From assembly GCA_044892505.1 (NCBI GenBank), contig CM097883.1, positions 147,994,001 through 148,058,000 on the forward strand: a DNA stretch of 64,000 bases. The letters run 5' to 3'. A program made the position numbers and the translations under genes. The stretch is from Schmidtea nova. Lineage: Eukaryota. The notes beneath the pieces were generated by a model. The model made no database searches and had not been told where the DNA came from. It was given only the letters and a program-made list of their open reading frames with translations. Of the stretch, positions 1 to 64,000 are shown in pieces. Numbering within the stretch: position 1 is the first letter of the stretch; the number at the start of each line of letters is the position of its first letter.

Positions 1-731
1 ACATTTTTATGGTGATGGACATAATTTTATATAATTTTGAAAAAATATTTTGTGTTGAAAATATTTTATGTAAATTAATTTTTTAACTATTTGGAAAATG
101 GATTATATTTTCATTTATATTTTAATATTTTAATTCAATAAATAATAATAATAATAAAATAAATAAATAAATAATACAGGTTGTTTAAATAAATTAAAAA
201 TAAATAAATTACTGTTTGTTTAAATAAATTATATTTCTGACCTACAAGGTCAGAAAAATGAAATAATATCTCAAGGTTAAAAAATAATTTTGAAAACAAT
301 TCTGTTTTGAAAACAACTCTATTTTCAAAAACAATTTCAATCAACTCAAGAGGCAAAATAACAATCATTATTGACAGATTAAGTGCCTTAAAATTTAGTA
401 TATAAACTGACTGATTTTTCAGTTAAATCACCCAAAAATCAAAAGCTTTAAAGAAGAGTTGTAAATTCAATAAATTGATATTACAACATAATTTGAGCAT
501 ACCTATTTACACATCCGAGCTCAGGAAGCTGCAAATATTCACACACACACACACGCATCTATACATATATAAAATATAAGTTGGAATTGATACATATATT
601 TTGTGAGGTAATTGTTTAATTTTTATCAAAATTGTAAATTGTTATAATTTAAATAAAGTTTAGAAAAGAACCAGTCTTTGACTTATTTATTTATATAAGT
701 TCATCAAGTTGAGATTCTTGGAACCTCAACA
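1..731 (+). repeat. 5' LTR of element 1 (partial)
   Basis: Identical by eye to 12009-12741 except one AC unit ((AC)7 vs (AC)8). Ends ...CTCAACA immediately before the PBS. Confidence 0.95.
399..424 (+). promoter_or_regulatory. Candidate LTR core promoter (TATA + TCAGTT initiator-like)
   Basis: TATATAAA at 399-406 and TCAGTT at 419-424; spacing is slightly short. AATAAA at 469-474. Confidence 0.3.
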
Positions 732-733
732 TT

Positions 734-751
734 TGGTGCCGCGAACCGGGA
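734..751 (+). promoter_or_regulatory. Primer-binding site, tRNA-His-like
   Basis: TGGTGCCGCGAACCGGGA lies 2 nt after the LTR end and is complementary to a tRNA 3' end ...TCCCGGTTCGCGGCACCA. The ...CGGCA-CCA acceptor resembles metazoan tRNA-His. Confidence 0.8.
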
Positions 752-992
752 CTAAATTAAATTTAAACAAATTAATTGAATTCGGGGGATAAGAATTGCG
801 ATCAGAGGATTATATTAATTGATATCGGGATTTATTTATATAAAATTATTGGACACGTATTTTTAAACGAAAACTAATCCGGATACTGAGATAATTTTTG
901 ATAACGGACAATAAAGAAATTTTTACGGAATAATAAAAATTGATAATAATCTAGAGATAGCGCATAATCTAAGAAATCGAATAGTATATAGA

Positions 993-3900
993 ATGGCGAA
1001 TAATAATGAAAATAATGATAACCTTCGTAATATTTGGCAAAATAGAGATGCTGATAACGTTAATCGTAATATTTTAATAAAGACATTACCAGTTGAACCG
1101 TATAAAGGGGAACCTGAAAAATTTGATGATTTTTTTGATGAAATTGCACAATACGCAGAGGCTTGTGGGTGGACACAAGATGAGTTAAAAAGACGAATTC
1201 CATTATATTTAAAGGGTTATGCATTGCAGGCATATAATAATTTAGAATGTAAGGGTAGAAATTGGGAAGACTTAGTCAACAATTTAAGAGGTGAAATTGT
1301 AATTGAGCGAGATTTGCAGAAAATTAATGTACAAAAATTTAGAAATAGATACCAAGGTAGCAGAGAAACAATTGGAGAATATGTGTATAATTTGACCGAG
1401 TTAGCTCGAAAAGCTTTTGGAGTAGGAGAACATACTGCGAAATTAATAGAGGATCAATTTTGGAGTGGAATTCAAAAATATTTATACAAGGCATTAATAA
1501 TGGTCGAATATGAAGATTTAAACGAACTGGTTCAGAAAGCTCGAAGAATTGAAGCAATTCAAAGAGATAGATCTAACGCAACAATTGATGCAGTAGAATT
1601 AGAGAGTAAAATAGGGAAATCTGAGGCAACTGATAAAGATGATAATATTCCATGGGAAGAGATGAAGCAGTTATATTTGAATTTTGTTAAAAATAGAAAA
1701 AGGATGGGTCCAAATGCAAGTCGAAATCAATCACCAGAAAATAATAAGAGGTCAAATAGCCCAAGGGGTAGACCGAATAGTCGAAATGACAATTATGTAG
1801 AATTTACCAGAAATGATAAAAATAATTACTTTGAATATAATAAAGATAATGAGAGACGTTTAAACTATAATAGGGATAATTATTTTGATAATAATCGATA
1901 TAATAAAAATAGTCGTTTTAATGATAATCGGAACTATAGGGATAACTTTAATACAAGGAACAATTCTGATCGAAATAGATATGATGATAATAGATATAAT
2001 TTTGGGTCAAATAGAGATAATCTTAGAGGTAGACGACCAAGTCCAAATCAACAAATGTATAATAGAGATAGAAGACCTAGCCCATTTAATAATGATGGAA
2101 GAGACAAAATTAATTTTCGAGGTGAAATAAAATGTTTTAATTGTCAAAAGTATGGTCATATGGCAAAAGCATGTAGAAATATACGAGTTGAATCACCAAA
2201 CAGAGTGCAGTTTAAAAAGGAGCCAGAGGTGAAACAAATAAATGGTATGGAGGTTAAAGAACCCAATAATGAAATCGAGATGCTGAGGGATGAATTACAA
2301 GAATTTAAGACAAAATATGAGAGACTAATTGAAAGGAATAAAATTAATGTATTGATTAATGAGTTTAAAACTTTTACTAATGAAGTTAAGATGGATAATG
2401 ATGAATTAAGAGAACAAAGAGAAAGAGATGAAGAATTACTAGCAGAGATAGATAGACATAATATTTTAAAGCAAGAATTGGACGAATCTTTAAAAAAGTA
2501 CCCTATAGATGATAATGAAGTATTGAGAATATTAAATAAAATTCATGTAGAGGGGATAAATCTTGAGAATCTGAGAAACTTGATACCGCTATTGGCTCGA
2601 AGACAAAAGGAAACAAAGTTGTTTGAATTAGAAATTGAGATAAAAGAGATGTTGAGATGTTATAGTGAATTTGTTCGAAAAAATGAGAAGTTACATGAAC
2701 CCTTGGAAATTACATTAGAAACAAAAGATGGAGATACACCTAAAATCATCATTCATAAACAAGGGGTACATACTTGTACAAAAGTGAAAAAGATAAAACA
2801 AATAGCCAGAGCAAATTGGTACAGCGAAATAGGAATCAATGATGAAATAGTATTATACTTTTACGGAATAAAGATGCAAAGTGAAGATTTTTTAATGGAC
2901 TATGGGATAAATTCAATTGATAACAATATAATAACAGTATCAGTTAAAGTGGGATTAGAATCAATGCTAGATGAATGGATTGCTAATGATAGAAGAATAT
3001 CTAAATCAGATGCGAGTCAGAAAAACGATGTAACATATGAAGCAGAGGATTTTGAAACGATAAAACAAGATGGAGATGAGTCACAAGAGTCAGAAATAAC
3101 AAATAAGTTTACTAGTAAACGGATGGCGGAAAAATTGAGAGAGATTGCAAGCGAAATGTCAACAAATAGTGAAGATACAGATATAATTATAGATTTGATT
3201 AAAACTGTATACCCAAGATTATATTCCAACGCAAACATATCATCTTTAGCAGATAACATAGGGAATCGAATTAAACTAATTACAACAGATATAAAAAACT
3301 TAGTGACTGAAGATGTTAATGAAAAAGCTGTCTTGAAAATATTATTCAGAACAGGAATAAATCAGGATAGAGTAGTAACAGCATTGGCATACCTCATTTA
3401 TAGATCAGAATATGTATTGATAAAAAATGCGGAGAAACAAGTAAATCGAGTAGCAGAACAAATATTAATGAAATTAAAACCCGAAGTGATACCATGGATA
3501 CAGTCTAAAGGTGGGTGGCAAATTTTATACGATAAAACAGTGCCGATAGAGACACCTACCATAGAAATAGATACCCAAGAAAAAGAAGTTGAAAGACGAC
3601 TAAAGAAAATAATAAATAAAACAATGATGAAATCAGGAAAAAGTAATCATGGATTATCAATACCTATTATAATAATGATGATAACAATATTACTTAACTT
3701 AATAAAGGGTAGTACAGGTATGATCGCTTATGATTGTCAGAATCCAAAATGGGGACAAAAATATTCACTATTAGATGTAGAAAATTGCCCAGAAGCTAAT
3801 CCAACCACTTTAAGTACCACAGAACCTAAAATATTTTATGTTTATCAAGAATCTGATTTTATACATACAGAAGCAAAAGAATGTGTAATAAAATATTCTG

Positions 3901-6900
3901 AAGAAGTCTTTGTATGTAATAATATAGCAAGGACGATACTCCGACCGTCATTTACACCAGACACAGTTATAATAACACCACAAGAGTGTGAAAATGCATT
4001 TCAATCAAAGAAGATAAAAATACATGAAATCGAACTAAAAGCACAGGTAGGTGCACGAGTAAAACAACGAGTAGATGTAATTGGATGGTCTTCACAGGGA
4101 GGATATTGTCAAGGTGGGGAATATAGAATATGGGGACACATTATAAAAAACGCCGTTGTAAGACGAGAATACATCGTCGAACTTAGACAGTTTAAAGCAT
4201 CATTTGACAGCATAACACAAAAAATGATGACACACCCTTTCTGTACATCAAAAGAAGTAAGTTGTGACACTGGTGAATCAATAGTAATATATAAAGTTGA
4301 TCCATACGATTGTCCTCTAACAATATTGAAGTCGCTAAAATTTACAGCAATTAAAGGCAAACAGTTTACAAATACAGAATCAACTAAAGTAAGAGATAGA
4401 AAACGAAAGACAATTGTAATCCAAGAAAAAGATACACCCACAATATATATGACAGAATCTTCAGGAGAAGCATTGAGATTTCTTAGTAAAGGGGAAATTA
4501 TAAAATGTGGAAAGTCAATAATACAAACCAATTATAAAGGTCTATATTTGAGTAAAGATGAAATAAAAGATGCGAAAATAAAAGTAAACAAATACGATAT
4601 TAAACTTTCATCATATTTCAATAATAAGATTGACTATTTTTATCACCATCAATTAATGCAATTAGATAGGGTATATCAAGAAACAATAATAAATGATTGT
4701 AAGCTTAACCGAGAAATTTTAAGATCGAAAATGGCATTAGCAATTACAAATCCGGATCTAATGGCCCCAATGCTCTTTTCAGAAAGAGGCGCATTTGCTA
4801 GAGTTGTTGGCGAAGTAATCCAAACATTTCAATGTAAACCAGTCAGTGTATCATTAGCTACGAACAAACAATGTACAAACGAATTACCAGTTATTTATAA
4901 GGGAGAGAAAGTCTACTTACAACCCATAACAAGGATACTAACAGATAAAAACTACATACCTAAGAGAATAGATAAATGTACAAACTTATTAGACCCTCTA
5001 TATAAATTAGATGACGAAACATGGATAACGATGTCAGATAAGAAGGTAGCAATAAGACCACTAAATCTAGAAATGACAGAACTAGATAAGAAACTAGAAT
5101 TCATAGAAGTAAATGATTTTGATAACAATGGACTTTATACAAAGGAAGACATAGAAAGTGCAAGAAAACATTTATTATTTCCGAACGAAAAGGAGAAAGT
5201 ACTAACAATAATAGCAAGCAAAGTTATCGAGAATAGCCACGATGGACAATACAATTTCGACATCTTGTTATCAAAAGAACACTTCAAGAAGGTAGTTTAT
5301 CGAGTTCTATATAGTATATGGGGATACTTTGCAATCCTAGGAAATACCTTCTCAACCACACTCGGCATCTATTATTCTATTGCACTACTAAAAATGATAT
5401 GTTCATCACTAGTATCATTTAGACAGCTGAGACAAGTATTTGGCAATTCATACAAAATGCTAGCTTGTTTATGTCCATTTATTGCAAAATATTTAATAAC
5501 TGCAAAACATGATAAAGATATCAAAAGAATAATAAGAAAGACAACAGAAGAAAGACTAATAGATGACAATACCAATCAAGAAAATAATCATACGGAAGAA
5601 TTCGATCACACGGAACCAACGCAAGGAGGACCATATATTATACACATGGATCAATTAAGAAATCTAGGCAATGAGATCGAAACTAATATACCTCTAAAAG
5701 ATTATAACACCCACACGCTGATAAGAAAACCAAAGAAAGTATACGGATGTTATGGACTAGAAGAAAGAGAAGAAGCAAACGACATGAGGCCAAGAACCCA
5801 AATAACGATAAACAATCAAATACTAAATGCGCTAGTAGATACCGGTGCCGCTGCATCATTGATAGAAGAAGATCTACTAACAGAAAAACAACTTCAAAAT
5901 ATCACATCAACAAATGATGAATTATTGTCACTTTCTTCACACACTATACCTATTAAAGGAAACGTAAAACTTACAGTATACTTTGAAAATCAGACCATAG
6001 ATCATGTGTTCCGAGTAGCAGATATATGTCAAAGGAAATGTATTCTAGGCATAGATATTCTGAAAAAATTAAAGAATCATGTAATTGATTTATCAGATAA
6101 CAAAATAAAAAGAAAGATAAACAAAAGTTATAAAAAGCCGATAGAAGTAAGCGCGATAGAAGAATTTGAACTAGAATATGAAAGTGATAATATTATACCT
6201 ATAAAAGTTAATATTCAAAGTGATGACATATTTATTTTCGAACCCAACACAACGATTACAGAAAATAGAAATATAATGCTAACCGACGAATGTGTAATAC
6301 CCAAAAAGGGTATAATCCCAATTCGAATTGCCAATTTCGAAAACAGAAAAATAAAAATTCATAAAGGTACAAAATTAGGTCAATTATCAAAATATAAATA
6401 TGATATTGGCGAGATAAGTATAGAAAGTAACAACCTTGAAGATACAATTAAACCGAATGACATTAAATTTTACGAAAAGACTACAATAAATAACGATTAT
6501 CTGGACAAGGTTCAACAAAAATTATTGCAGATATTAATTGATAAATATAATGATGTTTTTGCAAAGCACGAATTTGATCTAGGAGACACGGATATCATTA
6601 AACATGTAATTGATACAGGGAACGCTAGACCAATAAAACAACGACCCTATGTAACACCATATAAACTTCGAGAAGAAATAAAGAGACAAATAAATGAACT
6701 AAAAGGGGCAGGAGTAATTAGACAAAGTTTCTCACAGTGGGCTTCACCAATAGTACCAGTTAGAAAGAAAGATGGCGAAATTAGAATGTGTATCGATTAT
6801 AGAAAATTAAACGAAGTAACAACAAAAGACTCATATCCATTTCCAAAGGCACAAGAACAATACGATAAACTAAGAGGCGCTAAATATTTTACGGTCATAG

Positions 6901-6956
6901 ATGCTAATAAAGGATATATGCAAATCCAAATAGAAGAAGGAGATATTGAAAAATAA
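993..6956 (+). CDS. Polyprotein, part 1: Gag (capsid-like, CCHC knuckle) - UBL - Bcl-2-like - signal peptide - class III-type glycoprotein - TM - aspartic protease - dUTPase-like spacer - N-half of RT
   Basis: CFNCQKYGHMAKAC knuckle; LREIASEM, LFRTGINQDRVV and PWIQSKGGW motifs; hydrophobic LSIPIIIMMITILLNLIKGSTG followed by MIAYDC; LVDTGA protease motif; RT motifs WASPIVPVRKKDGEIRMCIDYRKLN. Ends at an in-frame TAA. Confidence 0.93.
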   Translation: MANNNENNDNLRNIWQNRDADNVNRNILIKTLPVEPYKGEPEKFDDFFDEIAQYAEACGWTQDELKRRIPLYLKGYALQAYNNLECKGRNWEDLVNNLRGEIVIERDLQKINVQKFRNRYQGSRETIGEYVYNLTELARKAFGVGEHTAKLIEDQFWSGIQKYLYKALIMVEYEDLNELVQKARRIEAIQRDRSNATIDAVELESKIGKSEATDKDDNIPWEEMKQLYLNFVKNRKRMGPNASRNQSPENNKRSNSPRGRPNSRNDNYVEFTRNDKNNYFEYNKDNERRLNYNRDNYFDNNRYNKNSRFNDNRNYRDNFNTRNNSDRNRYDDNRYNFGSNRDNLRGRRPSPNQQMYNRDRRPSPFNNDGRDKINFRGEIKCFNCQKYGHMAKACRNIRVESPNRVQFKKEPEVKQINGMEVKEPNNEIEMLRDELQEFKTKYERLIERNKINVLINEFKTFTNEVKMDNDELREQRERDEELLAEIDRHNILKQELDESLKKYPIDDNEVLRILNKIHVEGINLENLRNLIPLLARRQKETKLFELEIEIKEMLRCYSEFVRKNEKLHEPLEITLETKDGDTPKIIIHKQGVHTCTKVKKIKQIARANWYSEIGINDEIVLYFYGIKMQSEDFLMDYGINSIDNNIITVSVKVGLESMLDEWIANDRRISKSDASQKNDVTYEAEDFETIKQDGDESQESEITNKFTSKRMAEKLREIASEMSTNSEDTDIIIDLIKTVYPRLYSNANISSLADNIGNRIKLITTDIKNLVTEDVNEKAVLKILFRTGINQDRVVTALAYLIYRSEYVLIKNAEKQVNRVAEQILMKLKPEVIPWIQSKGGWQILYDKTVPIETPTIEIDTQEKEVERRLKKIINKTMMKSGKSNHGLSIPIIIMMITILLNLIKGSTGMIAYDCQNPKWGQKYSLLDVENCPEANPTTLSTTEPKIFYVYQESDFIHTEAKECVIKYSEEVFVCNNIARTILRPSFTPDTVIITPQECENAFQSKKIKIHEIELKAQVGARVKQRVDVIGWSSQGGYCQGGEYRIWGHIIKNAVVRREYIVELRQFKASFDSITQKMMTHPFCTSKEVSCDTGESIVIYKVDPYDCPLTILKSLKFTAIKGKQFTNTESTKVRDRKRKTIVIQEKDTPTIYMTESSGEALRFLSKGEIIKCGKSIIQTNYKGLYLSKDEIKDAKIKVNKYDIKLSSYFNNKIDYFYHHQLMQLDRVYQETIINDCKLNREILRSKMALAITNPDLMAPMLFSERGAFARVVGEVIQTFQCKPVSVSLATNKQCTNELPVIYKGEKVYLQPITRILTDKNYIPKRIDKCTNLLDPLYKLDDETWITMSDKKVAIRPLNLEMTELDKKLEFIEVNDFDNNGLYTKEDIESARKHLLFPNEKEKVLTIIASKVIENSHDGQYNFDILLSKEHFKKVVYRVLYSIWGYFAILGNTFSTTLGIYYSIALLKMICSSLVSFRQLRQVFGNSYKMLACLCPFIAKYLITAKHDKDIKRIIRKTTEERLIDDNTNQENNHTEEFDHTEPTQGGPYIIHMDQLRNLGNEIETNIPLKDYNTHTLIRKPKKVYGCYGLEEREEANDMRPRTQITINNQILNALVDTGAAASLIEEDLLTEKQLQNITSTNDELLSLSSHTIPIKGNVKLTVYFENQTIDHVFRVADICQRKCILGIDILKKLKNHVIDLSDNKIKRKINKSYKKPIEVSAIEEFELEYESDNIIPIKVNIQSDDIFIFEPNTTITENRNIMLTDECVIPKKGIIPIRIANFENRKIKIHKGTKLGQLSKYKYDIGEISIESNNLEDTIKPNDIKFYEKTTINNDYLDKVQQKLLQILIDKYNDVFAKHEFDLGDTDIIKHVIDTGNARPIKQRPYVTPYKLREEIKRQINELKGAGVIRQSFSQWASPIVPVRKKDGEIRMCIDYRKLNEVTTKDSYPFPKAQEQYDKLRGAKYFTVIDANKGYMQIQIEEGDIEK

Positions 6957-9869
6957 GCATTTGTGATAGAAAATGAGCTATACGAATTCTTAAGACTACC
7001 ATTCGGAATGGTAAATGCACCAGCAACATTTCAAAGGCTAATGAATACGATATTGATAGATGTACAACATTGCGCAGTATATATGGATGATGTACTGATA
7101 GCATCAAAAACATTCGAGGAACATCTAGAAGATATAAAAAATGTATTAGAAAGATTTAGAAAATCAAAAATTAAAATTAAACCTACAAAATGTAAATGGG
7201 CAGAACCTTCAGCCTTATATTTAGGACATATTGTCTCAGTAGAAGGCATAATCCCAAACCCAGACAAAATAAAAACAGTACAACAATTTCCAATACCAAA
7301 ATCAGTTAAGGAAGTACAAGGATTTTTAGGTTTAACAGGGTATTATCGAAAATTTATCGAAAATTATGCTAAAATAGCAGCTCCATTAATTGAATTAACA
7401 AAAGGAGTAAAAACAAAGGAAGATGGGAGAAAAACACAGATAGTCCAGAAACTAAATAAAATTAACGAAAAACCACAAAAGTTGTGGACTCAAAGACAAC
7501 AAAATTCCTTTGAGCAACTGAAAGAAAAATTAGTGACCGCACCAATACTTAGATACCCTGATTTTACTAAACAATTTATCATTATGACAGATGCCAGCGG
7601 GAAAGCCGTAGGAGCAGTCTTAGGCCAAGAAGAGGAAAAAGGAAAAGACTACGTCATCGCATATGCAAGCAAAACGTTAAAGAATGCTGAAATCAGATAT
7701 TCGACGATAGAGAAAGAATGTTATGCTATTATGTTTGCGTTAAAACAGTTCAAGCAATATATATACGGATCAGAAGTAATAATAAGAACCGATCACAAAC
7801 CATTAGAAGGGTTATGGAAGCATAAAGATACTTCAAGTAGATTATTAAAATGGGCAATGAAGATTCAAGATATGCAAATTAAAATTATCTATAAACCTGG
7901 CAGAATAAATAAGAATGCAGATGCATTATCTCGTATACCAGAATTAAGTGCTCTAGAAGTATTCGCAATAGTTGCAGAAAACCCTATACATATATATGAA
8001 GAACAAATGAACGATCCTGATTTATCAAAAATAAGAGATGAAATTAAAAAAGGAAAAAACCATAAATATAAAATCAATAAAAATTTACTGATAATAGAAA
8101 GCACGACAGGGAATAAACTCATTATAGTCCCTCAAAAATTAAGACAAATACTTTTATTACAATACCATGATGGAGCACTAGGAGGTCACTTATCAGCCAG
8201 AAAAACAGAAAATAGACTATTACAAAAATATTACTGGGAAAATTTAAAAAATGATGTTAAAGCGTGGTGTAAAGCATGTACTATATGTGCTACTAGAAGA
8301 AATACAGGTACTAAAACAAGAGCTAAAACAAGAGCTAAAACAAGCACTCCTATGAAACTATGTGCCATGGACTTTTTATGCAAATTACCCACTACAATAA
8401 ACGGTAATAAACACATATTGGTTTTTAGTGATTATTTCACAAAGTGGGCAGAAGCTTTTCCAACAAAAGATGAAACAGCGGAAACAGTAGCTAAGCTATT
8501 AACGGAAAAAATTATATTTAAGTTAGGCACACCAAGAAAATTACTCACCGATAAAGGAAGAAATTTTATGAGCGAAACAATTTCTAGAATAGCTAATATT
8601 TTTAATATACAAAAAATAAATACAACAGCATACCACCCTCAAACAGATGGATTAGTAGAAAGATTTAATGGTACATTATTGAATAGACTATCAGTTTTTG
8701 TAAATAAAAATCAAAACGACTGGGATGAATATATAAACCAATGTACTTATATCCACAACATCACACCAAATGAAACAACTGGATATTCACCATACTATTT
8801 GATGTACTTAAGGGAACCAATAATGCCAATTGACACGGTCTTTGAACCAAAAATATCACAATATTTAGACACCCCAGATTATGTTACGCTAATGCAAGAA
8901 AGATTACAAGAAGTATATAAAATAACTAATCTAAAAGTTAAATTTCGTCAAGAACAATACAAGGATGAATACGATAAAACGGCTAAACCTCATAATTTTA
9001 AAATAGGCGACAAAATTAGATTAATGTCACCACAAGTAGGCAAGGGTAAGACAACTAAACTAGCACGACCATTTAAAGGCCCATACGAAGTCATGAAAGT
9101 GATCAATGAAAATTTACATATCCAAAAAAATAAGAACGAGGATCCAACTGTTGTGCACGTCAATAGATGCAAACTTGCAGAAGACGAACTACCAATAATA
9201 AAACCACATAAATACAACTTAAGATCACAACCACAAAGTATATTAATGATATCAATAATCACCCTCATTATATTTAATACAGCTAATGCAAATATAATTA
9301 ATAACAAGGATATAAAAATAATAAGAGAACATGATAAAATCACAATTATTAATCTAAATAGGAACCCAATGATTCAATCATACTTAAAATTTATTAATAA
9401 TTCAAAAGTTATACAAAAGACGAAAAATAACGAAAAGAAATATATCGACAGATACACAAATTTGAAACCCGACACTAATTATTATTTCTGTACAGAAACA
9501 CCAATGTGGCATTTGAAAAAGACCCAATGTGAAATAATAAAAACAAAATCTCAGAAAATATACAAAAGGAAAAAGCAGAGAAGATCCCAAACGGAAAAAC
9601 CTAGAATATTAAATAGAATACCATTAAATAAACCTGCAATAACAATAAATAACTGGGAAGAATTTCAAAATCTGTATCACCCCCAACCAAAACCTTTATA
9701 TAAAACATGGCCAATGTATGTAATAATTTTTAGCATAATATTATTAATAACTATAACAATGTGGATAGGAACGCAAACTTATAGAAAATATAAGTGGAAG
9801 AGGCAGCGTTATCGGAGTTCTCTCATTAGATATATACCTGGAAGGTGCACACTATCTACCCTTTGTTAA
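6957..9869 (+). CDS. Polyprotein, part 2 (same frame): C-half of RT, RNase H, integrase, then signal peptide - FN3-like - TM extension
   Basis: EK*AFV...LPFGMVNAPATFQ and YMDD; RNase H MTDASG / EKEC / TDHKPL; integrase H-H-C-C (GHLS...CTIC), AMDF, TDKG, GLVERFN and FKGPYEV; hydrophobic segments at 9240-9290 and 9714-9770. Confidence 0.93.
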   Translation, partial: AFVIENELYEFLRLPFGMVNAPATFQRLMNTILIDVQHCAVYMDDVLIASKTFEEHLEDIKNVLERFRKSKIKIKPTKCKWAEPSALYLGHIVSVEGIIPNPDKIKTVQQFPIPKSVKEVQGFLGLTGYYRKFIENYAKIAAPLIELTKGVKTKEDGRKTQIVQKLNKINEKPQKLWTQRQQNSFEQLKEKLVTAPILRYPDFTKQFIIMTDASGKAVGAVLGQEEEKGKDYVIAYASKTLKNAEIRYSTIEKECYAIMFALKQFKQYIYGSEVIIRTDHKPLEGLWKHKDTSSRLLKWAMKIQDMQIKIIYKPGRINKNADALSRIPELSALEVFAIVAENPIHIYEEQMNDPDLSKIRDEIKKGKNHKYKINKNLLIIESTTGNKLIIVPQKLRQILLLQYHDGALGGHLSARKTENRLLQKYYWENLKNDVKAWCKACTICATRRNTGTKTRAKTRAKTSTPMKLCAMDFLCKLPTTINGNKHILVFSDYFTKWAEAFPTKDETAETVAKLLTEKIIFKLGTPRKLLTDKGRNFMSETISRIANIFNIQKINTTAYHPQTDGLVERFNGTLLNRLSVFVNKNQNDWDEYINQCTYIHNITPNETTGYSPYYLMYLREPIMPIDTVFEPKISQYLDTPDYVTLMQERLQEVYKITNLKVKFRQEQYKDEYDKTAKPHNFKIGDKIRLMSPQVGKGKTTKLARPFKGPYEVMKVINENLHIQKNKNEDPTVVHVNRCKLAEDELPIIKPHKYNLRSQPQSILMISIITLIIFNTANANIINNKDIKIIREHDKITIINLNRNPMIQSYLKFINNSKVIQKTKNNEKKYIDRYTNLKPDTNYYFCTETPMWHLKKTQCEIIKTKSQKIYKRKKQRRSQTEKPRILNRIPLNKPAITINNWEEFQNLYHPQPKPLYKTWPMYVIIFSIILLITITMWIGTQTYRKYKWKRQRYRSSLIRYIPGRCTLSTLC

Positions 9870-10049
9870 AATAAAAAACCCAATCATAAATTGTAAAATA
9901 GCCCATCCAATCATATTTCAGAAATCATTTTACCCAATAAAATTATATCAAAATCATCTATATATGTGTCCAATAATTTATAAAATTTACCCATATCTGA
10001 CAATATATTATATTGCATCTAAGGAATAGATCAACCAACAATCCAACCA

Positions 10050-11663
10050 ATGAACCAATCAGCCTCAAACAATCAGTCAAGCTCAACAATATCCACATAC
10101 ACATACACATGCACCACATATAAACACCACACAGCATTTTATAAGACCATTCAAAATAGCATTCACACAGATGAGGAAGAAATTACACCAAGGAAATTCC
10201 CGAATCAGGTATGCATACCAAATGTATTAAAAGTAGATATAGAAGAAAGAGAAATGATCATCGTAAAATTCAACTCATCAAGAAGATTTAAATTAAAAGA
10301 AATCATAGGTAGTTTTGAAGAAAGTCAAAATGCAGATAGAGATGCAAGAGAAGGCATCAAAATTCCCCACAGAATAGTAATTCATACTACCAAAACAACA
10401 ATATCACTAAAACACAACGATAAAGTATTAGCGATTGCAAACAATACATCAATAATATTTAAAACCCTTAGAGAACGTAAATTGTCTACAGAATTCAACA
10501 ATATCATTATACAACTACATAATATGCCATGTGTAATTGCAATTGAAATATTATATGTACCCACAATAGAAAATCCCTTTAAAAAATTAGAACCCATTTG
10601 GTCAGACATTAGAATGGATAACATATTCGTAGAAAAGAAAATACCTTTCACGAAGCAAACACTAACACCCGAAGAAAGACAAGGAAAAATAACTTTTGTA
10701 GACATAAAATCGGTACAAGATTTTAATAAAGAGTACAGACCAGTAGATGTCTGTATTAGAAACTACAAAGGAGACACACTATTTCAAAGTAAAATTACCC
10801 CAAGAGAAAAAATACAAAGATTCTTTCCAGAAATCACAATGGCTACCAGAGAAAATAGTATAGGCAATATGGACGAATTCATAGCATTGTTAGAAATCAA
10901 GAAACACCTCTATGGAAAAATAATAGTAGGTTTCGACATTATGAAAAAACTGAAAAGTGTCACAATAGACCTGGATGATATTATGGGAGTAAGAGAACTC
11001 TCGAACACCGAATATATGAAAACATTCGTCAATAATGTCCCGGAAGACAGGATTAAATTATCAAATTTAGCATTTCAGATTATTATGAATACAAATGATC
11101 TGAAGAGAAACAAAAAACTTAATGATATATTATTAAAACCAGAACCTTTTAATGTTGGTGAAACTTGCTTAATAGTTCGCTTACTATATTTACTCACAGA
11201 AACCGAATGGGAAAAAGCTGTTGACAATGGAATGAAAACAATAACAAAGAAAACAATTAAAGAAAATTGTTCCACATCGGACGGAAATAAGAAACCAACA
11301 TTTGAAATCATAACAATAGATGAAGATAACTCTAATTTGGAAGTAGAAGGAATTGAGCCAATGGAAGAAGATGAATTAGGACCAGAACCTCAAATCACAA
11401 TAGAAGAACCCATGCCAGAAATCACTGTCACATATAATAGCAATGTAAAGAAAACAACAGTGATTGTAGATGGGAATGAAATACACATATATTATGTTGA
11501 AAAAGGTTATGAGGACATAACCTTGACGCCCCAGGGAGTAGTGTTAGATACAGGGAAGATAGTCGAAAATTTTGAGATAGATGAAAATTATACAATAGGG
11601 GCAAATAAGTACAGACTAAATGTGTATGTGGATAACAACAATCAGAACCCAGGCCAACAATGA
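10050..11663 (+). CDS. Accessory ORF of element 1 (537 aa) with a REX4/ISG20-like DEDDh exonuclease fold and degenerate catalytic residues
   Basis: Intact long ORF between pol and the 3' LTR. FVDIKSV...VCIRNYKGDTLFQSKITPREKIQRFFPEITMAT...HLYGKIIVGFDIMKKLKSV...VRELS...LSNLAFQII...FNVGETCLIVRLLY follows the REX4-type pattern. Confidence 0.65.
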   Translation: MNQSASNNQSSSTISTYTYTCTTYKHHTAFYKTIQNSIHTDEEEITPRKFPNQVCIPNVLKVDIEEREMIIVKFNSSRRFKLKEIIGSFEESQNADRDAREGIKIPHRIVIHTTKTTISLKHNDKVLAIANNTSIIFKTLRERKLSTEFNNIIIQLHNMPCVIAIEILYVPTIENPFKKLEPIWSDIRMDNIFVEKKIPFTKQTLTPEERQGKITFVDIKSVQDFNKEYRPVDVCIRNYKGDTLFQSKITPREKIQRFFPEITMATRENSIGNMDEFIALLEIKKHLYGKIIVGFDIMKKLKSVTIDLDDIMGVRELSNTEYMKTFVNNVPEDRIKLSNLAFQIIMNTNDLKRNKKLNDILLKPEPFNVGETCLIVRLLYLLTETEWEKAVDNGMKTITKKTIKENCSTSDGNKKPTFEIITIDEDNSNLEVEGIEPMEEDELGPEPQITIEEPMPEITVTYNSNVKKTTVIVDGNEIHIYYVEKGYEDITLTPQGVVLDTGKIVENFEIDENYTIGANKYRLNVYVDNNNQNPGQQ

Positions 11664-12741
11664 TAATAATTTGACTTGATGAACTACATTTGATTGTGAT
11701 AACATTTTCTTTTATTTTATTGGTTTTGATAATTGATGATATGAATAATTGATTTTATTTGTTGATGTATTTTTTTAAAATAGATAGACAATGGAAAATA
11801 TCAAATTCAATGACATTATGATTTTAGTGATTTTATATGATAATATTTTATGTGATGACTATCTGGCAATTTTTATTTTTATGGGATAATTTTATTTTGT
11901 TTCTGTTAATAAAATATTGTTGAAAATTAATTTTTGTAATGACAATTTATCATCATGACAATTTATAATTTGACAATTTATCATTTGTGATATTGCGAAC
12001 ATTTATTGACATTTTTATGGTGATGGACATAATTTTATATAATTTTGAAAAAATATTTTGTGTTGAAAATATTTTATGTAAATTAATTTTTTAACTATTT
12101 GGAAAATGGATTATATTTTCATTTATATTTTAATATTTTAATTCAATAAATAATAATAATAATAAAATAAATAAATAAATAATACAGGTTGTTTAAATAA
12201 ATTAAAAATAAATAAATTACTGTTTGTTTAAATAAATTATATTTCTGACCTACAAGGTCAGAAAAATGAAATAATATCTCAAGGTTAAAAAATAATTTTG
12301 AAAACAATTCTGTTTTGAAAACAACTCTATTTTCAAAAACAATTTCAATCAACTCAAGAGGCAAAATAACAATCATTATTGACAGATTAAGTGCCTTAAA
12401 ATTTAGTATATAAACTGACTGATTTTTCAGTTAAATCACCCAAAAATCAAAAGCTTTAAAGAAGAGTTGTAAATTCAATAAATTGATATTACAACATAAT
12501 TTGAGCATACCTATTTACACATCCGAGCTCAGGAAGCTGCAAATATTCACACACACACACACACGCATCTATACATATATAAAATATAAGTTGGAATTGA
12601 TACATATATTTTGTGAGGTAATTGTTTAATTTTTATCAAAATTGTAAATTGTTATAATTTAAATAAAGTTTAGAAAAGAACCAGTCTTTGACTTATTTAT
12701 TTATATAAGTTCATCAAGTTGAGATTCTTGGAACCTCAACA
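11542..12741 (+). repeat. 3' LTR of element 1 (start inferred)
   Basis: 12009-12741 matches the 5' LTR. The start is inferred from purine run AGGGAGTAG (11533-11541) followed by TGTT, which complements the AACA end; it cannot be confirmed because the 5' LTR start lies outside the window. Confidence 0.75.
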
Positions 12742-13429
12742 TCTGTATTAAATTAAAATATAGATATTTATAAAAGTTTTGTTTAAAAGAAGAGAATAAG
12801 AGAACGAATTAAAATTTAAAACGCAGAAAAGTTATAACAGAGAAGAATTTCAACATTTCAACAAGAAGAATTTCAACATTTCAACAAGCAGAATTTTAAC
12901 ATTTTGACAACAAGCAAAATTTTAACCAGCGAAAGAAGATCTCTTTTAAATAAATGTTTATTGCATATTTCATCTTATTAACTTTTGTTTTAGGGGTATG
13001 GGCAATGAAAGTTGCAACTCCGATAATATGCAATGGTAGAATTATTATGAGAAATAAAGTGGAGGAAGAACTTAAAAATTTTAATAAATTGATTGATTTC
13101 TATCAAAAATATTTAAATTGAAAAAAAAACAATTGATGAATGAGTTAAAGCTGTCGTATAAACAATTTGAAGATATTTAGATCAAACCGACTGCTGTTAT
13201 AAATACATTAGAAGTATTTAATTCAATTTGTATAAAAATATTCGTATTCTCACAATATTTGCGAATTTGCCAGTATCAGCTTATAAGAATTATTATTAGT
13301 ATTCTCTCAAAAAAATATTTTTAAACGCATTATTATCATTGTTAAACAATGATTTATTAGAAGTTTTTTCAAGTCAGCAATATATATTATAAATTTGATT
13401 ATTGTATTTATAAAGCGCTACTGTCTGTA

Positions 13430-13762
13430 AATCCAGGTGAAAAAAGCCAAAAAAAATTTAGATAATGTCACAATTATAAATTCATTATAAACCATAAAAA
13501 AGTATATAAAAATGTTAAATAATATTTCAAATGAAAATTTAAATTAAGTTGATGAGAAGAAATTAATGAGATGAAATTAAGTTGTGAGAAGAATTCATCA
13601 AGGAAATGTCCGGCACATTTTATGGGTTTGCTTAACTTATATATTCATTAAATGAATTTATAATTGTGACATTATCTAAATTGTTTTTGGCTTTTTTTCT
13701 ATGGCTTTTTTTCCATGGCTTTTTTTCATGGCTTTTTTTCCGATGCTTTTTTCACCTGGATT
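13430..13762. mobile_element. Foldback/MITE-like element
   Basis: Long inverted arms: AATCCAGGTGAAAAAAGC / GCTTTTTTCACCTGGATT and TTTAGATAATGTCACAATTATAAATTCATT / AATGAATTTATAATTGTGACATTATCTAAA. The right arm has tandem ATGGCTTTTTTTC units. Confidence 0.75.
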
Positions 13763-14825
13763 CATACGGGTTGGGGGGGACTTTTCGACTTATGTGAAAA
13801 GTTGGAACTTTCATGATGAAAAACAAGTACTATTTTCGGAATTCGGTAAATACAAAATGGTAGCTTTATTTTTATTAGATAAAACAAAAGAAAATTCTAC
13901 TTCTAAATAACCAATTCCATGGTTGATATGAGATTATTGCCGCTGCCTGTAATTATATCAAAGCATTTCAGGTGAAAATTTATTTGATTAACATCTTTAG
14001 AAATAATAATGTCCAACACTTTATTCTGCACAAAGGTTTGGTAATATATGGTCCTAGTAATTTTTATAAATATCCCAATGAACTTCAGAAACTCAAAGGA
14101 ACATTTAATATCAGTTTATGGAAATTATGAAATAAAAGCTGTTAGAAATATTCTGCACCTGCCATTTTACGTGAATTGCTATTTTGAAAACTATCTAAAA
14201 TTGAGGCCTTTGTTAAAATTCTAAATTTAAAAGAAATCATTAAGTATAAAGTATAAAGTATTCTCTAAAAAAGAAAACAATATATTATGGAACATCTACT
14301 AAAAGAAATTGGCGGACTTTGTATTTCTGTTCTTATAGAGAACCCACAAGAGAATGCGCCAGCTCTTTGTTAAACTATCCACAGTACCGATGTTTTATAT
14401 TCATAAAATTATTCAACGTTTGTAAAATAAAAGTTTAAATAATTATTAAATAAAATATATAATTACCGAGTAGGGTTATTATTGATAAAATAATTTCTGG
14501 CATGAGATTCTATTCAAGATTTTTATGTGGTAAAATTTATAATGCTAATTTCACTCCCATAAGTTACAGTAGCGGATGTTTGCTGTCTATTAATTTGGAG
14601 GCAGTTTATGCTATCAATTCTGTAATAGATATAACTCGGGAATGTAATAGTCTACAAATTTCCTTCAATTTGATAACCAAATACTTCAGTAAAAATTTAT
14701 GAAGTAATTTCTGAATGGCTACAATGGACACTTCTTACCCTTCTTATTAGTTCATAAATACATAAGTGTTCTCTATAAACCATCGTAGGGGATTTTCTAT
14801 CATTTTGGATTTGTTATAGGAAACC

Positions 14826-15758
14826 CAGAGGCGTAACTAGGGTATGGCAGGTATGGCACGTGCCATGGGCGCCAACTGAAAGGGGGGCGCGAAAAAGCGC
14901 CTAACGTATAAATACGCAAATGAAAATAAAAAAATATTTTTATAGATATAAATATGTGTATTAAATCGCAGTTGCTATTGCCAGTTGCGAAAGATCATTT
15001 AGCAAATTAAAATTGATACTTTCATATTTGAGAGCCTCAATGAGCCAAAGTCGATTATATGATCTTGCTTTACTTAGCATAGAACGAGAAATGACCGAAG
15101 AAATTGACTTTGATAATATAATTAAACAATTTGCGTCAGCTAAAGCAAGAAAGATAAATTTGTAATAAAGTGTTAATAGATTTAACGCTGGATCGACAAT
15201 ACCGCCGCCCCCATACAAAAGTAACCATTATTAAACGTAAGTATTATGTATTAATTTTAGACAAAAATTTAAATAGTTATATTATAGAAAATTAAAAATA
15301 TAGAAAATTAAAAATATTCACAGTCCTAATGGTAGAAATTATATATGATATATATCAATTCCACGACAACAACTTTCTCTGATTTAGTCAATTTGTTCTA
15401 AATGACATATGTTTATATTATTTTTCAAACAAATAAATTAAAATCGAAGTAATCAGCATTCCTACAAAATGTATAAAACATTTTTTTAAAATTTATTTTG
15501 GTTTCCGGCGCTTATGTCGGTGGCGGTATTGTCGCAGCGGCATTGTCCACGTTTAACCGTGGCATTTATATCAGCGGCGGTAATGTCGCGGCTGTATTGT
15601 CACCGGCGGTAAAGTCGGGGCGCCGATTTTACTTGTGTGCTTTTTTTACCCAATTCTAAAGTAGTGTTTTTGAAAATAAAACGTAAGTAACTTATTGTCG
15701 GGGAGGGGTGCAAGATCTGTGTTTGCCATAGGCGCCATTTACCCTAGGTACGCCACTA
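14826..15758 (+). mobile_element. Internally deleted hAT element retaining the C-terminal dimerisation domain (14965-15165), with a nested inverted-repeat insert (~15194-15620)
   Basis: TIRs CAGAGGCGTAACTAGGG / CCCTAGGTACGCCACTA; 8-bp TSD AGGAAACC/AAGAAACC; + strand reads ASCERSFSKLKLILSYLRASMSQSRLYDLALLSIE...KARK. Confidence 0.88.
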
Positions 15759-16722
15759 AAGAAACCCGTTCGATTTCAAGTCTCAATGCCCTTTAATCCG
15801 GCAGATGGTACTTTTATTCCTGTGACTGCCAACCCGAATTTTTGTTTTCTTCCTTTAAGATTATCGATGGGCTAATTCAATATTAAATAATTATTTAATT
15901 TGTTTGTATTTTAACATCTAAACCTCCAAGGAACCCCCTTCATTTGATATTTTCAATTGCTACCTGTTTCCAGATTTTTGCCTAAAATATGTTGATTTCT
16001 AGCTTGCAACTCAATTATTAAATATTTAACTACTTCTTTCAAAATTCTTATGTAACCCTAACATTTTAGTACAATAGACCTGATAAATACTTATTATAAA
16101 ATTAAATAAAAAGAGCAATCGAAAATAAAAGCAACATTCTACACCAGTAATTTTAATAAAATTATAATTAGATTATAAGTGACCCTAGTAACTTTTCAAA
16201 AGTTTATGAATATGGTACTAGTGGAAGTCAACTGAANNNNNNNNNNNNNNNNNNNNNNNNNNNNNNNNNNNNNNNNNNNNNNNNNNNNNNNNNNNNNNNN
16301 NNNNNNNNNNNNNNNNNNNNNNNNNNNNNNNNNNNNNNNNNNNNNNNNNNNNNNNNNNNNNNNNNNNNNNNNNATAGCAAAAAATGAAAGTCTTAATTTC
16401 AACTCTGGCACCAATTCAATCTGTGCAAAGTATATAAATAATGAATTGAGGGTCGAGCAAAAAATATTCACGATTGAACAATATTTAGAGGTGGCCGTCG
16501 AGTGTTTAAGTTTTGTAAGTACCACTATTTCGGGCTTGCAATTTTAAATTACCGCAGTTTTCTTGCGTGTTTAATTCACATTTATTTCACACACAAAAGC
16601 ATGTACAAGTTCAGTTTACTATATAGGCCTAGATCACTGATTCAGAAATAACTCCAACTGCACATGTTAAGAATTATGTCTCTGCCAGACTGCCAACTTT
16701 TCAATGTTCATCCGTATTATGG

Positions 16723-18300
16723 TTATTTTGCAGTGTCCAATTGTTCACTAGGATTCGCTAGGATTCGTTTGGTACAGTCAGGGAACTGTCGCCTGTGTTC
16801 ATTCACAATTTGAAGAAGAAACTGGAGTTGATCTTCATTCTTGGTCAATTTCTTATTATAATCTTGAATGAGAGCTACTCCACTCTCGACTCTGTCGTTG
16901 ACAACCGCCAAGCTCTTGACAATGCCCAGTGCTCGTGTGTACGACTCACCTGGTTCCCAGTCTGATGGATCCTTGTCGAGCAGTGATTTGGGTAGATCAA
17001 GCAACTGGGACAGTTTCTTGGAGTTTGATGTACAAAACTGCTCCAAACCGAGTTTTCCCAGGAATACATCAGACTTTATGCTGAGTCGCTTCGATGGATG
17101 ATCTGGAGCTTCGTCTTCCATCGCGGCAATTATTAGTCTCTTTGAGTCATGCGATATTCTGGAGTCAAACAGGGCCAGACCAATGAGCTCCTCACAGATA
17201 CCACAAATGTAGACCAAGCTTCTTGCTGTTGCAGCAGAAATAGCCGCATGCGGATAGTTCATAAGTTGTCCCATAAGCTTGAAGTTATTCAGAGGTGCTT
17301 CTACAACCAAAGGTTCAGTCATCCAGGCTTTGAGGTGGATGATAACGGAAAAGATGGCGACATCACAAATACCATGCTTTTCTGAAGCAGTCATCTTGAA
17401 CTGACTGCGATAAAGCTAAGAAATATGACTGAAAGCTCAAGGAATTCTCTGTAGTCATCTCTTGGCTGTTCAGCTTGCAAATATGTTGTGGCAAAACTCA
17501 GGATATCAGAACGATATGGGGCAACTAGTAACTCAACAGATGGGTCTGATGAAGCAACCTGAAAGCCGTCACGGTCTATGAATGACCATTGATCATGAAA
17601 CCGTTTGAATAATAGAATGTCTAGCCCTGTTGAAATGCCAACTCAAGTATTATCAAAGAAGATCTTTGTTTAGTTTGTGCTCGATCAGACAACAAGCTCC
17701 TGAACGATGACCAGTATTAAATGCTGCCGTATCAAAACAAAGAGCAGCGATCTGATCTTCGACACCCCACTCTTCCAAACATTGAACAACTGCAGATGCT
17801 TGGGCTTCACCTGTCCCAGTTGACAGCTTTGGGACACAAAGTAACTGTTCGACTCCAAAACCTGAGATAAGGACTGGAAGACGATCTACATGCTCATGTG
17901 TCGATAAATCTTCCATTATCTTTCCGTCCCAGTGAACCGTTAAAGTGCAGTTGATGAAAACTCTGATCGCAAACCGGTAGGTCTGGCAGCCTGGTGACTT
18001 GCTCTAGCCCGATGTATTGAACTTCGGTTGATGTTTTAAGTGTTCACATAATGACCAAGGCTGGAAGCTACTTCATTTAGAACGAATGTAGCATTGATGT
18101 CCCAGATCGATGCCCGTCTGCTACCCCAACTTGATTTCCCAGAACGATTCCCCTTACCGATGTCCCCGTTTGATGTCCCAAACCCATATTCTAGACCAAT
18201 TTCCAATGTTCCTGAACACCCCCGTGTATGCTGTGCTGAACTCATGATCCCATATCGGATCTGAGCTAGAGAATGAGAAAAAATTGTAAAACAAATCGTT
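16723..18300 (-). pseudogene. Disrupted DDE (hAT-like) transposase
   Basis: Fragments EQLLCVPKLSTGTGEAQA...LCFDTAAFNTG...GAC and VVNDRVESGVALIQDYN...LLQIVNEHR, broken by frameshifts and stops; markedly GC-richer than the flanks. Confidence 0.7.
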
Positions 18301-19615
18301 GATAGTTGTGCTCATATTACAGCCGGGCTCAATCCGAATGGATTATCCCGATCTCTTCGGAGTAGGAGTTTTTTTAATAAATTTTGAGGCCTACTGAAAA
18401 GGTAGGTCGAAAAAATTGTTTTTAAAAGAATTGTTTAACTTAGGACTGAATTCAATTTGTTGACGACTTTGAAAATGTATGCAGTGTGTCCATCAAACTG
18501 TCACTTTGAACGTTATTTTCAATGTGCATGTTATACATATACAAGATGCGTGGGTTTAATGTTTTTTGTTATTGCAAGATGTACATATTTAAAAAGTCAT
18601 AATTTCCTACAGTGATTATTATGAGATCAAAATAAAAACCTTAACAGTTATCCTTTTAAATTACCTGAAAGCCATTTTAAAATGGCTAATACAAATTTTT
18701 TTTAAATGATTAATAATAACATTGGATGCGTCACACTCACGTGCACTATAGGCGAGACACTTCAGTGAAGCACGGTGTATACAGAAAGGGACCAAAAACC
18801 ATAACTAACAATCATATCTTACCTAAAAACTTGAAAATATATTTCGTTTTAAGTTATTGCTTAACCGAAAGTCGACATCAAAATTCACATTGCAATACTA
18901 CATGGAAAATATATAATCATTCATCAAAAATTAATCCAATCCCATTTGACAATCAGAATGTTTATTATTATCAACGTTTGTAATCAAGATGACAAATCAG
19001 CAATTACTCATAGAAGATTTCCTAAATAGCAATACCAAAGCAACAAGAATTTAATTGTCAAAAAGCAACCATTCTCAAAATATTTTAGAAAATTATTGAT
19101 CGCAGGATTGTATCGAATTGTGTGTATCTCAAATAATTATGAGTCATATGGAAACAAGCTGAAATCCAATCACAAAACTTTCTACGTAATCGTACACACA
19201 TACTCAATATTGATTAGGGATCTTGTTTATTTTATGTAATTGAACGATAAAAATTTATCATAAAACCAACTCATCTTTTAAACAGAAGTTTCTTGTTTAT
19301 GGTTAAATATTGATTCATGTCCAATGTAAACAAATATATTGTAATGTATTATTTACAAAATTGATTTTTTATTTAAAATTAAAATCTATTTAAGTAATTT
19401 GATATGGATTAAAACTATGACGCCAAAATTCTACTATTATGCAATTTATCCTTATCCCTTATGGTAATTATACACACATATTTTTTCTTATCAATAATGT
19501 AGAGAAAATTTACCTTTTACATATTTAAGCAATTTGATTGGCTGAATTGTTTATAAGTCATGTTATTTATCGTTAAGTAATTTAAACTTCACACATTTTT
19601 AATATTTTGTATCAT

Positions 19616-19945
19616 ATGTCAGATTCTGTCATTAGTAAATCAGTCAGTGAATTTGCCGCTGAAGTAAATTCTAATAATGAAGAAAAATCAGTGCCTCCTC
19701 CGTGGATGAAAGAAGTAGCACAGAGACGTCGTTCAAAAGAATCCATTCTCGATGTTCAAAAGAAATGGGATGAGCACATTAGAACCGGTGGTGATGGTTC
19801 TGCTCCCTGGATTCAGGAAATTGCCAGAAAGAAAAAAGAGGAATTAGAAAAACAAAGAGAAGAAATCGAAACTCCACCGTGGATAAAAGAATTAAAGAGA
19901 AAAAAATCTGTGCTAGCTGACAAAATTCAGAAAGTAGATGAGTGA
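19616..19945 (+). CDS. Small single-exon ORF (~109 aa) with three (P)PW-x2-E-basic repeats; function unknown
   Basis: ATG at 19616; PPWMKEVAQRRR, APWIQEIARKKK and PPWIKELKRKK; AATAAA just after the stop; open frame within AT-rich flanks. Confidence 0.55.
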   Translation: MSDSVISKSVSEFAAEVNSNNEEKSVPPPWMKEVAQRRRSKESILDVQKKWDEHIRTGGDGSAPWIQEIARKKKEELEKQREEIETPPWIKELKRKKSVLADKIQKVDE

Positions 19946-22150
19946 CAATAATAAAAAAGCAATAATTTTGTTTGGGATTTATTTTTTCTATTTTCGATTG
20001 ATATCTTGATTCGACATCACATTTGATAAAAAAAAGATTTTTAGTTGATTTGACATTTTGTTGCAATGGTCCACGATTACGTAGGTAATTAATATTGAAA
20101 TATTTTTAATGAAATTATTGTACTTATACCAATTTTTGTACTTAATAGTTGTAAATTTATTAATTAAAATTATTTTTTAATAAAATATTATTTTATCAAT
20201 TGTCTTTTGTTTTTTAAATATATTTTGCTACAAAATCTGCCAATGGATATGTATGATTTAAATTTGATACCATTAAGTAAAGTTGAATTCATCTTTTTAA
20301 ATTAAATTAAACAAAGTTAAATAAAATATTAAAATTTATGTTAAAGAATGGTGCAAATATTATGCAGTTTTCGTTGTCCGTGCAAATATCGAAATTAATT
20401 ATTTACACTTTGTACAAGCAATTTTAATCAAGACTGAATTAACTTTTTTTGTTAGTGTGAATCTCAATTTTTCCAGATATTTTGCATAGTTTTGCAACTT
20501 TTTAAATTTCTCAGTTTTCATTTATTTTCTTATATTTATTATATTGTTGAGTTTATTATTAAGTCGGCACAAATCTCTGACTTCTCGCGCTCCTTTTACA
20601 ATAAAAGTCACCCAACTCAATAACATTTATTAAATTTCAATACACAATTACAATGTCGTAAACAATTATTGATAATCTGCACTACTGAGCGACTGGAGTA
20701 GGTCTTCCAATGGGAGATCCCCCTTTCTGGTACGCAATAATTGATTTGAAGTAAAACTATCTAACCTTGTGAATAACTCGTAAAACTATTTTCGACCACC
20801 TGACAATTTCTCGTATATTCCCTGAGTTTACAGAGTAACTATTGATTGGGCACTAATTGAATTTCATTTCGTCAATCCTGAATCTTTGGGATTTTTCTTA
20901 AATTATTTTATTTACCCCTCTGGTTCTGCTTTTCGCTCGGGTTTCTTGATAATCAATTTGTCTGGAGTAATTACGTTAGTTCTTGTTTACTCGGTTTTCT
21001 TTATCTCTGCGTTTCCCTACATGAATTTTTCTAAGATAATAAAATTTATTTTTTGACAACTCGTGTTTCTCATTAGCTTGGGTTTTCTTTAAGGTAATTA
21101 ATTTTTTTTCATAATATTTCTTTTTGGGGACTCCCTTTTGATTTTATATCATCATATTTGAATTTGTCTCATTATTTGACATCCGCCTATATCAGCCCAC
21201 CGCAAAATCTTTATTTTTATTTTTCAAAATTTTAATTGATTTCTGTACTTTAATTAATTACTTTAAATTTTTCATGTTTTTTTATTTGCATATGGTTTTT
21301 GTGCTCTTTATTTTATCTTAAGATTAATTTCAATTAGGGTTGTCAAGTGGTCAACACAAAAAAAGAGAACATTTTAAAAAAAAAATTTTTAAAATCAAAT
21401 TTTATACATAAAGATATTAAGGAACATAAAATTGCACTTATAATTCAAATTTGTGCTTTAAAAATATAAATTAAATTTAATTTAATCATCTTCATCATCA
21501 TTTTGATCACTTTTTTCAATGTATTTATCTACATTACTAACTTTGTTCAAAAAAATTTCATTTTCTTTTATTTCTTTATAAAATTCCAAACATGAAATAT
21601 TTTTATAATTATAAACTACGCTCAAAATACCTCGGACAGTGGAAATTTTTAGCTTATTTCTTTCTTTAGTCCACTGGCCGCTAATCATGGAAAATATTCT
21701 TTCAACATTAGCATTTTGACCAGGTATTGCGAAAAAAAATTGACATATTTTTAAGAGTTCTGAATAGGCTTGTCAACAGGTCTCTTTTAAAGAGAACATG
21801 TTCTCTTTTTTAGCACATTTTATTTGTCCTCTATCTTTTTCTATAAATATTCAAATTGTTCTCTTTTTTCAATTTCGCTGATTTTTAATTAATTTAAGTT
21901 GAAATTTAAAAAGAAACTCGGTATAAAAATTCAAAAATTTGAAAAAAAGCAGGCTATGCTATTGCTGTCCTGTCAATATTTATTGAATTTAAAATTAAAG
22001 ATGAAATAATTTGTGTGTATTAACGATTTTGATAAGAAATCATTATTATTATAATTTGTTGTGTTAAATAAATAAAATAAGCAAGTGAAAAGTAATTATT
22101 AATATTATATTTTTTTGTGTTAAATAAACAAGTAAGTATGTAATTTATTA

Positions 22151-23057
22151 TTGTTAATTAGAGTCTTATATTTTATATTCTTGGATTTTTCTATTTTAGC
22201 TCCAAATATGAGTAAACGAAAATGTTTATTTACTGAAGAACTGCAAGCTAAATTTGTATGTTTTAAATCAACACCAAATTCAAAATCCGAGGCAATATGC
22301 ACTGTTTGTAATACTACAGTTTCGGTTGCAAACAAAGGCAAATACGATTTGGAACAACATATTGCGTCAAAAAAGCATACAAATACTATTCGTATAGGAG
22401 AGAGTTCCAATTCCATATGCAATTTTTTTACAAAAAAATTTTCATCTCTGGATCACAAAGTATCAGCTGTCGAAGGAGCTTTAGCATTCCACACTTTAAA
22501 GCACCATTATAGTTATAACTCCACCGTTTGTACAAACAAATTACTGTCAAACATGTTTGATGATTCGGAAGTAGCTAAGCGGATTTCATCTGGAAAGACA
22601 AAAACGAGATGTATCGCAAATAATGTCATCGCTCCATATTGCATTGAAAATATAATGCAATCATTGTCCAAAATACCATTTATATCAGTTTCAACAGATG
22701 GAAGTAATCATGGGGCAATTAAAATGTTCCCAGTTCTTATTCAATTTTTTGACAAAAATAATGGAATAATGACAAAAATGATTGATTTATATTCTTTGCC
22801 AAACGAAACAGCAGAGACAATAAGTGATAATTTGAACACTTGTTTAGAAAAATACAATATTGTCGAAAAATGTGTTGCTTTTTCTGCTGACAACTGTAAC
22901 ACTAATTTTGGAGGTTTGAAAAGATCAGAGAAAAACAATGTTTACAGCCTTTTAAAATTGAAATTTGGAAAAGATTTAATAGGTGTTGGTTGTCCTGCTC
23001 ATATTGTTCACAATTCCGCACAGCATGGATTTGATTCGATGACAGTAGATTTAGAAT
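22151..23057 (+). pseudogene. 5'-half copy of the hAT transposase, truncated at the junction with the next copy
   Basis: Near-identical to the N-half of the 23205-25166 ORF (STDGS vs STDES, KFGKD vs KFEKD); ends at MTVDLE, where a TIR begins. Confidence 0.9.
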
Positions 23058-23204
23058 TAGGGTTGTCAAGTGGTCAACACAAAAAAAGAGAACATTTTAA
23101 AAAAAAAATTTTTAAAATCAAATTTTATACATAAAGATATTAAGGAACATAAAATTGCACTTATAATTCAAATTTGTGCTTTAAAAATATAAATTAAATT
23201 TAAT

Positions 23205-25166
23205 TTAATCATCTTCATCATCATTTTGATCACTTTTTTCAATGTATTTATCTACATTACTAACTTTGTTCAAAAAAATTTCATTTTCTTTTATTTCTTT
23301 ATAAAATTCCAAACATGAAATATTTTTATAATTATAAACTACGCTCAAAATACCTCGGACAGTGGAAATTTTTAGCTTATTTCTTTCTTTAGTCCACTGG
23401 CCGCTAATCATGGAAAATATTCTTTCAACATTAGCATTTTGACCAGGTATTGCGAAAAAAAATTGACATATTTTTAAGAGTTCTGAATGAAACTCAACAG
23501 CATTTGTTTTAAAATATTCTGTCCATTTGAGACAGGTAATCAATTTTCTAAAATTTTCTATATTAATGTTTTTTTCTACAAATACCTTTAAATTATAAAA
23601 TTGATCAAAACATTTTACATCATCAACAACGATGTTTTTAGATGCAAGCAATACTATCGTATTCTCAATTTCTTCCCATGTTGGAACTCTATCTAATTTC
23701 ATCCAAGTAACGCTTTCAAAATTGGATAGTTGACTAGTCCATAACTTTAAATATTCATAAGACATCTTATAGCAATTCATGCAATTTAAATTGAATTTAT
23801 CTATTTCATTTTCCAATCCATTTTTTATATTTTCAGACAAAATAGACTTTACTTTGATTGGAAAAAATGATTCCTCATATCTATGATGCAATGTATTTGC
23901 TAATGAATTTGTTGTAGCCATTACTTCTAATACAGAATTTTGTTCAGATTCTATTTCTAATATTTTTTCATGAAAAATATGCATTAATGATTCAGCAAAT
24001 TCTAAATAAGCTTTACTAAAAGCATCTTCAAAAAATAATTTTAAAATACGAGGAGAGTTATCAATTGATAAAAAATAAGCTTTTAAAGCAGGATAAACTT
24101 CCAAGACTCTTTTCACAGCGGGATAAAGTGATAACCAGCGCGTTTTTGAATGTTTTAATAACGCTTTATACTGAATGTCTACAAATTCGCAAAAACTTTT
24201 CAAAGATTCTGTCCTTATTGTATAAATTGAAAAAAAATTATAGAGTTTTAAGATTATAGATTCTAAATCTACTGTCATCGAATCAAATCCATGCTGTGCG
24301 GAATTGTGAACAATATGAGCAGGACAACCAACACCTATTAAATCTTTTTCAAATTTCAATTTTAAAAGGCTGTAAACATTGTTTTTCTCTGATCTTTTCA
24401 AACCTCCAAAATTAGTGTTACAGTTGTCAGCAGAAAAAGCAACACATTTTTCGACAATATTGTATTTTTCTAAACAAGTGTTCAAATTATCACTTATTGT
24501 CTCTGCTGTTTCGTTTGGCAAAGAATATAAATCAATCATTTTTGTCATTATTCCATTATTTTTGTCAAAAAATTGAATAAGAACTGGGAACATTTTAATT
24601 GCCCCATGATTACTTTCATCTGTTGAAACTGATATAAATGGTATTTTGGACAATGATTGCATTATATTTTCAATGCAATATGGAGCGATGACATTATTTG
24701 CGATACATCTCGTTTTTGTCTTTCCAGATGAAATCCGCTTAGCTACTTCCGAATCATCAAACATGTTTGACAGTAATTTGTTTGTACAAACGGTGGAGTT
24801 ATAACTATAATGGTGCTTTAAAGTGTGGAATGCTAAAGCTCCTTCGACAGCTGATACTTTGTGATCCAGAGATGAAAATTTTTTTGTAAAAAAATTGCAT
24901 ATGGAATTGGAACTCTCTCCTATACGAATAGTATTTGTATGCTTTTTTGACGCAATATGTTGTTCCAAATCGTATTTGCCTTTGTTTGCAACCGAAACTG
25001 TAGTATTACAAACAGTGCATATTGCCTCGGATTTTGAATTTGGTGTTGATTTAAAACATACAAATTTAGCTTGCAGTTCTTCAGTAAATAAACATTTTCG
25101 TTTACTCATATTTGGAGCTAAAATAGAAAAATCCAAGAATATAAAATATAAGACTCTAATTAACAA
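23205..25166 (-). CDS. Intact hAT transposase (probable start MSKRK at ~25109)
   Basis: Zn finger CTVC...HIASKKH; catalytic STDES, SADN and NVERIFS; CxxH motif (CPAH); uninterrupted 653-codon ORF between TIRs. Confidence 0.92.
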   Translation of the reverse strand: MLIRVLYFIFLDFSILAPNMSKRKCLFTEELQAKFVCFKSTPNSKSEAICTVCNTTVSVANKGKYDLEQHIASKKHTNTIRIGESSNSICNFFTKKFSSLDHKVSAVEGALAFHTLKHHYSYNSTVCTNKLLSNMFDDSEVAKRISSGKTKTRCIANNVIAPYCIENIMQSLSKIPFISVSTDESNHGAIKMFPVLIQFFDKNNGIMTKMIDLYSLPNETAETISDNLNTCLEKYNIVEKCVAFSADNCNTNFGGLKRSEKNNVYSLLKLKFEKDLIGVGCPAHIVHNSAQHGFDSMTVDLESIILKLYNFFSIYTIRTESLKSFCEFVDIQYKALLKHSKTRWLSLYPAVKRVLEVYPALKAYFLSIDNSPRILKLFFEDAFSKAYLEFAESLMHIFHEKILEIESEQNSVLEVMATTNSLANTLHHRYEESFFPIKVKSILSENIKNGLENEIDKFNLNCMNCYKMSYEYLKLWTSQLSNFESVTWMKLDRVPTWEEIENTIVLLASKNIVVDDVKCFDQFYNLKVFVEKNINIENFRKLITCLKWTEYFKTNAVEFHSELLKICQFFFAIPGQNANVERIFSMISGQWTKERNKLKISTVRGILSVVYNYKNISCLEFYKEIKENEIFLNKVSNVDKYIEKSDQNDDEDD

Positions 25167-25619
25167 TAATAAATTACATACTTACTTGTTTATTTAACAC
25201 AACAAATTATAATAATAATGATTTCTTATCAAAATCGTTAATACACACAAATTATTTCATCTTTAATTTTAAATTCAATAAATATTGACAGGACAGCAAT
25301 AGCATAGCCTGCTTTTTTTCAAATTTTTGAATTTTTATACCGAGTTTCTTTTTAAATTTCAACTTAAATTAATTAAAAATCAGCGAAATTGAAAAAAGAG
25401 AACAATTTGAATATTTATAAAAAAAGATAGAGGACAAATAAAATGTGCTAAAAAAGAGAACATGTTCTCTTTAAAAGTGACCGTTTGACAAGCCTAATTT
25501 CAATGTCAAATTTATAAGCGTCATTATAGCTTGGTCGTCCGCCATGGATACTTATAATTTTTGATATTCTTTTTTATAATACAAATTAGAATGTATTAAT
25601 TTTATTTAATTTAATTTGG

Positions 25620-25676
25620 TTTCGACACAGCCTTTATCAAGTGTGTATTTCACACTTGATAAAGGCTGTGCCGAAA
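25620..25676. repeat. 26-bp-stem palindrome with a hammerhead-like core (possible Penelope-like element terminus)
   Basis: TTTCGACACAGCCTTTATCAAGTGTG-tattt-CACACTTGATAAAGGCTGTGCCGAAA, one mismatch. A related inverted sequence lies at ~35130-35270. Confidence 0.5.
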
Positions 25677-26254
25677 TATTGTGTTATTGTTTATAAAAAA
25701 AATTTTGATCTATAGTCATCATTATGGAAATTATTGATAATAATAATAAAAAAAGATCAAAGGTGAAAAAAGATAATTATGATAATATATACTTTATCAA
25801 TATTGCTGGGTTCATGGACGGGGTAGTAAAAATTCTAATGATTGCTAGGGATCTCCCATCCATGATCATGCATAAATAGTCGTAAGTTACACTCGAGCGC
25901 CCTTGATTATTTCCCCCGATAACCAAGTTGGTGATGCACAGGGTGTTTAAACAATGAGGGGCAGGTGAGCACTATTGCTAGGACTACTCCCCCTTTATGT
26001 TTACGGGTTCACGCGGCCGTAGAAGGACTTACGCAATTGTTGTTATTCGGTGTACGTGTGATTTTATGTATTTATCAAGAAACAAAACGAAACTACGAAT
26101 TCGATAATATTTAACTTTTTAACGCTACTCCTTTCGTTGTGTAACATGTAATTTAAATTTAATTATTATGAACTGTGTAACCGAAGGAAATACATAGGAA
26201 ATAACAAAAAAAAAACAAAACAAGCAAAAATTTAATCAACACCAAAATCTGACA

Positions 26255-27668
26255 TCATGTTATGATTTTATCTGCTACAAAAATTCCTTGAAAATTCCTT
26301 CGTGAGGGAATATCTTTGATAACCACTCGGCTTCCGACATTTCTGCTATAGTGGTCACTTGTGCCTGAAGCTGCTGAGAGAACAGCCTCCTTTGGCGACG
26401 GCGCTTGGAATCGATTCGCTTTCTCTTGTTCGTTTTTCCGACGGGATTTGGTGCAACGGTGGATTCCATCGGACTTTGTACTGTTGTTACTTCGAGACCA
26501 TCGGTGTCGGTACTGAGCGAGCAGGCCACTTTCTGTTCTCCTACCCATTTCTGGTAGGTGATGGGTCGGATTTGTGATCTCAAGTCGGACTCGATGAAAG
26601 AAGTCGTCACCGAATGGAGACATCGGCGCAACTCAATTTTTGTTGCTTCCCATTCAGTGCGATAATCGTCAGCTGTCTTTTGAGCCCTTTCCATTCGACT
26701 CATCTGTTCCTTCATACGGACTGGGGCGAACCAGCTGGTTCGTAAAAATTGAATCTGAGCTTCTGCCTTAGCCCGTAATGCTTTTTCTTGATTTAACTCC
26801 TTTTCTAATGCTCGGCGGATTCTCCACGCCTTATCCAATTCCCGCTGTTGGCTGGTTTCCGTCATACTAAATAATAAACCTATTTTATGATGCTGAAATT
26901 ATACTACCAACGGCTAATACTATCCGTCGAGTGGAAAATTTTGGATAATTAAATCAATAAATGGATCGAAATTCAACTAATAACAACAAAGAGAAAACAG
27001 ATCAACACCATTTAATTGATGAAAACATATTAATTCATAGTAGTGTGAATAACATTGTCAGCGAAAACGCTTCGCTTGGAGGCCGTGAACGGGGGTAATG
27101 TGCAACCCGTGATTGACTGGATCTCGTCGGATGCAAGCCAGTGAGCAGTTCAGTTTGGGGCGTCCATGGCCCGTTTACGGTAGGTGGTTCGGGATCAAAC
27201 CAAATTGAAGCAGCATGTGGAGCGAAATATATCCCCAATGGATTACTGTCGTTGGATTGCCTGCGATGTCCGTCAAAACTATGATGAACTGAACTGTCGT
27301 TTCGGGGTCTCCTTCGTCCGGAATTTCCCATCCGGGGCCTCCTCGATATAGGATAGTGTCTGATCCACCGGTCCAAATTGAAAACGGACATTTTTTCCCC
27401 AGTTCTCGTCTCCACTTGTACATTAACGCATTTAGCGTTCTCAAGAGCTCTTGTGGAAGCGATTTCAATCTTTTCTGCTGCGTCCGGATCAGATGATTAT
27501 CAGCCAGGGCCGCACTTCGTTGGGCCGCCAGAAATTCCTCCACTATTGTTTGTTTCATCTGAGATAAGAATGATTTCAATAAAAATTTATGTGACGAATT
27601 CGCTAATCGCAGTAAAATCCGCTGAAGTATGCTCCCCCCGTAAAAAATTATATATTGATAAATTTTAA
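26255..27668 (-). pseudogene. Decayed GC-richer coding remnant of unknown, probably retroelement, origin
   Basis: Overlapping 122-196 aa minus-strand ORFs with coiled-coil and basic stretches; no recognisable catalytic motif. Confidence 0.35.
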
Positions 27669-29024
27669 TTCAAGGATTCATTGGTCTTGTAGTGAGGAGG
27701 TTGATCATTTAAAACCAAAAAAAAATGAAGAGAAGGAATGAGAAAAATTTTCTAAACCTATTCGCTTAACACCGTCGCTATATACAGCGATCGGGATACG
27801 TTTATAAGAAATCCAAATATTATTGCCTGCGCTATTTACAGCGATCAGGTTACTGTTTTATTTATCCAATCTGTGATTTAAATTCGATTATGTTACTATT
27901 TATACTCTAGTCAAAAATTTCATTTAAATGTCGGAATCTCCTCCGTGTGTCCGGATGCATCTATTTGTCTAGATCAGCTGCAGTTGTGTGGATTCGACAT
28001 AATGTACATAAGGTGAAACCGATTTAGCTGATTTGTTAAGTTATATAATCAATGATATTTTAATTACTCTTGGACATCTCCTGTTTGATTGAACGCTACC
28101 TAACCAACACTAGACCCTGTTTGCAAGTACAACCCTGGCCCCATGCACAACTCTACTTTAAGCTAAACCTTTGATAGCACTCAATTAAATAAAATAAAAC
28201 TGTCAATAGAAACTTCACTCACCATCTTGTGGAACGGTGAAATCCCACACTTACGGCTTACTCCCTCGCAGCGTGAGCTACTGAGGAAGTGTATTAATTA
28301 TAAAATAAAATAATAGAATAATCCAACTCATTAATCATAATAAACTATATTAAAATCAAATCAAATGGGAATCGTGAGAAACATGGAAAAAAATTATTTC
28401 AATAACAATAAAACAAAATTACTCTCTAAGATCCAAGTTTGATGCGTTCCCAAAAATTATTTCGAAAATTTTTCGCAATAAAGTTGATGTGACTGAATCG
28501 ATTGTTATAGATCAGTTCGGTAATCAAAATTTTATGTCTCTTTATGATTTTTGAATCGGTATTTATACTGATTCAGTTGGTCAGATTTACCAATCAGGAT
28601 CAGGCCGTCCATCAAAGTAATTTTGTTATTTTATTTTAATATAAACCATTTTAAATTTCCGGTTCAGGTTTCTCGCTGGGTGGTCCTGATTTTTTCAAGT
28701 AATTAACCAATTAATTGTACTCTTATTTGATTTTATTTGTAATTTTCTTATTTCAGACCCCCATGCTGCTCGTTCCCGTGTCAATTTGATTTTTTTCCTT
28801 TGCTGGAAATTTAGTTATTATTATTTATTATTTTATTTTGATTTTTAATTTAGGTTTTTCCAATGTTTTTTGTATTTATTATTTGTATTTTTTGTTTAAA
28901 TTATTACATTATTTTTGTCTTTTTTAGACCATTTGGTGGGCCCAACAATATTCACATTAACTTAAACTTAAATTGGAAACTTTAATGAGGATTATAATTT
29001 ACTCTTCATTTCTAATGCTGCTAT

Positions 29025-32000
29025 TATGGATGGTAAATTTATCGATTTTTTCATTTACAGGTAATTCGGTAAATGAAAATGAAAATACCGGTTTACCGGT
29101 AAATTACCGGTATTTTTTTCTGAAAAATTAAACTATAGTGAGAAAAAATAAAAATTTTGATGCATTTCACATTTATTATATCAAACATATACAGAAAATA
29201 TATACAGAACTAGGTGATGACGACTGACAAGAAGTTGCCAAGCATCGGACAGGTAGAGGTTATTGATTAAGAAAACCAAGGCGTTGAAGGTGCTGCTGTG
29301 CCATCGGAAGTAAGCAAGTAAAAATATACAGAAAAATTTTAATGTTTTATTGATTATTTTTTTTTTGAAAATAACTTCTTAAAAAGACTAAATTATTTAA
29401 AGTCTTATCTTCTAAGTTGGACCTGATTTTAGTGCAAAATAAACCTGATCCTGAGAATACTCTTTCTGATTCTACACTCGCTGGACGAATTGTCATTAAA
29501 CAGTCGAATACCATTTGAATGTACTTCCCCCGCACTCTTTCCTGGCGGAAGTACTCTAATTCTTTTTTTACTATTTGTTTGAAATCTTTGGCATTTTTTG
29601 TTTGAGGTACTACGCTTCCCGAGGTTCAGTTTTTTGTTTGATAAGTTCGTGAAGTTTCTGCTTCATGGATATTGCAACATTAGGTGTAAAAGTATCAATA
29701 CTTTCGTTATCTAACTCTGAATTCGTGGAATCCAAATCAAAATCGTGACACTGACTATTATCAACTATAATCGAGAGTATTTCTACAATTTTCTAGATCA
29801 TTGTTGCTTTATTGATTATATTAAAAATATTATAATTTTCTTCATCTGACAAAACCAAATAAGGATCTGTCAAATAGCTTAATACGTCTGAATAAATAGT
29901 CCTTCTCTCTTTTATGCTATGTATTAATTCTTTTTTAAGTTCAACGCTTAAAAATGTATTTTGGTTGGTTAATTCATCCAACATAAATTTCAACGTAACA
30001 TCAGCTACATATAAATTAGTCTTTTCATTACAGAGTGTTTCAACAGCTAACTTAACTGGTTGCAGGCTTGAGATTATATTTGTTAGCAATCTTATTTCTC
30101 TTTCATTGAAATCTGATTCCAGTTTCAGATCTATTAGACTTTTTCGGACAGCATCTTTAAGTAATAAAAATCTCTCTAACATATTTAGTAAACTGTTCCA
30201 CCTGATTCTACAATCTAAAATTAATGAAAGTTCTTTACCAATAATTTCTTTGACATATTTTTGTAGCAATGTATTTTTGGTTGGCGATTTTCTAAAAAGT
30301 TTTACTACGTGCCTTATTCTTGTAATTAAAGAATAAATTTCTGCATTTTGTAGAATAAGTTCGGTAGAGCCAATAGCTTCTTGGTATATTTCAAAATTAT
30401 CGTGTTCAATGTCCGAATCATCACAATCAGAATCCGAAGAAAGTAGTAGAGTAACATTATATTTATCATTATCCTGCAAAACTGATGTAGCTTATATTGT
30501 AAAGAACTCTTATGATTGCCAATTGCAATCCATGTACAAGACATAACTGGTGGTTTTTATTGAGTAATTTTACAGTTTCCTTCATGACAGCAGCTCCGTC
30601 CGATGTTATGCAGACAATATTTTTTAATGAAATTTGAAATTCTTTTAATTTATTTTCTTTTAATTCTGCGCATACCTCAGCAGGTGCAGGTCCATAAATT
30701 CGACTCAATCCAAGATTCCAGAATTTATCATCACTTTCGTGAACATTCACATTTATATATCGGTGATTTTTATTTGATGTCCACTCATCAGTGGTCAGGC
30801 TATATATTTTGTTATTGTTTGTATTCTTTAAAATTTCCTTCGATACTTCTTTCTTAATCTTTTCTGCATATTGTATTACTATTTTTTGAATTGTTTTATG
30901 CGTCTTTGGTATCTCTTGGTAGCCTCTTGATTTTAATAGCATTCGTAAATCTACAGATGTACAAAACTTGCTAAAAGGAATTCCATCTTTTGCTATTATT
31001 CTTGAGAGTACAGCTTCTAAGGATTCATCGTTTTTCTTGAAATAGGAAGTAATTTTTGGTCTCATGGTAAACGCTGGTTCTTTTGAGAATTCTTCATTGC
31101 TTCTTTTTAATATATTAATTTTATGTTGGCTCTTTAGATGACTACGTAAAGCACTAGTACACCCACCTGCTACCTTTATTCTTTTATTGCACTGTTTACA
31201 TGACGCTACATCTTTCGTTTCTGTACGATTGAAGTAGCACCAAACCGGATTTTTATCCATGGTTTCTAAAACAAAATAAATAATATAGAATTAAATTTTA
31301 AAACACATAATGTAATAAAACAAAATAAATAATATTCGAAGATTTGAATTCATATATGTAAATCTATTCGAAGTTTGAGAAATACTATGTCTTGTCTCAA
31401 TGATTATTTGTAAAGTATTAATAAAAATTTTGGTGTAAAATCGATAACAATATTATATACTTGTATTAAAGTATTTAATTTAACCATCGCAAAATTTTTA
31501 TTGTCACTGATTTGTTTTCATACGTGAGAATAATGGGGATCAGCGCCGGTTCGAGATAATTATACGCCCCAGGCGAAAATTATAAAAAGCGCCCTATTTT
31601 AAAAATTAGGTACAAAAATTATGATAAAATAAAAAAGATTAACAAAAAACAATCTATTTATTACTTCATTTCATTTTTTTCGATTGATTTACATATATAT
31701 AAAAAAACAGAATTTATAAGAATGATTTTTTCCAGTTTTTGTAATATATATAAATTTTTTTTATTTCAATACATATCAGAATTTCTCAGAATTGGAAATT
31801 CGTATATTTTGCATGTACTTTTTTTTTGTTTTTTCTTATTTCCAAATTTTTTTAAAACGGTTGGTTTCATAGATAAATTTCAAAATATAAAGTTTTGGAG
31901 GCTTATTTTATAATTTTCTTTGATTGTTTATAATAAATTTTGGCGCCCTCTAAAAAAAGGCGCCCTAGGCTATGGTCTAGGTCGCCTGGCCCTTGGCCCG

Positions 32001-32331
32001 GGCCTGATGGGGATTTCCCAAGAAAATAGGGTTAGAATAATACATATTTTGCACAATCTTAAGGCATAATAATATTAGAATCTTGTAAAAAAATATTTGT
32101 AAAGAAATTACACAAAAATATCTCTCATAAAATATATAATTAAGTATATTATTACTTATACTTACATGATTTTATATTTTCAATATTTCTTTAGCGTTTT
32201 AAATATCTATAAACACAATATTTTGTGCATAAAAATTCCTAGTTTGAATTTTTTTTATTTTCCGAATTTACCGCTAAATTTACCGTACGTTTTTTGGTCA
32301 ATTTACCGGTTAACCGGTAATACCATCCCTA
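29025..32331 (-). mobile_element. hAT element with a frameshifted BED-finger transposase (29347-31260)
   Basis: Perfect 8-bp TSD GCTGCTAT (29017-29024 and 32332-32339); TIRs TATGGATGGTA / TACCATCCCTA; motifs VWCYF...CKQC...LRSHLKSQH, TTDEW, TSDGA, CLVHGLQL, RWNS and SERVFS. Confidence 0.92.
31541..32006. mobile_element. hAT-type MITE nested in the 29025-32331 element
   Basis: Perfect 8-bp TSD ATGGGGAT; ends CAGCGCCGG / CCCGGGCCTG. Confidence 0.85.
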
Positions 32332-33064
32332 GCTGCTATGTATATGGTCAAGGTAGTTCATGCAATAAACATACTTTATTCAAAATTCACACACTTAGCA
32401 TGTTTTTTCACGTGGTCTCCATTGGGTATGTGAACAAAAAAGAAATCATTCTACTAAGCAGATAATTCTGAAAATATAAACCAGTTTTTGATGCGTTAGA
32501 TCAGAGGTAGTCAACCTTTGTTGTCCACAGTGTCCATTGTTTTATATTTAAATAGCATAAACTTTACTAGTGTACTCTTCCCTAATAATGAAAATTGGAA
32601 GACTTATTTTTCTCAATATTTTTTTCCTAGAATTCTGATAAATTCATAAACTTGTGATTTTTCCCAGTGCCTCCTGATGCTCTATTCCATGCCAGTGTCT
32701 CCATTCATTTACTTTCAAACCCCTAAGGTGGTGATGTCACACCCTTAAAAATACTCTTTTACACTCTAATTATATCAAAGTTTCTTTTATGTTGGCTTGA
32801 AATAACCCAAATTTACTATGGCTTCCAATGGCAATTTTCTGTCTAATGTTTTCTTTCTATATAACTGTTCCACAATTAATCACTGGGGATTTTCTCCTAT
32901 TTTGGATTTTTTGTAGGAATCAGTTCAACAATAAATTTTTATCCATTTCATTTGGAGCAAGCCTATTTAATTCTTTAACTGTCAAACTAATTTTTTGGTT
33001 TCTTTTTTCCATCATGATTGATGGGTTAATTTAATTTTAATTAATTATTAAATTAGTTTGTACC

Positions 33065-34194
33065 CAGGGATACCATCTTCGAGATTTAAATATGCGGGAC
33101 AAAATCTCGAAATTGAAATAAAGAAAAAAAACACATAATTTGAATATTTCAAATATTCAATGTATATATATTATTATAATATTTATTATAGTCACAAATA
33201 ATGAAAAAATAAATAAAAAAAAATTATAAAAAACTAAATAATAAAAAAATATATGCTTAATGAAAAATAAACAAATTAACAAAACATAACGAAACAGAAA
33301 AAAAGGAATAAAACCATAAAATATAAACTTAAAAATGAGATCAAAAATTCAAAAACAATAAAAGTAAAAAAAATAGGATTAATTTATAAATATAAATGGT
33401 ATTTATCTTTAGATTTTATGTCTTTTACAATTGAATCATCCTCTTTCAAAAATTTTTGAAATTGTATGCAGTTCATTCCAAAATTTTGTTTCGCCATTAA
33501 TTCCGCTTCTAAATTTTCCAAATTATCAATCGTGAAAGGCCTAATCCAGTTAAATTTGATTTCCCACTTTTTATTATAGCTAACCAATCTTTTTGGTCTT
33601 TTTTTCTGGCGTTGCTTGTTCAGATTCAGAATAACTGTTTGACATTTTTATTTGTAGCCTACAATATGGAAAACAATAAAATATATTTCTCAGTTTTTTA
33701 GAAGTATTAGCTTAAACTTACATTGATATTATTTTCAATTCAATTATTCCATAAATTGAATATAAATAAAACATAAAATTTACACTAAACGAATGTACTT
33801 TTAATGTGCATTAACAATATTTAATTAAATTTTTACTTATTAAATGTTTACTTGAATACTTTTTTATCATTTGTCTTTGACCACAAGGATGAGAATGACG
33901 AACTGTCATCACAATTCAAAAGTCCAAGTAGGCAATTTGTACTGCACAAAATATCCCAACTCGTGAAACAAAAATCCAAATTAAAACAAACCCCACCAAA
34001 CAAAATAAAGTGACAATTTTCGTTACAGGGCTTGTATATTTTTAATTCAGACGTATAATTAATTTTGTTTTATCTGAAATTTTTTAAACTCGTTTTAGAG
34101 AGACGTGCCGGAAAATTAGTTTGCGTGTGGGACGCGGGAAATATCTTAGGTATGTGGGACAATCCCACCTAGGGCGGGACAGATGGTAACCCTG
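33065..34194 (-). mobile_element. Non-autonomous hAT element with a C-terminal transposase remnant
   Basis: TIRs CAGGGATACCATCT / AGATGGTAACCCTG; TSD TTTGTACC/TTTGCACC; remnant ...LEAELMAKQNF...IKSKDKY. Confidence 0.8.
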
Positions 34195-35414
34195 TTTGCA
34201 CCTCATAAAGACTCATTTCAAATTTATAATATTTTATACGTATTTAAATTTTCAGATGCCATCTGTTTCGAGTTTTCTCGCCTGACATACATCGATTTTT
34301 CTGCTTGCAACTCCATTATTTATTTTTGATAATTTTTAATTAGTAAAAGACACCCTTTATGTTACCATTTAATTCCTTATTATTTTATTGAGCGCCATAT
34401 TTTCGGACAGATATGCCTAATTTTGAAGCCGGTTTTCCGGCTTGTTGGGCTCAAAGGGTTAAAGAACCCCAACACGACGAAGGACGACTTAATATTTATT
34501 ATTTTTAACCAAGAGAAATCAATTAATCAGTTAGAAACAAGTGGACTCCATCCATTTGCCTTGACAAAAGTAGTAGAGCATGCGATAAAAATTAATTATA
34601 TCTTCCAAAATAAAAATAGTGATTTTATAAAATAAATTAATATGTAATTGAGAAAAATTGAGGATTTGAAAGTTGAAAAAAGCTCAATTTCGACAAAAAA
34701 GAGCGTTTAATTGAAATATTGAAATATTGTTGATTTGATATACACCAATTACTTCTGTTGATGTTGATAGAACTTATTCACTGTATAAAAATGTATTTAC
34801 TTGTCCATAATTTGAGTGAGACATTCGTATGTTATTGCAGTAATAAATTTAATTAAGTTTATAGAGATATTTTTATAGAGATATTTTATTAGAGATATTT
34901 TTTAGAGATATAGTTTAGAGATATAGTTTATAGATATAGAGATATAGTTTATAGAGATATTTTTCTTATAGCACCCCAACGCGTAACTCATTTTATACGC
35001 CAATTTTTTGCCCAATTATTTTATTGGGTTTTTTTTGGACTTAACATAATTCAATTGGTATTGTTAAATTTGTAATATCAACATATTAAAAATTTACTTC
35101 TAAATTAGATAATTAATAATAATAATTTCATAATTATCTTTATGTTTCACCTTTGATCTTTTTTTAATATTAATATCAATAATTCCCATAATGATAAGAC
35201 TATAGATAAAATATTTTTTTAAACAAGTACACAATATTTCGACACAACATTTATCAAGTGTGTATTTCATTCGTTATATTAACTTAATCCTAAATAGTAA
35301 CCATAATTATTTATTTTATAATGATTTTATTGTATGAAAATAAATTTTTTTTATTTTAAATATGATTTTTTGTGCGAACTGAATGTTGATGGACGGTTTG
35401 TATTTTTTGATGTA

Positions 35415-35420
<6 letters not shown>

Positions 35421-35506
<86 letters not shown>
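35421..35506. repeat. (TAA)n microsatellite, ~28 units
   Basis: Direct reading of the sequence. Confidence 0.97.
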
Positions 35507-35858
35507 TTAATTATAATAAAATAATAATATCTACCGTACAATTCCGCAAAATAACTAAATATATACTGAACACTTCTTTATTATGAAATTTTAATATTAA
35601 GTTGTTTCTTTATTAGCTAAATATGCTTGCACTTATTTAAAAGTATGAAACTTGAATATAACTGGTAGACTTAAAATAAATTTTTTAGGAAATACTTGTA
35701 GCATTAATTTTTTAATCGAAATAACTAAACTGAATACAGTAGGCTATTTTAATGTAAATTTGTACATGTATAACTGATTTTTTTGCGAAATAATTATATA
35801 ATTCTTAAACACTTTGAAAACTAGTAGGAGCGTAGTTTTTCAACGAAAGTTTATTTAA

Positions 35859-36294
35859 CCCTTTCAAGGCAGTCGGTTATCTGAGAAAACCTCCCATTCA
35901 AAAATTGTTTTATATCTTCCTACTGGTTTTCTCAACTAGCCACGGCGTTAAATGTGTTGTCTATATGGTACTTTTAATGCAAACTATGCGTTTCGCGTAA
36001 TATTTTTATTGTGATAATTAAAATAACAAAATAATTAAATGTTTATCGAATTTCGAAATGTTATATTTTGAATATAAATAAAGTTTATAAAAAACCTATT
36101 ATTTTTGTTTTGCCCCATTTGCTGTCAGGAGGTCTCGTGAGATAACCGGGTCCTGCAGGATAACGTGAATAATTTTGTTTCATTATACTAGTTTTCTATG
36201 TTTTATTTGTTTATATTAAACCAGTAAATATGCCCTATTCATTAATTTTCACGAAAAAATAATTTCAAGAAAAAATAATTCAGCCCTCAAAGGG
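35859..36294. mobile_element. piggyBac-type MITE
   Basis: TTAA-CCCTTTCAAGGC ... GCCCTCAAAGGG-TTAA: TTAA target sites and CCCTT TIRs. Confidence 0.8.
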
Positions 36295-36536
36295 TTAAAA
36301 TAAATTTCTTTTAAAAATATTTTTTTATGGTTTTTATGACATATTAAATATAGAAAAAAAATTTTCACAAGAAGCGCTCGATGCTTTGAATTCATCTCTT
36401 CCAGCAAATGCCAACCCTGGTCTTATTTGTTTGATTATAAGCTTTTCTTAACCTTATGTTAATAAAAATAAATATTTTACAGTGTTTTAAATAAGGTTAA
36501 ATTTTAAAAAGAAAAATTTCAAACATGTTTAATAGG

Positions 36537-37874
36537 TAGGGTGACCAGATGTGACTATTTTCAACGGACAGTCCGTTTTTTTCATCTCTTGTCCGTTGTA
36601 CGTTTTTACAAAGATTTAGTCCGTTGTACGTTTTTACAAAGATTTAGTCCGTTTTTTTCATGAAGAGTTTAAAATTTTTTGTTTTACAAATTATTTTTGT
36701 ACTTAGTTTAATTAACTTTAAAAAACTTTAGATGTGAAATATAATATTGTGATGCAATTAAATTTCTAACGATCTAATGAAATTTAAATTTTCTGTTGGT
36801 GGAAAAAGTGCATAGTTTCTACATAAGAATTACCCTGATTTTTTACCATATTTGATTCAACAGTGAAAATTAATTATTTTCTGTAATTTAAGTTATTTAA
36901 TTGTCAAGTGAGTGTATACAATTAACTATTATAACTTGCCAACCATTAACTATCATATTAAAATAAAGCTAATGAACCGTAAGTACAATTTTAATTAATC
37001 TAAAATTTCATTTTACTCATTTTTGATCTGTGAAAATTTCTTTTTATTTTTTAGCGCAATGTCTGAGAAGAGAAGAAAAACTTCTTTTAATGTAAACTAC
37101 ACGACTGAATTTCCATTTATAACGAAAGTGGATAAGGATGATTTTAAAGCGTATTGCTCAATATGCTGTACAAAATTTTCAATTTTCTCTGGCGGTCACA
37201 GAGATATTACTCAACATGCTAATAGCAAACGCCATAAAGCATCTTTAGAAGCTGGATCATCTAGCAAGAAAGTCAACGACCTTTTCGAGAAAATTGAGGC
37301 AAATAAAGATGAGTTGAGTCTTGCAGCAAGAGTCAACGATTGCATTTCATACAGCAAAACATCACTTCTCTTTTCGTTCAAATGACTGTACTGCAGGTTT
37401 AATAAGACATTTTTTTGATACGAAATTTTCATTGGGACGTACAAAGACAGCCGTACTTATTAAAAAAGTTATTGCTCCGTATGTTGACAATATTATGAGA
37501 GATGCTCTAAATAAACGAACATTCACATCAATCATGACGGACACATAATCATAAAAATATCAAGATGCTTCCTATTGTAATCCGTTTCTTTGATCCTCTA
37601 AAAGGTGTAAATCATTGGAAAGCCTCAATTGCATCAATTCCGAATGACAATTCTCCAAAATAATAATAATATAATTATAATAAATAATATAATAAATAAT
37701 ATAATTTCAAGTGAAAAATACTTAAAAAAATAAAGACTTTATAAACCGTTGTTAACTTTTGGAGTTTAAAATATATTATTTCATTATATAACTGTTGCAT
37801 TTTATCAGTTTATGTAAATGTCCGTTTTTTCTTGAAAATGTCGGTTTTTTATCAAAAATCCTCTGGCCACCTTT
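36537..37874 (+). mobile_element. Internally deleted hAT element with the N-terminal transposase part (37059-37600)
   Basis: Perfect TSD TTAATAGG; TIRs TAGGGTGACCAGA / CTCTGGCCACCT; Zn finger YCSIC...HANSKRH similar in type to the 23205-25166 transposase. Confidence 0.88.
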
Positions 37875-38614
37875 TTAATAGGTCACATTAAGTTTGTACA
37901 GTTATTTGTTTTAAAACTTTGATTAAAAATGCATATTTAAAAGATATTTATATTTTTATTATGCATATTTTATGAGAATAAAATGGATCTTTAGAACATG
38001 TTTTAAGCCCTTTTAACATAATTTTCAGAACAGATTTTTGATTGTCAAACTAATCACAGTGCAACCGTATCTCTAAAAAGAAAGGTGATGGATTTTATAT
38101 AATTACAAGAGATACCATGTCAACCAGTAAAGATGAGATTTTGTAGAGTTAAAAAATACTTTAAAAATACGAGGAAAACTTTCGGTAAAATTTTCCAAAT
38201 TATGTACCACAAGTATTTAGGTGGCCTCGTTGCTCGAAATCAAAAATTAAATAATATATTTCAAATACTTCCGTTTGAACTGAAATATTTTCATGAAGTA
38301 TTTATCTTTTTGTTGAAATTTTTTTTAAAACTGAATTCATTTTGCATCCTATACTAATATCCCCCTCCACCCGCTATAGATTCAATGCTAACTACGGCTC
38401 TGTTCTGATTATGTTTGATGACATTTATTCTTAGCATTGATTAGTTTTTTATTGACATCTCTTATGTAAATTTGATTCTGATTATTAATAGCGTTGATTG
38501 GAATTTATTACGTACAATTGCGTACATAATTAAAATTAATTTCTCATTGCATTATAATATTTAATATTTAAAATATATTCCATAATTTAGTAAACAGGAC
38601 ATTAAAAAGAAAAT

Positions 38615-38826
38615 ATGGCTATAGTAAAGAATAGGGGGGTACCAAAAAATAAATAAATATATTTATTATNNNNNNNNNNNNNNNNNNNNNNNNNNNNNNN
38701 NNNNNNNNNNNNNNNNNNNNNNNNNNNNNNNNNNNNNNNNNNNNNNNNNNNNNNNNNNNNNNNNNNNNNNNNNNNNNNNNNNNNNNNNNNNNNNNNNNGT
38801 ACCCCCTTATTCTTTACTAGAGCCGA
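38615..38826. mobile_element. MITE-like inverted repeat spanning an assembly gap (N 38670-38798)
   Basis: GGCTATAGTAAAGAATAGGGGGGTAC versus GTACCCCCTTATTCTTTACTAGAGCC. Confidence 0.55.
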
Positions 38827-39129
38827 AAATATTTTTATTCATATAAACCTTTTTTTTCATTGGTAAACAAATAGTCATGAATACGAGAGTAGTTTTGTAA
38901 AAATTACCAAAATATCTTGCGATTGATTTCTCTAAATCGTGGAAGCCATAGAAAAAATAACAGTTCAACTGACAAATGCTACAGGTGGAAAACATTGTAT
39001 TGCAAAAGCAACATATCAATATTTTGCTTTATATTTAACATAAATTTTCGTCACAGCCTTTGTATAAGCCTGAAATTATTGATAAATATACAACAAATGT
39101 TAATCCATAGTCTATAAAAAAAGAAACGA

Positions 39130-40600
39130 ATTTTTGGTCTGATATTTTTGAATAGGATTTTTTGGTTTCAATATTTTGTACATGATTTTCAACTCCCATA
39201 TTTTTCTCGGGCAAAAAGGGGTTCTGGGTTTTTTGTACAGGGGAATTTGGTCGGGTTTTTGTATTAGATTTTTTGGTCTGATATTTTTAAATAGGATTTT
39301 CTACTCTCACAATTTCTTCAGACAAGAAAGGGACTCTGGGTTTTTTGTACAGGGAATTTTGGTCGGGGTATTTGTATTAGATTTTTTGGTCCCAGTATTT
39401 TTAACAGGTAATTTTTGTCTGATATTTTCAATAGGATTTTCAACTCCCACCAATTCTCGGACAAAAAGGGACTCTGCTAATTTTAAACTTAAATATAAAT
39501 TTTAAAAGTAAATAAAAAATACTTGTAAATTTTTTAAACAAGTAAAATAGATTTAAATTATTTCGAATAGGATTTTCTACTCTCATATTTTTCTTGGGCA
39601 AAAAGAGACTTTTTGAATATAGATTTTAATGTTAAATAAAAAACACGTGTAAATATTTTAAACAATTAAAATACATTGAAATCATTTCTAATATGATTTT
39701 ATACTCACACAATTTCTGCGGCAAGAATAGGGCTCTGGTAATTTTAACTGAAATTTTAAAATATAGATTTTTAATGGTAAATAAAAAACACGTGAAAAAT
39801 TGTTTTAAACAAGTAAAATAGATTGAAATAATTTTGAATATGATTTTCAACTCCCACAATTTCTTCAGGCAAGAAAGGGACTCTGGTAATTTTGAACTGA
39901 AATTTAAAATAAAGATTTAAGAAAAAAGGGTAATAAACACGTGGTTAAATTAATATAGGCAATAAAACATGGAGAATTTTACAAAGACAAAAGTATGACA
40001 TAATATTTTAAACTTATTGAAAAAAAGGTAAACCTAATCAAGCACTGAGTTTAATTGACATAATTTTTAAAATTTATTAAAAAAAGGGTAAAATTCGGGC
40101 AATTTGAGAGTTAAAATGACAAAATATGAAAAAAAATTAAAATAAGTACGAAATATTTTGGGAAATCTGAGAGTGGGTAAAATTAAAAAAAATATTTTTA
40201 AGTAAATTCATTTAAAATATTTTTAGCAAATTATTTTAAGTAAAGTATTTCAATTCAAGTAAAATTATTATAAATTTTTTTACTGAAATTTTAAAGTACT
40301 AAATAAAAAACACATGTAAATAAATTGTATTGAATAATAATTTTATCACAAAAATTTATTTTAAGAATATAAAACATAGTAACATAATTTTTAAAAAATA
40401 AGGAAGCTGTGAGTTTTAAAAATAAATTTTTAAAAAAAATTGAGTGGGTATATTTTTTATAAAAATTTTTACAACGCTAATAATTAGAACTCTTAACAAA
40501 TAAAAATTTTCTGTATACAAAAAAATTAAAAACTAATATCAAATACAAGACTTTATTCATTAAAGTTTTTTTATTAATATATTTTTCTTAATTCCGCCAA
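39130..40600. repeat. Degenerate repeat arrays related to the 45254-48273 element
   Basis: Shares TTTCGGGCAAAAAGGGACTCTG and TTTTGAATAGGATTTT units with 45500-45900; ~39940-40000 is inverted relative to ~47900-47950. Confidence 0.7.
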
Positions 40601-41498
40601 AAGAATATGCATAATTTATTTTTTCTTATATTATTGGCAACATCTACATCTGAATGGACATGGAATTTTTAGTGGATCAACGCAAACACTAAAATCTTTA
40701 TCGCATTTAAATCTATTTCCTTGAACAGATTCGTAATGTAAACGAATTATTTTTTCAATGTTGATGCCAGTTATCTGGTATATTCTGAAGCAAAAAAGCT
40801 CTGGTGCACAATATGAAAGCTTATATTTTAAAATAGGATACAGATCTTCCATTTTTTGAAAGTATTGTTTCAAATACATATGTTTTGTCTGTCATTTTGA
40901 ATTTTATATTTTTTGTAAATCAACAATTAATTTAATTAATTAATTAAATTATAAACACTTATTGAATATATAATAAAAATTACAAGAAATCTTCATCGGT
41001 TATAGGATTTTCAATTAATGATTTTATATAATTTTGAATTTTTTGTACATGTGTATAATAATCTAATAATCTTATTACTAATATTACAACTTTCCCGCTT
41101 CAAAATACATTGACACATAAAGGATTGAATTATATCAGCAGGGAATATTTCCAGTTCCTTGCTTTCCCAGCAATATAATTCAAATCAATAAAAGTTCCAA
41201 TATTAATAGTGACTGTTATATTTGTGTATTTGCAAATATTGAATTTTGTACTTGAGATCGCCTTCTTGTAATGGTTTCTTGCACCCTATTATCCTACCTT
41301 TGCCAGATTCGAAAAAGAGGATTGGATACTTGCCGCTTCGATCTACTACCTGTTTCAGTTTTCCGTTGGGAATTTTCATTCCGTCTACTGAACATCGTCC
41401 TTTATAATTCATATTTCTCAACATTTTTGAAAAATCTAACAAATATAAACAATAATAATAATAATTAAATAATAAATTAAAAAATGAATTAAGAAATG

Positions 41499-42023
41499 AT
41501 GCAGTTTATTAAATAGTAGGACCTAGCGGGAGTAGGAAAACCATATTTTTATGTTAATTTTTACAATAAAAAATGTTTAAATCGAAATTCAATAAAATGT
41601 ATTAGCACAGAGAAACCGATGAAGAATATGAATTAACTTAAGATCAATTTTGTACATTAAAAATAACTATTAAAAAAGGGTTTGATAAAAATTGGTCATC
41701 TAGATTATGACAAGGTGATGTTATAATTATTGATGATTTGTATCAAGAAGCCAATAAAGAAAAAGATTTTAATATTTTATTTAGAAAAATTAGTAGAAAT
41801 TTGGGTGTTATAGTTATTTTCATTACTCAATATTTATTCCATCAAGGCGGTAGTTATAGAACTCGGAATCTAAATTTTGCAATACTTGGTTATATTCAAA
41901 AACACACGAGATGCAACATTTATTGATTTTTTTGCTAGACAGGCTTACCCTAATGATAGAAAATTTTTACTTGATTCATTTAAAGATGCACACGGATATT
42001 TATTTTTTGATTTTGATATTTGA
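41499..42023 (+). pseudogene. Maverick/Polinton packaging ATPase (A32-like) remnant
   Basis: VGPSGSRKT (Walker A-like), VIIIDDLY (Walker B), ISRNLGVIVIFITQYLF and FARQAYPNDRKFLLDSFKDAHGYLFFDF; contains several stops and frameshifts. Confidence 0.75.
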
Positions 42024-45000
42024 TGAAATATTTTAATATTAAAAAGATCTTGATCACTTCAATACGAAATTCTTTCAAATTGACTTATCAGTTTTTTCTC
42101 CCGAATTCTGATTTATTTTAAAGTATTTAAGTAGATTCAATAAATTATAACACTTTAAAAATTTTTAAAATAAGATTTCTTTTCGAGATATTTATAAAAA
42201 GAGCATTTTATTAAAAAATATTTTAATTTTATATGATATTTTTTAATTTTTTAAAATCTTCAAATTTATTGAAGATTGAAAACATTTTTATTTTGTAATA
42301 AATTTCAATTTTAAATTTCAATTATTCTCAAGAATGAGTATTAATTTGTTTAACTAATTTATATTAAATCAGAATTCAAGAGCAAGATAATATTCAGCAT
42401 GAAACGAGAAGTCAATTGGAAAGAATTTCGTATTGGAGTGATTAGTATCTTTTTAAGATCGAAATATTTTATCGAATAAACATTGCGGAGAAATGCTTAT
42501 TATAATAAACGAAATCCTTCCCAAAGTCCCAATAACCAAAATCAATCAAATTATTAAAACCGTTTATATTGGATAAACTGTTATTTTGATGAATATAAAA
42601 GTCACAAGCTTACCTGACCGACTGATAAGCTTGGATCAAAATTCAAAATGGTCAGTAATTAATTTTAGAATCGAATTTTATTTCAGTATATTCGGTTTGA
42701 TGCAATAAATTGAACTAATTCGTGATGATAAGCGCATTATCCAGACGTTTCACCCGATTGTCAATTGGCATCCGATTTATTATCAATAAAGGCACCCGAT
42801 GTTTATGTTTATTGTTATCTATTTGTATTATTGAATAATTAATTATAATGATATTCTTTAGGTTGAATTCGCGTATTTAACTAATAATATCGTTTTAAAA
42901 AAATGTTTTGATTAATTAATTTGATTGATTTGATTTTAATTAATTAATTGAAAATAATGAACTCATATTTAAACTAAAGGAAATGCGATGAAATTCTTTG
43001 TTTTTTGAAATTGTTTTCATTGGATTTTTACTAAAAATTATTTTAAAAATTAATATAAAAATAAAACAATAGCCAGTAGACAAATATATTAGACAAGCAA
43101 AATTTTTAATAATTTTTTCTATCAAAATCTGTCTCGATTTTTAAATAAATTTAAATAGTTTTTTTCGATATTTCTTTGGTAGAAAATTTGAAAATTTTTC
43201 TTACTCTTCTGAAGCTTGGAATCAAATGTTTGACTTCATATACCGAGCACAGGGATCACATTATGTTTGATTTGTGTAAAATTGTCATGTTGTTTCATTT
43301 CAAAAAATTATAAAAAAATTGTATTTAAAAATTTTCAAGAATTCTAAATAGGCGCTAGTCAATTTACAGGGGAAATAAGATCAAAGTAGGTTAAAAAGGG
43401 TTTGTGAGATGTTTAAAACTACTCTAAAGATTTTTATAAAATTATTTTAATAAAATAAAAGTATTTTTCAAAGAAAATATCTCGTTTAAAATAAAAATGA
43501 TTATCAGTAAAGATTTTAATAATTAGAATATTTAAAATCAAATTTAAAATGTACTGTAAAGAATCTTATTAAAGTTTTTATTAAATATATAGGTTTATTA
43601 AAATATAGCTGAAATTAATTAAAAAATCGTATGTTGAATGTATGTATGAATGTTCTGTATGAAAACTCTGTCAAGAAAAATGACATATTTATTTGAATCT
43701 CCTAACGTTGTTTTAATAATTGTGGTAAAAAATACAGTTTTGAAATTTTGTGAATTTAATTAATTATTTAATGATTGACGCAATTAATACCCGAAGATCG
43801 GGAAAATAAGATACTAACAGGGTTAAAGTCTTTGATTTAGTTAAATAATATGCTTTGATTAAAATATTAATCTAATCAAATTAAAGTAAAAATAAATTCA
43901 ATTTTACTGATCCCTAAAATATTTAACTATAAAATATTTCTATAAATGTAAGATTAAAGCTGTATAGTTTTCTAAAGAAACTTTCAGATTTTTGCTGAAT
44001 TATATCAGACGATTGGAAGACTAATCATGATCAAATTATATGCAAATATACACTATACCAGCGGTTGGAAACCCAAATGGCATTGGCGTGTCACAAAATA
44101 GATAATTAAAACTTCTGCACATTAAGCATGCCACCAAAAAACAAAAACCATTATATCTGAAGATAATTTTATTGGTGTAGTAAAGTTTATTACAAAAATA
44201 TTTACTCTAACAATATACGTTTTAACCAGATTTCCAAATGTTTATTTAAGGAGTAAATAATTGTATAGAGCTGATGCAAATGTTCACAAAGCAACTTTAT
44301 ATCAACATTCAAGTGAAAAGTGTCGCCGGCAGCTCCGGTAGCAAGAGCACATGCCTCTATAACAGTCACGTATGAAATGGAAGGGCATTCCGTCGCGATT
44401 GTCGGCATATCTTTTCAAGTATTTCACAATTATTAGACAATACTTCATAAGTTGGGAAATATTTCATATGTTATGTAATGATTATGTGACCGTTACACAA
44501 TGATTTATTTATTATGTAATTGATGACGTAATTCTTTTTTTAATTTTATTTAATTTTTCAAAATCTTTGCAAAAAATATAAAATTAAAAAAATGTTCTAA
44601 TTATGTTCTAATTAAACTTTAAAAATAAAAGTTACTAAAATTAGAAATAAATACATAAAAATTACTAAAAATAGGTAATTAATAAAATACAATATAAATA
44701 GTATATTAATGTAACTAAAAATAAAATAAATATAAATTTAGCATTTTAAAATTATTAATTAAAATATTGTTTTAATATAAATAAGGTCAGCAAGACCAGT
44801 GGCGGCAGTTAGAAAATTTGGTTGATTTGTGAAAAATCTGACATTTAACAAACCAGGTATATTACTTATGTTTGTATCTAGTAATATTTAAGAAAAGAAT
44901 AAATCGATAGAGATCGCCTATAAAAAGAAAGGAAAATTCAAACAGAGGCAGTTAAAAAACAGAGTGGAATTTGAAGAAATTGATTTTATAATCCGACCAA

Positions 45001-45253
45001 GTGTAAATAACTTGTGGAGGATTTTCCAGGACAAGATTTCAGTTGTATCAAACCTATTGCTTTGTGAAGCTATTAAGAAGATATTTAAGAAGTAAAGCTC
45101 AGAGCAGCATTAAGGATTTATTGTTATTAAAATTAATATAGTTTAAAATTAAACGTAAGTCAACAGTTCGATTTGTTGTGCTTACCTGGGTTGCGCCAAA
45201 CTTAATCTCACTTGCCCCTCTTTGTTTTATTAGGACGGTGTGAGCACCTAGAA

Positions 45254-48200
45254 AGTAGGTAGTTAGTGGATCCCCAACCCACTGGCTCCCAAGGCCACCA
45301 CCCCTAGAAAAAAATTTTTGAAGTGGCTTGGAAAGCCACTATGTTTTTTGGTCGATCTTTTGTATAGGACATTTTTGTCGGTCTTTTGTACAGGTGGCTT
45401 GGAAAGCCACTATGTTTTTGGGTCAATCTTTTGTATAGGAAATTTTTGTCGGTCTTTTGAATAGGAAAATTTTTGTCGGTCTTTTGAATAGGATTTTCTA
45501 TTCTGAGATTTTTCTCGGGCAAAAAGGGAAACTGGATTTTTGTACAGGTGAGTTAGAAAGCCACTATGTGTTTTAGTCTGGTATTTTGTATAGGATTTTT
45601 GTCGGTCTTTTGAATAGGATTTTCTATTCCGAGATTTTTTTCGGGCAAAAAGGGACTCTGAAATTTTGTACAGGATTTTGAACAGGGATTTTTGGTCTGG
45701 TATTTTTGAATAGGGAATTTTGGGTCGATCTTTTGTATAGGAAATTTTTGTCGATCTTTTGAATAGGATTTTCTACTCCCAGATTTTTTTCGGGCAAAAA
45801 GGGACTCTGAAATTTTGTACAGGGATTTTGAACAGGGATTTTTGGTCTGGTATTTTTGAATAGGATTTTTGGTCTGGTTATTTTGAATTGGCCTGTTTGT
45901 TAACTAAGGGGATTGGATTAATTGATATCTAGTTGGTTAATGTAAAGAACTAGTTGGTTAACATGTAGAAGTAGTTGGTTAATGTGTAAAACTACTTGAT
46001 AGGTAAGTATTTGGTTACTGACTGGTTAGTATGTATAGAGTGGGTAGTTGATTGGTGATTTGTGAATAGAGTTAGTTGGTTAATACGAAGAGTTAGTTGG
46101 TTGGTGTGTAGAACTAGTTAGTAAGTAATGAATTGGTTGCCGGTTAGTATGTTTAGATAGTTAGTTGATGTAGTTGGTTGTTGGTATAGGAATAATGAAT
46201 AGAACCAATTATTTGGTGTGTATAACTAGTTGGTTGGTGTATATAACTAGTTAGTAAGTAAGGAATTGGCCTGTTTGTTAACTAAGGGGATTGGATTAAT
46301 TGATATCTAATTAATAGGAAGAGATAATTGATTGACATATGGAACAATTTCCTAGTTGGTTAATACGAAGAGTTAGTTGGTTGGTGTGTAGAACTAGTCG
46401 GTTGTTCATTTATGGATAGAGTCAGTTGGTATCTGATCATAAGCTATTCAGTTGTTGATTTATGTGTGTGTAATGAGATTATTAGTTAGTTGATCGGTTT
46501 ATTGTTGGTACTTAGATTGATTGATAAGTGTTACTTATTATTTTTATTATTATTATTATTTTACTTGTTCCCATATTTTCAATTATTACATTTATTTTTA
46601 AAAGTTTATGTCATTAATCAATATTTTTTAACTTAGTATACTAAATTGTAACAACTCTTGGTTAATAACTACTTTTATTCTAAATAAATTTAATATTTAC
46701 ATGTGTTTTATTTACTACATTTATTTGTTGTTATTTGATTATTTCCTTAAAAATATTCATTAGTTAAAAATTTTACTTGTGAAAAATATTTACTTGTGAA
46801 AAAATATTTACTTTGATTTTATTGTTAAAAATTTCTACATTACCTTTATTTTTAAAAGGTTTTACTTTAAAGAATTTCAAAAATATTTAATTATTCTTAC
46901 ATTTTTCAAATATTACATTAAAAAGTTCATTTAAAGCCAATTCATTTTAAAATTATGACATTAAAACTCAAGTCTTTCTTAATTTACTTATTTAAAAAAA
47001 ATTATTTGCTTATAATTCTATTTATCTTTAAATTCTTAATTTATTTTAAAAATTTTATCTTTAATTTATTTACTTTACCATTTTTCATAAATCCAGTACA
47101 AATTATTTTAAAATTCAAACTTTAATTTACTTATTATTTCCATGCTTTTTATTTAATGTACCATTTTATTTAATAAATTCAATACAAAAATATTGAGTGA
47201 ATTATTTACTGAGTTTGGAAATTCATATAGAAATTACTTACTTTTTTATTTAATTATCATAAATTTATTTAGAATTAATTATTTAGTTTAAAATTTTTTT
47301 TAATATTTCCACGTTTTTTATGTACTTTACCCTTTTTTACTGAGACTGACATTTCCTGTATAAAATTTTGATTTTTTCATGATTTTGATTTTTTGACTTA
47401 TTATTCGCCTTTCAATTCTCAGTAGATTGGTATAAAAATTATTGAATTCTGACAACTTTTTAATTTTTGGAAATTCCCAGACCAAACACTTTTCTTTTGA
47501 CTGAATTAACAAGTATATATATATATTACAACAAAACCTTTCTTGAATAAAATTAGTATTTGAAATTTGATTTGTATTGTTTAATTTTTATTTGGTAAAA
47601 AATTTTATTTGTCGATTAATTTTTATTTGGTAAAAATTTTTATTTGTTAAGACTTTTATTAGTTTGAAAATTTCATTTTGTGAAAAAAAAATTTAATTTT
47701 ATATTTAAAAATTTACCAACTCTGAGTTTGCCAAAGAATTTCGTACTTATTTTTAAAATTTTTCATATTATGTCATTTCAACTCTCAGTTTGCCTTACTT
47801 TTACCCTTTTTAATTAAAGTTTAAATATTATGTCATTTGAACTCTGACTTTGCCTTAATTTTACCCTTTTTATAAAATTTTAAATATTATGTCATTTTTT
47901 TGTCTTTGTAAAATTCTCTATGTTTTATTGCCTATTTAATTTAACCATTTAAATCTATTTATCATTTTTCTAAATTTACATGTGTTTTTTATTTATCATA
48001 AAAATTTCAGTATAAAAAAGTTTATTGAATTTAGTTTAAGATTTTATAAAAATTGTATAAAAAATACTTTTTGCCCGAGAAAAATCTCGGAATAGAAAAT
48101 CCTATTCAAAAGACCGACAAAAATTTTCCTATTCAAAAGACCGACAAAAATTTCCTATACAAAAGATCGACAAAAAAACATAGTGGCTTTCCAAGCCACC

Positions 48201-48273
48201 TGTACAAAAGACCGACAAAAATTTCCTATACAAAAGATCGACCAAAAAACATAGTGGCCACTAACTACCTACT
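45254..48273. mobile_element. Non-autonomous Maverick/Polinton-type element
   Basis: Termini AGTAGGTAGTTAGTGG / CCACTAACTACCTACT; 6-bp TSD CTAGAA/CTAGCA; repeat-rich TIRs of roughly 200 bp (45340-45520 inverted at 48050-48257); no coding capacity. Confidence 0.78.
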
Positions 48274-48510
48274 CTAGCACCACCGGTTCAAATCTTGTTA
48301 AATCTTTTGCGGTATTTAATACCATTTTATTGTAAACGCTTTTAAAATATTCTTTTGTACACATCATAAATTCAAATATAAATATTACTTGAACACTTCC
48401 TTTTTATTTATTTATATTTATTTATTTATATATCTTTTCTTTTGGACTCAGACCTGTGTTAAGGTCGAGATATCCCCAAATTATTTATATACTTAACGAT
48501 CTTAACATTT

Positions 48511-48528
48511 TAGTGAGCCCGACGTGAT
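48511..48528 (+). promoter_or_regulatory. Degenerate PBS, tRNA-Trp-like (element 2)
   Basis: TAGTGAGCCCGACGTGAT, two mismatches to TGGTGACCCCGACGTGAT, following an LTR-like end ...CTTAACA at 48507. Confidence 0.7.
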
Positions 48529-48598
48529 AAAACTCCGGGGGATAGAACAAAGTTGAGCTAAGAAAGTGTTGAATTTTGAATAGGGGTAATATAATTAA

Positions 48599-50121
48599 TA
48601 TGGCGCAAAATCAAGCAGAAACACAGGCACCCGCAGGGGAATTTTTTCGACATCCAACTATTCCAATTTTACCTTACAATAGGAACCCAAGGGATTTTCC
48701 AGAATTCATGTCGGAATATTTTCAACTTGCTCGAGCTTTAGGCTTACCAGAAGCCGTAATGATATTGAGACTACCACTATATTTAAAAGGGCTAGCACGA
48801 GAGCAGTACAATGATATAATAGCAGCAAATAATCCACGAGCATGGAATGATTTAAGGGTGGCTTTGACAAACCGTATTTTACCCGGCGATGCTACGCGCA
48901 TATTGCGACAACAATTCTATAATAAAAAGCAAAACCCAGAGGAGTACGTAGAGGAATACGCTTACCAAATAATGATGTTAGCAGAGCGTGCATTTGGGGC
49001 TAGAGCAGGATGGAACGATATCACCAGAGCTCTAGTAAAAGATCAATTATGGGCAGGATTCACCCCAGCGATGAGAAATGCGTTAAGTTTGTATGTAGGA
49101 GATGCATACGAGGAGCTTGTACAAAAAGCAATTTTAATTGAAAGTAGTCTTGAAAAATCAACTAGTTTATTAGTAAATAAAAGAAAAACAGACACGGAAT
49201 GTTTCAATTGCCATAAAAGAGGGCATATAGCTAAAGAGTTCAGGAGTAAGAAACCTATTAACAATAACAATTTCAAGCAAGTTACATTGCACAAATTGCG
49301 GTAGAAATAACCACGAGACACGAGATTGCAGATGTTCCGACTTGAGTTGCTAAAAATGTAAACTTAGAGGTCATGTTGCGTCAGAATGTAGAGCGCGCAG
49401 TCCTGCATGAACAAATAAATATAAAATGAACCATAAAGATAGTAATAATAATAGTAAAGGGGAAAACCGAAATACTGGGTTTAATATAATAAAGAGTGAT
49501 GAGATAAATTCCACAGGGAAATTAAAATGTCATAAATGTGGTAAATTTGGACATATACAACGATCTTGTCCGTTAAATAATAGTAATACTGGCTCTAAAA
49601 ATAATGATAACAGACAACAACGATCCGTGTGTTTAGTTAATCAGGAACAAAATTTAACTTATCTACAACAGTTAGAACTCGAATTGCAAGAGGAGAAAAA
49701 TCGATTAGCACGGATAACTCTGCAAAGTGATAATAGCATACATACTGTTTTCCGGGATAACGGCGAGGAACCCGACTCGGATAATAGTGAGGGAGAGGGT
49801 TGTCTACAGACAGCATCCGAACAAGTATTATCTAATGATAGCGAATCCGAACTCAGTATGGGGAAAATACTAGAGGAATTCGATGAGACAACTAGAAAAG
49901 GGTTGAACAAAGGAAAAAATCTTGTACAGAGATGTAAAGAACTGGCGAACTCCAGCCAAGAGTCCCAGAAAAAATTAAAAAGGAAACTAGAGGAAATAGC
50001 ATGCAGCAAGATGCGAGAGAGGGAAATCGATGACGCATTGCAAATTATAGCATTAACCCAAGGAGAGAAATGCTATCACTCACTGCTATCGAGAATTAGG
50101 AGGAAATTAGGAGCCAAATAG
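48599..50121 (+). pseudogene. gag of element 2 (frameshifted)
   Basis: ILRLPLYLKGLAREQYN parallels element 1 KRRIPLYLKGYALQAYN; CCHC knuckles. Confidence 0.85.
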
Positions 50122-52030
50122 CGGTATGAGAATATTATAGAGGACACTGAGGTAACAGCATTGATGCCACCAGAGCAAGAGTGGAGATTCAAAATAAACC
50201 CCAAATTGAGAGTAGAACCGTTAATACAAAAATTAACTGAACGGTTCAGAGGACCGACATGAGAAGTTTAATTATGTAGTGCTCCGCTTCAAAGATCGGA
50301 GACGCTAATAAAAAGTGGTATTTTGCCCGGAATACAAAATATTGTGAACGTAAAAATAGCTAAAGTAGAAGTCCCGGTAGTGGACGCTAATAACATATTC
50401 ATTATCACAGAGATGGATATGGAACAGCTGCTGGAAACAAGGGCAATTGCCATGAAACTGGGACGTGAAATAATGCAAAGTCCCCGAAATCAAAAGAATA
50501 TTAGACAAATGCTAGACTGGATGATTACATTACGTATACCAACAGAGACATTATATGATATTGCATATTTGATCCATCCACTAATGAAGGAAGTAACACG
50601 ATATCAGCCACAGTTAAAGATATTGATGACCAAACATGGACAAGCAATTCGGCATCAGCCCAACAAGCAAGGTCCGATAAATATAGATATCAGGGTGCCC
50701 GCCAAGAATCCCCAGGTACACAGACATTCAGTCAATAATTTATTAACAAAAACAAAGCATGACCTCGCATGCAGAAACATTTGGTAGGATCTTCCCGCAA
50801 GCGAGCGTCCCCTACCTCTGGAAAAGGAAAAAGCTGGTATGGTATTTTATGGAGTTGTCCGTATTTGCTTGGTCAATGAGGAGATCATATAGATCGGTTA
50901 GTTCATTGTCTGTTTTTATCATTCCATCGAATTTTTTTAATTCTTGATTGAGAGCATCTATATTATCTTTTTGGCAGTGGATTTTCATTATCTGATGTGA
51001 TTTTTCAAATATTTCTTTGAGTGCTTCTTTTTTCTCACAAATAATGCTTATTTGCTTTATAATCTCTTTCGTAGTGATGTTAGCTTTTTGAGGTTTTATT
51101 TAAATGTTGCTGTTTTCATTTGATTGATTTGTGAAGGATTCAGAGGGGATCTGATTTTTATTTTCTTTAGGAGTACTGATTGTTGGTATTTCTGTGATGA
51201 TTTTGAATTTGTCTGAATCTTCGTAGGTTTCCATTTGATCATGAGGAATTATTTGTTCTGTATCTGGATTTTCTATAACCCTTTCTGCAAGGAGGGTTAT
51301 AGTCTTTTGGAATTTGTAAGATTTAGCTATTCCAATGATATTTCTATGAATGTAGTATTGGAAAAAATTGGCAATTCTAAAAGTTGAGAAATAAAATAGA
51401 AGAAGTTGTAGACTATCTGTTCCTAATAATGATTCAGGGAAGTCAAGTCGATGATGACGAGTACTTAGTAGATGCGGGATGCCTACCACACGAAACTAAT
51501 ATAGCCACAATAATTCCTTTAACACCACCTAGAGAGCAGTGGTCAGTATTGAGATTGCCAGGCACAGCAGAGTAGGATCAACCGAACGTAGTGACAGAAC
51601 CGAGAAAAATGCCTGTAGACCTGGATGAGGAGGGAAATCATTAGGGAATTAAAGCCTAGTCTACATATTGAACCAGAACCGAGTATAAACATAGAAAATG
51701 TTACTCAAGCTATTAAAGGAATCATGCACAAGATCCCTAAAACAGTTGCTGAAAAAGAAATATCAGATACGGTGGAAAGATTCTTTCATGAGGGACTAAC
51801 CAGAGGAAAAGTCGTTATAATACTTGTCATGTTCATCAAAAGATTACTTGCTAATGTAGGTAGCAATCGAAAACGACTTGACCCAGATTTGGAACATATA
51901 ATACCAATGATAGAATGGTATTTTGGGGCCTTGGATGACAGAAAACGAGTTCTGGCAGAAACCCATCAACAAACAACCTCGATACATATTAAATGATAAC
52001 TCACTGAACGTCGAAAATCTCGGATCCGAA

Positions 52031-53880
52031 GGTTTGGCTAATATAATGTTAATGTTATTAATGGGAATGTGAATAATTAAGCAAGTAAACCCGTTAACTG
52101 CTTACGATTGTGGAAATCCAACATTGAATGGAATATATTCTTTGGTAGACACAATAGAATGCACAGAGGCATATCCAGACAGAGTTCAGTTAGGAGAGAA
52201 ACTTGAGTATCATTTATACTAAGAAACTGACTTTTATCGAACAAGAGTGAGGGAATGTAGTCTACAGAGAGCAGAATTCGAATATTAGTGTGGAAGACAT
52301 AGTTATTCTGCATTTTTGGCCGACAACCTCATTCCTCAAACAGTAACAGTTCAGCCAGAGGACTGTGAAGACGCTTTCAGGACAGGTAAATTGAAAATAG
52401 ACGCAGAAGTGTCGATTATAGCTGAAGTGGGCAAAGCACTAGCTATAACAATTACTAGAGGAGGGATTATCAAATCTGCTGGTACATGCGAGGACAGAAA
52501 GAAATTGAGAGGATCAGATATTATTGATAGCGTTGTCACTATTCAAGATTACACGATATAATTGCGAGAGTATGAAGGGACATTTGATGTTGGAACGGGG
52601 AAAATGATGGTTCACCCGGAATGTAATGAGAAATATGGGCAGTGTAAAACAGACAAAGCAACACTTCTATATCAAGCTAAAAGAGATTTCTGCGAGCTTC
52701 GGTTATTAAAGAAAATTACATTTAATGAAATCAATGGCACCAAATTCTCAAACAAAGATAAATCCGGAAAAATCTGGGGAGATAAAGTGATGAATCAGCT
52801 TAGCAAACCAACAATTAGAGAAAAAGATATGCCGGTAGTGTTAGTATCAGCAGATGCTACTGACGCCATACGATTGGTTAGAAAATCACAAAATATGAAA
52901 TGTAACACTTAACCTATCAAACGAATTACAAAGGGATATACTTATCTGTTAAATATATACAAGCAGCAGACAAAATTCATTGGAGTGATATTAAAATTAC
53001 AAATTATGTCAATTATAAGATCGATTATCTATATCACGATCTACAGAAACAGATACAGGATATTTATCAAGAGGTGATTTTAAATGACTGCAAGCTGAAT
53101 CGAGAAATAATACGAAATAGGTTAGCTATTTTAATAGCGAACCCAGATCTGGTAACACCAATGCTCATGGAGGACGGAACGTTTGGACGTATTCTGGGAG
53201 AAGCCAAATACAGTTATCAATGTACTCCAGTCGAAGTTGAATTGACCCGACATAGCCAATGTACGTTAGAACTACCAGTAATGTATGGTACGCAATTGAG
53301 GTTTGTGATGCCAGTAACACACCAACTGTTACTGGAAGGCACAAACCCACAACCAGCTATTTGTAAACCAGCAATATCACCACTTTATAAAATCCAAATC
53401 AATGGATATCGCTATCAGACAGAAAACCACCAGCTAAGCCAATGGAGATTTTACAAGCAGCAAAGTTAGAAAACAAAATCGAATCACAAACATTAGACCA
53501 AATGGCTAAAGGTGCATTATATACAACATAATATTTTGAAGAAGCCAGAAAGGCAATAACATTTCCTCAGGTAAGAGACCGAGGAATTACCGAAATAATA
53601 AATAAAATATACCAAACGATTGATGGAAAACCAAATTACAACCTCGTACTCGGTCCAGAACATTACAAAACAGCAGCAAAGAATGTAATGAAAAGAATTT
53701 GTGGGAGATTCACTAGTTTTGGCATCTTTGTTGCAGGATGCTCAGGTGTATATGCTATCCTCGTAATTGTAAAAGTCATATTCTCTCAATTAATATCAAT
53801 GTATAGCATTTTTAAAATAGGGGGTTGGTCATGGAATTTAATACTGGGACTATGTCCCGTTTGCACAAAATTCACAGTTT
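52031..53880 (+). pseudogene. Class III-type envelope glycoprotein of element 2 (disrupted)
   Basis: Signal-peptide-like LANIMLMLLMGM, then TAYDCGNP; CKLNREIIRNRLAILIANPDLVTPML...GRILGE...QC.PVEV...CTLELPV is colinear with element 1; C-terminal TM segments. Confidence 0.85.
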
Positions 53881-54459
53881 TTAGACATCACAAAGGGGAA
53901 ATCAAAAAGATGAAAATAAAAGAGTTAATAAAGCATGAGGTAGTACGCGAAATCATAGATAATTACAATCATCGGGACGATGATAATTCCGACGGGGGAG
54001 GTAACATAGGGGTACTTTCTACTCAAAATAATATTCATAACAAAACACACACTAAAATACCGAAACGTAAACGAACGCAAAACAGATACCTACCTCCTTA
54101 TGATTCAGAATTCAATTTGTTACCCAAAATTGAGCAGATTAACGAAAATATAGACAATACATCAGTATCCACATTATTCGAGGATAGACAAGATAGTTAT
54201 AGGGCCATAAACAAAAGTAGATTTCCTACAACATTTACAACAATTAGAAGCCCACCTAAATACGTAGAGTTACCCAACATACCAAATATATCAATGAATC
54301 TAAATCCAACATACCCATTTAATGAACTTGAACAACTAAGAGACAGATTTGACACAGAACCTACTAATAGTGAAGCTGAGAGAAGAGAAGCTCAAAATTT
54401 CAGTGTAAATTTACTGGAACTGACAACTGTGTTAATGATATCTAACAAAGGATCTACCA

Positions 54460-57425
54460 AAAAACCCACTATTAATATTAAAATCAATAGACATAATGTG
54501 TATGCTATCATTGACTCTGGTTTAGACATAACCACTGTAGAGGCAAATTTGTTAAACGAGGCAGAGCTGACAAGCATCCAACCGGCCCAAACTAATGCGA
54601 CAGAAGCAAATGGGCAAGCAATCAATATCATAGGAAGATTAGACTGTGTCATGAAATTATGTGACCAGGAATTCAGACATGACATAAATGTTAACAGACA
54701 ATGTCCAGTCAAATGTATTTTAGGTATGGACGTCCTTCAAAAATTAAAAGGAGTAGTCTTCGACTGTGCCACAGGTTCACTAGTACGTGTAGTGGGAAAT
54801 AGGAAAAGAGTTTACAATGAAGATGTCGTATATTTAGATAAAATAACAATAATTCCGCCGAGAACTGAGAAGGTATGTTTTGTAGCTACATACGAAAGTG
54901 TAAAGGGAGATATAATATTCGAGCCAGGCAAAGATTTTTTGGTTAAGTATAAAACCCCGGTCGCACCATCAGTAGCTACTGTTAGAAATGCTCAGATTCC
55001 AGTATTAATAACCAATTGGGATCAACATCCATTAAAATTATACCCAGAAACCAAAATAGGGAGAGTATTGGTACCTGGCAACAATCCAAAAGAAAATGAG
55101 ACCATATTATCCATTCAGGAAAAACAAGACCTCGACATAGAATATTATGGAGCACCTGTATGCAACAGTACTATGTTGACACGTAAGAAAAATATACAAG
55201 TAAATATGTTACTCAGAAAATACGATACAATTTTTGCCAAACACGAGTACGATTTAGGCAAAACCAACATTTTAGAACATGAAATCCCGTTGAAGCATGA
55301 TTCGAAGCACATTAAAATGCATCCTTATAGAATCCCACAAACGTTAGAGAAAGTGGTTGATACACAAGTGAAGTTAATATTGAAATATGATATTATCAGA
55401 CCTAGTAAGTCGCCATATCAGTCACCAATGATAGTGGTTGCGAAAAAAGATGGGTCGGTACGTTTAGGCAACGATTACCGTAGAGTAAACGAGGAGACAA
55501 TAAAGGATAGTCATCCATTGACATTGTTGGATAAGGTCTATGATAAAATGAAAAATGCGAGAATATTTTTGATACTTGATGCACAAAAGGGGTTTTACCA
55601 AATACCCATGAAAGAAAGCTCCATACCAATAACAGGATTCTCTACTAGTACAGGTCATTGTGAATACGTAGTTATGCCATTTGGATTAACAGGCGTTCCC
55701 GCCACTTATCAAAGAGCGATGAATTTTTTTGTTAATGGACGCACATCACGCCATTGTATATATCGACGATGTCATCATTTTTTCGGAAAGCTTAGAAAAG
55801 CATATGGAACATCTGAAAGATGTGTTTAAACGATTTATGATGGCAAACCTCAAAATTAAACCTACTAAGTGTAAATGGGCGGAAGCTGAAGTAACTTGTG
55901 TAGGACATGTAATCTCACAAGATTGTGTCAAACCAGATCCGGCAAATAACGAAAAAGTCAGAAACTTTCTGATACCTAAGAATGTGAAACAACTAAAAGG
56001 ATTTTTAGGACTAGCAGGATATTATCGCAAGTTTTTTCGAAACTTTTTGGCAATAGCTTTTCCATTAACTAACTTGGAAAAGAAAGGTGTCAAATTCGAG
56101 TGGAAACCTGAACACCAAGAAGCGTTCGATAAATTAAAAGAATTACTATTACAACCACCAATCTTACGATTTCTTGATTTTGGGAAACAGTTCATAGTTA
56201 TGACGGATGCTAGCACGCATGGGATAGGTGCGGTGCTAGGACAAAAAGATGATTTAGGCGGTGAGTATGTGATTGCATATGCCAGCAGGGGTCTAAAGCC
56301 ACACGAAAGGAACTATGCTGTTATAGAACTAGAAGCATTAGCCTTGGTATTCGCTGTGGAGAAATTTAGACATTACCTATAGTGAAGAAAAATTCTGATT
56401 TAGACTGATCATAGACCATTACAATGGTTATTAAAACATTGCGAAGATGCGACGAAATTAGTCCATTGGGCATTAAAGTTACAGCTATATGATATCGATA
56501 TAATCTACAGAAAAGGCAAGGCAAATGGAAATGTGGACGCTTTATCCAGGGTGGAACAGATTCCCGAAACTAATCAAATTCAAGAAGAACGATTGGAGGG
56601 AACTATATTTGTATTAACCAGGTAGGCCAACTCATTATCCGAACTGATCGAAGCTCAAAAGAGTGACGAAGAAATCAACGTAGTTCGCCAAGCACTGGAA
56701 TCCAAATCGGTCCCCCATGAATTCATTAAATTCTGGGATAAGAACAAAGAAAAGTTCGTTCTAGAGGAAGGACTTGGAAAGTACTTGGAAACCAAAGATA
56801 ATGTGATTATGGTACCTAAAAAGTTTAGAGAAGCTCTGATGCTACAATATCACGATGGTGACTTGGGTGGTCATCTATCAGTGAGACATACCTTGTCAAA
56901 ATTGAAAAACAAATATTTCTGGCCTGACATGGTGAAAGATGTGAAATCTTGGTGTCAATCATGCAAAATTTGCAACACTAGAAGGAACACTTGGAAAAAG
57001 CTACACGTTCCGTTAAAACCTATGCCAGTACCATCTACCCCCATGGAAATGACAGCCATGGGAAATAAATTCATTATAGTCTTTTGTGACTATTTAACTA
57101 AATGGCCGGAAGCCTTTTCTATGCCTAACCATAAGGCAGATACAATCGCTAGAATTTTTGTTGAACAAATAGTTTTCAGGTATGGTGTTCCAACCAAGTT
57201 ACTCACCGACAGAGGGAGAGACTTTATGAGTAACCTCTTATAAAGGAATGAACGAGTACTTTGGAATACTTAAACTTAATACAACGCCATACCATCCACA
57301 GACTGACGGTCTCGTGGAAAGGTTTAATGGGACATTGGCCAACATGCTTGCTTTGTACGTTAACTCCGGACAAACGGATTTGGACATACACATCCCATCC
57401 TGTCTTTTCGCATATAGAAATGCGG
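54460..57425 (+). pseudogene. pol (PR-RT-RH-IN) of element 2, disrupted
   Basis: IIDSG, PFGLTGVPATYQR, YIDD, MTDAS and ELEA motifs; integrase lacks the segment with the first catalytic Asp (MEMTAM|GNKF) and ends at LFAYRNA. Confidence 0.9.
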
Positions 57426-59459
57426 TTGTAGATTTTATTTTTTTAAATGGAGAAACTCTTGTTCGAATTATTATGTTTTATTATACACAACTCCAGTGCC
57501 ATGCAAAATAACGATTTTCACTCAATAACAATAAATTACTCAAAAAATGCATTACTTAATTAAATTTTATTATAAAAATATCTATAACCTGATATAATAT
57601 AAAATTTCCTAGTGCGATTTCCAGCCGTCGCATAAGTTAATATGTCGACATAAAAAGTATAACGACCCAGTGTCAAGAAAAATAAAATCAAAAACAAAAA
57701 TCAAGATAATCTTAGAAAAAGATTAGAAAAATTTTATTTTTTTAATAAATAAATAGACACTTAAAACACAAAAACGAATGTCACAATCGAAAAATGCCAA
57801 AAAATATTCCATCAAGAAAAATAAATTGTTAAATTCCAGGGGGTAAATTAATAAAGCTTCGATTCTAAAGTAAAAATGTAATTTGTGAGACGACAAAATC
57901 TTACGTTTTCTATCGTGTTCATCGAATGGCCCTTGTCGTGAGCTTCTTCCAAATAGCCAGCCTGATACTAACACTTAAATCATCAATGAAATATTTTAAA
58001 AGGGAAAAATTAAGTTTTCATACCATTAGATTTTTGTGAATCCGTGGGAAATCTACTATCTAAAAATAGCCACTTGAGAATCAATAATTGTAATATGGTG
58101 ATTTGAATTCCCATAATATGAATTGACCAATCGTAGTCCTTTAATTTTTCATGCTCGCTTATATAGATTTTCTTTTCTTCGGGGAACGCAGATGATTCTG
58201 ATGAAAAGGCGATTTCTTGGTTTGAAATTTAACCTAAAATTTGAAAATAAAAATAAAATTCATAATTTTGGAGATGTCTATAAGATTAAATTAACATGTT
58301 ATTTGGAGAATTTATACCATTGCCGTTACTAAGGGCTCGGCAAAGTTTTAAAATTTAAATGTTGAATTTTGAGTATAAATCTTAAATTAATTATGAAAAG
58401 TAAGATAGGCATTAGGAAATAAGATATATGTATAGTATAGTTGGACTTGTACCTTCTAATTATAAAATTCACAAAGTATGAAATTAACAACTACATCTAT
58501 GGATGTAATAGCGGTCGAATAATACCGAGCATATACGCTTCTAAACAAAAATACGTATACCGAATTGAGTAGTGACATTATACTGATTTTGATTGGAAAT
58601 AAAATACGATTACCGGTATGATAAAATAAAGTTTGTGTGATTGTTATAGACTGTTTAATTACTAGAATAATTGCGTTTTGAGTGCTATGTGTTAATTTTA
58701 GAAAGTGAATCCAGATCAAAGGTTAGATGAACTCTTACGCAGATCCGCCAAATCTGCCTGACACGATTGACGGGAGGATATACGTCTTGCCGATCTCGAT
58801 GCCGAAAAGTTAGTGGGCGCGGAGGCATTACAGATAATGACCTCGTGGATGGAAATATTTCGAGCCCGTTGCCATGAGATGGAGGCAAACTCAAGCGTCA
58901 AAATCAGATGTTGATGCAACAAGCAGTGGAAGACGCCATGCGGCTGTGAGCCTGCGGAGTCTCCATTCGGGAGCATGAGGTCACCTTCACAAGATTGCAG
59001 ATAGAAAGTGGCATAATTGCGGCCGTCGTACCAAAGATGAGCATGCCAGCCCAGGAACTGTTTCCGGTGAGGGACGAGGAGGAAATAGTGGCACCTCATC
59101 AGTCGGAAAAACCCAAGCGCTGGAAAACTTGCAAAGGCGTGAGAGCACGACAAAAGTGCCGACAAGAAGCGCGTTTGTTGGGACAACTGCGGAAGACCAC
59201 AATCGAATCGTTAGGCGTAACAATCCTATGACTCTATGATTTGTTATATTATTTTAGCAATTATAATTTCATTTGTGCTTCATAACTTTCTTGTACGCAC
59301 TTAATAAAATTTTCTTACTTATTAATTGTTTTCTTTGTCATAAATTGTATGATGAGAGTGACTGATTAAATAATTGCCGTAAAGATGATAAATAACGAAC
59401 TCCAAAAATCGATCTTACCCGCACAAACTGGAACAGGATAGCGTAAGCTCAGCAAAGGG

Positions 59460-61520
59460 GCAAAAATGGGCATTAAATCTTTTATCGGTAGCCCTTGGAC
59501 CCAGGAGATATTAGGTCAATCATAGATTCGAGTTAATTGACGCTCACTGATTGCGTATACTCACACATTTGTTACATTACCAACGTTACATTGTGATAGG
59601 CAACAAGATGGTTAATCTAATGTTTTGTATGTCGAGTTGTTCATGTGAGCCATAGCAACGTCAAGGTCATATTGACGGTCAACAACCCACTAATATATAT
59701 ATATATATATATTCTATATTTATCTTCCTCTACTATGCAATATCTTATTTTTTATAATTTTAATCTTCGCCCATCTTCTAACATTAGTAATGTACCCACG
59801 TTTCCGTTCATTTCAAGTAGTGTTTAGGACCTTCGTATTTGTATTTGAAACCGCTTGTAATAAAGTTTTTTTATTGTGACCTTATCGACGATGAGATTTA
59901 CTTTTGATTGTTTGGGTTTATTGTCTTTTTTTGGGTTCTTATTTTGTTTCGTTTCGATTTGATTTTTCTTCAGTGTTGGAACTTTTTTCTGTTTTCTCAA
60001 TGTTTTCTGTAAGATTTGGTAAGTTTGTCGAGTGTCCGAAAGTTAGTTGGCTGGGGCATTTGTTGTTTATTGTTGTTTATATCCACGTTATTAAACATAC
60101 GATCATAAAAAGAATGACATATCCATAGACTCTCATAAAAAACATTCCTGAATTTCTAAAATTTACTCCAATCGAACTGCGAATGCCGAAATTTACCGTC
60201 TAAAAATTGAAAATCGTACAGGGAAATGCTTAATTTATTACAATTTCTGATAATTTCTTGATAATATCTATTCAAATTTTGGTGGGAAACGGTTGAAGCT
60301 GGTTAATCGAAATATGAAAACGTAGAGCCAAAACCCGCTTGAAAAGTAATCGGAAACTAGAATTTCATGTTTTAAAACCCTCTTAGTTGATATTTTGGGC
60401 AATCTGAACCTAAAAACTAAAGTTTTCAATTATAAATTAAAGTTTCATGCACTAAAATTTATTGTATCAGACCTAATTTAGCGGTAAAAAATAGAAAATA
60501 TAAAGAAAAGAACCAAAAAATTGATTTTTACAAAATTTTTTAATAAAAAGCGTCAGAATTTCACATTATTTATTACTGATATATTATTATTCCATCATAT
60601 TATTACAGTGAAATTAAGTTTTTCCATAATGTAGAATTATTGACCCCACAATTCGTTAAGAATTGAGTTGTCACAAATGGATGCACGAAATTTTCTTTTG
60701 TTTGTGGTTATTTTCGCCGAATAAACGAATGCAGTAAGTTGAAAAATTGAACTAATTTATCTTTCGTAAAATTCCAGGACCTTAATGATTGAAAATTTTG
60801 TCGATTTTTTCTTATGATAACGTAAATTCGACTATATACGCCTCAAATTCAATCACGTAAGCGCTAAGCGAAAAGTGGGAACTGATTTTTATTAACAATG
60901 ATTGTGATGCTTGAATCTGGTTTATGTGTTTATTATATGTATCCAGGATTCTGAATTAAACAAAATATTTTTGTTGTCTACACGTTAATAGTGAAATTTA
61001 TGTGCCTAAAAGGCTATAATAACATTTATATGTATTAATAATCCTAATATAATATTTTGTTTTAATTGTTATATTTTATTAAATTTCTCTAATTATTCTC
61101 ATTTTATTTTAAATTTTAGCTTGAATATTTAACTTAAATTAATACATCAAGCCTATTAATTTTACTGCATAAATGGTTCTTGGGGAAAAAGAAACACCAA
61201 ATTTTTCAACGATTAATATCATTGATTTCTAGATGTGCTAAAGTGATTTTGGTCGATAAATAAGACATAGTCATTATATACCAATGGACTAAAAGCGGGC
61301 AAAGAACCTTCTATCGGTCGCCCTTGAACCCAATGTTATGTTCAGTCAATCATAGTTTCGAATTTTTGACGCTCACTGATTGCGAATATTCTCTCATTTG
61401 TTGCATTATTTAACGTAACTTTTTAGTGGGCAATAAGATGGTTAGCTAATGTTTTATGTGTTGAGTTGTTGATGTGAGCCTCGGAAACGTCAAGGTCATA
61501 TTAACGGTCAACAATCCACC
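59460..61520 (-). pseudogene. Two diverged, decayed paralogous coding segments (59460-59692 and 61290-61520)
   Basis: ~230-bp direct repeat; the minus strand reads WVVDRQYDLDVAMAHMNNSTYKTL vs WIVDR*YDLDVSEAHINNSTHKTL, and FAISERQ / WVQG; both copies carry stops. Confidence 0.45.
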
Positions 61521-62213
61521 ATAAAGGAAGGCAAGGTGACGGATAAAATATTGTTCTTTTGCTTTTCCTTAGGTAAATAATTTAATTTAGTCAAAAAGGT
61601 AATGTTTTGTTAAGCCAAGCTTTACCATAGTTTTCGAGTCTAGGGTGACCTTAATTTTTCTTTGTAGATGCACGATCAGAAACAAGAATACAAAAGAAAA
61701 ATCAAAGAAAACTTCAGGTTACGAGTGAAAGCAGAACAAAGAGAAAACAATTTGTTGCTAAGGTGCCGGAAGCTTGAACACAAATGTTTCATCCCAGACT
61801 GAAGTGACAAAATTGAGATCCTCCAAGGACAATTAAATCAAAGCACGACGGAGATTAGGAATCTAAACGTGAAACTTAGGGAGTACTCGTTGGTTAACTA
61901 TCATAAGTCTATTCACAAAGTTATAACTGAAGCCGTAAAAACACTTACTTATGATGAGATTGAATTTTTCCCAAGTGATGACAGACCAGCCATTTCTAAT
62001 TCAATCGATGGAAACAAAACGAAAAGATCATACCAATGGTACTTACGCAAGGTTATAAAAATTAATATTTTGCTTATCACGATTTCTAAAGTTGCATAAT
62101 ATTTCAATAATAATTTCAATTTACCATTTAAATATTAAAATCATTTTTTCATTTTACATAGAATGTGTAATTTTTCGAGTGTTTAAATAATATAACGTAA
62201 TTTTTATATAAAA

Positions 62214-62727
62214 ATGGCAAATCGAACTGTCGGTGATGCTCATACAATTCATGGTAAAAATCCACAGAATCTTATCGAAAAAGTAATCAGAACAAGAATT
62301 TACGAATGTCGGTATTGGAAAGAAGAATGTTTTGCATTAACATGTGAGTGATTTTGAAATGTAATGTTAATTGATTAAAATTTATTTTATAATTCCTTTA
62401 GCTGAGCTTTTAGTTGACAAAGCCTGTGAATTGAGATATATTGGTGGTGTTTATGGTGGAAATAATATTCCAACTCCTTTTCTATGCTTATTACAAAAAA
62501 TGCTTCAAATTCAACCTGACAAGGATATTGTTATTGAATTTATTAAAAGAAATGAATTCAAGTTGAATTTGAATTTTGCTCTAAAGATTTTTTATGATAA
62601 TTTAGATATTGTCGAGCTCTTGGAGCATTATATTTACGCTTAACTGGTGATTCAACTGAAATATTCAAATATTTAGAAACGTTATATAATGATTATTCCA
62701 AATTGAAAAGACAAGAAGAAAGTGGAA
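62214..62727 (+). CDS. PRP38: Pre-mRNA splicing factor PRP38, exons 1-3 (62214-62343, 62402-62561, 62606-62727); 3' exons not found in the window
   Basis: Spliced product MANRTVGDAHTIHGKNPQNLIEKVIRTRIYECRYWKEECFALTSELLVDKACELRYIGGVYGG...TPFLCLLQKMLQIQPDKDIV...KYCRALGALYLRLTG; GT-AG introns of 58 and 44 nt keep the frame. Confidence 0.93.
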
Positions 62728-64000
62728 GTAAGTGGGATTGTTAAGTGCATTTTAATGATATTTATGTTAAAACATTAATTTAATTATTTTCAAATAATAT
62801 AAATGGATATAAATAATATGATAAGCATTTTATAGCAATTATTTATATAATATTATCAAGTATAGTATTTTCCTTGAGGATTTTTAAAAAATTTTTATGA
62901 TTTAAGGAAAGATAATTATTTGGTTATTTTAGTAAATAAACTTTATTCATAAATTGGCCTATAGGTAAGGAGTAAACTGTATTTTTAACAATATAAAGCT
63001 CCATATCATTACACTGCTTTCAAAATTTAAAGTTCATTATCAAAATGCGCATATTATAAATAAAGTTATCAATTGAGACATAGCAGACAAGGGAATGTGC
63101 GACGATTTTATCATTCAACGATTCAATAATTGAATGAACCTATATATGAAATACTATTCTACTAATTACTAACACTTCTATTATTTTATTATAGAAGTTA
63201 CTTTATTTACTAAATTTTTTTTTCTGAGCAAAATATGTCACCAAAGTAACAATTGTTTAAGAAATTTCTCCATTATAAGCACACATTTTTAGGCACATTG
63301 AAATGCAAACCCTTAAAGGTTTCAAAATAACAGAAGTGACTTATACCACTTTCAAAATTAACGAATCACACATAGAAATAGATGGATACATTAGTTAGAT
63401 AGATAGATTTACATAGATATAGAAAGTTGGAGCATTGTATTGTTGAAAAGTATATATTTTATCAGCATGACTAAAAATAATGTTCAAAATAGCGCTTCAA
63501 TAGCATTTATTCAAGTTGTGATTAATCAACATATAGAAATAGTTAAGGTTATGCTAAGTCCGATAGGCATTTATAAAAACGAAAAAACATCCTGAAAAAG
63601 AAGAATAGGAACAATTTTCGCAAAGTTTAAAGAAATTGGCAAGTCTGGAAGACCATCGATTAGTGATATAACTACCTTTCCTATAATAATTTAAGATAAA
63701 ATCTTTCGATTTCAGATATCCAAATCTTATTACTATCAGTGTTTACTATCCAATTATATCCAATTTTTTAAATGTCAGCTTTCCTACTTTAGTATCAGTA
63801 TATATCATTTGAACATTCATTTTTGTACAGGATCGGCATTTATACAAATTTTTTCTTTCCTTAACCTTATATCAATATCTCAACTGCTTAAATTATTTAT
63901 TTATGTTAAGAATTGTGGTGTCAATGGCTTCTTGATTTTCACCATAAATGTACCGTATAAACATGGATATAAGTCGCAGTGTACTTTTTTGGAAAAAATA

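Follow-up and report, generated by a model that had tools for sequence, protein, structure and literature searches.

A Bcl-2-fold domain within the gag-env-pol polyprotein of a compact Burro-related Ty3/gypsy element of Schmidtea nova

The genome of the planarian Schmidtea nova contains a Burro-related Ty3/gypsy LTR element whose gag-env-pol polyprotein almost certainly includes a Bcl-2-fold domain, located between a ubiquitin-like domain and the signal sequence of the envelope protein. The element is 13.2 kb long, starts 466 bases before the window (the stretch of 64,000 nucleotides analysed here, to which all positions refer) and ends at 12741 (Table 1). That a Bcl-2-derived domain lies within a retroelement polyprotein had been predicted from the letters alone, and this is borne out by Pfam, phmmer, profile-profile comparison, a shuffle control and the predicted fold. 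The gene order itself is already known from the giant Burro elements and is not new in kind; new here are the occurrence of the domain in ten families, its placement on a single branch, its purifying selection combined with fast divergence, and the remodelling of BH1. The Bcl-2 domain is not an oddity of giant elements: compact families with many young copies bear it, apparently from one origin and under selection.

The two LTRs align over 1202 columns with no mismatches and one 2-base gap, and since they are nearly identical and a 4-base target duplication, TCTG, is found on both flanks of the element, the insertion is judged to be very young. A single frame (915-6956) encodes Gag with its CCHC knuckle, the Bcl-2 domain, the fusion glycoprotein, the protease and the start of the reverse transcriptase (RT). 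Pol of the window copy is interrupted within RT by an in-frame stop (6954-6956), past which the frame resumes with RT, RNase H and integrase, and its end looks as if a small membrane protein, itself a prediction, had been fused behind the integrase. In Gag, Pfam detects zf-CCHC (E 1.9e-4) and, weakly, PNMA (E 0.092). The ubiquitin-like domain (UBL) is matched by PF11976 in three of six members (best E 0.0022; E 0.055 in the window copy), and its profile matches FAT10 and ISG15 at E about 1e-3; these matches are individually low-scoring and mutually consistent, and point weakly to a ubiquitin/SUMO-like domain upstream of the Bcl-2 domain. ORF2 may encode an RNase T/DEDDh-type exonuclease, which is a lead only: 27 of its 30 atlas matches are PF00929 (best score 0.92), and its Pfam scan gave no match under E 0.04. 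Frames of 500-720 aa are also present downstream of pol in families B-E. One guessed pattern for the primer tRNA was searched and gave no match. Contigs from two sequencing runs, of a kind uninformative on expression or splicing, cover the element, and no RNA run was listed as containing it.

Table 1. Positions of the features of the element and of a related remnant within the window
Feature	Position	Strand	Basis or remark
5' LTR, part within the window	1..731	+	about 1.2 kb whole, TG...CA; LTR-LTR alignment
Primer-binding site, starts TGG	734..751	+	shared unchanged by families A, B and C
Gag: capsid-like region, Arg/Asn-rich stretch, CCHC knuckle (2133-2174)	993..2200	+	Pfam
Ubiquitin/SUMO-like domain (UBL), weakly matched	2697..2951	+	PF11976 and profile matches
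Extra amphipathic helix before the fold	3105..3158	+	model H6-22, pLDDT about 68; BH3-like pattern without Asp
Bcl-2-fold domain	3162..3542	+	Pfam, phmmer, profiles, hhalign, AlphaFold, Foldseek, VIA
alpha1/BH4, DIIIDLIKTVY	3180-3212	+	structural alignment of the model
alpha2	from 3243	+	model
BH1/alpha5	3342-3404	+	model, sequence
BH2, IPWIQSKGGW (W..GGW)	3489-3518	+	aligns with Bcl-xL BH2
Internal env signal sequence, predicted remaining tail anchor	3648..3719	+	hydrophobic stretch 3648-3704, hydropathy 2.12
Env, class III-type fusion glycoprotein, membrane segment near 5358-5414	3720..5420	+	PF24664, E 2.3e-88 (Monjiviricetes-type)
Pol: protease (DTGA 5838), RT, RNase H, integrase	5760..9200	+	ORFs, Pfam
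Second signal-like stretch and membrane segment after integrase	9240..9770	+	sequence features
ORF2, 546 aa, RNase T/DEDDh-exonuclease-like	10023..11663	+	end overlaps 3' LTR
3' LTR	11542..12741	+	LTR-LTR alignment
Decayed Bcl-2-like remnant of a second, older element (family F)	51619..51996	+	open relatives align with the domain

The identity of the domain is carried first by its sequence. The suggested Pfam comparison gave a match of the window copy to PF00452 with E 2.6e-6, but its 28.4 bits fall below the Pfam cut-off of 31.4, which is exceeded by a family-A copy (L041, 34.7) and by family-C copies (L040, 34.9). In the PDB, phmmer returns Bcl-xL as the top match (E 3.5e-4, 69 residues ungapped), and a profile built from 15 element domains finds Bcl-xL at E 1.8e-8. 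An HHpred-type comparison, which had also been proposed, supports the assignment, as the profile-profile alignment by hhalign against 15 cellular proteins reaches 97.6% and E 4e-12. A cellular Bcl-2 profile gives the domain 47.0 bits, against 13.8 for the best of 2000 shuffles and 5.2 for the reversed sequence. All of these methods reach alpha4-alpha8 only. Longer relatives of the domain were sought in two weak searches, which returned none among 624 candidates and P0007 itself alone among 230.

The fold is a prediction from an alignment of 24 element-only sequences, free of cellular Bcl-2 proteins, for which AlphaFold gave a helical bundle with the hydrophobic alpha5 at its centre (pLDDT 83.8, pTM 0.76); the single-sequence run was uninformative (pLDDT 40.6). 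Throughout the PDB matches listed by Foldseek, the Bcl-2 family is recovered (best E 1.1e-4), and the feared outcome, a fold without the bundle, was not seen. VIA aligned 126 residues to Bak with Z 12.9 and rmsd 3.1, values that are typical of its matches to Bak, Bcl-xL and A1 (Z 12-13, rmsd about 3, 120-130 residues), and placed model residues 25-151 on Bcl-xL 1-198. Among viral structures, the top matches of the model are mostly viral Bcl-2 proteins, with A179L at Z 12.1. The tool itself warns that helical bundles can commonly reach Z values close to 13, so the sequence evidence is weighed equally with the fold.

The motifs quoted in the original prediction do lie in one frame and at the place given for them (LESMLDEWIANDR at 2955-2993, MAEKLREIASEM at 3123-3158, LFRTGINQDRVVTALAY at 3342-3392, and IPWIQSKGGW as in Table 1). 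Their labels fared differently: BH1 and BH2 hold in the alignments with Bcl-xL, whereas BH3 and BH4 were misplaced, judging from the structural alignment of the predicted model. In 48 of the 50 VIA matches listed, the alignment starts at model residue 21-28, on Bcl-xL residue 1-7, and alpha1 of Bcl-xL pairs with model residues 27-40. Therefore, alpha1/BH4 is assigned to DIIIDLIKTVY, and MAEKLREIASEM, formerly labelled BH3, to an extra helix preceding the fold and not to alpha2. The formerly labelled BH4, LESMLDEWIANDR, sits in a linker whose identity to that of sister family B is 21%. A MAFFT register that places YPRLYSN on the Bok-like YPELYSN, making DIIIDLIKTV alpha2, was set aside, since the model aligns this helix with alpha1; the choice of alpha1 over alpha2 for DIIIDLIKTV thus depends on prediction. 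A Leu-x-x-Ile/Leu helix is found at the position of the extra helix throughout families A-F, and this helix could occupy the domain's own groove.

The groove motifs of the domain are strongly altered. The change of BH1 from NWGR to NQDR, already pointed out, is present in the window copy, which has neither the canonical NWGR nor its Gly plus Arg. Across the 18 element rows of the alignment, the BH1 Trp is missing from all, the Gly is gone from 13 and kept in five, and the position of the NWGR Arg holds a basic residue in 14 and Val or Leu in the other four (families G-J). Among 35 family-A copies, the second position of BH1 is Q in 13, R in 21 and W in one, and the third is D in 35/35. The single NWDR copy (L041) was considered as a relic of the Trp and rejected, being one in 35 and one transition away from the commoner CGG, and because NQD, NQE or NRD stands here in six copies at greater distance. 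The modelled alpha2, SLADNIGNRI, does not have the Leu-x3-Gly-Asp signature of BH3, its Gly is replaced by Tyr or Thr in families B-F, and the stretch from alpha2 to alpha5 has about 12 residues fewer than that of Bcl-xL. Gly-to-acid changes in BH1 abolish the function of Bcl-xL and Bcl-2. With the BH1 Trp lost from every element row and the Gly from most, classical BH3 binding of the NWGR type is doubtful for the element domain, which is better filed as Bcl-2-fold than as a canonical pro-survival member.

At the junction with Env, small residues occupy positions -3 and -1 before the Env start in families A-J and in three metagenome proteins. Together with the hydrophobic stretch, they lead to the prediction of a signal-peptidase cut just before 3720, and the suggestion that the signal sequence behind the domain could act as a tail anchor is supported, as a prediction, by the same stretch. 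On the other side of the domain, an RGRP motif, which we take to be AT-hook-like, is found in families C-F (L064, L081, L083, L092) and in P0002 and P0005, and is missing from A and B; in families G, H and J (L142-L145), two ubiquitin-like repeats precede the Bcl-2 domain.

A genome search returned at least 105 matches at 65-100% identity (family A) and at least 45 at 43-46%; among the 105 family-A matches listed, 15 have a single open frame of 2992 aa. Ten families (A-J) carry the Bcl-2 domain before the env signal, with open frames of about 2,990-3,550 aa and with F decayed. All ten were retrieved by queries that contained Bcl-2, so the apparent retention of the domain is biased upward, and an env-led search returned families G and H only. 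Searched with a profile, 1.84 billion proteins yielded 25 matches. In the metagenome proteins P0002, P0003 and P0007, the domain precedes env, and in P0005 it follows Gag and UBL; the short P0001 and P0010 cluster with element proteins in the tree, and the remaining 19 of the 25 look like cellular Bcl-2.

In a tree of 43 rows and 67 core columns, 18/18 element rows fall on one branch (support 99/94), as do 14/14 in a tree of 133 columns (98/91); both trees are unrooted and built on a short alignment, L042 being omitted from the 67-column tree because of intron read-through and the near-copies L050, L056 and L059 from both. The shared branch suggests that Bcl-2 was captured once, long ago, by the element lineage, and neither tree resolves a donor gene. 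At least 14 Bcl-2-type loci (L031-L039, L042, L050, L052, L056, L059) are present in the host genome, many with a non-canonical BH1. They include Bak-like and Bcl-2-like genes, so labelled by motif, and two of the Bak-like genes are separated by about 130 kb. Directly behind the BH2 Trp codon, a GT donor is present in six of the 14 loci. The element domain is intronless, a difference that fits capture from spliced RNA and supports, by inference, the proposed origin in a cellular gene.

Selection on the domain was assessed in 35 family-A copies, a non-random sample of top-scoring and hand-picked sequences, in which a variant is called shared when it occurs in at least two copies. The shared variants of the Bcl-2 domain comprise 17 nonsynonymous and 14 synonymous changes (pN/pS 0.32, binomial p 0.002 versus neutrality) and the singletons 24 and 8 (0.8), a contrast that is not significant (p 0.12); the shared variants of Env comprise 14 and 44 (0.08). 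Between families A and B, the core of the Bcl-2 domain is 47% identical, compared with 76% for UBL, 89% for Env, 90% for Gag and 98% for RT (domain versus Env, Fisher p 1e-22), and the domain with its upstream linker has the lowest conservation in the first frame. Its best-kept parts are BH1-alpha5 (11/17 identical) and BH2 (10/17). By these comparisons, the Bcl-2 domain is under purifying selection yet changes much faster than the structural proteins. Since dS is saturated beyond families A-B, positive selection is not claimed, and the fast divergence is as expected of a host-facing protein but would fit weak constraint as well. That the domain is a vestigial passenger, retained merely through its in-frame position between Gag and Env, is very unlikely: it is indeed, with the linker, the least conserved stretch of the frame and below the Pfam cut-off in the window copy, but its shared variants are constrained, and its fold, length and BH2 Trp persist across families that are 14-47% identical while the adjoining linker varies freely.

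Viral Bcl-2 mimics are familiar from large DNA viruses (EBV BHRF1, adenovirus E1B-19K, ASFV A179L and those of poxviruses). With the Bcl-2 proteins of dsDNA viruses (ASFV A179L, BHRF1/BALF1, ORFV125, E1B-19K), the element domain shares the predicted fold, a short alpha1-alpha2 loop, an altered BH1 and, putatively, a membrane anchor; it differs in lying within a retroelement polyprotein, in having the env signal as its predicted anchor and in the change of the BH1 Gly to Asp, and it is known here from sequence and model. The original prediction knew of none from LTR retroelements, which is contradicted by a BCL2-like motif in Burro-2, -3 and -4, located after a PF11976 SUMO-like domain and before an in-frame env, for which experiments were called for (PMC6431247, section 7) and which is credited there to Grohme et al. 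2018. Burro-2/-3/-4/GYPSM1 of Schmidtea mediterranea have the same Gag with CCHC, PF11976 SUMO-like domain, BCL2-like motif, env, protease and RT in one frame, and their env, like that of the window element, is related to mononegavirus fusion proteins (PMC6431247). Burro elements, however, exceed 30 kb and encode 4,873-5,140 aa, compared with 13.2 kb and about 2,990 aa here. The window element is without the MATH, BIR or ankyrin cargo of the Burro type, for which its Pfam scan gave no matches, and has a downstream exonuclease-like ORF. By comparison with the published description, the window element is classed as a compact Burro relative and not as Burro proper. The literature search returned no structural or functional study of the Burro BCL2 motif, the primary Burro papers being covered second-hand, and the accessible portions of PMC11410931 and PMC8532177 add nothing further on the domain.

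Six env-bearing elements of Schmidtea are catalogued in the consulted part of PMC13524379. The window element shares with the GAG-ENV-POL HSV/gB-type errantiviruses described there a class III-type env between gag and pol, LTRs, a primer site and several young copies. One of them, Smed_errantivirus_3, has the same gene order, and 49 of its first 67 env residues are identical, by eye, to those of the window element; it may carry the Bcl-2 domain too, an extrapolation from env. In a word search, "bcl" is absent from the main text and seven supplements of that study.

At even chances, the domain would be an ER-anchored, viral-Bcl-2-like pro-survival modulator of the host. Probably derived from a single capture of a cellular gene, it would be freed from Gag by the element's own protease. 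The predicted signal-peptidase cut would release Env into the ER lumen, with the signal sequence left behind to act as tail anchor and the Bcl-2 domain on the cytosolic face. There, it may bind host death or autophagy proteins through its remodelled groove, not through the classical NWGR contact, and the host cell would probably be kept alive during element replication. Homology, fold, the fixed position before env, purifying selection and fast divergence are consistent with this role, as are the basic residue kept at the Arg position in 14/18 rows and the Bak-like and Bcl-2-like genes of the host. A precedent is found in Burro1, a planarian gypsy element that likewise captured a cell-death regulator: its B-IAP, a RING/BIR caspase inhibitor, has a reported function in shielding stem cells from apoptosis, whereas the role of the Bcl-2 fold discussed here is predicted (PMC13465017, accessible portion). 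Against the pro-survival role stand the BH1 losses, including Val or Leu at the Arg position, the alpha2 without the conserved Gly-Asp and the shortened segment from alpha2 to alpha5. By comparison, ORFV125 retains the conserved Gly and Arg in its SPGR, and other poxviral proteins use a different Arg (PMC7719400, accessible portion). Furthermore, an ER signal anchor would not put the protein on mitochondria, the divergence is compatible with weak constraint, retention across ten families is inflated by the queries, and the donor gene is resolved in neither tree.

Some poxviral Bcl-2-fold proteins block non-apoptotic host defence through a surface outside the groove. The element domain could similarly be a scaffold against innate signalling, ER calcium signals or autophagy, which we consider unlikely. 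The remodelled groove motifs, the predicted ER anchor and the fast divergence would suit it, as would the UBL and putative exonuclease of the same element, and autophagy roles are described for BHRF1, BALF1 and KsBcl-2 (PMC11209288, a treatment of viral Bcl-2 in dsDNA viruses, accessible portion). Against it, conservation within the domain is highest in BH1-alpha5 and BH2, although both also form the core.

By analogy with the Env leader peptide of foamy viruses, the fold might instead have been repurposed structurally, as a leader, anchored in the membrane, by which Gag and Env are held together at the ER for budding, an improbable reading. In its favour, the domain has a fixed place in 10/10 families examined, with Gag/UBL before it and the env signal after it, and has kept its fold although the BH1 and BH3 signatures are gone; its supposed partners, however, are 89-90% identical when family A is compared with family B, with the domain at 47%, and the consulted part of PMC13524379 describes other GAG-ENV-POL elements without Bcl-2, where the region is perhaps unannotated.

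Returning to the pro-survival role, its broadest form is tentative and on balance doubtful: a whole clade of enveloped flatworm retroelements would descend from one old Bcl-2 capture, make an obligatory ER-anchored product at the Gag-Env junction, have varied its groove from one family to the next during an arms race against the death proteins of the host, and so be a case of a reverse-transcribing virus with a functional viral Bcl-2. If true, this would be a second transposon-borne survival factor besides the Burro1 IAP and could aid the hardiness of planarian stem cells. The domain is small and foldable, and with the Burro1 precedent it offers an easy test of element action at the Bak/Bax step; it also lets one ask whether a Bcl-2 protein without the BH1 Gly binds BH3.

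Several other features were observed. An ORF of about 400 aa that contains BIR is present in very many copies in the genome (L114-L125; 150/150 matches listed scored). Two BIR-bearing sites, covering 80 kb, gave no Bcl-2 or env match when the giant Burro polyprotein was sought there, and both adjoin a 1045-aa frame with a protease-like match. Within the window, the second element (about 48573-57243, +) has gag, UBL, the Bcl-2-like remnant, env and pol with many stops and frameshifts, and its env resembles, by eye, that of Smed_errantivirus_4. At about 50850-51500, the base composition is reversed and a minus-strand open frame (51100-51495) is found, possibly an inverted insert in this element. 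Finally, a 658-aa ORF at 23205-25181 (-) looks like a hAT-type transposase and has a partial duplicate at 22136-23134 (-).

Follow-up and report, generated by a model that had tools for sequence, protein, structure and literature searches.

Organization and age of the element

The stretch of DNA analysed here (the window; 64,000 nucleotides of Schmidtea nova, assembly GCA_044892505.1, contig CM097883.1, positions 147,994,001 to 148,058,000 of the forward strand) opens within an LTR retrotransposon of 13.2 kb whose LTRs measure about 1.2 kb (Table 1). Apart from a stop codon inside the reverse transcriptase (RT) at 6954-6956, this element presents in one frame the order Gag, CCHC zinc knuckle, ubiquitin-like domain (UBL), Bcl-2-like domain, Env, protease, RT, RNase H and integrase, and the full frames of this compact family reach 2,992-2,993 codons. 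The capsid part yields a weak Pfam match only in the window element (PNMA, E 0.091), the match being stronger in subfamilies D and E, while the family profile of the Bcl-2-like domain matches Bcl-xL at E 1.3e-8. The hydrophobic segment that follows is the strongest hydropathy peak in residues 1-1987 of the frame; it could double as the signal peptide of Env and, in the manner of cellular Bcl-2 proteins, as a tail anchor for the Bcl-2-like domain. Downstream, the accessory ORF2 has its last 40 codons inside the 3' LTR.

Table 1. Features of the UBL-bearing element in window coordinates
Feature	Position	Strand	Remarks
5' LTR	1..731	+	full length 1,198 bp, of which 467 lie ahead of the window; TG...CA ends
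Primer-binding-site-like stretch	734..751	+	directly after the LTR; starts TGG
Polyprotein frame, part 1 (Gag, zinc knuckle, helical and UBL module, Bcl-2-like, Env, protease, RT start)	993..6956	+	
CCHC zinc knuckle (nucleocapsid)	2127..2177	+	PF00098, E 1.9e-4, over cut-off
Predicted four-helix bundle, constant partner of the UBL	2433..2681	+	structure prediction; precedes the UBL in relatives
Integral ubiquitin-like domain (predicted beta-grasp)	2703..2948	+	no di-Gly
Bcl-2-like domain	3117..3536	+	BH2-type GGW kept, BH1 altered
Hydrophobic segment; likely signal peptide of Env and C-terminal membrane anchor for the product before it	3648..3719	+	hydropathy
In-frame Env, mononegavirus-type fusion glycoprotein	3720..5606	+	PF24664, E 2.2e-88
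Retropepsin protease	5784..6077	+	PF00077, E 6.6e-7
Polyprotein frame, part 2 (rest of RT, RNase H, integrase)	6957..9869	+	PF00078, PF17917, PF17921, PF00665
Accessory ORF2	10050..11663	+	weak ISG20 exonuclease likeness, E 0.02; runs into the 3' LTR
3' LTR	11542..12741	+	1,200 bp

The two LTRs differ by no substitution and by only two gap columns, which indicates a very recent insertion, and the element is flanked by a 4-bp target-site duplication. Copies were searched for across the 1.25-Gb genome, where 150 of 580 candidates were scored, so that every count is a minimum and scarcer subfamilies may have escaped notice. Within this sample, subfamily A has at least 92 matches at 84-100% identity and subfamily B at least 58 at 72-78%; counted by hand, 40 of the 150 scored matches lie in open frames of at least 2,900 codons and six carry a stop inside the UBL. 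Assembled contigs from four runs of one study, of unspecified kind, cover the stretch, with a low-depth skip of 73 bases in Gag in two of the four. The UBL-bearing element is a young, high-copy, virus-like retrotransposon.

Elsewhere in the window, at 22136-25181, two frames that share a start and run on opposite strands (332 and 658 codons) resemble, by eye, a hAT-type transposase in an inverted duplication. Runs of N occupy 16237-16373 and 38670-38798, far from the UBL.

A predicted beta-grasp domain that lacks the conjugation signal

From an alignment by eye, the preliminary description of this DNA had placed a ubiquitin-like domain between Gag and the Bcl-2 domain, and this proposal is confirmed by the predicted fold, the position in the frame and the matches of the family profile. 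The structure predicted for the domain is a beta-grasp (two strands, a helix, two strands, a short helix and a last strand), and the family profile reaches ISG15 at E 1.8e-6 and ubiquilin-2 at E 0.0011. In Pfam, the relative P0017 matches PF00240 at E 4.8e-5; the window domain scores 13.8 bits against PF11976 (Rad60/SUMO-like), under the curated cut-off of 23.8 bits. Over 12 element copies PF11976 gives weak matches in ten, the best at E 0.0034. Taken singly, the window sequence has no significant match to known UBLs in Pfam, in the PDB or in pairwise comparison with ubiquitin, and phmmer against the PDB returns one unrelated match only. The pairwise ubiquitin match was considered as proof of the fold and rejected, being at chance level. 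Word-indexed homologue searches with residues 540-880 (2,749 candidates) and with the module profile (7,992 candidates) found none at E<=0.001, which is weak evidence in either case. The ESM Atlas supplied leads only: ubiquitin/Rad60 clusters at 0.90-0.91 with fewer than 170 shared features and top matches without names for the UBL, and nothing above 0.83 when the upstream helical bundle was included. The window domain is predicted to have the ubiquitin fold.

That such a domain would be an integral part of its polyprotein rather than a conjugatable modifier, as the same description had argued, is supported by a census of 24 modules (10 from the genome and 14 from metagenomes, after removal of the plain multi-UBL proteins P0082 and P0040 and of the near-duplicate L103; L033 and L036, which hold stops, were excluded from the module alignment). 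None of the 24 has a di-Gly after the last strand, and the only GG in residues 1-920 of the window frame is that of the Bcl-2 GGW.

A different high-copy element of this genome (L071-L082, L095-L098 and L100, e.g., G000:C1:19683699-19683911) holds a near-intact ubiquitin, mostly Gly-Gly-ended. This ubiquitin lies in frame between Hsp70- or Hsp90-like fragments and what by eye resembles a Bel/Pao-type Gag, and long frames of this kind account for the greater part of the 150 PF11976 matches scored. There, the ubiquitin ahead of Gag is possibly a cleavage signal for a host protease.

The conserved unit comprises a predicted helical bundle and the UBL

The conserved unit is larger than the UBL alone and includes the helical stretch just upstream, which the preliminary description had overlooked. 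Structure prediction gives this stretch four helices (2-22, 28-41, 45-61 and 65-84 of the model), and bundle and UBL modelled together reach a pTM of 0.81, from which a fixed packing of the one on the other is predicted. The number of modules varies among relatives: there is one in subfamilies A, B and C (C having surfaced through a Bcl-2 search, D and E through an Env search), two in tandem in D and E, and three, together with a further UBL-like stretch, in a giant element (L105-L108), where they were recognized by eye and then aligned, one of these modules aligning poorly. The window itself holds a second, decayed Burro-like element at 48573-57415, with traces of two modules (49903-50361, and 50446-50709 with 51381-51515) and a Bcl-2-like domain at 51631-51912; its RT groups with those of subfamilies D and E.

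A profile search over 1.84 billion representatives returned 102 matches at E<=0.001, most of them to the UBL half only. Proteins spanning both bundle and UBL numbered 15 by filter and, less two plain multi-UBL proteins, 13 of the 102. Five of these 13 have Gag, zinc-knuckle or Env Pfam matches, and the ten clusters that were looked up gave no protein names. In the genome, the derivative L104 (G000:C2:289598500-289608400) joins the module directly to the protease, followed by ankyrin repeats, with no Bcl-2, Env, Gag or RT match in the five frames scanned. Its family is very abundant (2,965 candidates, 150 scored); L104 also keeps a RING gene, and its frame often stays open for about 1,050 codons. 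P0038, in turn, carries the module and Env with no Bcl-2 match. The bundle and UBL are thus a module independent of both Bcl-2 and Env. As for the earlier remark that a UBL beside a Bcl-2 domain recalls apoptosis-regulating modules, the module and the Bcl-2-like domain adjoin in five subfamilies and in the giant element, but L104 and P0038 have the module with no Bcl-2 match. Retention of the module in the L104 family could be mere hitch-hiking.

Selection and surface features

Selection was estimated as pN/pS with bootstrap intervals, subfamilies A and B being represented by a single natural copy apiece. Between A and B the UBL is 76% identical, with a pN/pS of 0.24 (0.14-0.42), lower than the 0.56-0.58 of the adjoining linker and low-complexity region; the values elsewhere are 0.07 for Gag, 0.09 for Env, 0.17 for the helical neighbour and 0.50 for the Bcl-2-like domain. 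Against subfamily C (41-43% identity) the UBL gives 0.64 (0.43-0.95) and 0.57 (0.39-0.84), close to the linker values, although synonymous sites approach saturation there. The UBL is under purifying selection, weaker than that on the replication core.

The surface feature conserved across the 24 modules is charge. The start of the UBL helix is basic (K/R at three positions in 20, 23 and 21 of the rows), the loop after the fourth strand is acidic (D/E at four positions in 16-21 rows) and the last bundle helix, helix 4, is again basic (K/R at five positions in 15-20 rows). Rather than contacting a host protein, the patches of opposite charge might simply pair with one another within the module, or they might contact nucleic acid; in SUMO, a basic groove next to the helix serves for binding. 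An AT-hook-type motif, RGRP, follows the module in seven of 18 sequences, five of them metagenome proteins and the others from subfamily C and the giant element; its holders are L053, L103 and L107 (subfamily C and giant element) and P0003, P0010, P0019, P0028 and P0038, the last with a second copy upstream of the module. In these 18 sequences the motif is absent from subfamilies A, B, D and E.

Possible functions of the module

What, then, is the purpose of a ubiquitin-like module within a polyprotein? We give a probability of about one half to the reading that bundle and UBL together serve as a module to which host proteins, most likely nuclear factors or factors of the SUMO/ubiquitin pathways, dock non-covalently and which is freed by the protease of the element. 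The product encoded ahead of the signal segment would stay on the cytosolic side, where the element's own protease would cut the module out of the polyprotein; binding would proceed through the conserved charged faces (the basic helix start and the acidic loop of the UBL, the basic helix 4 of the bundle) and not through a hydrophobic patch of the ubiquitin type, and the partners would be recruited or decoyed by the element. This reading draws on the predicted fold, the purifying selection, the repetition of bundle and UBL, the charge conserved over 24 modules and the independence from Bcl-2 and Env. It also draws on the fact that other Burro cargo targets host ubiquitin and apoptosis systems, according to PMC6431247 and to the RING, MATH and TRAF domains at L106/L108; the giant element (L106-L108) carries RING, MATH and ankyrin. 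The linker-like pN/pS of the UBL against subfamily C counts against it.

One may argue instead that the module is a structural spacer or matrix substitute, linking the capsid to a membrane anchor behind the Bcl-2-like domain and aiding assembly and budding, which we hold to be rather unlikely. A hydrophobic segment between GGW and Env is found in all six element types, so that the Gag-module-Bcl-2 product would be tail-anchored, and the polyprotein frame starts without an N-terminal glycine. Against a spacer speak a module number that varies from one to three and the retention of the module in L104, where neither Gag nor Env is matched in the frames scanned. Residues 1-920 contain no PTAP or PPxY motif, and the single YPxL sits within the Bcl-2-like domain and is present in two of six element types (by eye), so that the budding aid suggested in the preliminary description loses ground.

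The same description had considered a proteasome or E3-ligase adaptor, and a UBL acting in this way with the Bcl-2-like domain would control apoptosis or the turnover of the precursor. Proteasome-shuttle UBLs are defined by the hydrophobic patch L8/I44/V70. In the window UBL these positions are K/Y/T (from sequence alignment, with no superposed coordinates), and that of I44 is aliphatic in none of the ten genome modules; it is so in seven of the 14 metagenome rows, and a patch of the ubiquitin kind may thus persist in some relatives. The adaptor is weakened by these substitutions and appears to us improbable.

Docking could also be imagined at the chromatin. If the bundle were a degenerate TFIIS-N/LEDGF-type (TND) domain, the module, with an AT-hook nearby in some relatives, might hold the integration complex, or elongation factors of the host, at the chromatin. 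This idea arose from a likeness seen by eye and was then profile-tested. With a profile built from 18 bundles, host TND peptides come out ahead of every non-TND frame in a background of 599 (best 13.0 vs 5.6 bits), and the mean of eight TNDs is 5.99 bits, against 0.81 for the reversed profile, none of 25 column shuffles exceeding 1.44; hhalign gives a probability of 11.5% with a pairwise E of 0.0026, other comparisons giving 0.7% (first alignment) and 7.8%. Yet 13 bits is a low best score over a weak background, no TND stands among the best 60 of 79 PDB matches, and neither PF08711 nor PF11467 appears among 25 of 31 families listed (18 members). The host LEDGF-type domain is unmatched, with a probability of 0.3% vs 7.8% for the reversed control, and a LEDGF-specific likeness of the bundle is therefore unsupported. 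Structure searches with the whole module returned no TND among the matches listed, which the UBL filled, so that the bundle was barely probed. The bundle model has four helices and TNDs have five (PMC9987994, available part), and the subfamily of the window lacks the AT-hook. We regard such a tether as quite improbable, a lead only. Equally improbable is the wider proposal that Burro-lineage elements carry their own LEDGF-like tether, a degenerate TFIIS-N-type bundle fused to a UBL, ancestrally with an AT-hook and in one to three copies, that would bind integrase or host elongation factors and steer integration or transcription without a host cofactor. Were the bundle a TND, a retroelement would encode its own version of a domain that lentiviral integrases take over from their hosts.

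As a separate observation, about 25 near-identical TFIIS-N (PF08711) matches form a tandem array of units of about 1.2 kb at G000:C1:216191207-216252340.

Pestivirus polyproteins carry ubiquitin insertions cleaved by host deubiquitinases, and entries of this type turn up in the structure-search listing. Either a functionless captured ubiquitin in decay or a signal for cleavage by such host enzymes would fit the low identity to ubiquitin and the pN/pS against subfamily C; this reading is largely refuted by the constraint between A and B, by the persistence of core and charge pattern across 24 modules and by the missing di-Gly, and is highly improbable.

The module is retained here by a compact and very young family that has no BIR, MATH or ankyrin cargo, and this retention marks bundle and UBL, the Bcl-2-like domain and the in-frame Env as the core of the lineage. 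The compact family also offers a small single-module protein suited to functional assays.

Comparison with known systems

The UBL itself is already known in kind from the Burro elements of planarians, giant elements of the Ty3/gypsy type. In these, according to PMC6431247, MATH and BCL-2 flank a Ubi2/SUMO-like PF11976 domain, and env stands in frame after BCL2 and ahead of the protease; experiments on their role are called for in that paper. Judged from that description, the likeness to Burro/GYPSM1 extends over a Gag with CCHC, a UBL ahead of the BCL2-like domain, a mononegavirus-type env before the protease and RT-RNase H-integrase, all in one frame. Burro exceeds 30 kb, with a frame given as 4,873 codons or as about 4,900-5,100, whereas the window element has 13.2 kb, about 2,990 codons and one zinc knuckle, and no BIR, MATH/TRAF or ankyrin Pfam match in its three frames. 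Burro is further described there as having, by HHpred, a dUTPase-like domain between protease and RT; at that place the window element has no PF00692 match and a Pfam match to PF03539. An RT tree of 14 rows, with neither an outgroup nor a named Burro, groups A, B and C with the giant element L108 at 95/94. Since the core order is shared, yet the size is under half that of Burro and BIR, MATH and ankyrin are missing, we file the family as a compact Burro-like relative. PMC8532177, in its available part, concerns Burro1 expression, and that of PMC13465017 cites a 2026 study in which an anti-apoptotic role falls to the IAP cargo of Burro1, not to a UBL.

The available account in PMC6431247 names one UBL and no helical partner, and we found in the literature no report of a helical partner or of a repeated module, although the original Burro paper, the 2026 Burro1 study or the supplements may hold one. 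New here are the compact family, the recognition that bundle and UBL repeat as one unit, and the results that speak against a role as shuttle or in budding.

Beyond the retroelements, the bundle shares with TND domains, including the integrase-binding domain of LEDGF (PMC9987994, available part), a small helical fold and a weak, forward-only profile likeness; with one predicted helix fewer and no significant Pfam, PDB or LEDGF match, this is a lead only. Among the structural matches of the UBL no single UBL subfamily stands out. Compared with the integral (type II) UBLs of Rad23, Dsk2, BAG6 and Get5 and with the SUMO-like domains of Rad60/NFATC2IP, the window UBL stays below Pfam cut-offs, does without the L8/I44/V70 patch and is set apart by its fusion behind a four-helix bundle.

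Follow-up and report, generated by a model that had tools for sequence, protein, structure and literature searches.

A predicted FN3-like membrane module behind the integrase of a Burro-like Ty3/gypsy element in Schmidtea nova, a candidate partner of the element's class III fusogen

Positions 9240-9869 of the window, i.e., the 64,000-nucleotide stretch of Schmidtea nova DNA analysed here (contig CM097883.1 of assembly GCA_044892505.1), raise the question why a retroelement would carry a membrane protein behind its integrase. The initial annotation had described a signal peptide, an FN3-like domain, a transmembrane (TM) helix and a basic tail at this place, and had taken them for a captured fragment of a host receptor that occupies the usual env slot and may act as attachment protein, decoy or superinfection-exclusion factor.

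The host element is a 13.2-kb Burro-like Ty3/gypsy LTR retroelement that occupies positions 1-12741 of the window, the DNA of which is AT-rich (Table 1). Its two LTRs are the same over 1198 bases apart from one 2-base indel, and a 4-bp target-site duplication (TCTG) is found at either flank, which argues for a very young insertion. The frames 915-6956 and 6957-9869 represent a single frame that is cut by a stop codon within the reverse transcriptase (RT). Pfam places the Gag knuckle, the Bcl-2-like domain, the fusogen, the protease (PR), the RT, the RNase H (RH) and the integrase (IN) in this order along the polyprotein, with the fusogen lying in frame downstream of Gag and upstream of the protease. 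The separate accessory ORF is retained in four families and shows weak likeness to ISG20-type exonucleases.

Table 1. Features of the element in window coordinates; the parts of the post-integrase segment are predictions.
Feature	Position	Strand	Remarks
5' LTR, 3' part	1..731	+	LTR start 467 bases upstream of window
Primer-binding-site-like sequence	734..750	+	begins TGG, 2 bases past LTR
Gag, capsid-like region	993..2177	+	Pfam PNMA E 0.09
Gag CCHC knuckle, single	2127-2177	+	zf-CCHC E 2e-4
Bcl-2-like domain	3324..3518	+	E 9e-6; 26.7 bits, under Pfam cut-off 31.4
Internal signal sequence and class III (Monjiviricetes/gB-type) fusion glycoprotein	3660..5498	+	PF24664 E 2e-88
Fusogen mature start ~3720; membrane region ~5300-5420	within 3660..5498	+	
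Aspartic protease	5784..6077	+	Pfam
Reverse transcriptase and RNase H	6759..7871	+	Pfam; interrupted by stop 6954-6956 in window copy
Integrase (zinc finger, core, C-terminal domain) and short linker	8127..9239	+	tail in same frame
Internal signal sequence ILMISIITLIIFNTANA	9240..9290	+	basic upstream flank (+3), A-x-A ahead of predicted cut; rule-based
Predicted FN3-type beta-sandwich	9291..9548	+	sequon 9396; L-K-P-D-T-N-Y 9462-9482
Stalk: variable basic linker, then conserved stretch	9549..9713	+	conserved stretch dN/dS 0.09
Transmembrane helix (stop-transfer) MYVIIFSIILLITITMWIG	9714..9770	+	charge +2 before, +6 after
Basic cytoplasmic tail	9771..9869	+	28/32 residues same as sister family; ends S-T-L-C-stop
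Accessory ORF, separate	10050..11663	+	3' end inside 3' LTR
3' LTR	11542..12741	+	1200 bp; purine tract just before

The frame 6957-9869 (970 aa) runs without internal stop from the RT through the integrase, the end of which carries HVNRCK at 9156 and YNLRSQ at 9213, and into the segment, with which a Gag-Bcl2-fusogen-PR-RT-RH-IN polyprotein ends in frame. All motifs reported for it were found in place behind the integrase, namely the motif-bearing stretch YTNLKPDTNYYFC at 9453-9491, CEIIKT at 9528-9545 and RKYKWKRQRYR at 9783-9815, with the stop codon at 9867-9869. Across six aligned copies, the cysteine pair 9489/9528 is invariant and the sequon is retained in five. By rule-based prediction, the signal stretch has the expected basic flank, hydrophobic core and small residues at -3/-1; in the sister family the TM helix is flanked by charges of +3 before and +7 after. 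The proposed type I layout of signal stretch, domain, one TM helix and basic tail is thereby upheld at the level of prediction, and the segment would represent a second membrane protein of the polyprotein. The stalk holds a basic run resembling a furin site, which was considered as a conserved cut and rejected, as it is absent from the sister family. Since the window copy has a stop upstream in the RT, the segment protein would, under the polyprotein model, come from other copies.

Far from being variable and frame-broken in its sibling copies, the segment is well retained. No indel was found in 9240-9869 in any of the 30 closest genomic copies, three private stops being present among them. 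Among the 150 of 768 candidates scored in a protein search of the own genome, 70 are full-length copies of the window family (family A, at least 92% identity); their post-integrase tail is stop-free in 62 and the 2992-codon frame is unbroken in 15. Most other scored candidates belong to the sister family B, which has 2993 codons, keeps the same segment layout and is approximately 55% identical to family A in the tail protein, at a dS of about 1.2. Nei-Gojobori counts on one pair of A and B copies (dS about 1-1.7) put the dN/dS of the tail at 0.23 (bootstrap 0.13-0.37) and that of the beta domain at 0.33 (0.12-0.70). The membrane-near stalk and the cytoplasmic part reached 0.09 each, as compared to 0.05 for both the fusogen and the RT and to 0.31 in the Bcl-2 region. 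In a second family pair (C/D) the tail reached 0.22, with 0.16 for the ectodomain and 0.47 for TM plus cytoplasmic tail. By these substitution counts, purifying selection has acted on the segment since the sister families diverged.

As to the fold of the outer domain, the expected match to the Pfam family fn3 (PF00041) did not materialise, neither in the window copy nor in the sister family or the relatives; a weak Pfam match was to Pur_ac_phosph_N (E 0.08). Folded by itself, the window ectodomain gave a pLDDT of 52 and no significant structural match. A better model was obtained with AlphaFold2 for the family-B domain, which is 49% identical to that of the window, from an alignment of six natural copies with family B first. 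It has seven strands (pLDDT 74.6, pTM 0.66), and VIA-align placed fibronectin on top (Z 9.4, rmsd 2.9, 83 residues), 45 of the 50 rows being FN3-type by title. Foldseek returned FN3 domains at probability 1.0 and TM 0.5-0.63, with a bacterial non-FN3 sandwich at rank 1 and no row at E <0.001; the sequence identity of the fold matches was 5-22%. A language-model look-up, to be taken as a lead only, had its ten best matches all in the FN3 clan (0.87-0.89), and in a viral fold library FN3-like domains of phages and giant viruses matched with none standing out. The L-x-P-x-T-x-Y motif, correctly recognised in the initial annotation, lies ahead of strand F with L, T and Y present in all six aligned rows and Pro in four. 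A conserved Trp in strand B is a hallmark of FN3 domains; it is missing in families A/B and present in families C/D. Taken together, a beta-sandwich of FN3 type is predicted on the sister-family domain, and we regard the domain as FN3-like in its predicted fold and not as a member of PF00041. The cysteine pair is predicted to form an F-G disulfide that closes the sandwich.

The module is by no means confined to the window element. Searching with the integrase end of family B, we obtained 49 long proteins, the best 15 of which were taken together with families A-D, C and D having been located in the window's genome via their fusogen. These 19 rows form a clade with a support of 99 in two quick RT-RH-IN trees of 52 and 26 rows, one of the 19 being omitted from the 52-row tree; the two trees differ on the deepest split, so that either the FN3 or the Cys-rich domain may be the ancestral one. 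At the end of 18 of the 19 members (all except P0008) a signal stretch, an ectodomain of 95-383 residues, a TM helix and a tail are found, so that the shared post-integrase slot is clear. We assigned 14 of the 18 ectodomains, with 1-3 units each, to the FN3-like class; two are beta-rich and uncertain and two, in P0011 and P0015, are Cys-rich. While the fusogen is 37-44% identical across the clade, the ectodomain is hence modular. An iterated profile gathered 17 repeats from eight proteins of other elements, and its score against the A/B domain was not above that of shuffled sequences (144 of 1000 as high for family A, 76 of 1000 for family B). Only a profile-profile comparison linked the A/B domain to those of other elements: the A/B profile was matched by a clade alignment of 12 rows, selected by eye, with 86% over 60 columns. 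The profile of these 12 rows, compared with the PDB, gave 36 matches at E of 10 or less (best 0.01), 33 of which were FN3-bearing receptors by name. From our point of view, common descent of the clade's FN3-like domains is likely, not proven, and the module is an old, clade-level one. Sequons show no excess in the window family (1 versus 1.6 expected); they are raised clade-wide (88 versus 49), as they are in the cytosolic control (84 versus 61).

This distribution also bears on the idea of a captured host receptor fragment, for which no donor turned up. A word-index search with the tail found no donor or outside homologue, the domain profile, searched in the same way against longer proteins (weak evidence), found none, and HMMER detected no credible homologue over 1.84 billion representative proteins. 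The sole HMMER match, a VWA-repeat protein, was spurious, its score being summed over 10 stretches. A PDB sequence search gave two antibody chains only (E about 1), and NCBIfam zero matches. Protein searches of the own genome, in which 150 of 768 and 150 of 240 candidates were scored, revealed no donor gene among these, both sets being filled by element copies. Among 92 fn3 matches of the host genome, the five domains compared, which are Robo-like or from an ankyrin-FN3 protein, reached 38% against the A/B profile over 16 motif columns only, and the domain is thus closer to the tails of other elements than to these host domains. Since the module is clade-wide and none of three protein collections yielded a host donor, we disfavour a recent capture and take the module for an old one of the clade, for which a host origin would be plausible. 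As for the slot, the segment does lie where env usually sits. It does not replace env, however, as a Monjiviricetes-type fusogen is already present in the polyprotein between gag and pol.

The C-terminus offers a further hint. All 30 window-family copies and family B end in T-L-C-stop, which corresponds to a putative class I PDZ-type motif (S/T-X-hydrophobic end). Its last residue, Cys, is a weaker match than the Val or Leu of other tails and is admitted at this position by the ELM pattern. Such an ending is found in 12 of the 18 clade tails, spread over five of eight lineages (10 with V/I/L; mostly T/S-X-V outside A/B), as compared to three of 35 other retroelement proteins of the integrase-end search (Fisher p 2e-5, the rows not being independent). 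Class I PDZ ligands follow the consensus S/T-X-hydrophobic and require a free C-terminus (PMC4810129), and it is only the last protein of the chain that would have one.

What, then, could the protein do? Our leading proposal, which falls a little short of an even chance, is that it serves as an adhesion or attachment partner of the class III fusogen in cell-to-cell spread. The FN3 domain would bind a partner on an adjacent cell and the fusogen would perform fusion, while the PDZ motif would hold the protein at polarised membranes or cell contacts. The proposal derives from the constant fusogen beside a modular ectodomain, from the PDZ motif and its analogy to HTLV-1 Env, the class I motif of which acts with DLG1 at cell contacts (PMC4810129), and from a stated gap: section 11 of PMC13524379 notes that it is unexplained how gB-type errantiviruses enter cells, given that herpes gB requires gD/gH/gL. 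Against attachment, the 140-residue ectodomain is small beside a class III trimer. Likewise, the G proteins of rhabdoviruses and bornaviruses attach without a partner.

The remaining ideas of the initial annotation, decoy and superinfection block, can be imagined as parts of a second scenario, in which a host-directed receptor mimic on the producing cell, possibly also a signalling modulator, is one of several cargoes beside the Bcl-2, ubiquitin-like and ankyrin domains. The tails of the clade are receptor-like with PDZ and tyrosine motifs, and the segment changes more quickly than the fusogen and at a pace akin to that of the Bcl-2 region. Burro elements hold many host-directed domains, according to section 7 of PMC6431247, and viral PDZ motifs often disturb host scaffolds (PMC4810129). 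However, among the proteins searched, host receptors resemble the domain in fold only, which leaves no evident target to mimic, and the slot is more steadily occupied across the clade than is optional cargo such as ankyrin, which Pfam detected in three of 14 proteins scanned. We consider such a mimic less likely than attachment; if it held, a receptor mimic would be carried by mobile elements abundant in a regenerating animal.

Somewhat less probable still is a role as assembly or trafficking anchor, with the signal tethering Pol, the tail recruiting sorting or budding machinery and the ectodomain being an exchangeable spacer. It would fit that conservation between families A and B is highest in the cytoplasmic tail and the membrane-near stalk, that P0011 and P0015 carry PPxY motifs along with a Cys-rich domain in place of FN3, and that extra protease domains are frequent between integrase and signal stretch. 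A mere spacer is, however, hard to reconcile with a domain that is itself under purifying selection, even at the upper bootstrap bound, and of which several lineages carry two or three units; moreover, in families C/D it is the ectodomain that is more constrained than TM plus tail.

All of these functions presuppose that the protein is made, for which two routes can be envisaged. If the frame were translated as a single chain, i.e., Gag-Bcl2-[signal]-fusogen-TM-PR-RT-RH-IN-[signal]-domain-TM-tail, hydrophobicity and charge suggest that it would span the ER membrane four times by means of two internal signals and two stop-transfer helices, so that Gag/Bcl-2 and Pol would remain cytosolic while the fusogen and the FN3 protein would face the lumen. 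Viral polyproteins are known to be cut by signalase at internal signals, and the signal peptidase of the host would in the same manner free both glycoproteins, whereas Pol would stay membrane-tethered until cleaved free by the element's protease. Alternatively, a spliced or subgenomic RNA could express the segment separately from ATG 9246, which is compatible with any function and would render the link to the integrase incidental; in families A and B a Met indeed opens the signal stretch, as in an ordinary N-terminal signal peptide. Yet the segment is in frame with the integrase in 18 of 18 carriers, nine of these have no Met either where the signal stretch begins or in the 12 residues ahead of it, as would suit an internal signal, and no splice acceptor (AG plus pyrimidine tract) is found ahead of ATG 9246 in family A or B. 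The Met-less carriers and the lack of an acceptor favour the polyprotein, which we hold to be the probable route, separate expression having only a small chance. Four sequencing runs, used as contigs, covered the region evenly, had no informative joint close to 9240 and are silent on expression.

That the young element just carries a recently captured, functionless host fragment is hardly credible, as the pN/pS of 0.78 for the tail within family A, which goes along with 0.61 for the integrase as expected from post-insertion mutations, is uninformative because the family is so young, whereas both between-family dN/dS values, the clade-wide layout and the absence of a close host donor speak against it. 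Attachment remains the preferred reading. In its most complete form, which we put forward more tentatively than attachment as such, one polyprotein would give rise, via signal peptidase, to a two-glycoprotein entry system composed of a conserved class III fusogen and a modular FN3 adhesion protein, the PDZ motif of which would build a virological-synapse-like contact.

While the class of the element is already known, the post-integrase module is apparently unpublished. It is not described in section 7 of PMC6431247, and the word 'fibronectin' is absent from the available text of that paper. Nor was the module found in the text of PMC13524379, a 2026 survey of env-bearing Ty3/gypsy elements whose coverage of ectodomains, in that text, is of env only and which, like its supplementary file 1, uses the word zero times, or in the available text of PMC11410931. 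Literature searches by listing gave no describing paper; supplements of the original Burro description and Repbase entries may mention the module.

Among known systems, the closest is Burro/GYPSM1 of planarians, which section 7 of PMC6431247 describes as over 30 kb in size with one polyprotein of 4873-5140 aa (Gag, BCL2-like, env, PR-RT-RH-IN) and an accessory ORF, the env being placed in frame after BCL2 and ahead of the protease and resembling the fusion proteins of mononegaviruses. The window element shares this position of env and the domain order, but is much smaller (13.2 kb, about 2990 aa), has a single zinc knuckle and lacks MATH, BIR and ankyrin domains by Pfam, which makes it Burro-like and not Burro proper. 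For the ubiquitin-like (before BCL2) and dUTPase-like (PR-RT) domains of Burro there is no Pfam call in families A/B, ubiquitin-like matches being found in the relatives P0005 and P0009. Set beside the gB-type GAG-ENV-POL errantiviruses of Platyhelminthes, Nematoda and Bryozoa by their description in PMC13524379, the window element has gene order, class III env and many young copies in common with them; six flatworm elements of one species measure 14.5-18 kb in supplementary file 1 of that survey.

With animal FN3 receptors and matrix proteins (fibronectin, IFNAR2, Dscam, Robo, DCC) the domain has the predicted seven-strand sandwich, the L-x-P-x-T-x-Y motif and the membrane-near place in a type I protein in common, but differs from them in its low sequence identity, the missing strand-B Trp of the window domain, a position below Pfam fn3 detection, the added F-G Cys pair and its encoding by a retroelement. 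The herpesvirus proteins gD/gH/gL and the paramyxovirus attachment proteins exemplify a separate binding protein paired with a fusogen, which is an analogy of function and not of homology. The same is true for HTLV-1 Env and DLG1 (PMC4810129), where a C-terminal PDZ motif places a viral membrane protein at contacts, except that the window motif would sit on a non-fusogenic second protein derived from a Gag-Env-Pol chain. A second surface protein conserved in a whole clade provides a named candidate for the question of gB-type entry and makes this question testable. If our proposal were true, the two-glycoprotein system would fill the attachment gap of gB-type errantiviruses and represent the first pairing of this kind for an LTR retroelement. 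In the predicted layout, moreover, the chain of the element would pass through the membrane four times and keep both Gag and Pol anchored there, in contrast to retroviruses and insect errantiviruses, whose env is spliced and separate.

In the related element families A-D of the host genome (A being that of the copy in the window), the accessory ORF behind the polyprotein shows 23-55% identity, with a dN/dS of 0.23 and a weak match to the ISG20 exonuclease (E 0.056). Its final 122 bases lie within the LTR, and 55 bases just upstream are absent from the window copy and one other, being present in the other 28 copies.

Features of the window outside the polyprotein of this copy
Feature	Window position	Strand	Remark
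Accessory ORF	10050-11663	+	kept in families A-D
Second Gag-fusogen-Pol element, decayed	~48500-57500		ends broken inside integrase
Transposase-like frames	22136-25181, 29793-31290, 16723-18003		hAT-like by eye

The first two transposase-like frames form an inverted duplicate, and no tail module was found in the decayed element.

Between the integrase zinc finger and core, the window copy carries a short local rearrangement (8300-8346) in which the word TKTRAK is repeated and which is 6 bases shorter than in sibling copies. Since, within window 3324-3719, the fusogen signal stretch begins about 50 residues after the Bcl-2-like domain, signal cleavage would leave a tail-anchored Bcl-2-like protein at the Gag end. 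Ahead of this domain, window ~2700-2950 looks ubiquitin-like by eye; Pfam makes no call there, and calls a ubiquitin-like domain in P0005 and P0009, two of the long retroelement proteins retrieved with the family-B integrase end.

Among these relatives, a Cys-rich ectodomain occupies the post-integrase slot of P0011 and P0015, whose tails carry PPxY motifs, and P0010 has a second signal-FN3-like-TM module ahead of the protease (residues 48-232) besides the one after the integrase. At least one additional aspartic-protease domain follows the integrase in P0001-P0004, P0006, P0008 and P0013-P0015 and lies ahead of any signal stretch present; in P0003 and P0004, ankyrins also lie between integrase and signal stretch. 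In P0017, a more distant gypsy polyprotein, a chromodomain follows the integrase in frame, with a rhabdovirus-type glycoprotein, also in frame, behind it.

Follow-up and report, generated by a model that had tools for sequence, protein, structure and literature searches.

A putative ISG20-like pseudo-nuclease fused to a dioxygenase-like beta-helix in an accessory open reading frame of a Schmidtea nova Ty3/gypsy element

In rotifers, the long terminal repeat (LTR) retrotransposons Juno and Vesta and the Terminons carry an ORF3 that is described as a catalytically intact nuclease of the DEDDy type (PMC5408684), and a DEDD nuclease ORF3 in rotifer LTR elements is also mentioned in a further study (PMC6338049). 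In planarians, the giant Gypsy element Burro encodes Gag, a BCL2-like domain, a mononegavirus-like Env, protease (PR), reverse transcriptase (RT), RNase H (RH) and integrase (IN) in one frame (PMC6431247), and a host-side function is reported for the anti-apoptotic cargo of Burro1 (PMC13465017). Errantiviruses with a GAG-ENV-POL order are described from Nematoda, Bryozoa and Platyhelminthes (PMC13524379). Loss of catalysis is also known in the DEDD superfamily: Maelstrom (MAEL) and EXD1 are described as inactive derivatives that keep RNA binding (PMC5408684), a switch of catalytic residues is reported for MAEL, and the arenavirus exonuclease ExoN is said to suppress innate signalling (both PMC7968707).

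In this study, we analyse an open reading frame, here called ORF3, in a window of 64,000 nucleotides of the Schmidtea nova genome (GCA_044892505.1, contig CM097883.1), the window being the whole stretch of DNA examined. As in rotifers, ORF3 is a separate third ORF of a Ty3/gypsy element and encodes a domain of the DEDD 3'-exonuclease superfamily. The rotifer protein, as its authors present it, is RNase D-like, DEDDy and intact, whereas the one studied here is ISG20-like and DEDDh, belongs to a catalytically dead lineage, includes a beta-helix and is carried by an env-bearing element. Its family falls outside the rotifer DEDDy type, since ExoIII holds a His in 35 of 63 rows of the alignment and ISG20 is closest; an aspartate-to-glutamate variant at ExoII (21/63 rows) may parallel the DEED motif reported from rotifers. 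Burro has the same gene order, with its BCL2-like domain likewise between Gag and Env, but exceeds 30 kb as against about 13 kb here, and the Burro section of PMC6431247 names no nuclease ORF. The cargo and giant size of Burro are not found in our element, in which BIR, MATH and ankyrin gave no Pfam match at E<=1. The GAG-ENV-POL errantiviruses share the gene order, a class III-type fusion protein and near-identical LTRs; the main text of PMC13524379 mentions no nuclease, DEDD or Bcl and describes no ORF after pol. Among the openly accessible papers listed in our literature searches, we found none that describes an ISG20-like DEDDh ORF, a beta-helix fusion or a dead form in such elements.

The element and its third open reading frame

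The enveloped Ty3/gypsy element that carries ORF3 as an accessory gene is of the GAG-ENV-POL type, with LTRs and the order gag-env-PR-RT-RH-IN; it extends from the start of the window to position 12741 and measures about 13 kb. Its features are as follows.

1..731, + strand: 5' LTR, beginning upstream of the window and ending in CA
734..751, + strand: primer-binding-site-like stretch starting with TGG, directly after the 5' LTR, recognised from sequence
993..6956, + strand: Gag with CCHC knuckle, Bcl-2-like domain, mononegavirus-type fusion glycoprotein, protease and N-terminal part of RT (Pfam, frame translation)
7008..9869, + strand: rest of RT, RNase H and integrase, in the frame of the upstream ORF (Pfam RVT_1, RT_RNaseH, Integrase_H2C2, rve)
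9870..10049, + strand: spacer of 180 nt between the pol stop and ORF3 (motif scan)
10050..11663, + strand: ORF3 (protein P0001), accessory protein of 537 aa, separate from pol, with 63 homologs
10095..10565, + strand: N-terminal domain of ORF3, aa ~16-172, predicted double-stranded beta-helix like that of 2OG-Fe(II) dioxygenases (VIA-align, cupin matches)
10674..11231, + strand: ISG20/REX4-like DEDDh-fold domain, aa ~209-394 (profile, predicted structure, alignments)
11262..11660, + strand: acidic tail of ORF3 (net charge -20, low pLDDT), beta-rich over a short stretch at its end
11532..11541, + strand: candidate polypurine tract within ORF3, inferred as the best of 62 TG sites
11542..12741, + strand: 3' LTR, its end at 12741 and its match from 12009 observed, its start at 11542 inferred

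The first polyprotein segment (993..6956) matches zf-CCHC, Monjiviricetes_fusion (E 2e-88), RVP and RVT_1 in Pfam. The Bcl-2-like domain between Gag and Env, at 3324-3518 (+), matches Pfam Bcl-2 at an E of 1e-4, which is below cut-off, and Bcl-xL at 6e-4. A stop codon inside RT, at 6954-6956 (+), is the single in-frame break of the 993-9869 frame; because of it this copy is not autonomous and could not make autonomous use of its ORF3. Past the integrase, an extension of about 200 aa (9240-9866, +) contains, as judged by eye, two hydrophobic segments, one signal-like and the other probably transmembrane; a PDB search with it returned nothing below E 1.3, and it is possibly a second small membrane accessory protein.

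Positions 1-731 and 12009-12741 align with 0 mismatches and one 2-nt gap inside a CA repeat. The absence of substitutions in 731 nt of LTR indicates a very recent insertion, although collapse during assembly may have produced the identity. The 3' LTR can be matched over 12009-12741 only, because the 5' LTR starts outside the window, and its own start was sought among the 62 TG sites in 11300-12009 by two features, a purine tract on the upstream side and four nucleotides that match the inverted LTR end, with thresholds of our choosing. Only 11542 has both features; the sites at 11372, 11477, 11495, 11760, 11898, 11904 and 11918 have one each and were rejected. With a start at 11542 the last ~40 codons of ORF3 plausibly lie inside the 3' LTR. 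The suggestion of an initial annotation that the ORF probably runs into this repeat is thus plausible and has gained a candidate boundary.

That annotation had also described a separate, intact 3' ORF of 537 codons, which is real: ORF3 begins 180 nt past the pol stop at 9869, and 1000 shuffles of its DNA gave a longest open stretch of 52 codons on average and 132 at most. The same annotation pointed to the intact frame, an argument that carries little weight by itself, as the insertion is too young for the frame to have decayed and an open frame is no evidence of selection here. Evidence of selection comes from the homologs. In the spacer, a motif scan alone points to YAG splice-acceptor-like sites ending at 9901, 9921 and 10029, and the one ATG, at 9964, is out of frame.

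A full HMMER scan of 1.84 billion representatives yielded 63 homologs at E<=0.001, all known without genomic context. Word-index searches were nearly empty (0 of 7999 candidates with P0001, 0 of 7998 with alignment A1, and 1 of 435 with homolog P0002, namely P0002 itself), which reflects their sensitivity, given the yield of the full scan. In bacterial and archaeal genomes, 0 of 89 pattern matches were confirmed, and no homolog of ORF3 was found elsewhere in the window by tblastn or by a profile search of 1292 six-frame fragments. Where the start of the N-terminal domain is covered (43 rows), the protein begins at a median of 27 residues before a conserved Tyr (31 in P0001), and no RT or integrase match was present among the best five Pfam families listed per protein; the family therefore appears to consist of separate ORFs some 420-600 aa long. 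The tail of P0002 is a biotin-carboxylase fragment (Biotin_carb_N) and P0003 runs into an unrelated long tail, and both are probably partial, chimeric gene predictions (fusions). Homolog P0027 has a RING finger at its end.

The window contains further repeats. A second GAG-ENV-POL element (48573-57415, +) is frameshifted and 27-60% identical to the first in matched pieces, and neither an ORF3 homolog nor paired LTRs were found in it. The segment 21765-25496 holds a transposase-like ORF (23205-25181, -), with no Pfam match at E 0.01, and, at 22136-23134, an almost identical inverted copy of part of it (972-nt arms, 99%). A BED-finger/DUF659 hAT-like transposase lies in two pieces at 29793-31290 (-), and 39100-40200 and 45300-48300 are complex short-period repeat arrays, partly inverted to each other.

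Predicted folds of the ORF3 protein

Structure prediction gives, with high confidence, a protein composed of a beta-helix, an ISG20-like DEDDh domain and an acidic tail. The AlphaFold model computed with the family alignment has a mean pLDDT of 78, with most 10-residue blocks over residues 21-400 above 85 and low values in the tail; the nuclease region folded from its single sequence reached a pLDDT of 32. A homodimer prediction for aa 16-405 scored 0.00, in a run without alignment or folded controls, and speaks neither for nor against a dimer.

The REX4/ISG20 layout ascribed earlier to the region ~10690-11200 was borne out, in that a DEDDh fold is predicted and superposes on ISG20 (1wlj) with Z 18.2 and an rmsd of 2.8 A over 163 residues. 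ISG20L2 (7yw5) follows at 18.1, Pan2 scores 14.4, and SDN1 (5z9x) belongs to the same group of structures. Profiles agree where the family is used: the family profile matches ISG20L2 7yw5 at E 1e-33, ISG20 at 1e-20 and SDN1 at 3.5e-17, whereas P0001 alone reaches ISG20 1wlj at 0.056. In the proposed comparison with RNase_T, P0001 alone has no match to this Pfam family at E<=1, and 32 of the 64 family members (P0001 and its 63 homologs) do. Language-model features of aa 200-400 retrieved RNase_T in 27 of 30 atlas matches, with a top score of 0.94. In common with ISG20-type exonucleases, ORF3 has the motifs ExoI, ExoII and ExoIII in this order; it differs from them in having four of five catalytic residues replaced, in its fusion to a beta-helix and an acidic tail, and in being encoded by a retroelement.

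The N-terminal ~200 aa, noted as beta-rich and left unassigned by the initial annotation, can now be given a predicted fold. Residues 7-172 of the model resemble an algal prolyl 4-hydroxylase (2jij, Z 10.9, rmsd 3.4, 156 residues aligned by VIA-align), Ofd2 (5yl6, 10.6), a viral prolyl hydroxylase (10.4) and ALKBH7 (4qkb, 10.2). Other 2OG enzymes score 9-10.6, and identity is 4-12%; the fold was read from the model of whole ORF3. Foldseek returned cupins, viral AlkB-like proteins and the N-terminal domain of vaccinia C16 (8ag3, E 2.7e-3), and an atlas search with the domain gave no usable match. Prolyl 4-hydroxylase, AlkB and poxvirus C16-type proteins thus share the predicted double-stranded beta-helix at Z 9-10.9, but the HxD/E...H iron triad of 2OG-Fe(II) dioxygenases is missing from the ORF3 family alignment. 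Indeed, in the segment where it would be expected, HxD/E is present in 2 of 45 rows, P0001 not among them, a verdict drawn from the alignment and the predicted strand order, not from coordinates. Because of this missing triad the domain is probably inactive as a dioxygenase in proteins with intact and with dead nuclease alike, and would be a second pseudo-enzyme. Among its conserved His and acid columns only H112 (41/47) and E166 (42/53) are strongly kept; encoded at 10383-10385 and 10545-10547 (+), they are kept in both nuclease forms.

The tail (residues 405-537) is poorly predicted. A blastp comparison within the set of 63 homologs aligned its aa 447-533 with part of P0003 (28% identity, E 8e-4).

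Intact and dead forms of the nuclease

The catalytic sites of ORF3 read D218, K220, K300, F367 and T372 (D-K-K-F-T; codon starts 10701, 10707, 10947, 11148 and 11163). They align with D11, E13, D94, H149 and D154 of ISG20, the catalytic residues of that enzyme, and the inactivating D-to-A change of 7yw5, which falls in the last of these columns, is consistent with such a role. The earlier reading of D-I-K at ExoI, K at ExoII and F/T at ExoIII was exact, with agreement of two independent alignments; the mapping is unchanged when the 35 intact homologs are the only source of the profile. Three acids are left in P0001, namely D218, D296 and E371. ORF3 thus has a DnaQ-like fold with ExoI to ExoIII in order and lacks the catalytic D, E, D, H, D set; it fails as an active DEDDh enzyme, and we infer that it works like a DEDD pseudo-nuclease. 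Maelstrom, EXD1 and Exuperantia similarly keep the DEDD fold (5l80, Z 10.6) although the canonical catalytic set is gone, but they are host genes of other DEDD branches, and neither an ECHC zinc site nor a SAM domain was seen in ORF3.

The homologs show the loss to be inherited. All five sites are kept by 35 of 50 homologs, at most two by the other 15, and three or four by none. These 50 are the homologs remaining after 13 of the 63 were dropped for a gap at one of the sites, and intact means that D or E was accepted at ExoII (strictly D in 16 of the 35). Independent shuffles of the columns, a null that ignores kinship, produced a mean of 33.5 and a minimum of 20 intermediates with three or four sites. 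In the 16 dead rows (P0001 and the 15), conservation extends to 138 of 143 cells at nine scaffold positions but to 20 of 80 at five pocket positions, all of which were picked after viewing the conservation table. The family alignment therefore distinguishes a nuclease-competent form from a form without the two-metal site.

The initial annotation held that copies with the full catalytic set would make this one simply decayed. The 35 homologs do keep the set but are distant, and the nearest two do not: P0002 and P0003, which are 49% and 43% identical to P0001 over aa 213-390, also read D-K-K-F-T. In addition, the four catalytic replacements need at least six nucleotide differences, as against 0 substitutions in 731 nt of LTR. 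Its alternative proposal of a pseudo-enzyme, as opposed to simple decay, is upheld by these two results, and the inherited loss of the catalytic set with a conserved fold is what characterizes a pseudo-nuclease. Judged from these alignments, the copy is very probably a member of an old D-K-K-F-T lineage within the dead form, with a fold that is still conserved.

How often the dead form arose depends on the columns used. A first tree of 61 rows, made by a quick search with the catalytic columns included, placed all dead rows on one side (SH-aLRT 96). With 13 active-site columns masked (44 rows), dead rows split and four changes of state are counted, and a tree of the N-terminal domain only also splits them; an AU test (LG+G4) did not reject one clade of dead rows (p 0.10). 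A single origin is not established, given the split in the masked and N-terminal trees, and the catalytic set may have been lost up to four times.

Possible roles of ORF3

The mechanism that we consider most likely, though tentatively and at somewhat less than an even chance, is that of a nucleic-acid binder that does not cut. ORF3 protein would be made from its own mRNA, probably spliced at one of the acceptor-like sites. The remodelled site, with lysines in place of metal-binding acids, would hold nucleic acid without cutting it; bound ORF3 would cover the RNA or cDNA ends of the element, or occupy substrates, and so keep off host 3'-exonucleases and small-RNA or innate sensors. ORF3 would then act as a counter-defence gene beside the Bcl-2-like domain of the element, as a shield or decoy. 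RNA binding, shielding and silencing suppression by ORF3 are all conjectural at this stage.

This binder is favoured by the basic residues (K, R or H) at the ExoI glutamate site of 11 among the 16 dead rows, by the all-or-none pattern of the sites with the scaffold kept in dead rows, and by the precedents of inactive DEDD proteins that bind RNA and of the arenavirus ExoN. Dead domains are also more basic on average, with a mean net charge of +3.2 as against -0.6 in intact ones (p 0.01), a difference that is partly due to the lost acids and is measured on rows that are not independent. On the other side, the net charge of the P0001 domain is no more than +2, and a strongly acidic tail follows. 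Most of the residues that line the pocket in intact forms have been lost, and with them perhaps canonical 3'-end binding; and D218, D296 and E371 remain, so that a residual metal site is possible. The homologs, which without genomic context are only presumed to be element genes, the partial and chimeric predictions P0002 and P0003, the RT stop of this copy, and the decayed second GAG-ENV-POL element of the window, without detectable ORF3, also weigh against it.

A rival that is unlikely but deserves attention holds that the double pseudo-enzyme binds proteins and not nucleic acid: its folds would offer a surface that works as an adaptor or decoy and ties up either a host defence factor or the partners of the host's ISG20/REXO-type nucleases. 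A scaffold that is kept while pocket residues drift, a weak net charge, and an N-terminal domain that lacks HxD/E family-wide and yet keeps H112 and E166 would all fit such an adaptor. The same is true of the C16 N-terminal domain (8ag3) among the beta-helix matches, vaccinia C16 being a protein that blocks DNA sensing through protein binding. The repeated acid-to-basic change at ExoI, however, suits phosphate binding better than a neutral surface.

It is improbable that ORF3 is still a nuclease, remodelled to use D218, D296, E371 or a new site by a Maelstrom-like switch of residues. Such a switch has its precedent in MAEL (PMC7968707), and P0001, P0002 and P0003 all retain D218 and D296, two of them E371 also. 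Across all dead rows, by contrast, D296 is kept in 4 of 16 only, and no cluster of acids or of His/Cys that might take over is conserved; of the five canonical residues, ORF3 has exchanged four, two of them for lysine.

Still less probable is a dispensable passenger, an ORF eroding slowly in lineages past the need for a nuclease and held open partly by its overlap with the polypurine tract and LTR. The long branches of the dead rows, the possibility of up to four losses and the other element of the window, without detectable ORF3, could be explained in this way, and the finding would then amount to an annotation note only. Erosion fits poorly with an open frame of 537 codons, with scaffold residues that are invariant between lineages 25-50% identical and with the lack of half-lost intermediates among 50 homologs, and overlap with the LTR could constrain ~40 codons only. 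Decay of this one copy after insertion from an active parent is very improbable, since neither the 35 intact homologs among 50 scorable ones nor the RT stop of the copy accounts for unsubstituted LTRs beside at least six required differences, or for identical replacements in relatives less than 50% identical.

Returning to the binder, a broader and rather doubtful extension can be formulated. ORF3 might be the first example to come to light of an undescribed family of accessory genes, widespread among the enveloped endogenous retroviruses of invertebrates, in which a dead dioxygenase-like beta-helix is joined to an ISG20-like nuclease. More than once, acid-to-basic swaps would have turned the cutter into a metal-free nucleic-acid clamp that suppresses piRNA/RNAi or innate nucleic-acid sensing. 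To our knowledge, few counter-defence genes are known in animal retrotransposons. Natural active and dead versions of an antiviral-type nuclease fold offer a comparison by which the question of degrading, shielding or acting as a decoy could be approached. Beyond the DEDDy ORFs of rotifers, the family also adds a further case of nuclease capture by LTR elements, one of DEDDh type in which another enzyme fold, apparently inactive, is present too.

Follow-up and report, generated by a model that had tools for sequence, protein, structure and literature searches.

The window examined here, a 64,000-nt stretch of the Schmidtea nova genome (contig CM097883.1, positions 147,994,001 to 148,058,000), contains an LTR retrotransposon, element 1, and the remains of another, element 2 (Table 1). 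Between 48600 and 57427, element 2 preserves a collinear series of domains that runs from gag through a ubiquitin-like domain (UBL), a Bcl-2-like domain, a hydrophobic signal with AYDC, an envelope glycoprotein (Env) and a transmembrane helix (TM) to protease (PR), reverse transcriptase (RT), RNase H (RH) and integrase (IN). An earlier sequence-only reading had held that this order could be recovered through the stops, and we confirmed it using Pfam on the open pieces (gag, CCHC, PF24664 Env with an E-value of 4.5e-29, PR, RT, RH and IN), tblastn with sister-family proteins, and profiles combined with fold prediction. The PR-RT-RH-IN order, Gypsy-type RT and tRNA primer-binding site (PBS) identify element 2 as a Ty3/Gypsy element.

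Table 1. Features of elements 1 and 2 in window coordinates.
Feature	Position	Strand	Remarks
Element 1 (comparison)	1..12745	+	LTRs 1-735 and 12009-12745; one knuckle, one helical domain-UBL pair, Bcl-2-like, Env, Pol
Element 1, ISG20-like second ORF	10023-11663	+	
Element 2, 5' LTR remnant (3' part, ends in CA)	48275..48507	+	blastn to sibling copies begins at 48275
PBS, tRNA-Trp(CCA), 17/18 bases	48511..48528	+	3' end of host tRNA-Trp, host array
Gag capsid region	48600..49190	+	PF03732, E 1.1e-4; 65% identity to sister family F3549
Four CCHC knuckles, two of them damaged, with one frame change	49200..49569	+	
Helical domain 1, weakly TFIIS-N-like	49933..50118	+	
UBL 1, two stops	50143..50355	+	
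Helical domain 2	50404..50664	+	48% identity to F3549; helical bundle predicted in sister family, pLDDT >85 throughout
UBL 2, interrupted by insert, without C-terminal diglycine	50665..51530	+	
Foreign insert, fragment of unrelated repeat family	50730..51374	-	Missing from siblings; 183 candidates, 40 of them scored, with 51 matches
Bcl-2-like domain lacking its first helix (deleted), with a frame change ahead of the BH2-like end	51633..51965	+	hhalign to element-1 group: probability 84.5%, E 6.9e-6, 118 columns
Hydrophobic internal signal sequence, one stop	52020..52099	+	Corresponds to pre-AYDC segment of sister families
Env ectodomain, gB-type / PF24664	52100..53720	+	Pfam
Env TM	53724..53780	+	Hydropathy 2.36
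Aspartic protease (DSG)	54459..54752	+	PF13975, E 6.1e-8
RT (YIDD), one frame change	55440..55911	+	PF00078
RH, stops inside	56176..56530	+	PF17917/PF17919
IN, HHCC finger and core; first catalytic Asp removed by short deletion; truncated	56812..57427	+	

Element 2 and its open sister families

The window copy of element 2 is itself a fossil. It has accumulated approximately 16 stops and 8 frame changes, has taken up a foreign insert of 645 nt, has lost approximately 290 nt at 51632 together with the first Bcl-2 helix and an AT-hook-like motif, and breaks off inside the integrase. The 3' LTR has been lost, as has a second ORF; LTR pairs are present in both sister copies examined. An inversion of element 2 itself at 50790-51390 was considered and rejected, as this stretch is a foreign repeat.

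Two sister families remain open, each with many near-identical copies in which Gag through integrase forms one ORF of 3448-3550 aa, and their proteins tile the whole element 2 stretch in order. The ORF encodes Gag, four knuckles, a helical domain and UBL that occur twice, the Bcl-2-like domain, the signal, a gB-type Env, TM, PR, RT, RH and IN; both families have one strong TM separating Env from PR and a further one close to the C-terminus. Pol identity is 73-79%, whether the sister families are compared with element 2 or with each other. The sister copies are 14.9 and 15.6 kb long, with LTR pairs that are 100% (1147 nt) and 99.9% (1026 nt) identical. Several compact families have recently been amplified.

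Some details of the sequence-only reading were only partly upheld. It correctly described the PBS of element 2 as Trp-like, but the PBS of element 1, described as His-like, matches host tRNA-Phe(GAA). The single knuckle of element 1 stood, whereas element 2 has four rather than two (49200, with the last Cys gone; 49288; 49348, with a stop inside; and 49528), as have both open sister families. A UBL does occupy the proposed place, but element 2 has two, each with a helical domain in front of it, against a single pair of this kind in element 1. Fourteen Env cysteines are conserved in 14/14 full-length rows, and 10/10 in the half taken from element 2.

The accessory domains

Pfam alone detected neither UBL nor Bcl-2 in the window copy or in single sequences of the sister group; for element 2, both were established via profiles and the fold of the sister family. 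Sequence comparison confirmed the UBLs of elements 1 and 2 as homologous, with a signature in common, and the structure predicted for the sister family confirmed a beta-grasp fold (folding the region from a single sequence gave a pLDDT of 37). The C-terminal diglycine is missing from the UBLs in our alignments, and they are likely to be binding modules rather than conjugated tags. Pestiviruses use ubiquitin as a cleavage signal; this role was rejected here, given the missing diglycine.

The helical domain had no meaningful Pfam or PDB sequence match, PF08711 matched no long element ORF, and fold-search lists for the region were filled by UBL matches. Against seven host TFIIS N-terminal domains (TNDs), hhalign gave a probability of 25.7%, which fell to 6.5% when the alignment was deepened; both values lay above all 100 block shuffles. 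The second ORF, which is common to the lineages, is closest to ISG20L2/ISG20 (DEDDh; profile against ISG20L2, E 1.6e-13). Its DEDDh residues are complete in 3/3 intermediate families and incomplete in the element-1 and element-2 groups.

Profile comparison likewise confirmed the homology of the Bcl-2-like domains of elements 1 and 2, even though identity between the groups is only 15-20%. The joint element profile matched Bcl-xL (E 6.7e-8), while the element-2 group profile alone reached an E-value of 0.023 against PDB, with 52 of the 55 listed matches belonging to the Bcl-2 family. The domain lies approximately 30-60 residues upstream of the Env signal. This signal would serve as its membrane anchor, much as cellular Bcl-2 proteins are held by a tail anchor, and the domain would most likely shield the producing cell from apoptosis. 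Judging from topology, the internal signal would direct Env to the lumenal side of the ER, PR-RT-RH-IN would stay cytosolic and tethered to Env by the Env TM, and signal peptidase together with the element protease would release the parts by cleavage.

Several poxvirus proteins with a Bcl-2 fold act as structural or signalling adaptors, and it is conceivable, if somewhat unlikely, that the domain of the element-2 group similarly no longer controls apoptosis and is a membrane-bound adaptor. This would fit its degenerate motifs, as the group lacks the Trp of NWGR in BH1 and GGW in BH2, and a second-hand account in which the tested anti-apoptotic activity of Burro1 is credited to its BIR-RING region rather than to Bcl-2 (PMC13465017). 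It fits less well with the retention of the domain in every host family examined (8/8 compact families and 2/2 giant N-terminal stretches), or with the Gly and following basic residue still found in BH1 of element 2. Such an adaptor role concerns function only and is compatible with common ancestry.

Probable shared ancestry and its alternatives

Of the 23 rows in the careful Pol tree, 17 form one clade (100/100) against six outgroup rows; the clade includes element 2, the element-1 group, three giant rows of this genome and seven ENA proteins, no published Burro1 sequence being present in our trees. A wider FastTree Pol tree of 238 rows, from which P0123 and P0124 were removed for short coverage, recovers the same clade (0.99). 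Multi-RT fusion proteins also ranked high among the matches in our searches for relatives. The sequence-only reading had regarded the architecture as an old family trait and not an accident of element 1, and had named unrelated RT clades, with no fold in common among the pre-Env domains, as the contrary outcome; we instead found a single Pol clade, homologous UBL and Bcl-2-like domains, and one clade of element Bcl-2 domains. The last sets 17 element rows apart from 14 host-type rows (95/91; 127 columns, with long branches), the row host_L156 being an element-1-group copy. The reading had suggested checking monophyly in RT and Env trees; the two elements share the Pol clade but are sisters in no best Pol or Env tree. 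AU tests did not reject exclusive monophyly of the two (p 0.27 and 0.10), nor was it demonstrated. Element 2 joins the intermediate families at 95/97 in the careful Pol tree, and groups with ENA proteins at 81/88 only, several of them without Bcl-2.

These results make it likely (a probability of about 0.8) that element 2 is a decayed copy from a compact (~15 kb), Env-bearing Ty3/Gypsy lineage, which shares its Pol clade with element 1 and the Burro-type giants, with UBL and Bcl-2-like domains inherited from their common ancestor. An improbable alternative is that co-resident lineages recombined the UBL/Bcl-2 region, so that the shared cargo reflects a swap rather than descent. The intermediate families do join element 1 and the giants in the Bcl-2 tree (90/95) but element 2 in Pol and Env, and relatives nested between the lineages are without Bcl-2; the domain is absent in 6/8 outside relatives whose stretch up to Env is visible. 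The discordance is, however, also consistent with a long branch on which the element-2 domain changed fast, and the gaps are equally explained by loss in outside lineages. The main groups are the same in the Env and Pol trees, and the low Bcl-2 identity between groups means that any swap would be as old as the lineages. That unrelated lineages captured UBL and Bcl-2 independently could be entertained since GAG-ENV-POL elements overall are not monophyletic (PMC13524379), but it is largely refuted by the single Pol clade, by the monophyly of element Bcl-2 domains against host-type ones, and by the UBL signature, preceding helical domain and second ORF that the lineages have in common.

An extension of the common-ancestry reading, which we offer tentatively and regard as unlikely in its full form, is that the ancestor of the entire Burro clade acquired a host-control cassette in a single event (TFIIS-N-like helical domain-UBL, AT-hook, Env-signal-anchored Bcl-2 and ISG20-like ORF), in which the TND-like domain would dock on the elongation machinery via TND-binding motifs and the nuclease would have become, in two lineages, a decoy without catalytic activity. 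If true, TND-like docking would be a targeting or anti-silencing route; our literature search (TFIIS N-terminal domain, retrotransposon, integrase) found none for LTR elements.

Known relatives and significance

The sequence-only reading had also seen support for a distinct lineage, and this point was not supported. The gag-to-pol order in one reading frame was published in 2019 for the giant planarian Gypsy elements Burro1-4/GYPSM1 (PMC6431247), and S. mediterranea "errantiviruses" 3 and 4, which by eye match both lineages, were catalogued in 2026 (PMC13524379). Like Burro, the element-2 lineage has one polyprotein with several CCHC knuckles in Gag, Ubi2/SUMO-like and BCL2-like domains, an in-frame mononegavirus-like Env and PR-RT-RH-IN (PMC6431247), and falls in the same Pol clade as the Burro-type giants of this genome. 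Those giants encode Gag, three knuckles, UBL, Bcl-2-like (profile iE 6e-9), Env, Pol, ankyrins and a MATH/TRAF ORF. Unlike Burro (>30 kb, ~5000 aa; PMC6431247), the element-2 lineage is approximately 15 kb long and has two helical domain-UBL pairs and an ISG20-like second ORF. Ankyrin, BIR and MATH/TRAF had no Pfam match in the sister-family Pol half, the second ORFs or two intermediate-family N-terminal halves. A BIR search yielded a gag-less, RT-less family rather than giants. As the sister copies are below Burro size (over 25-30 kb; ORF1 near 5000 aa), we filed them as a compact relative and not as Burro.

Anakin elements are not known to carry a UBL/Bcl-2 cassette. These LTR elements have a chuvirus-like glycoprotein, a comparable class III fusogen, but are BEL/Pao, unlike the Gypsy lineage described here (PMC7642597, PMC12440569). 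Platyhelminthes GAG-ENV-POL errantiviruses resemble element 2 in order, gB-type Env and size of ~15 kb (PMC13524379); by eye, 43/62 Env residues of element 2 match Smed_errantivirus_4 and 49/67 of element 1 match Smed_errantivirus_3 (PMC13524379 supplement). The terms "Bcl", "ubiquitin" and "exonuclease" are absent from the main text of that catalogue, which lists no tRNA primer for these errantiviruses; we assign Trp to element 2 and Phe to element 1. Bdelloid rotifer LTR elements also carry an accessory exonuclease ORF downstream of pol, although their ORF3 is DEDDy (PMC5408684) whereas the ORF here is ISG20L2/ISG20-like (DEDDh), with catalytic residues lost in the element-1 and element-2 groups. 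Our print search did not find the repeated helical domain, AT-hook motif or ISG20-like second ORF; Grohme 2018, Lee 2026 or their supplements may describe the helical domain, and may already describe the compact relatives.

In conclusion, the trait is old and shared, but it does not mark a new lineage: smaller, distant relatives have the layout that was known before from giant planarian elements. RT-RH identity is only about 45% among the 12-16 kb elements that retain the UBL/Bcl-2/in-frame-Env build, which is no by-product of Burro gigantism. The compact families draw attention to the helical domain and the ISG20-like ORF and, being smaller, lend themselves to tests of the way in which these elements deal with cell death in the host.

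Layout and decay of element 2 and its siblings

Three-frame translation and Pfam searches recovered gag, CCHC, a PF24664 glycoprotein, protease, RT, RNase H and integrase, one after another, across element 2 (48600-57427). The gag-to-integrase order proposed in the sequence-only reading is largely borne out, with corrections. The copy is dead, since it carries about 16 stops along with 8 frame changes relative to its nearest open relative, a deletion has removed the first catalytic Asp of the integrase, and its 3′ limit falls within the integrase. Four CCHC knuckles are kept, two of them damaged, instead of the two originally read, and both open sister families (F3448 and F3549, numbered by ORF length in amino acids) have four each. 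The primer binding site matches host tRNA-Trp(CCA) at its 3′ end, in agreement with the Trp-like assignment; that of element 1, previously called His-like, matches tRNA-Phe(GAA) instead. These two primer tRNAs also form long tandem arrays in the genome (tRNA-Phe, 240-nt unit; tRNA-Trp, about 282-nt unit and 1984 exact pattern matches). Upstream, 192-nt inverted repeats (97%) enclose 2.5 kb adjoining the LTR remnant, and likely mark a non-autonomous DNA element that cut off the 5′ LTR.

Relative to element 2, all six close sibling loci carry an extra 260-980 nt at 51632, which in the three siblings read encodes the first Bcl-2 helix as well as an RGRP motif, read as QGRP in one of them; the RGRP region has been deleted from element 2 at this point. 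RGRP, which we take to be an AT-hook-like motif, separates the final UBL from Bcl-2/Env in 4/7 host N-terminal halves checked and 7/11 outside proteins. Helical+UBL pairs number two in the element-2 and intermediate groups (the latter being families F3401, F3393 and F3232) and one in the element-1 group.

A 170-aa Env piece was used to search the genome. Among the 150 of 2606 candidates scored, 16 other Env matches showed 77-91% identity, none of them with an open frame longer than 872 aa, followed by two families at 73% and 69% identity, whose frames reach 3448 and 3549 aa. DNA identity over Env was 88-93% in six of the ten sibling loci fetched and 75-76% in the other four. LTR pairs in the open families are near-identical and young. 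The element 1 family has at least 150 matches (window 7202-7276 plus genome copies), many in 2992/2993-aa open frames with 99-100% or 84% identity, and has undergone recent bursts; the window copy has a single stop within RT, at 6954. Elsewhere in the window, ORFs of 332 and 658 aa amid nested inverted repeats matched no Pfam family.

Coordinates of features in the window, in fetched loci (L) and in the genome (G000, C1-C3)
Feature	Location	Remarks
Insert from unrelated repeat	50730-51374	645 nt
Inverted repeats upstream of element 2	45335-45526; 48067-48258	
Nested long inverted repeats	window 21332-25496	972 nt, 99%; 311 nt, 98%; 300-nt direct repeat
zf-BED + DUF659 remnant	window 29793-31290 (-)	hAT-like DNA transposon
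RGRP	L033 aa 1043; L031 aa 919; L039 aa 746; L131 aa 1599	
Second ORF	window 10023-11663	element 1
Second ORF	L032:5582-7729; L034:5713-7791; L070:6185-7633; L072:5950-6942; L078:5527-6990	
Post-integrase segment	window about 9160-9869; L034 aa 1520-1841	
Gag-less high-copy family	L057:1283-9852	G000:C1:119.24-119.25 Mb
Protein-primed PolB element	L100:6318-9998; L101:2-2095	Maverick/Polinton-like
tRNA-Phe and tRNA-Trp arrays	C1:566.9 Mb; C3:128.0 Mb	
TFIIS-N (PF08711) ORF clusters	C1:216.2 Mb; C1:28.8 Mb; C2:284 Mb	tandem, short ORFs

Pol, Env and Bcl-2-like relationships

Natural copies of the sister and intermediate families, the element-1 group and the giants (Burro-type elements of this genome) were compared, each as fetched. 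FastTree analysis of 238 RT-RH rows (240 hits, 2 dropped) united the element-1 group, the element-2 group and 14 ENA proteins at 0.99, and RT-RH-IN trees under a site-mixture model (44 rows quick, 23 rows quick and 23 rows careful) recovered the same clade at 100 or 100/100, with three giant rows included. Within it, element 2 grouped with F3549 and F3448 (100/100) and then with the intermediate families (95/97). Separate long branches were occupied by element 1 and by the giants, and the branch uniting the element 2 group and ENA proteins received 81/88. A constraint holding the host lineages together was not rejected (p 0.27 without giants, p 0.10 with them), which is no proof of monophyly. 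The unrooted Env tree gave the same groups as Pol. Every outgroup row was taken from the closest matches to our queries rather than from named Gypsy clade references. Elements 1 and 2 thus belong to one Pol clade, though the trees do not establish them as sisters; unrelated RT clades lacking a shared fold, the outcome that would have refuted the sequence-only reading, were not what we found.

The element-2 group Bcl-2-like profile (9 rows) aligned to the intermediate group with 92.3% probability and to the element-1 group with 84.5% (E 6.9e-6, 118 columns). Against PDB, this profile alone reached E 0.023 to canarypox CNPV058, with 52 of the 55 matches listed belonging to the Bcl-2 family, and a joint 19-row profile reached E 6.7e-8 to Bcl-xL. 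BH1 in the element-2 group reads GLTRGK in place of NWGR, and BH2 is without GGW. In a 31-row tree (127 columns, long branches), all 17 element rows, three outside proteins among them, formed one clade (95/91) against 14 host-type rows. One Pol clade and matching Bcl-2-like domains in both groups bear out the suggestion that the architecture is old and shared.

The Bcl-2-like domain was present in 8/8 compact host families and 2/2 giant N-terminal stretches examined. Eight outside proteins cover the stretch up to Env: UBL occurs in six, Bcl-2-like in two (P0302, P0355) and neither in two (P0009, P0010); a ninth, P0236, has Bcl-2 and stops before Env. By these counts the in-frame Env and helical+UBL pair are more widespread than Bcl-2, for which either repeated loss or restriction to some branches could account.

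Relation to Burro and other described elements

The claim of a newly revealed distinct lineage did not survive, as earlier reports already describe Burro (PMC6431247) and Smed_errantivirus_3/_4 (PMC13524379). Planarian Burro is described there with a Gag bearing two or three knuckles, Ubi2/SUMO-like and BCL2-like domains, and, placed in frame between its gag and pol, an Env of mononegavirus-like type (PMC6431247); giants of that build are present in the Schmidtea nova genome. Six S. mediterranea GAG-ENV-POL elements have been catalogued, and by eye 43/62 Env residues of element 2 match Smed_errantivirus_4 and 49/67 of element 1 match Smed_errantivirus_3 (PMC13524379); such matches point very probably to a dugesiid planarian host. 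Because element 2 lacks the size and the ankyrin/BIR/MATH features of Burro proper, we regard it as a compact relative in the Burro clade. Our literature search, with Grohme 2018 and Lee 2026 outside its reach, returned no UBL/Bcl-2 cargo in compact elements and no repeated helical domain, AT-hook-like motif, primer assignments or ISG20-like second ORF for these elements.

A separate high-copy family without nearby gag or RT (L057; at least 150 close copies) encodes helical+UBL, protease, ankyrin and TM, followed by TRAF-type RING-MATH and BIR-RING ORFs, and is probably a non-autonomous Burro derivative. A PolB element lies within one copy of this family.

Accessory domains and a proposed membrane topology

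By eye, the helical domain resembled TFIIS-N, although it lacks the IG and Trp features that usually mark that domain. The comparison, chosen post hoc, gave a probability of 25.7%, later 6.5%, above 100/100 block shuffles, and the likeness is a lead. Separately, the genome holds tandem TFIIS-N ORF clusters, the largest with about 30 copies, one every 1.2 kb. The second ORF, 3′ of pol, encodes a putative ISG20L2/ISG20-like DEDDh exonuclease by profile (E 1.6e-13), whose catalytic residues the intermediate families retain in full, whereas those of the element-1 and element-2 groups are degenerate. Rotifer LTR elements also have accessory DEDD exonucleases (PMC5408684).

The Bcl-2-like domain may act against apoptosis, but the anti-apoptotic effect tested for Burro1 is credited, in a second-hand report, to its BIR-RING region (PMC13465017). 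In the open families a single reading frame runs from Gag to beyond integrase, with hydrophobic segments on either side of Env and another at the C-terminus. The part of the ORF past integrase encodes a further signal-like segment, then an ectodomain and finally a TM helix; this holds for element 1, for both sister families and for several ENA relatives. Env would then be located in the lumen, with Pol carried on its cytosolic tail, and processing may proceed via the element's protease and signal peptidase, while the Env signal would keep Gag-UBL-Bcl-2 at the membrane.
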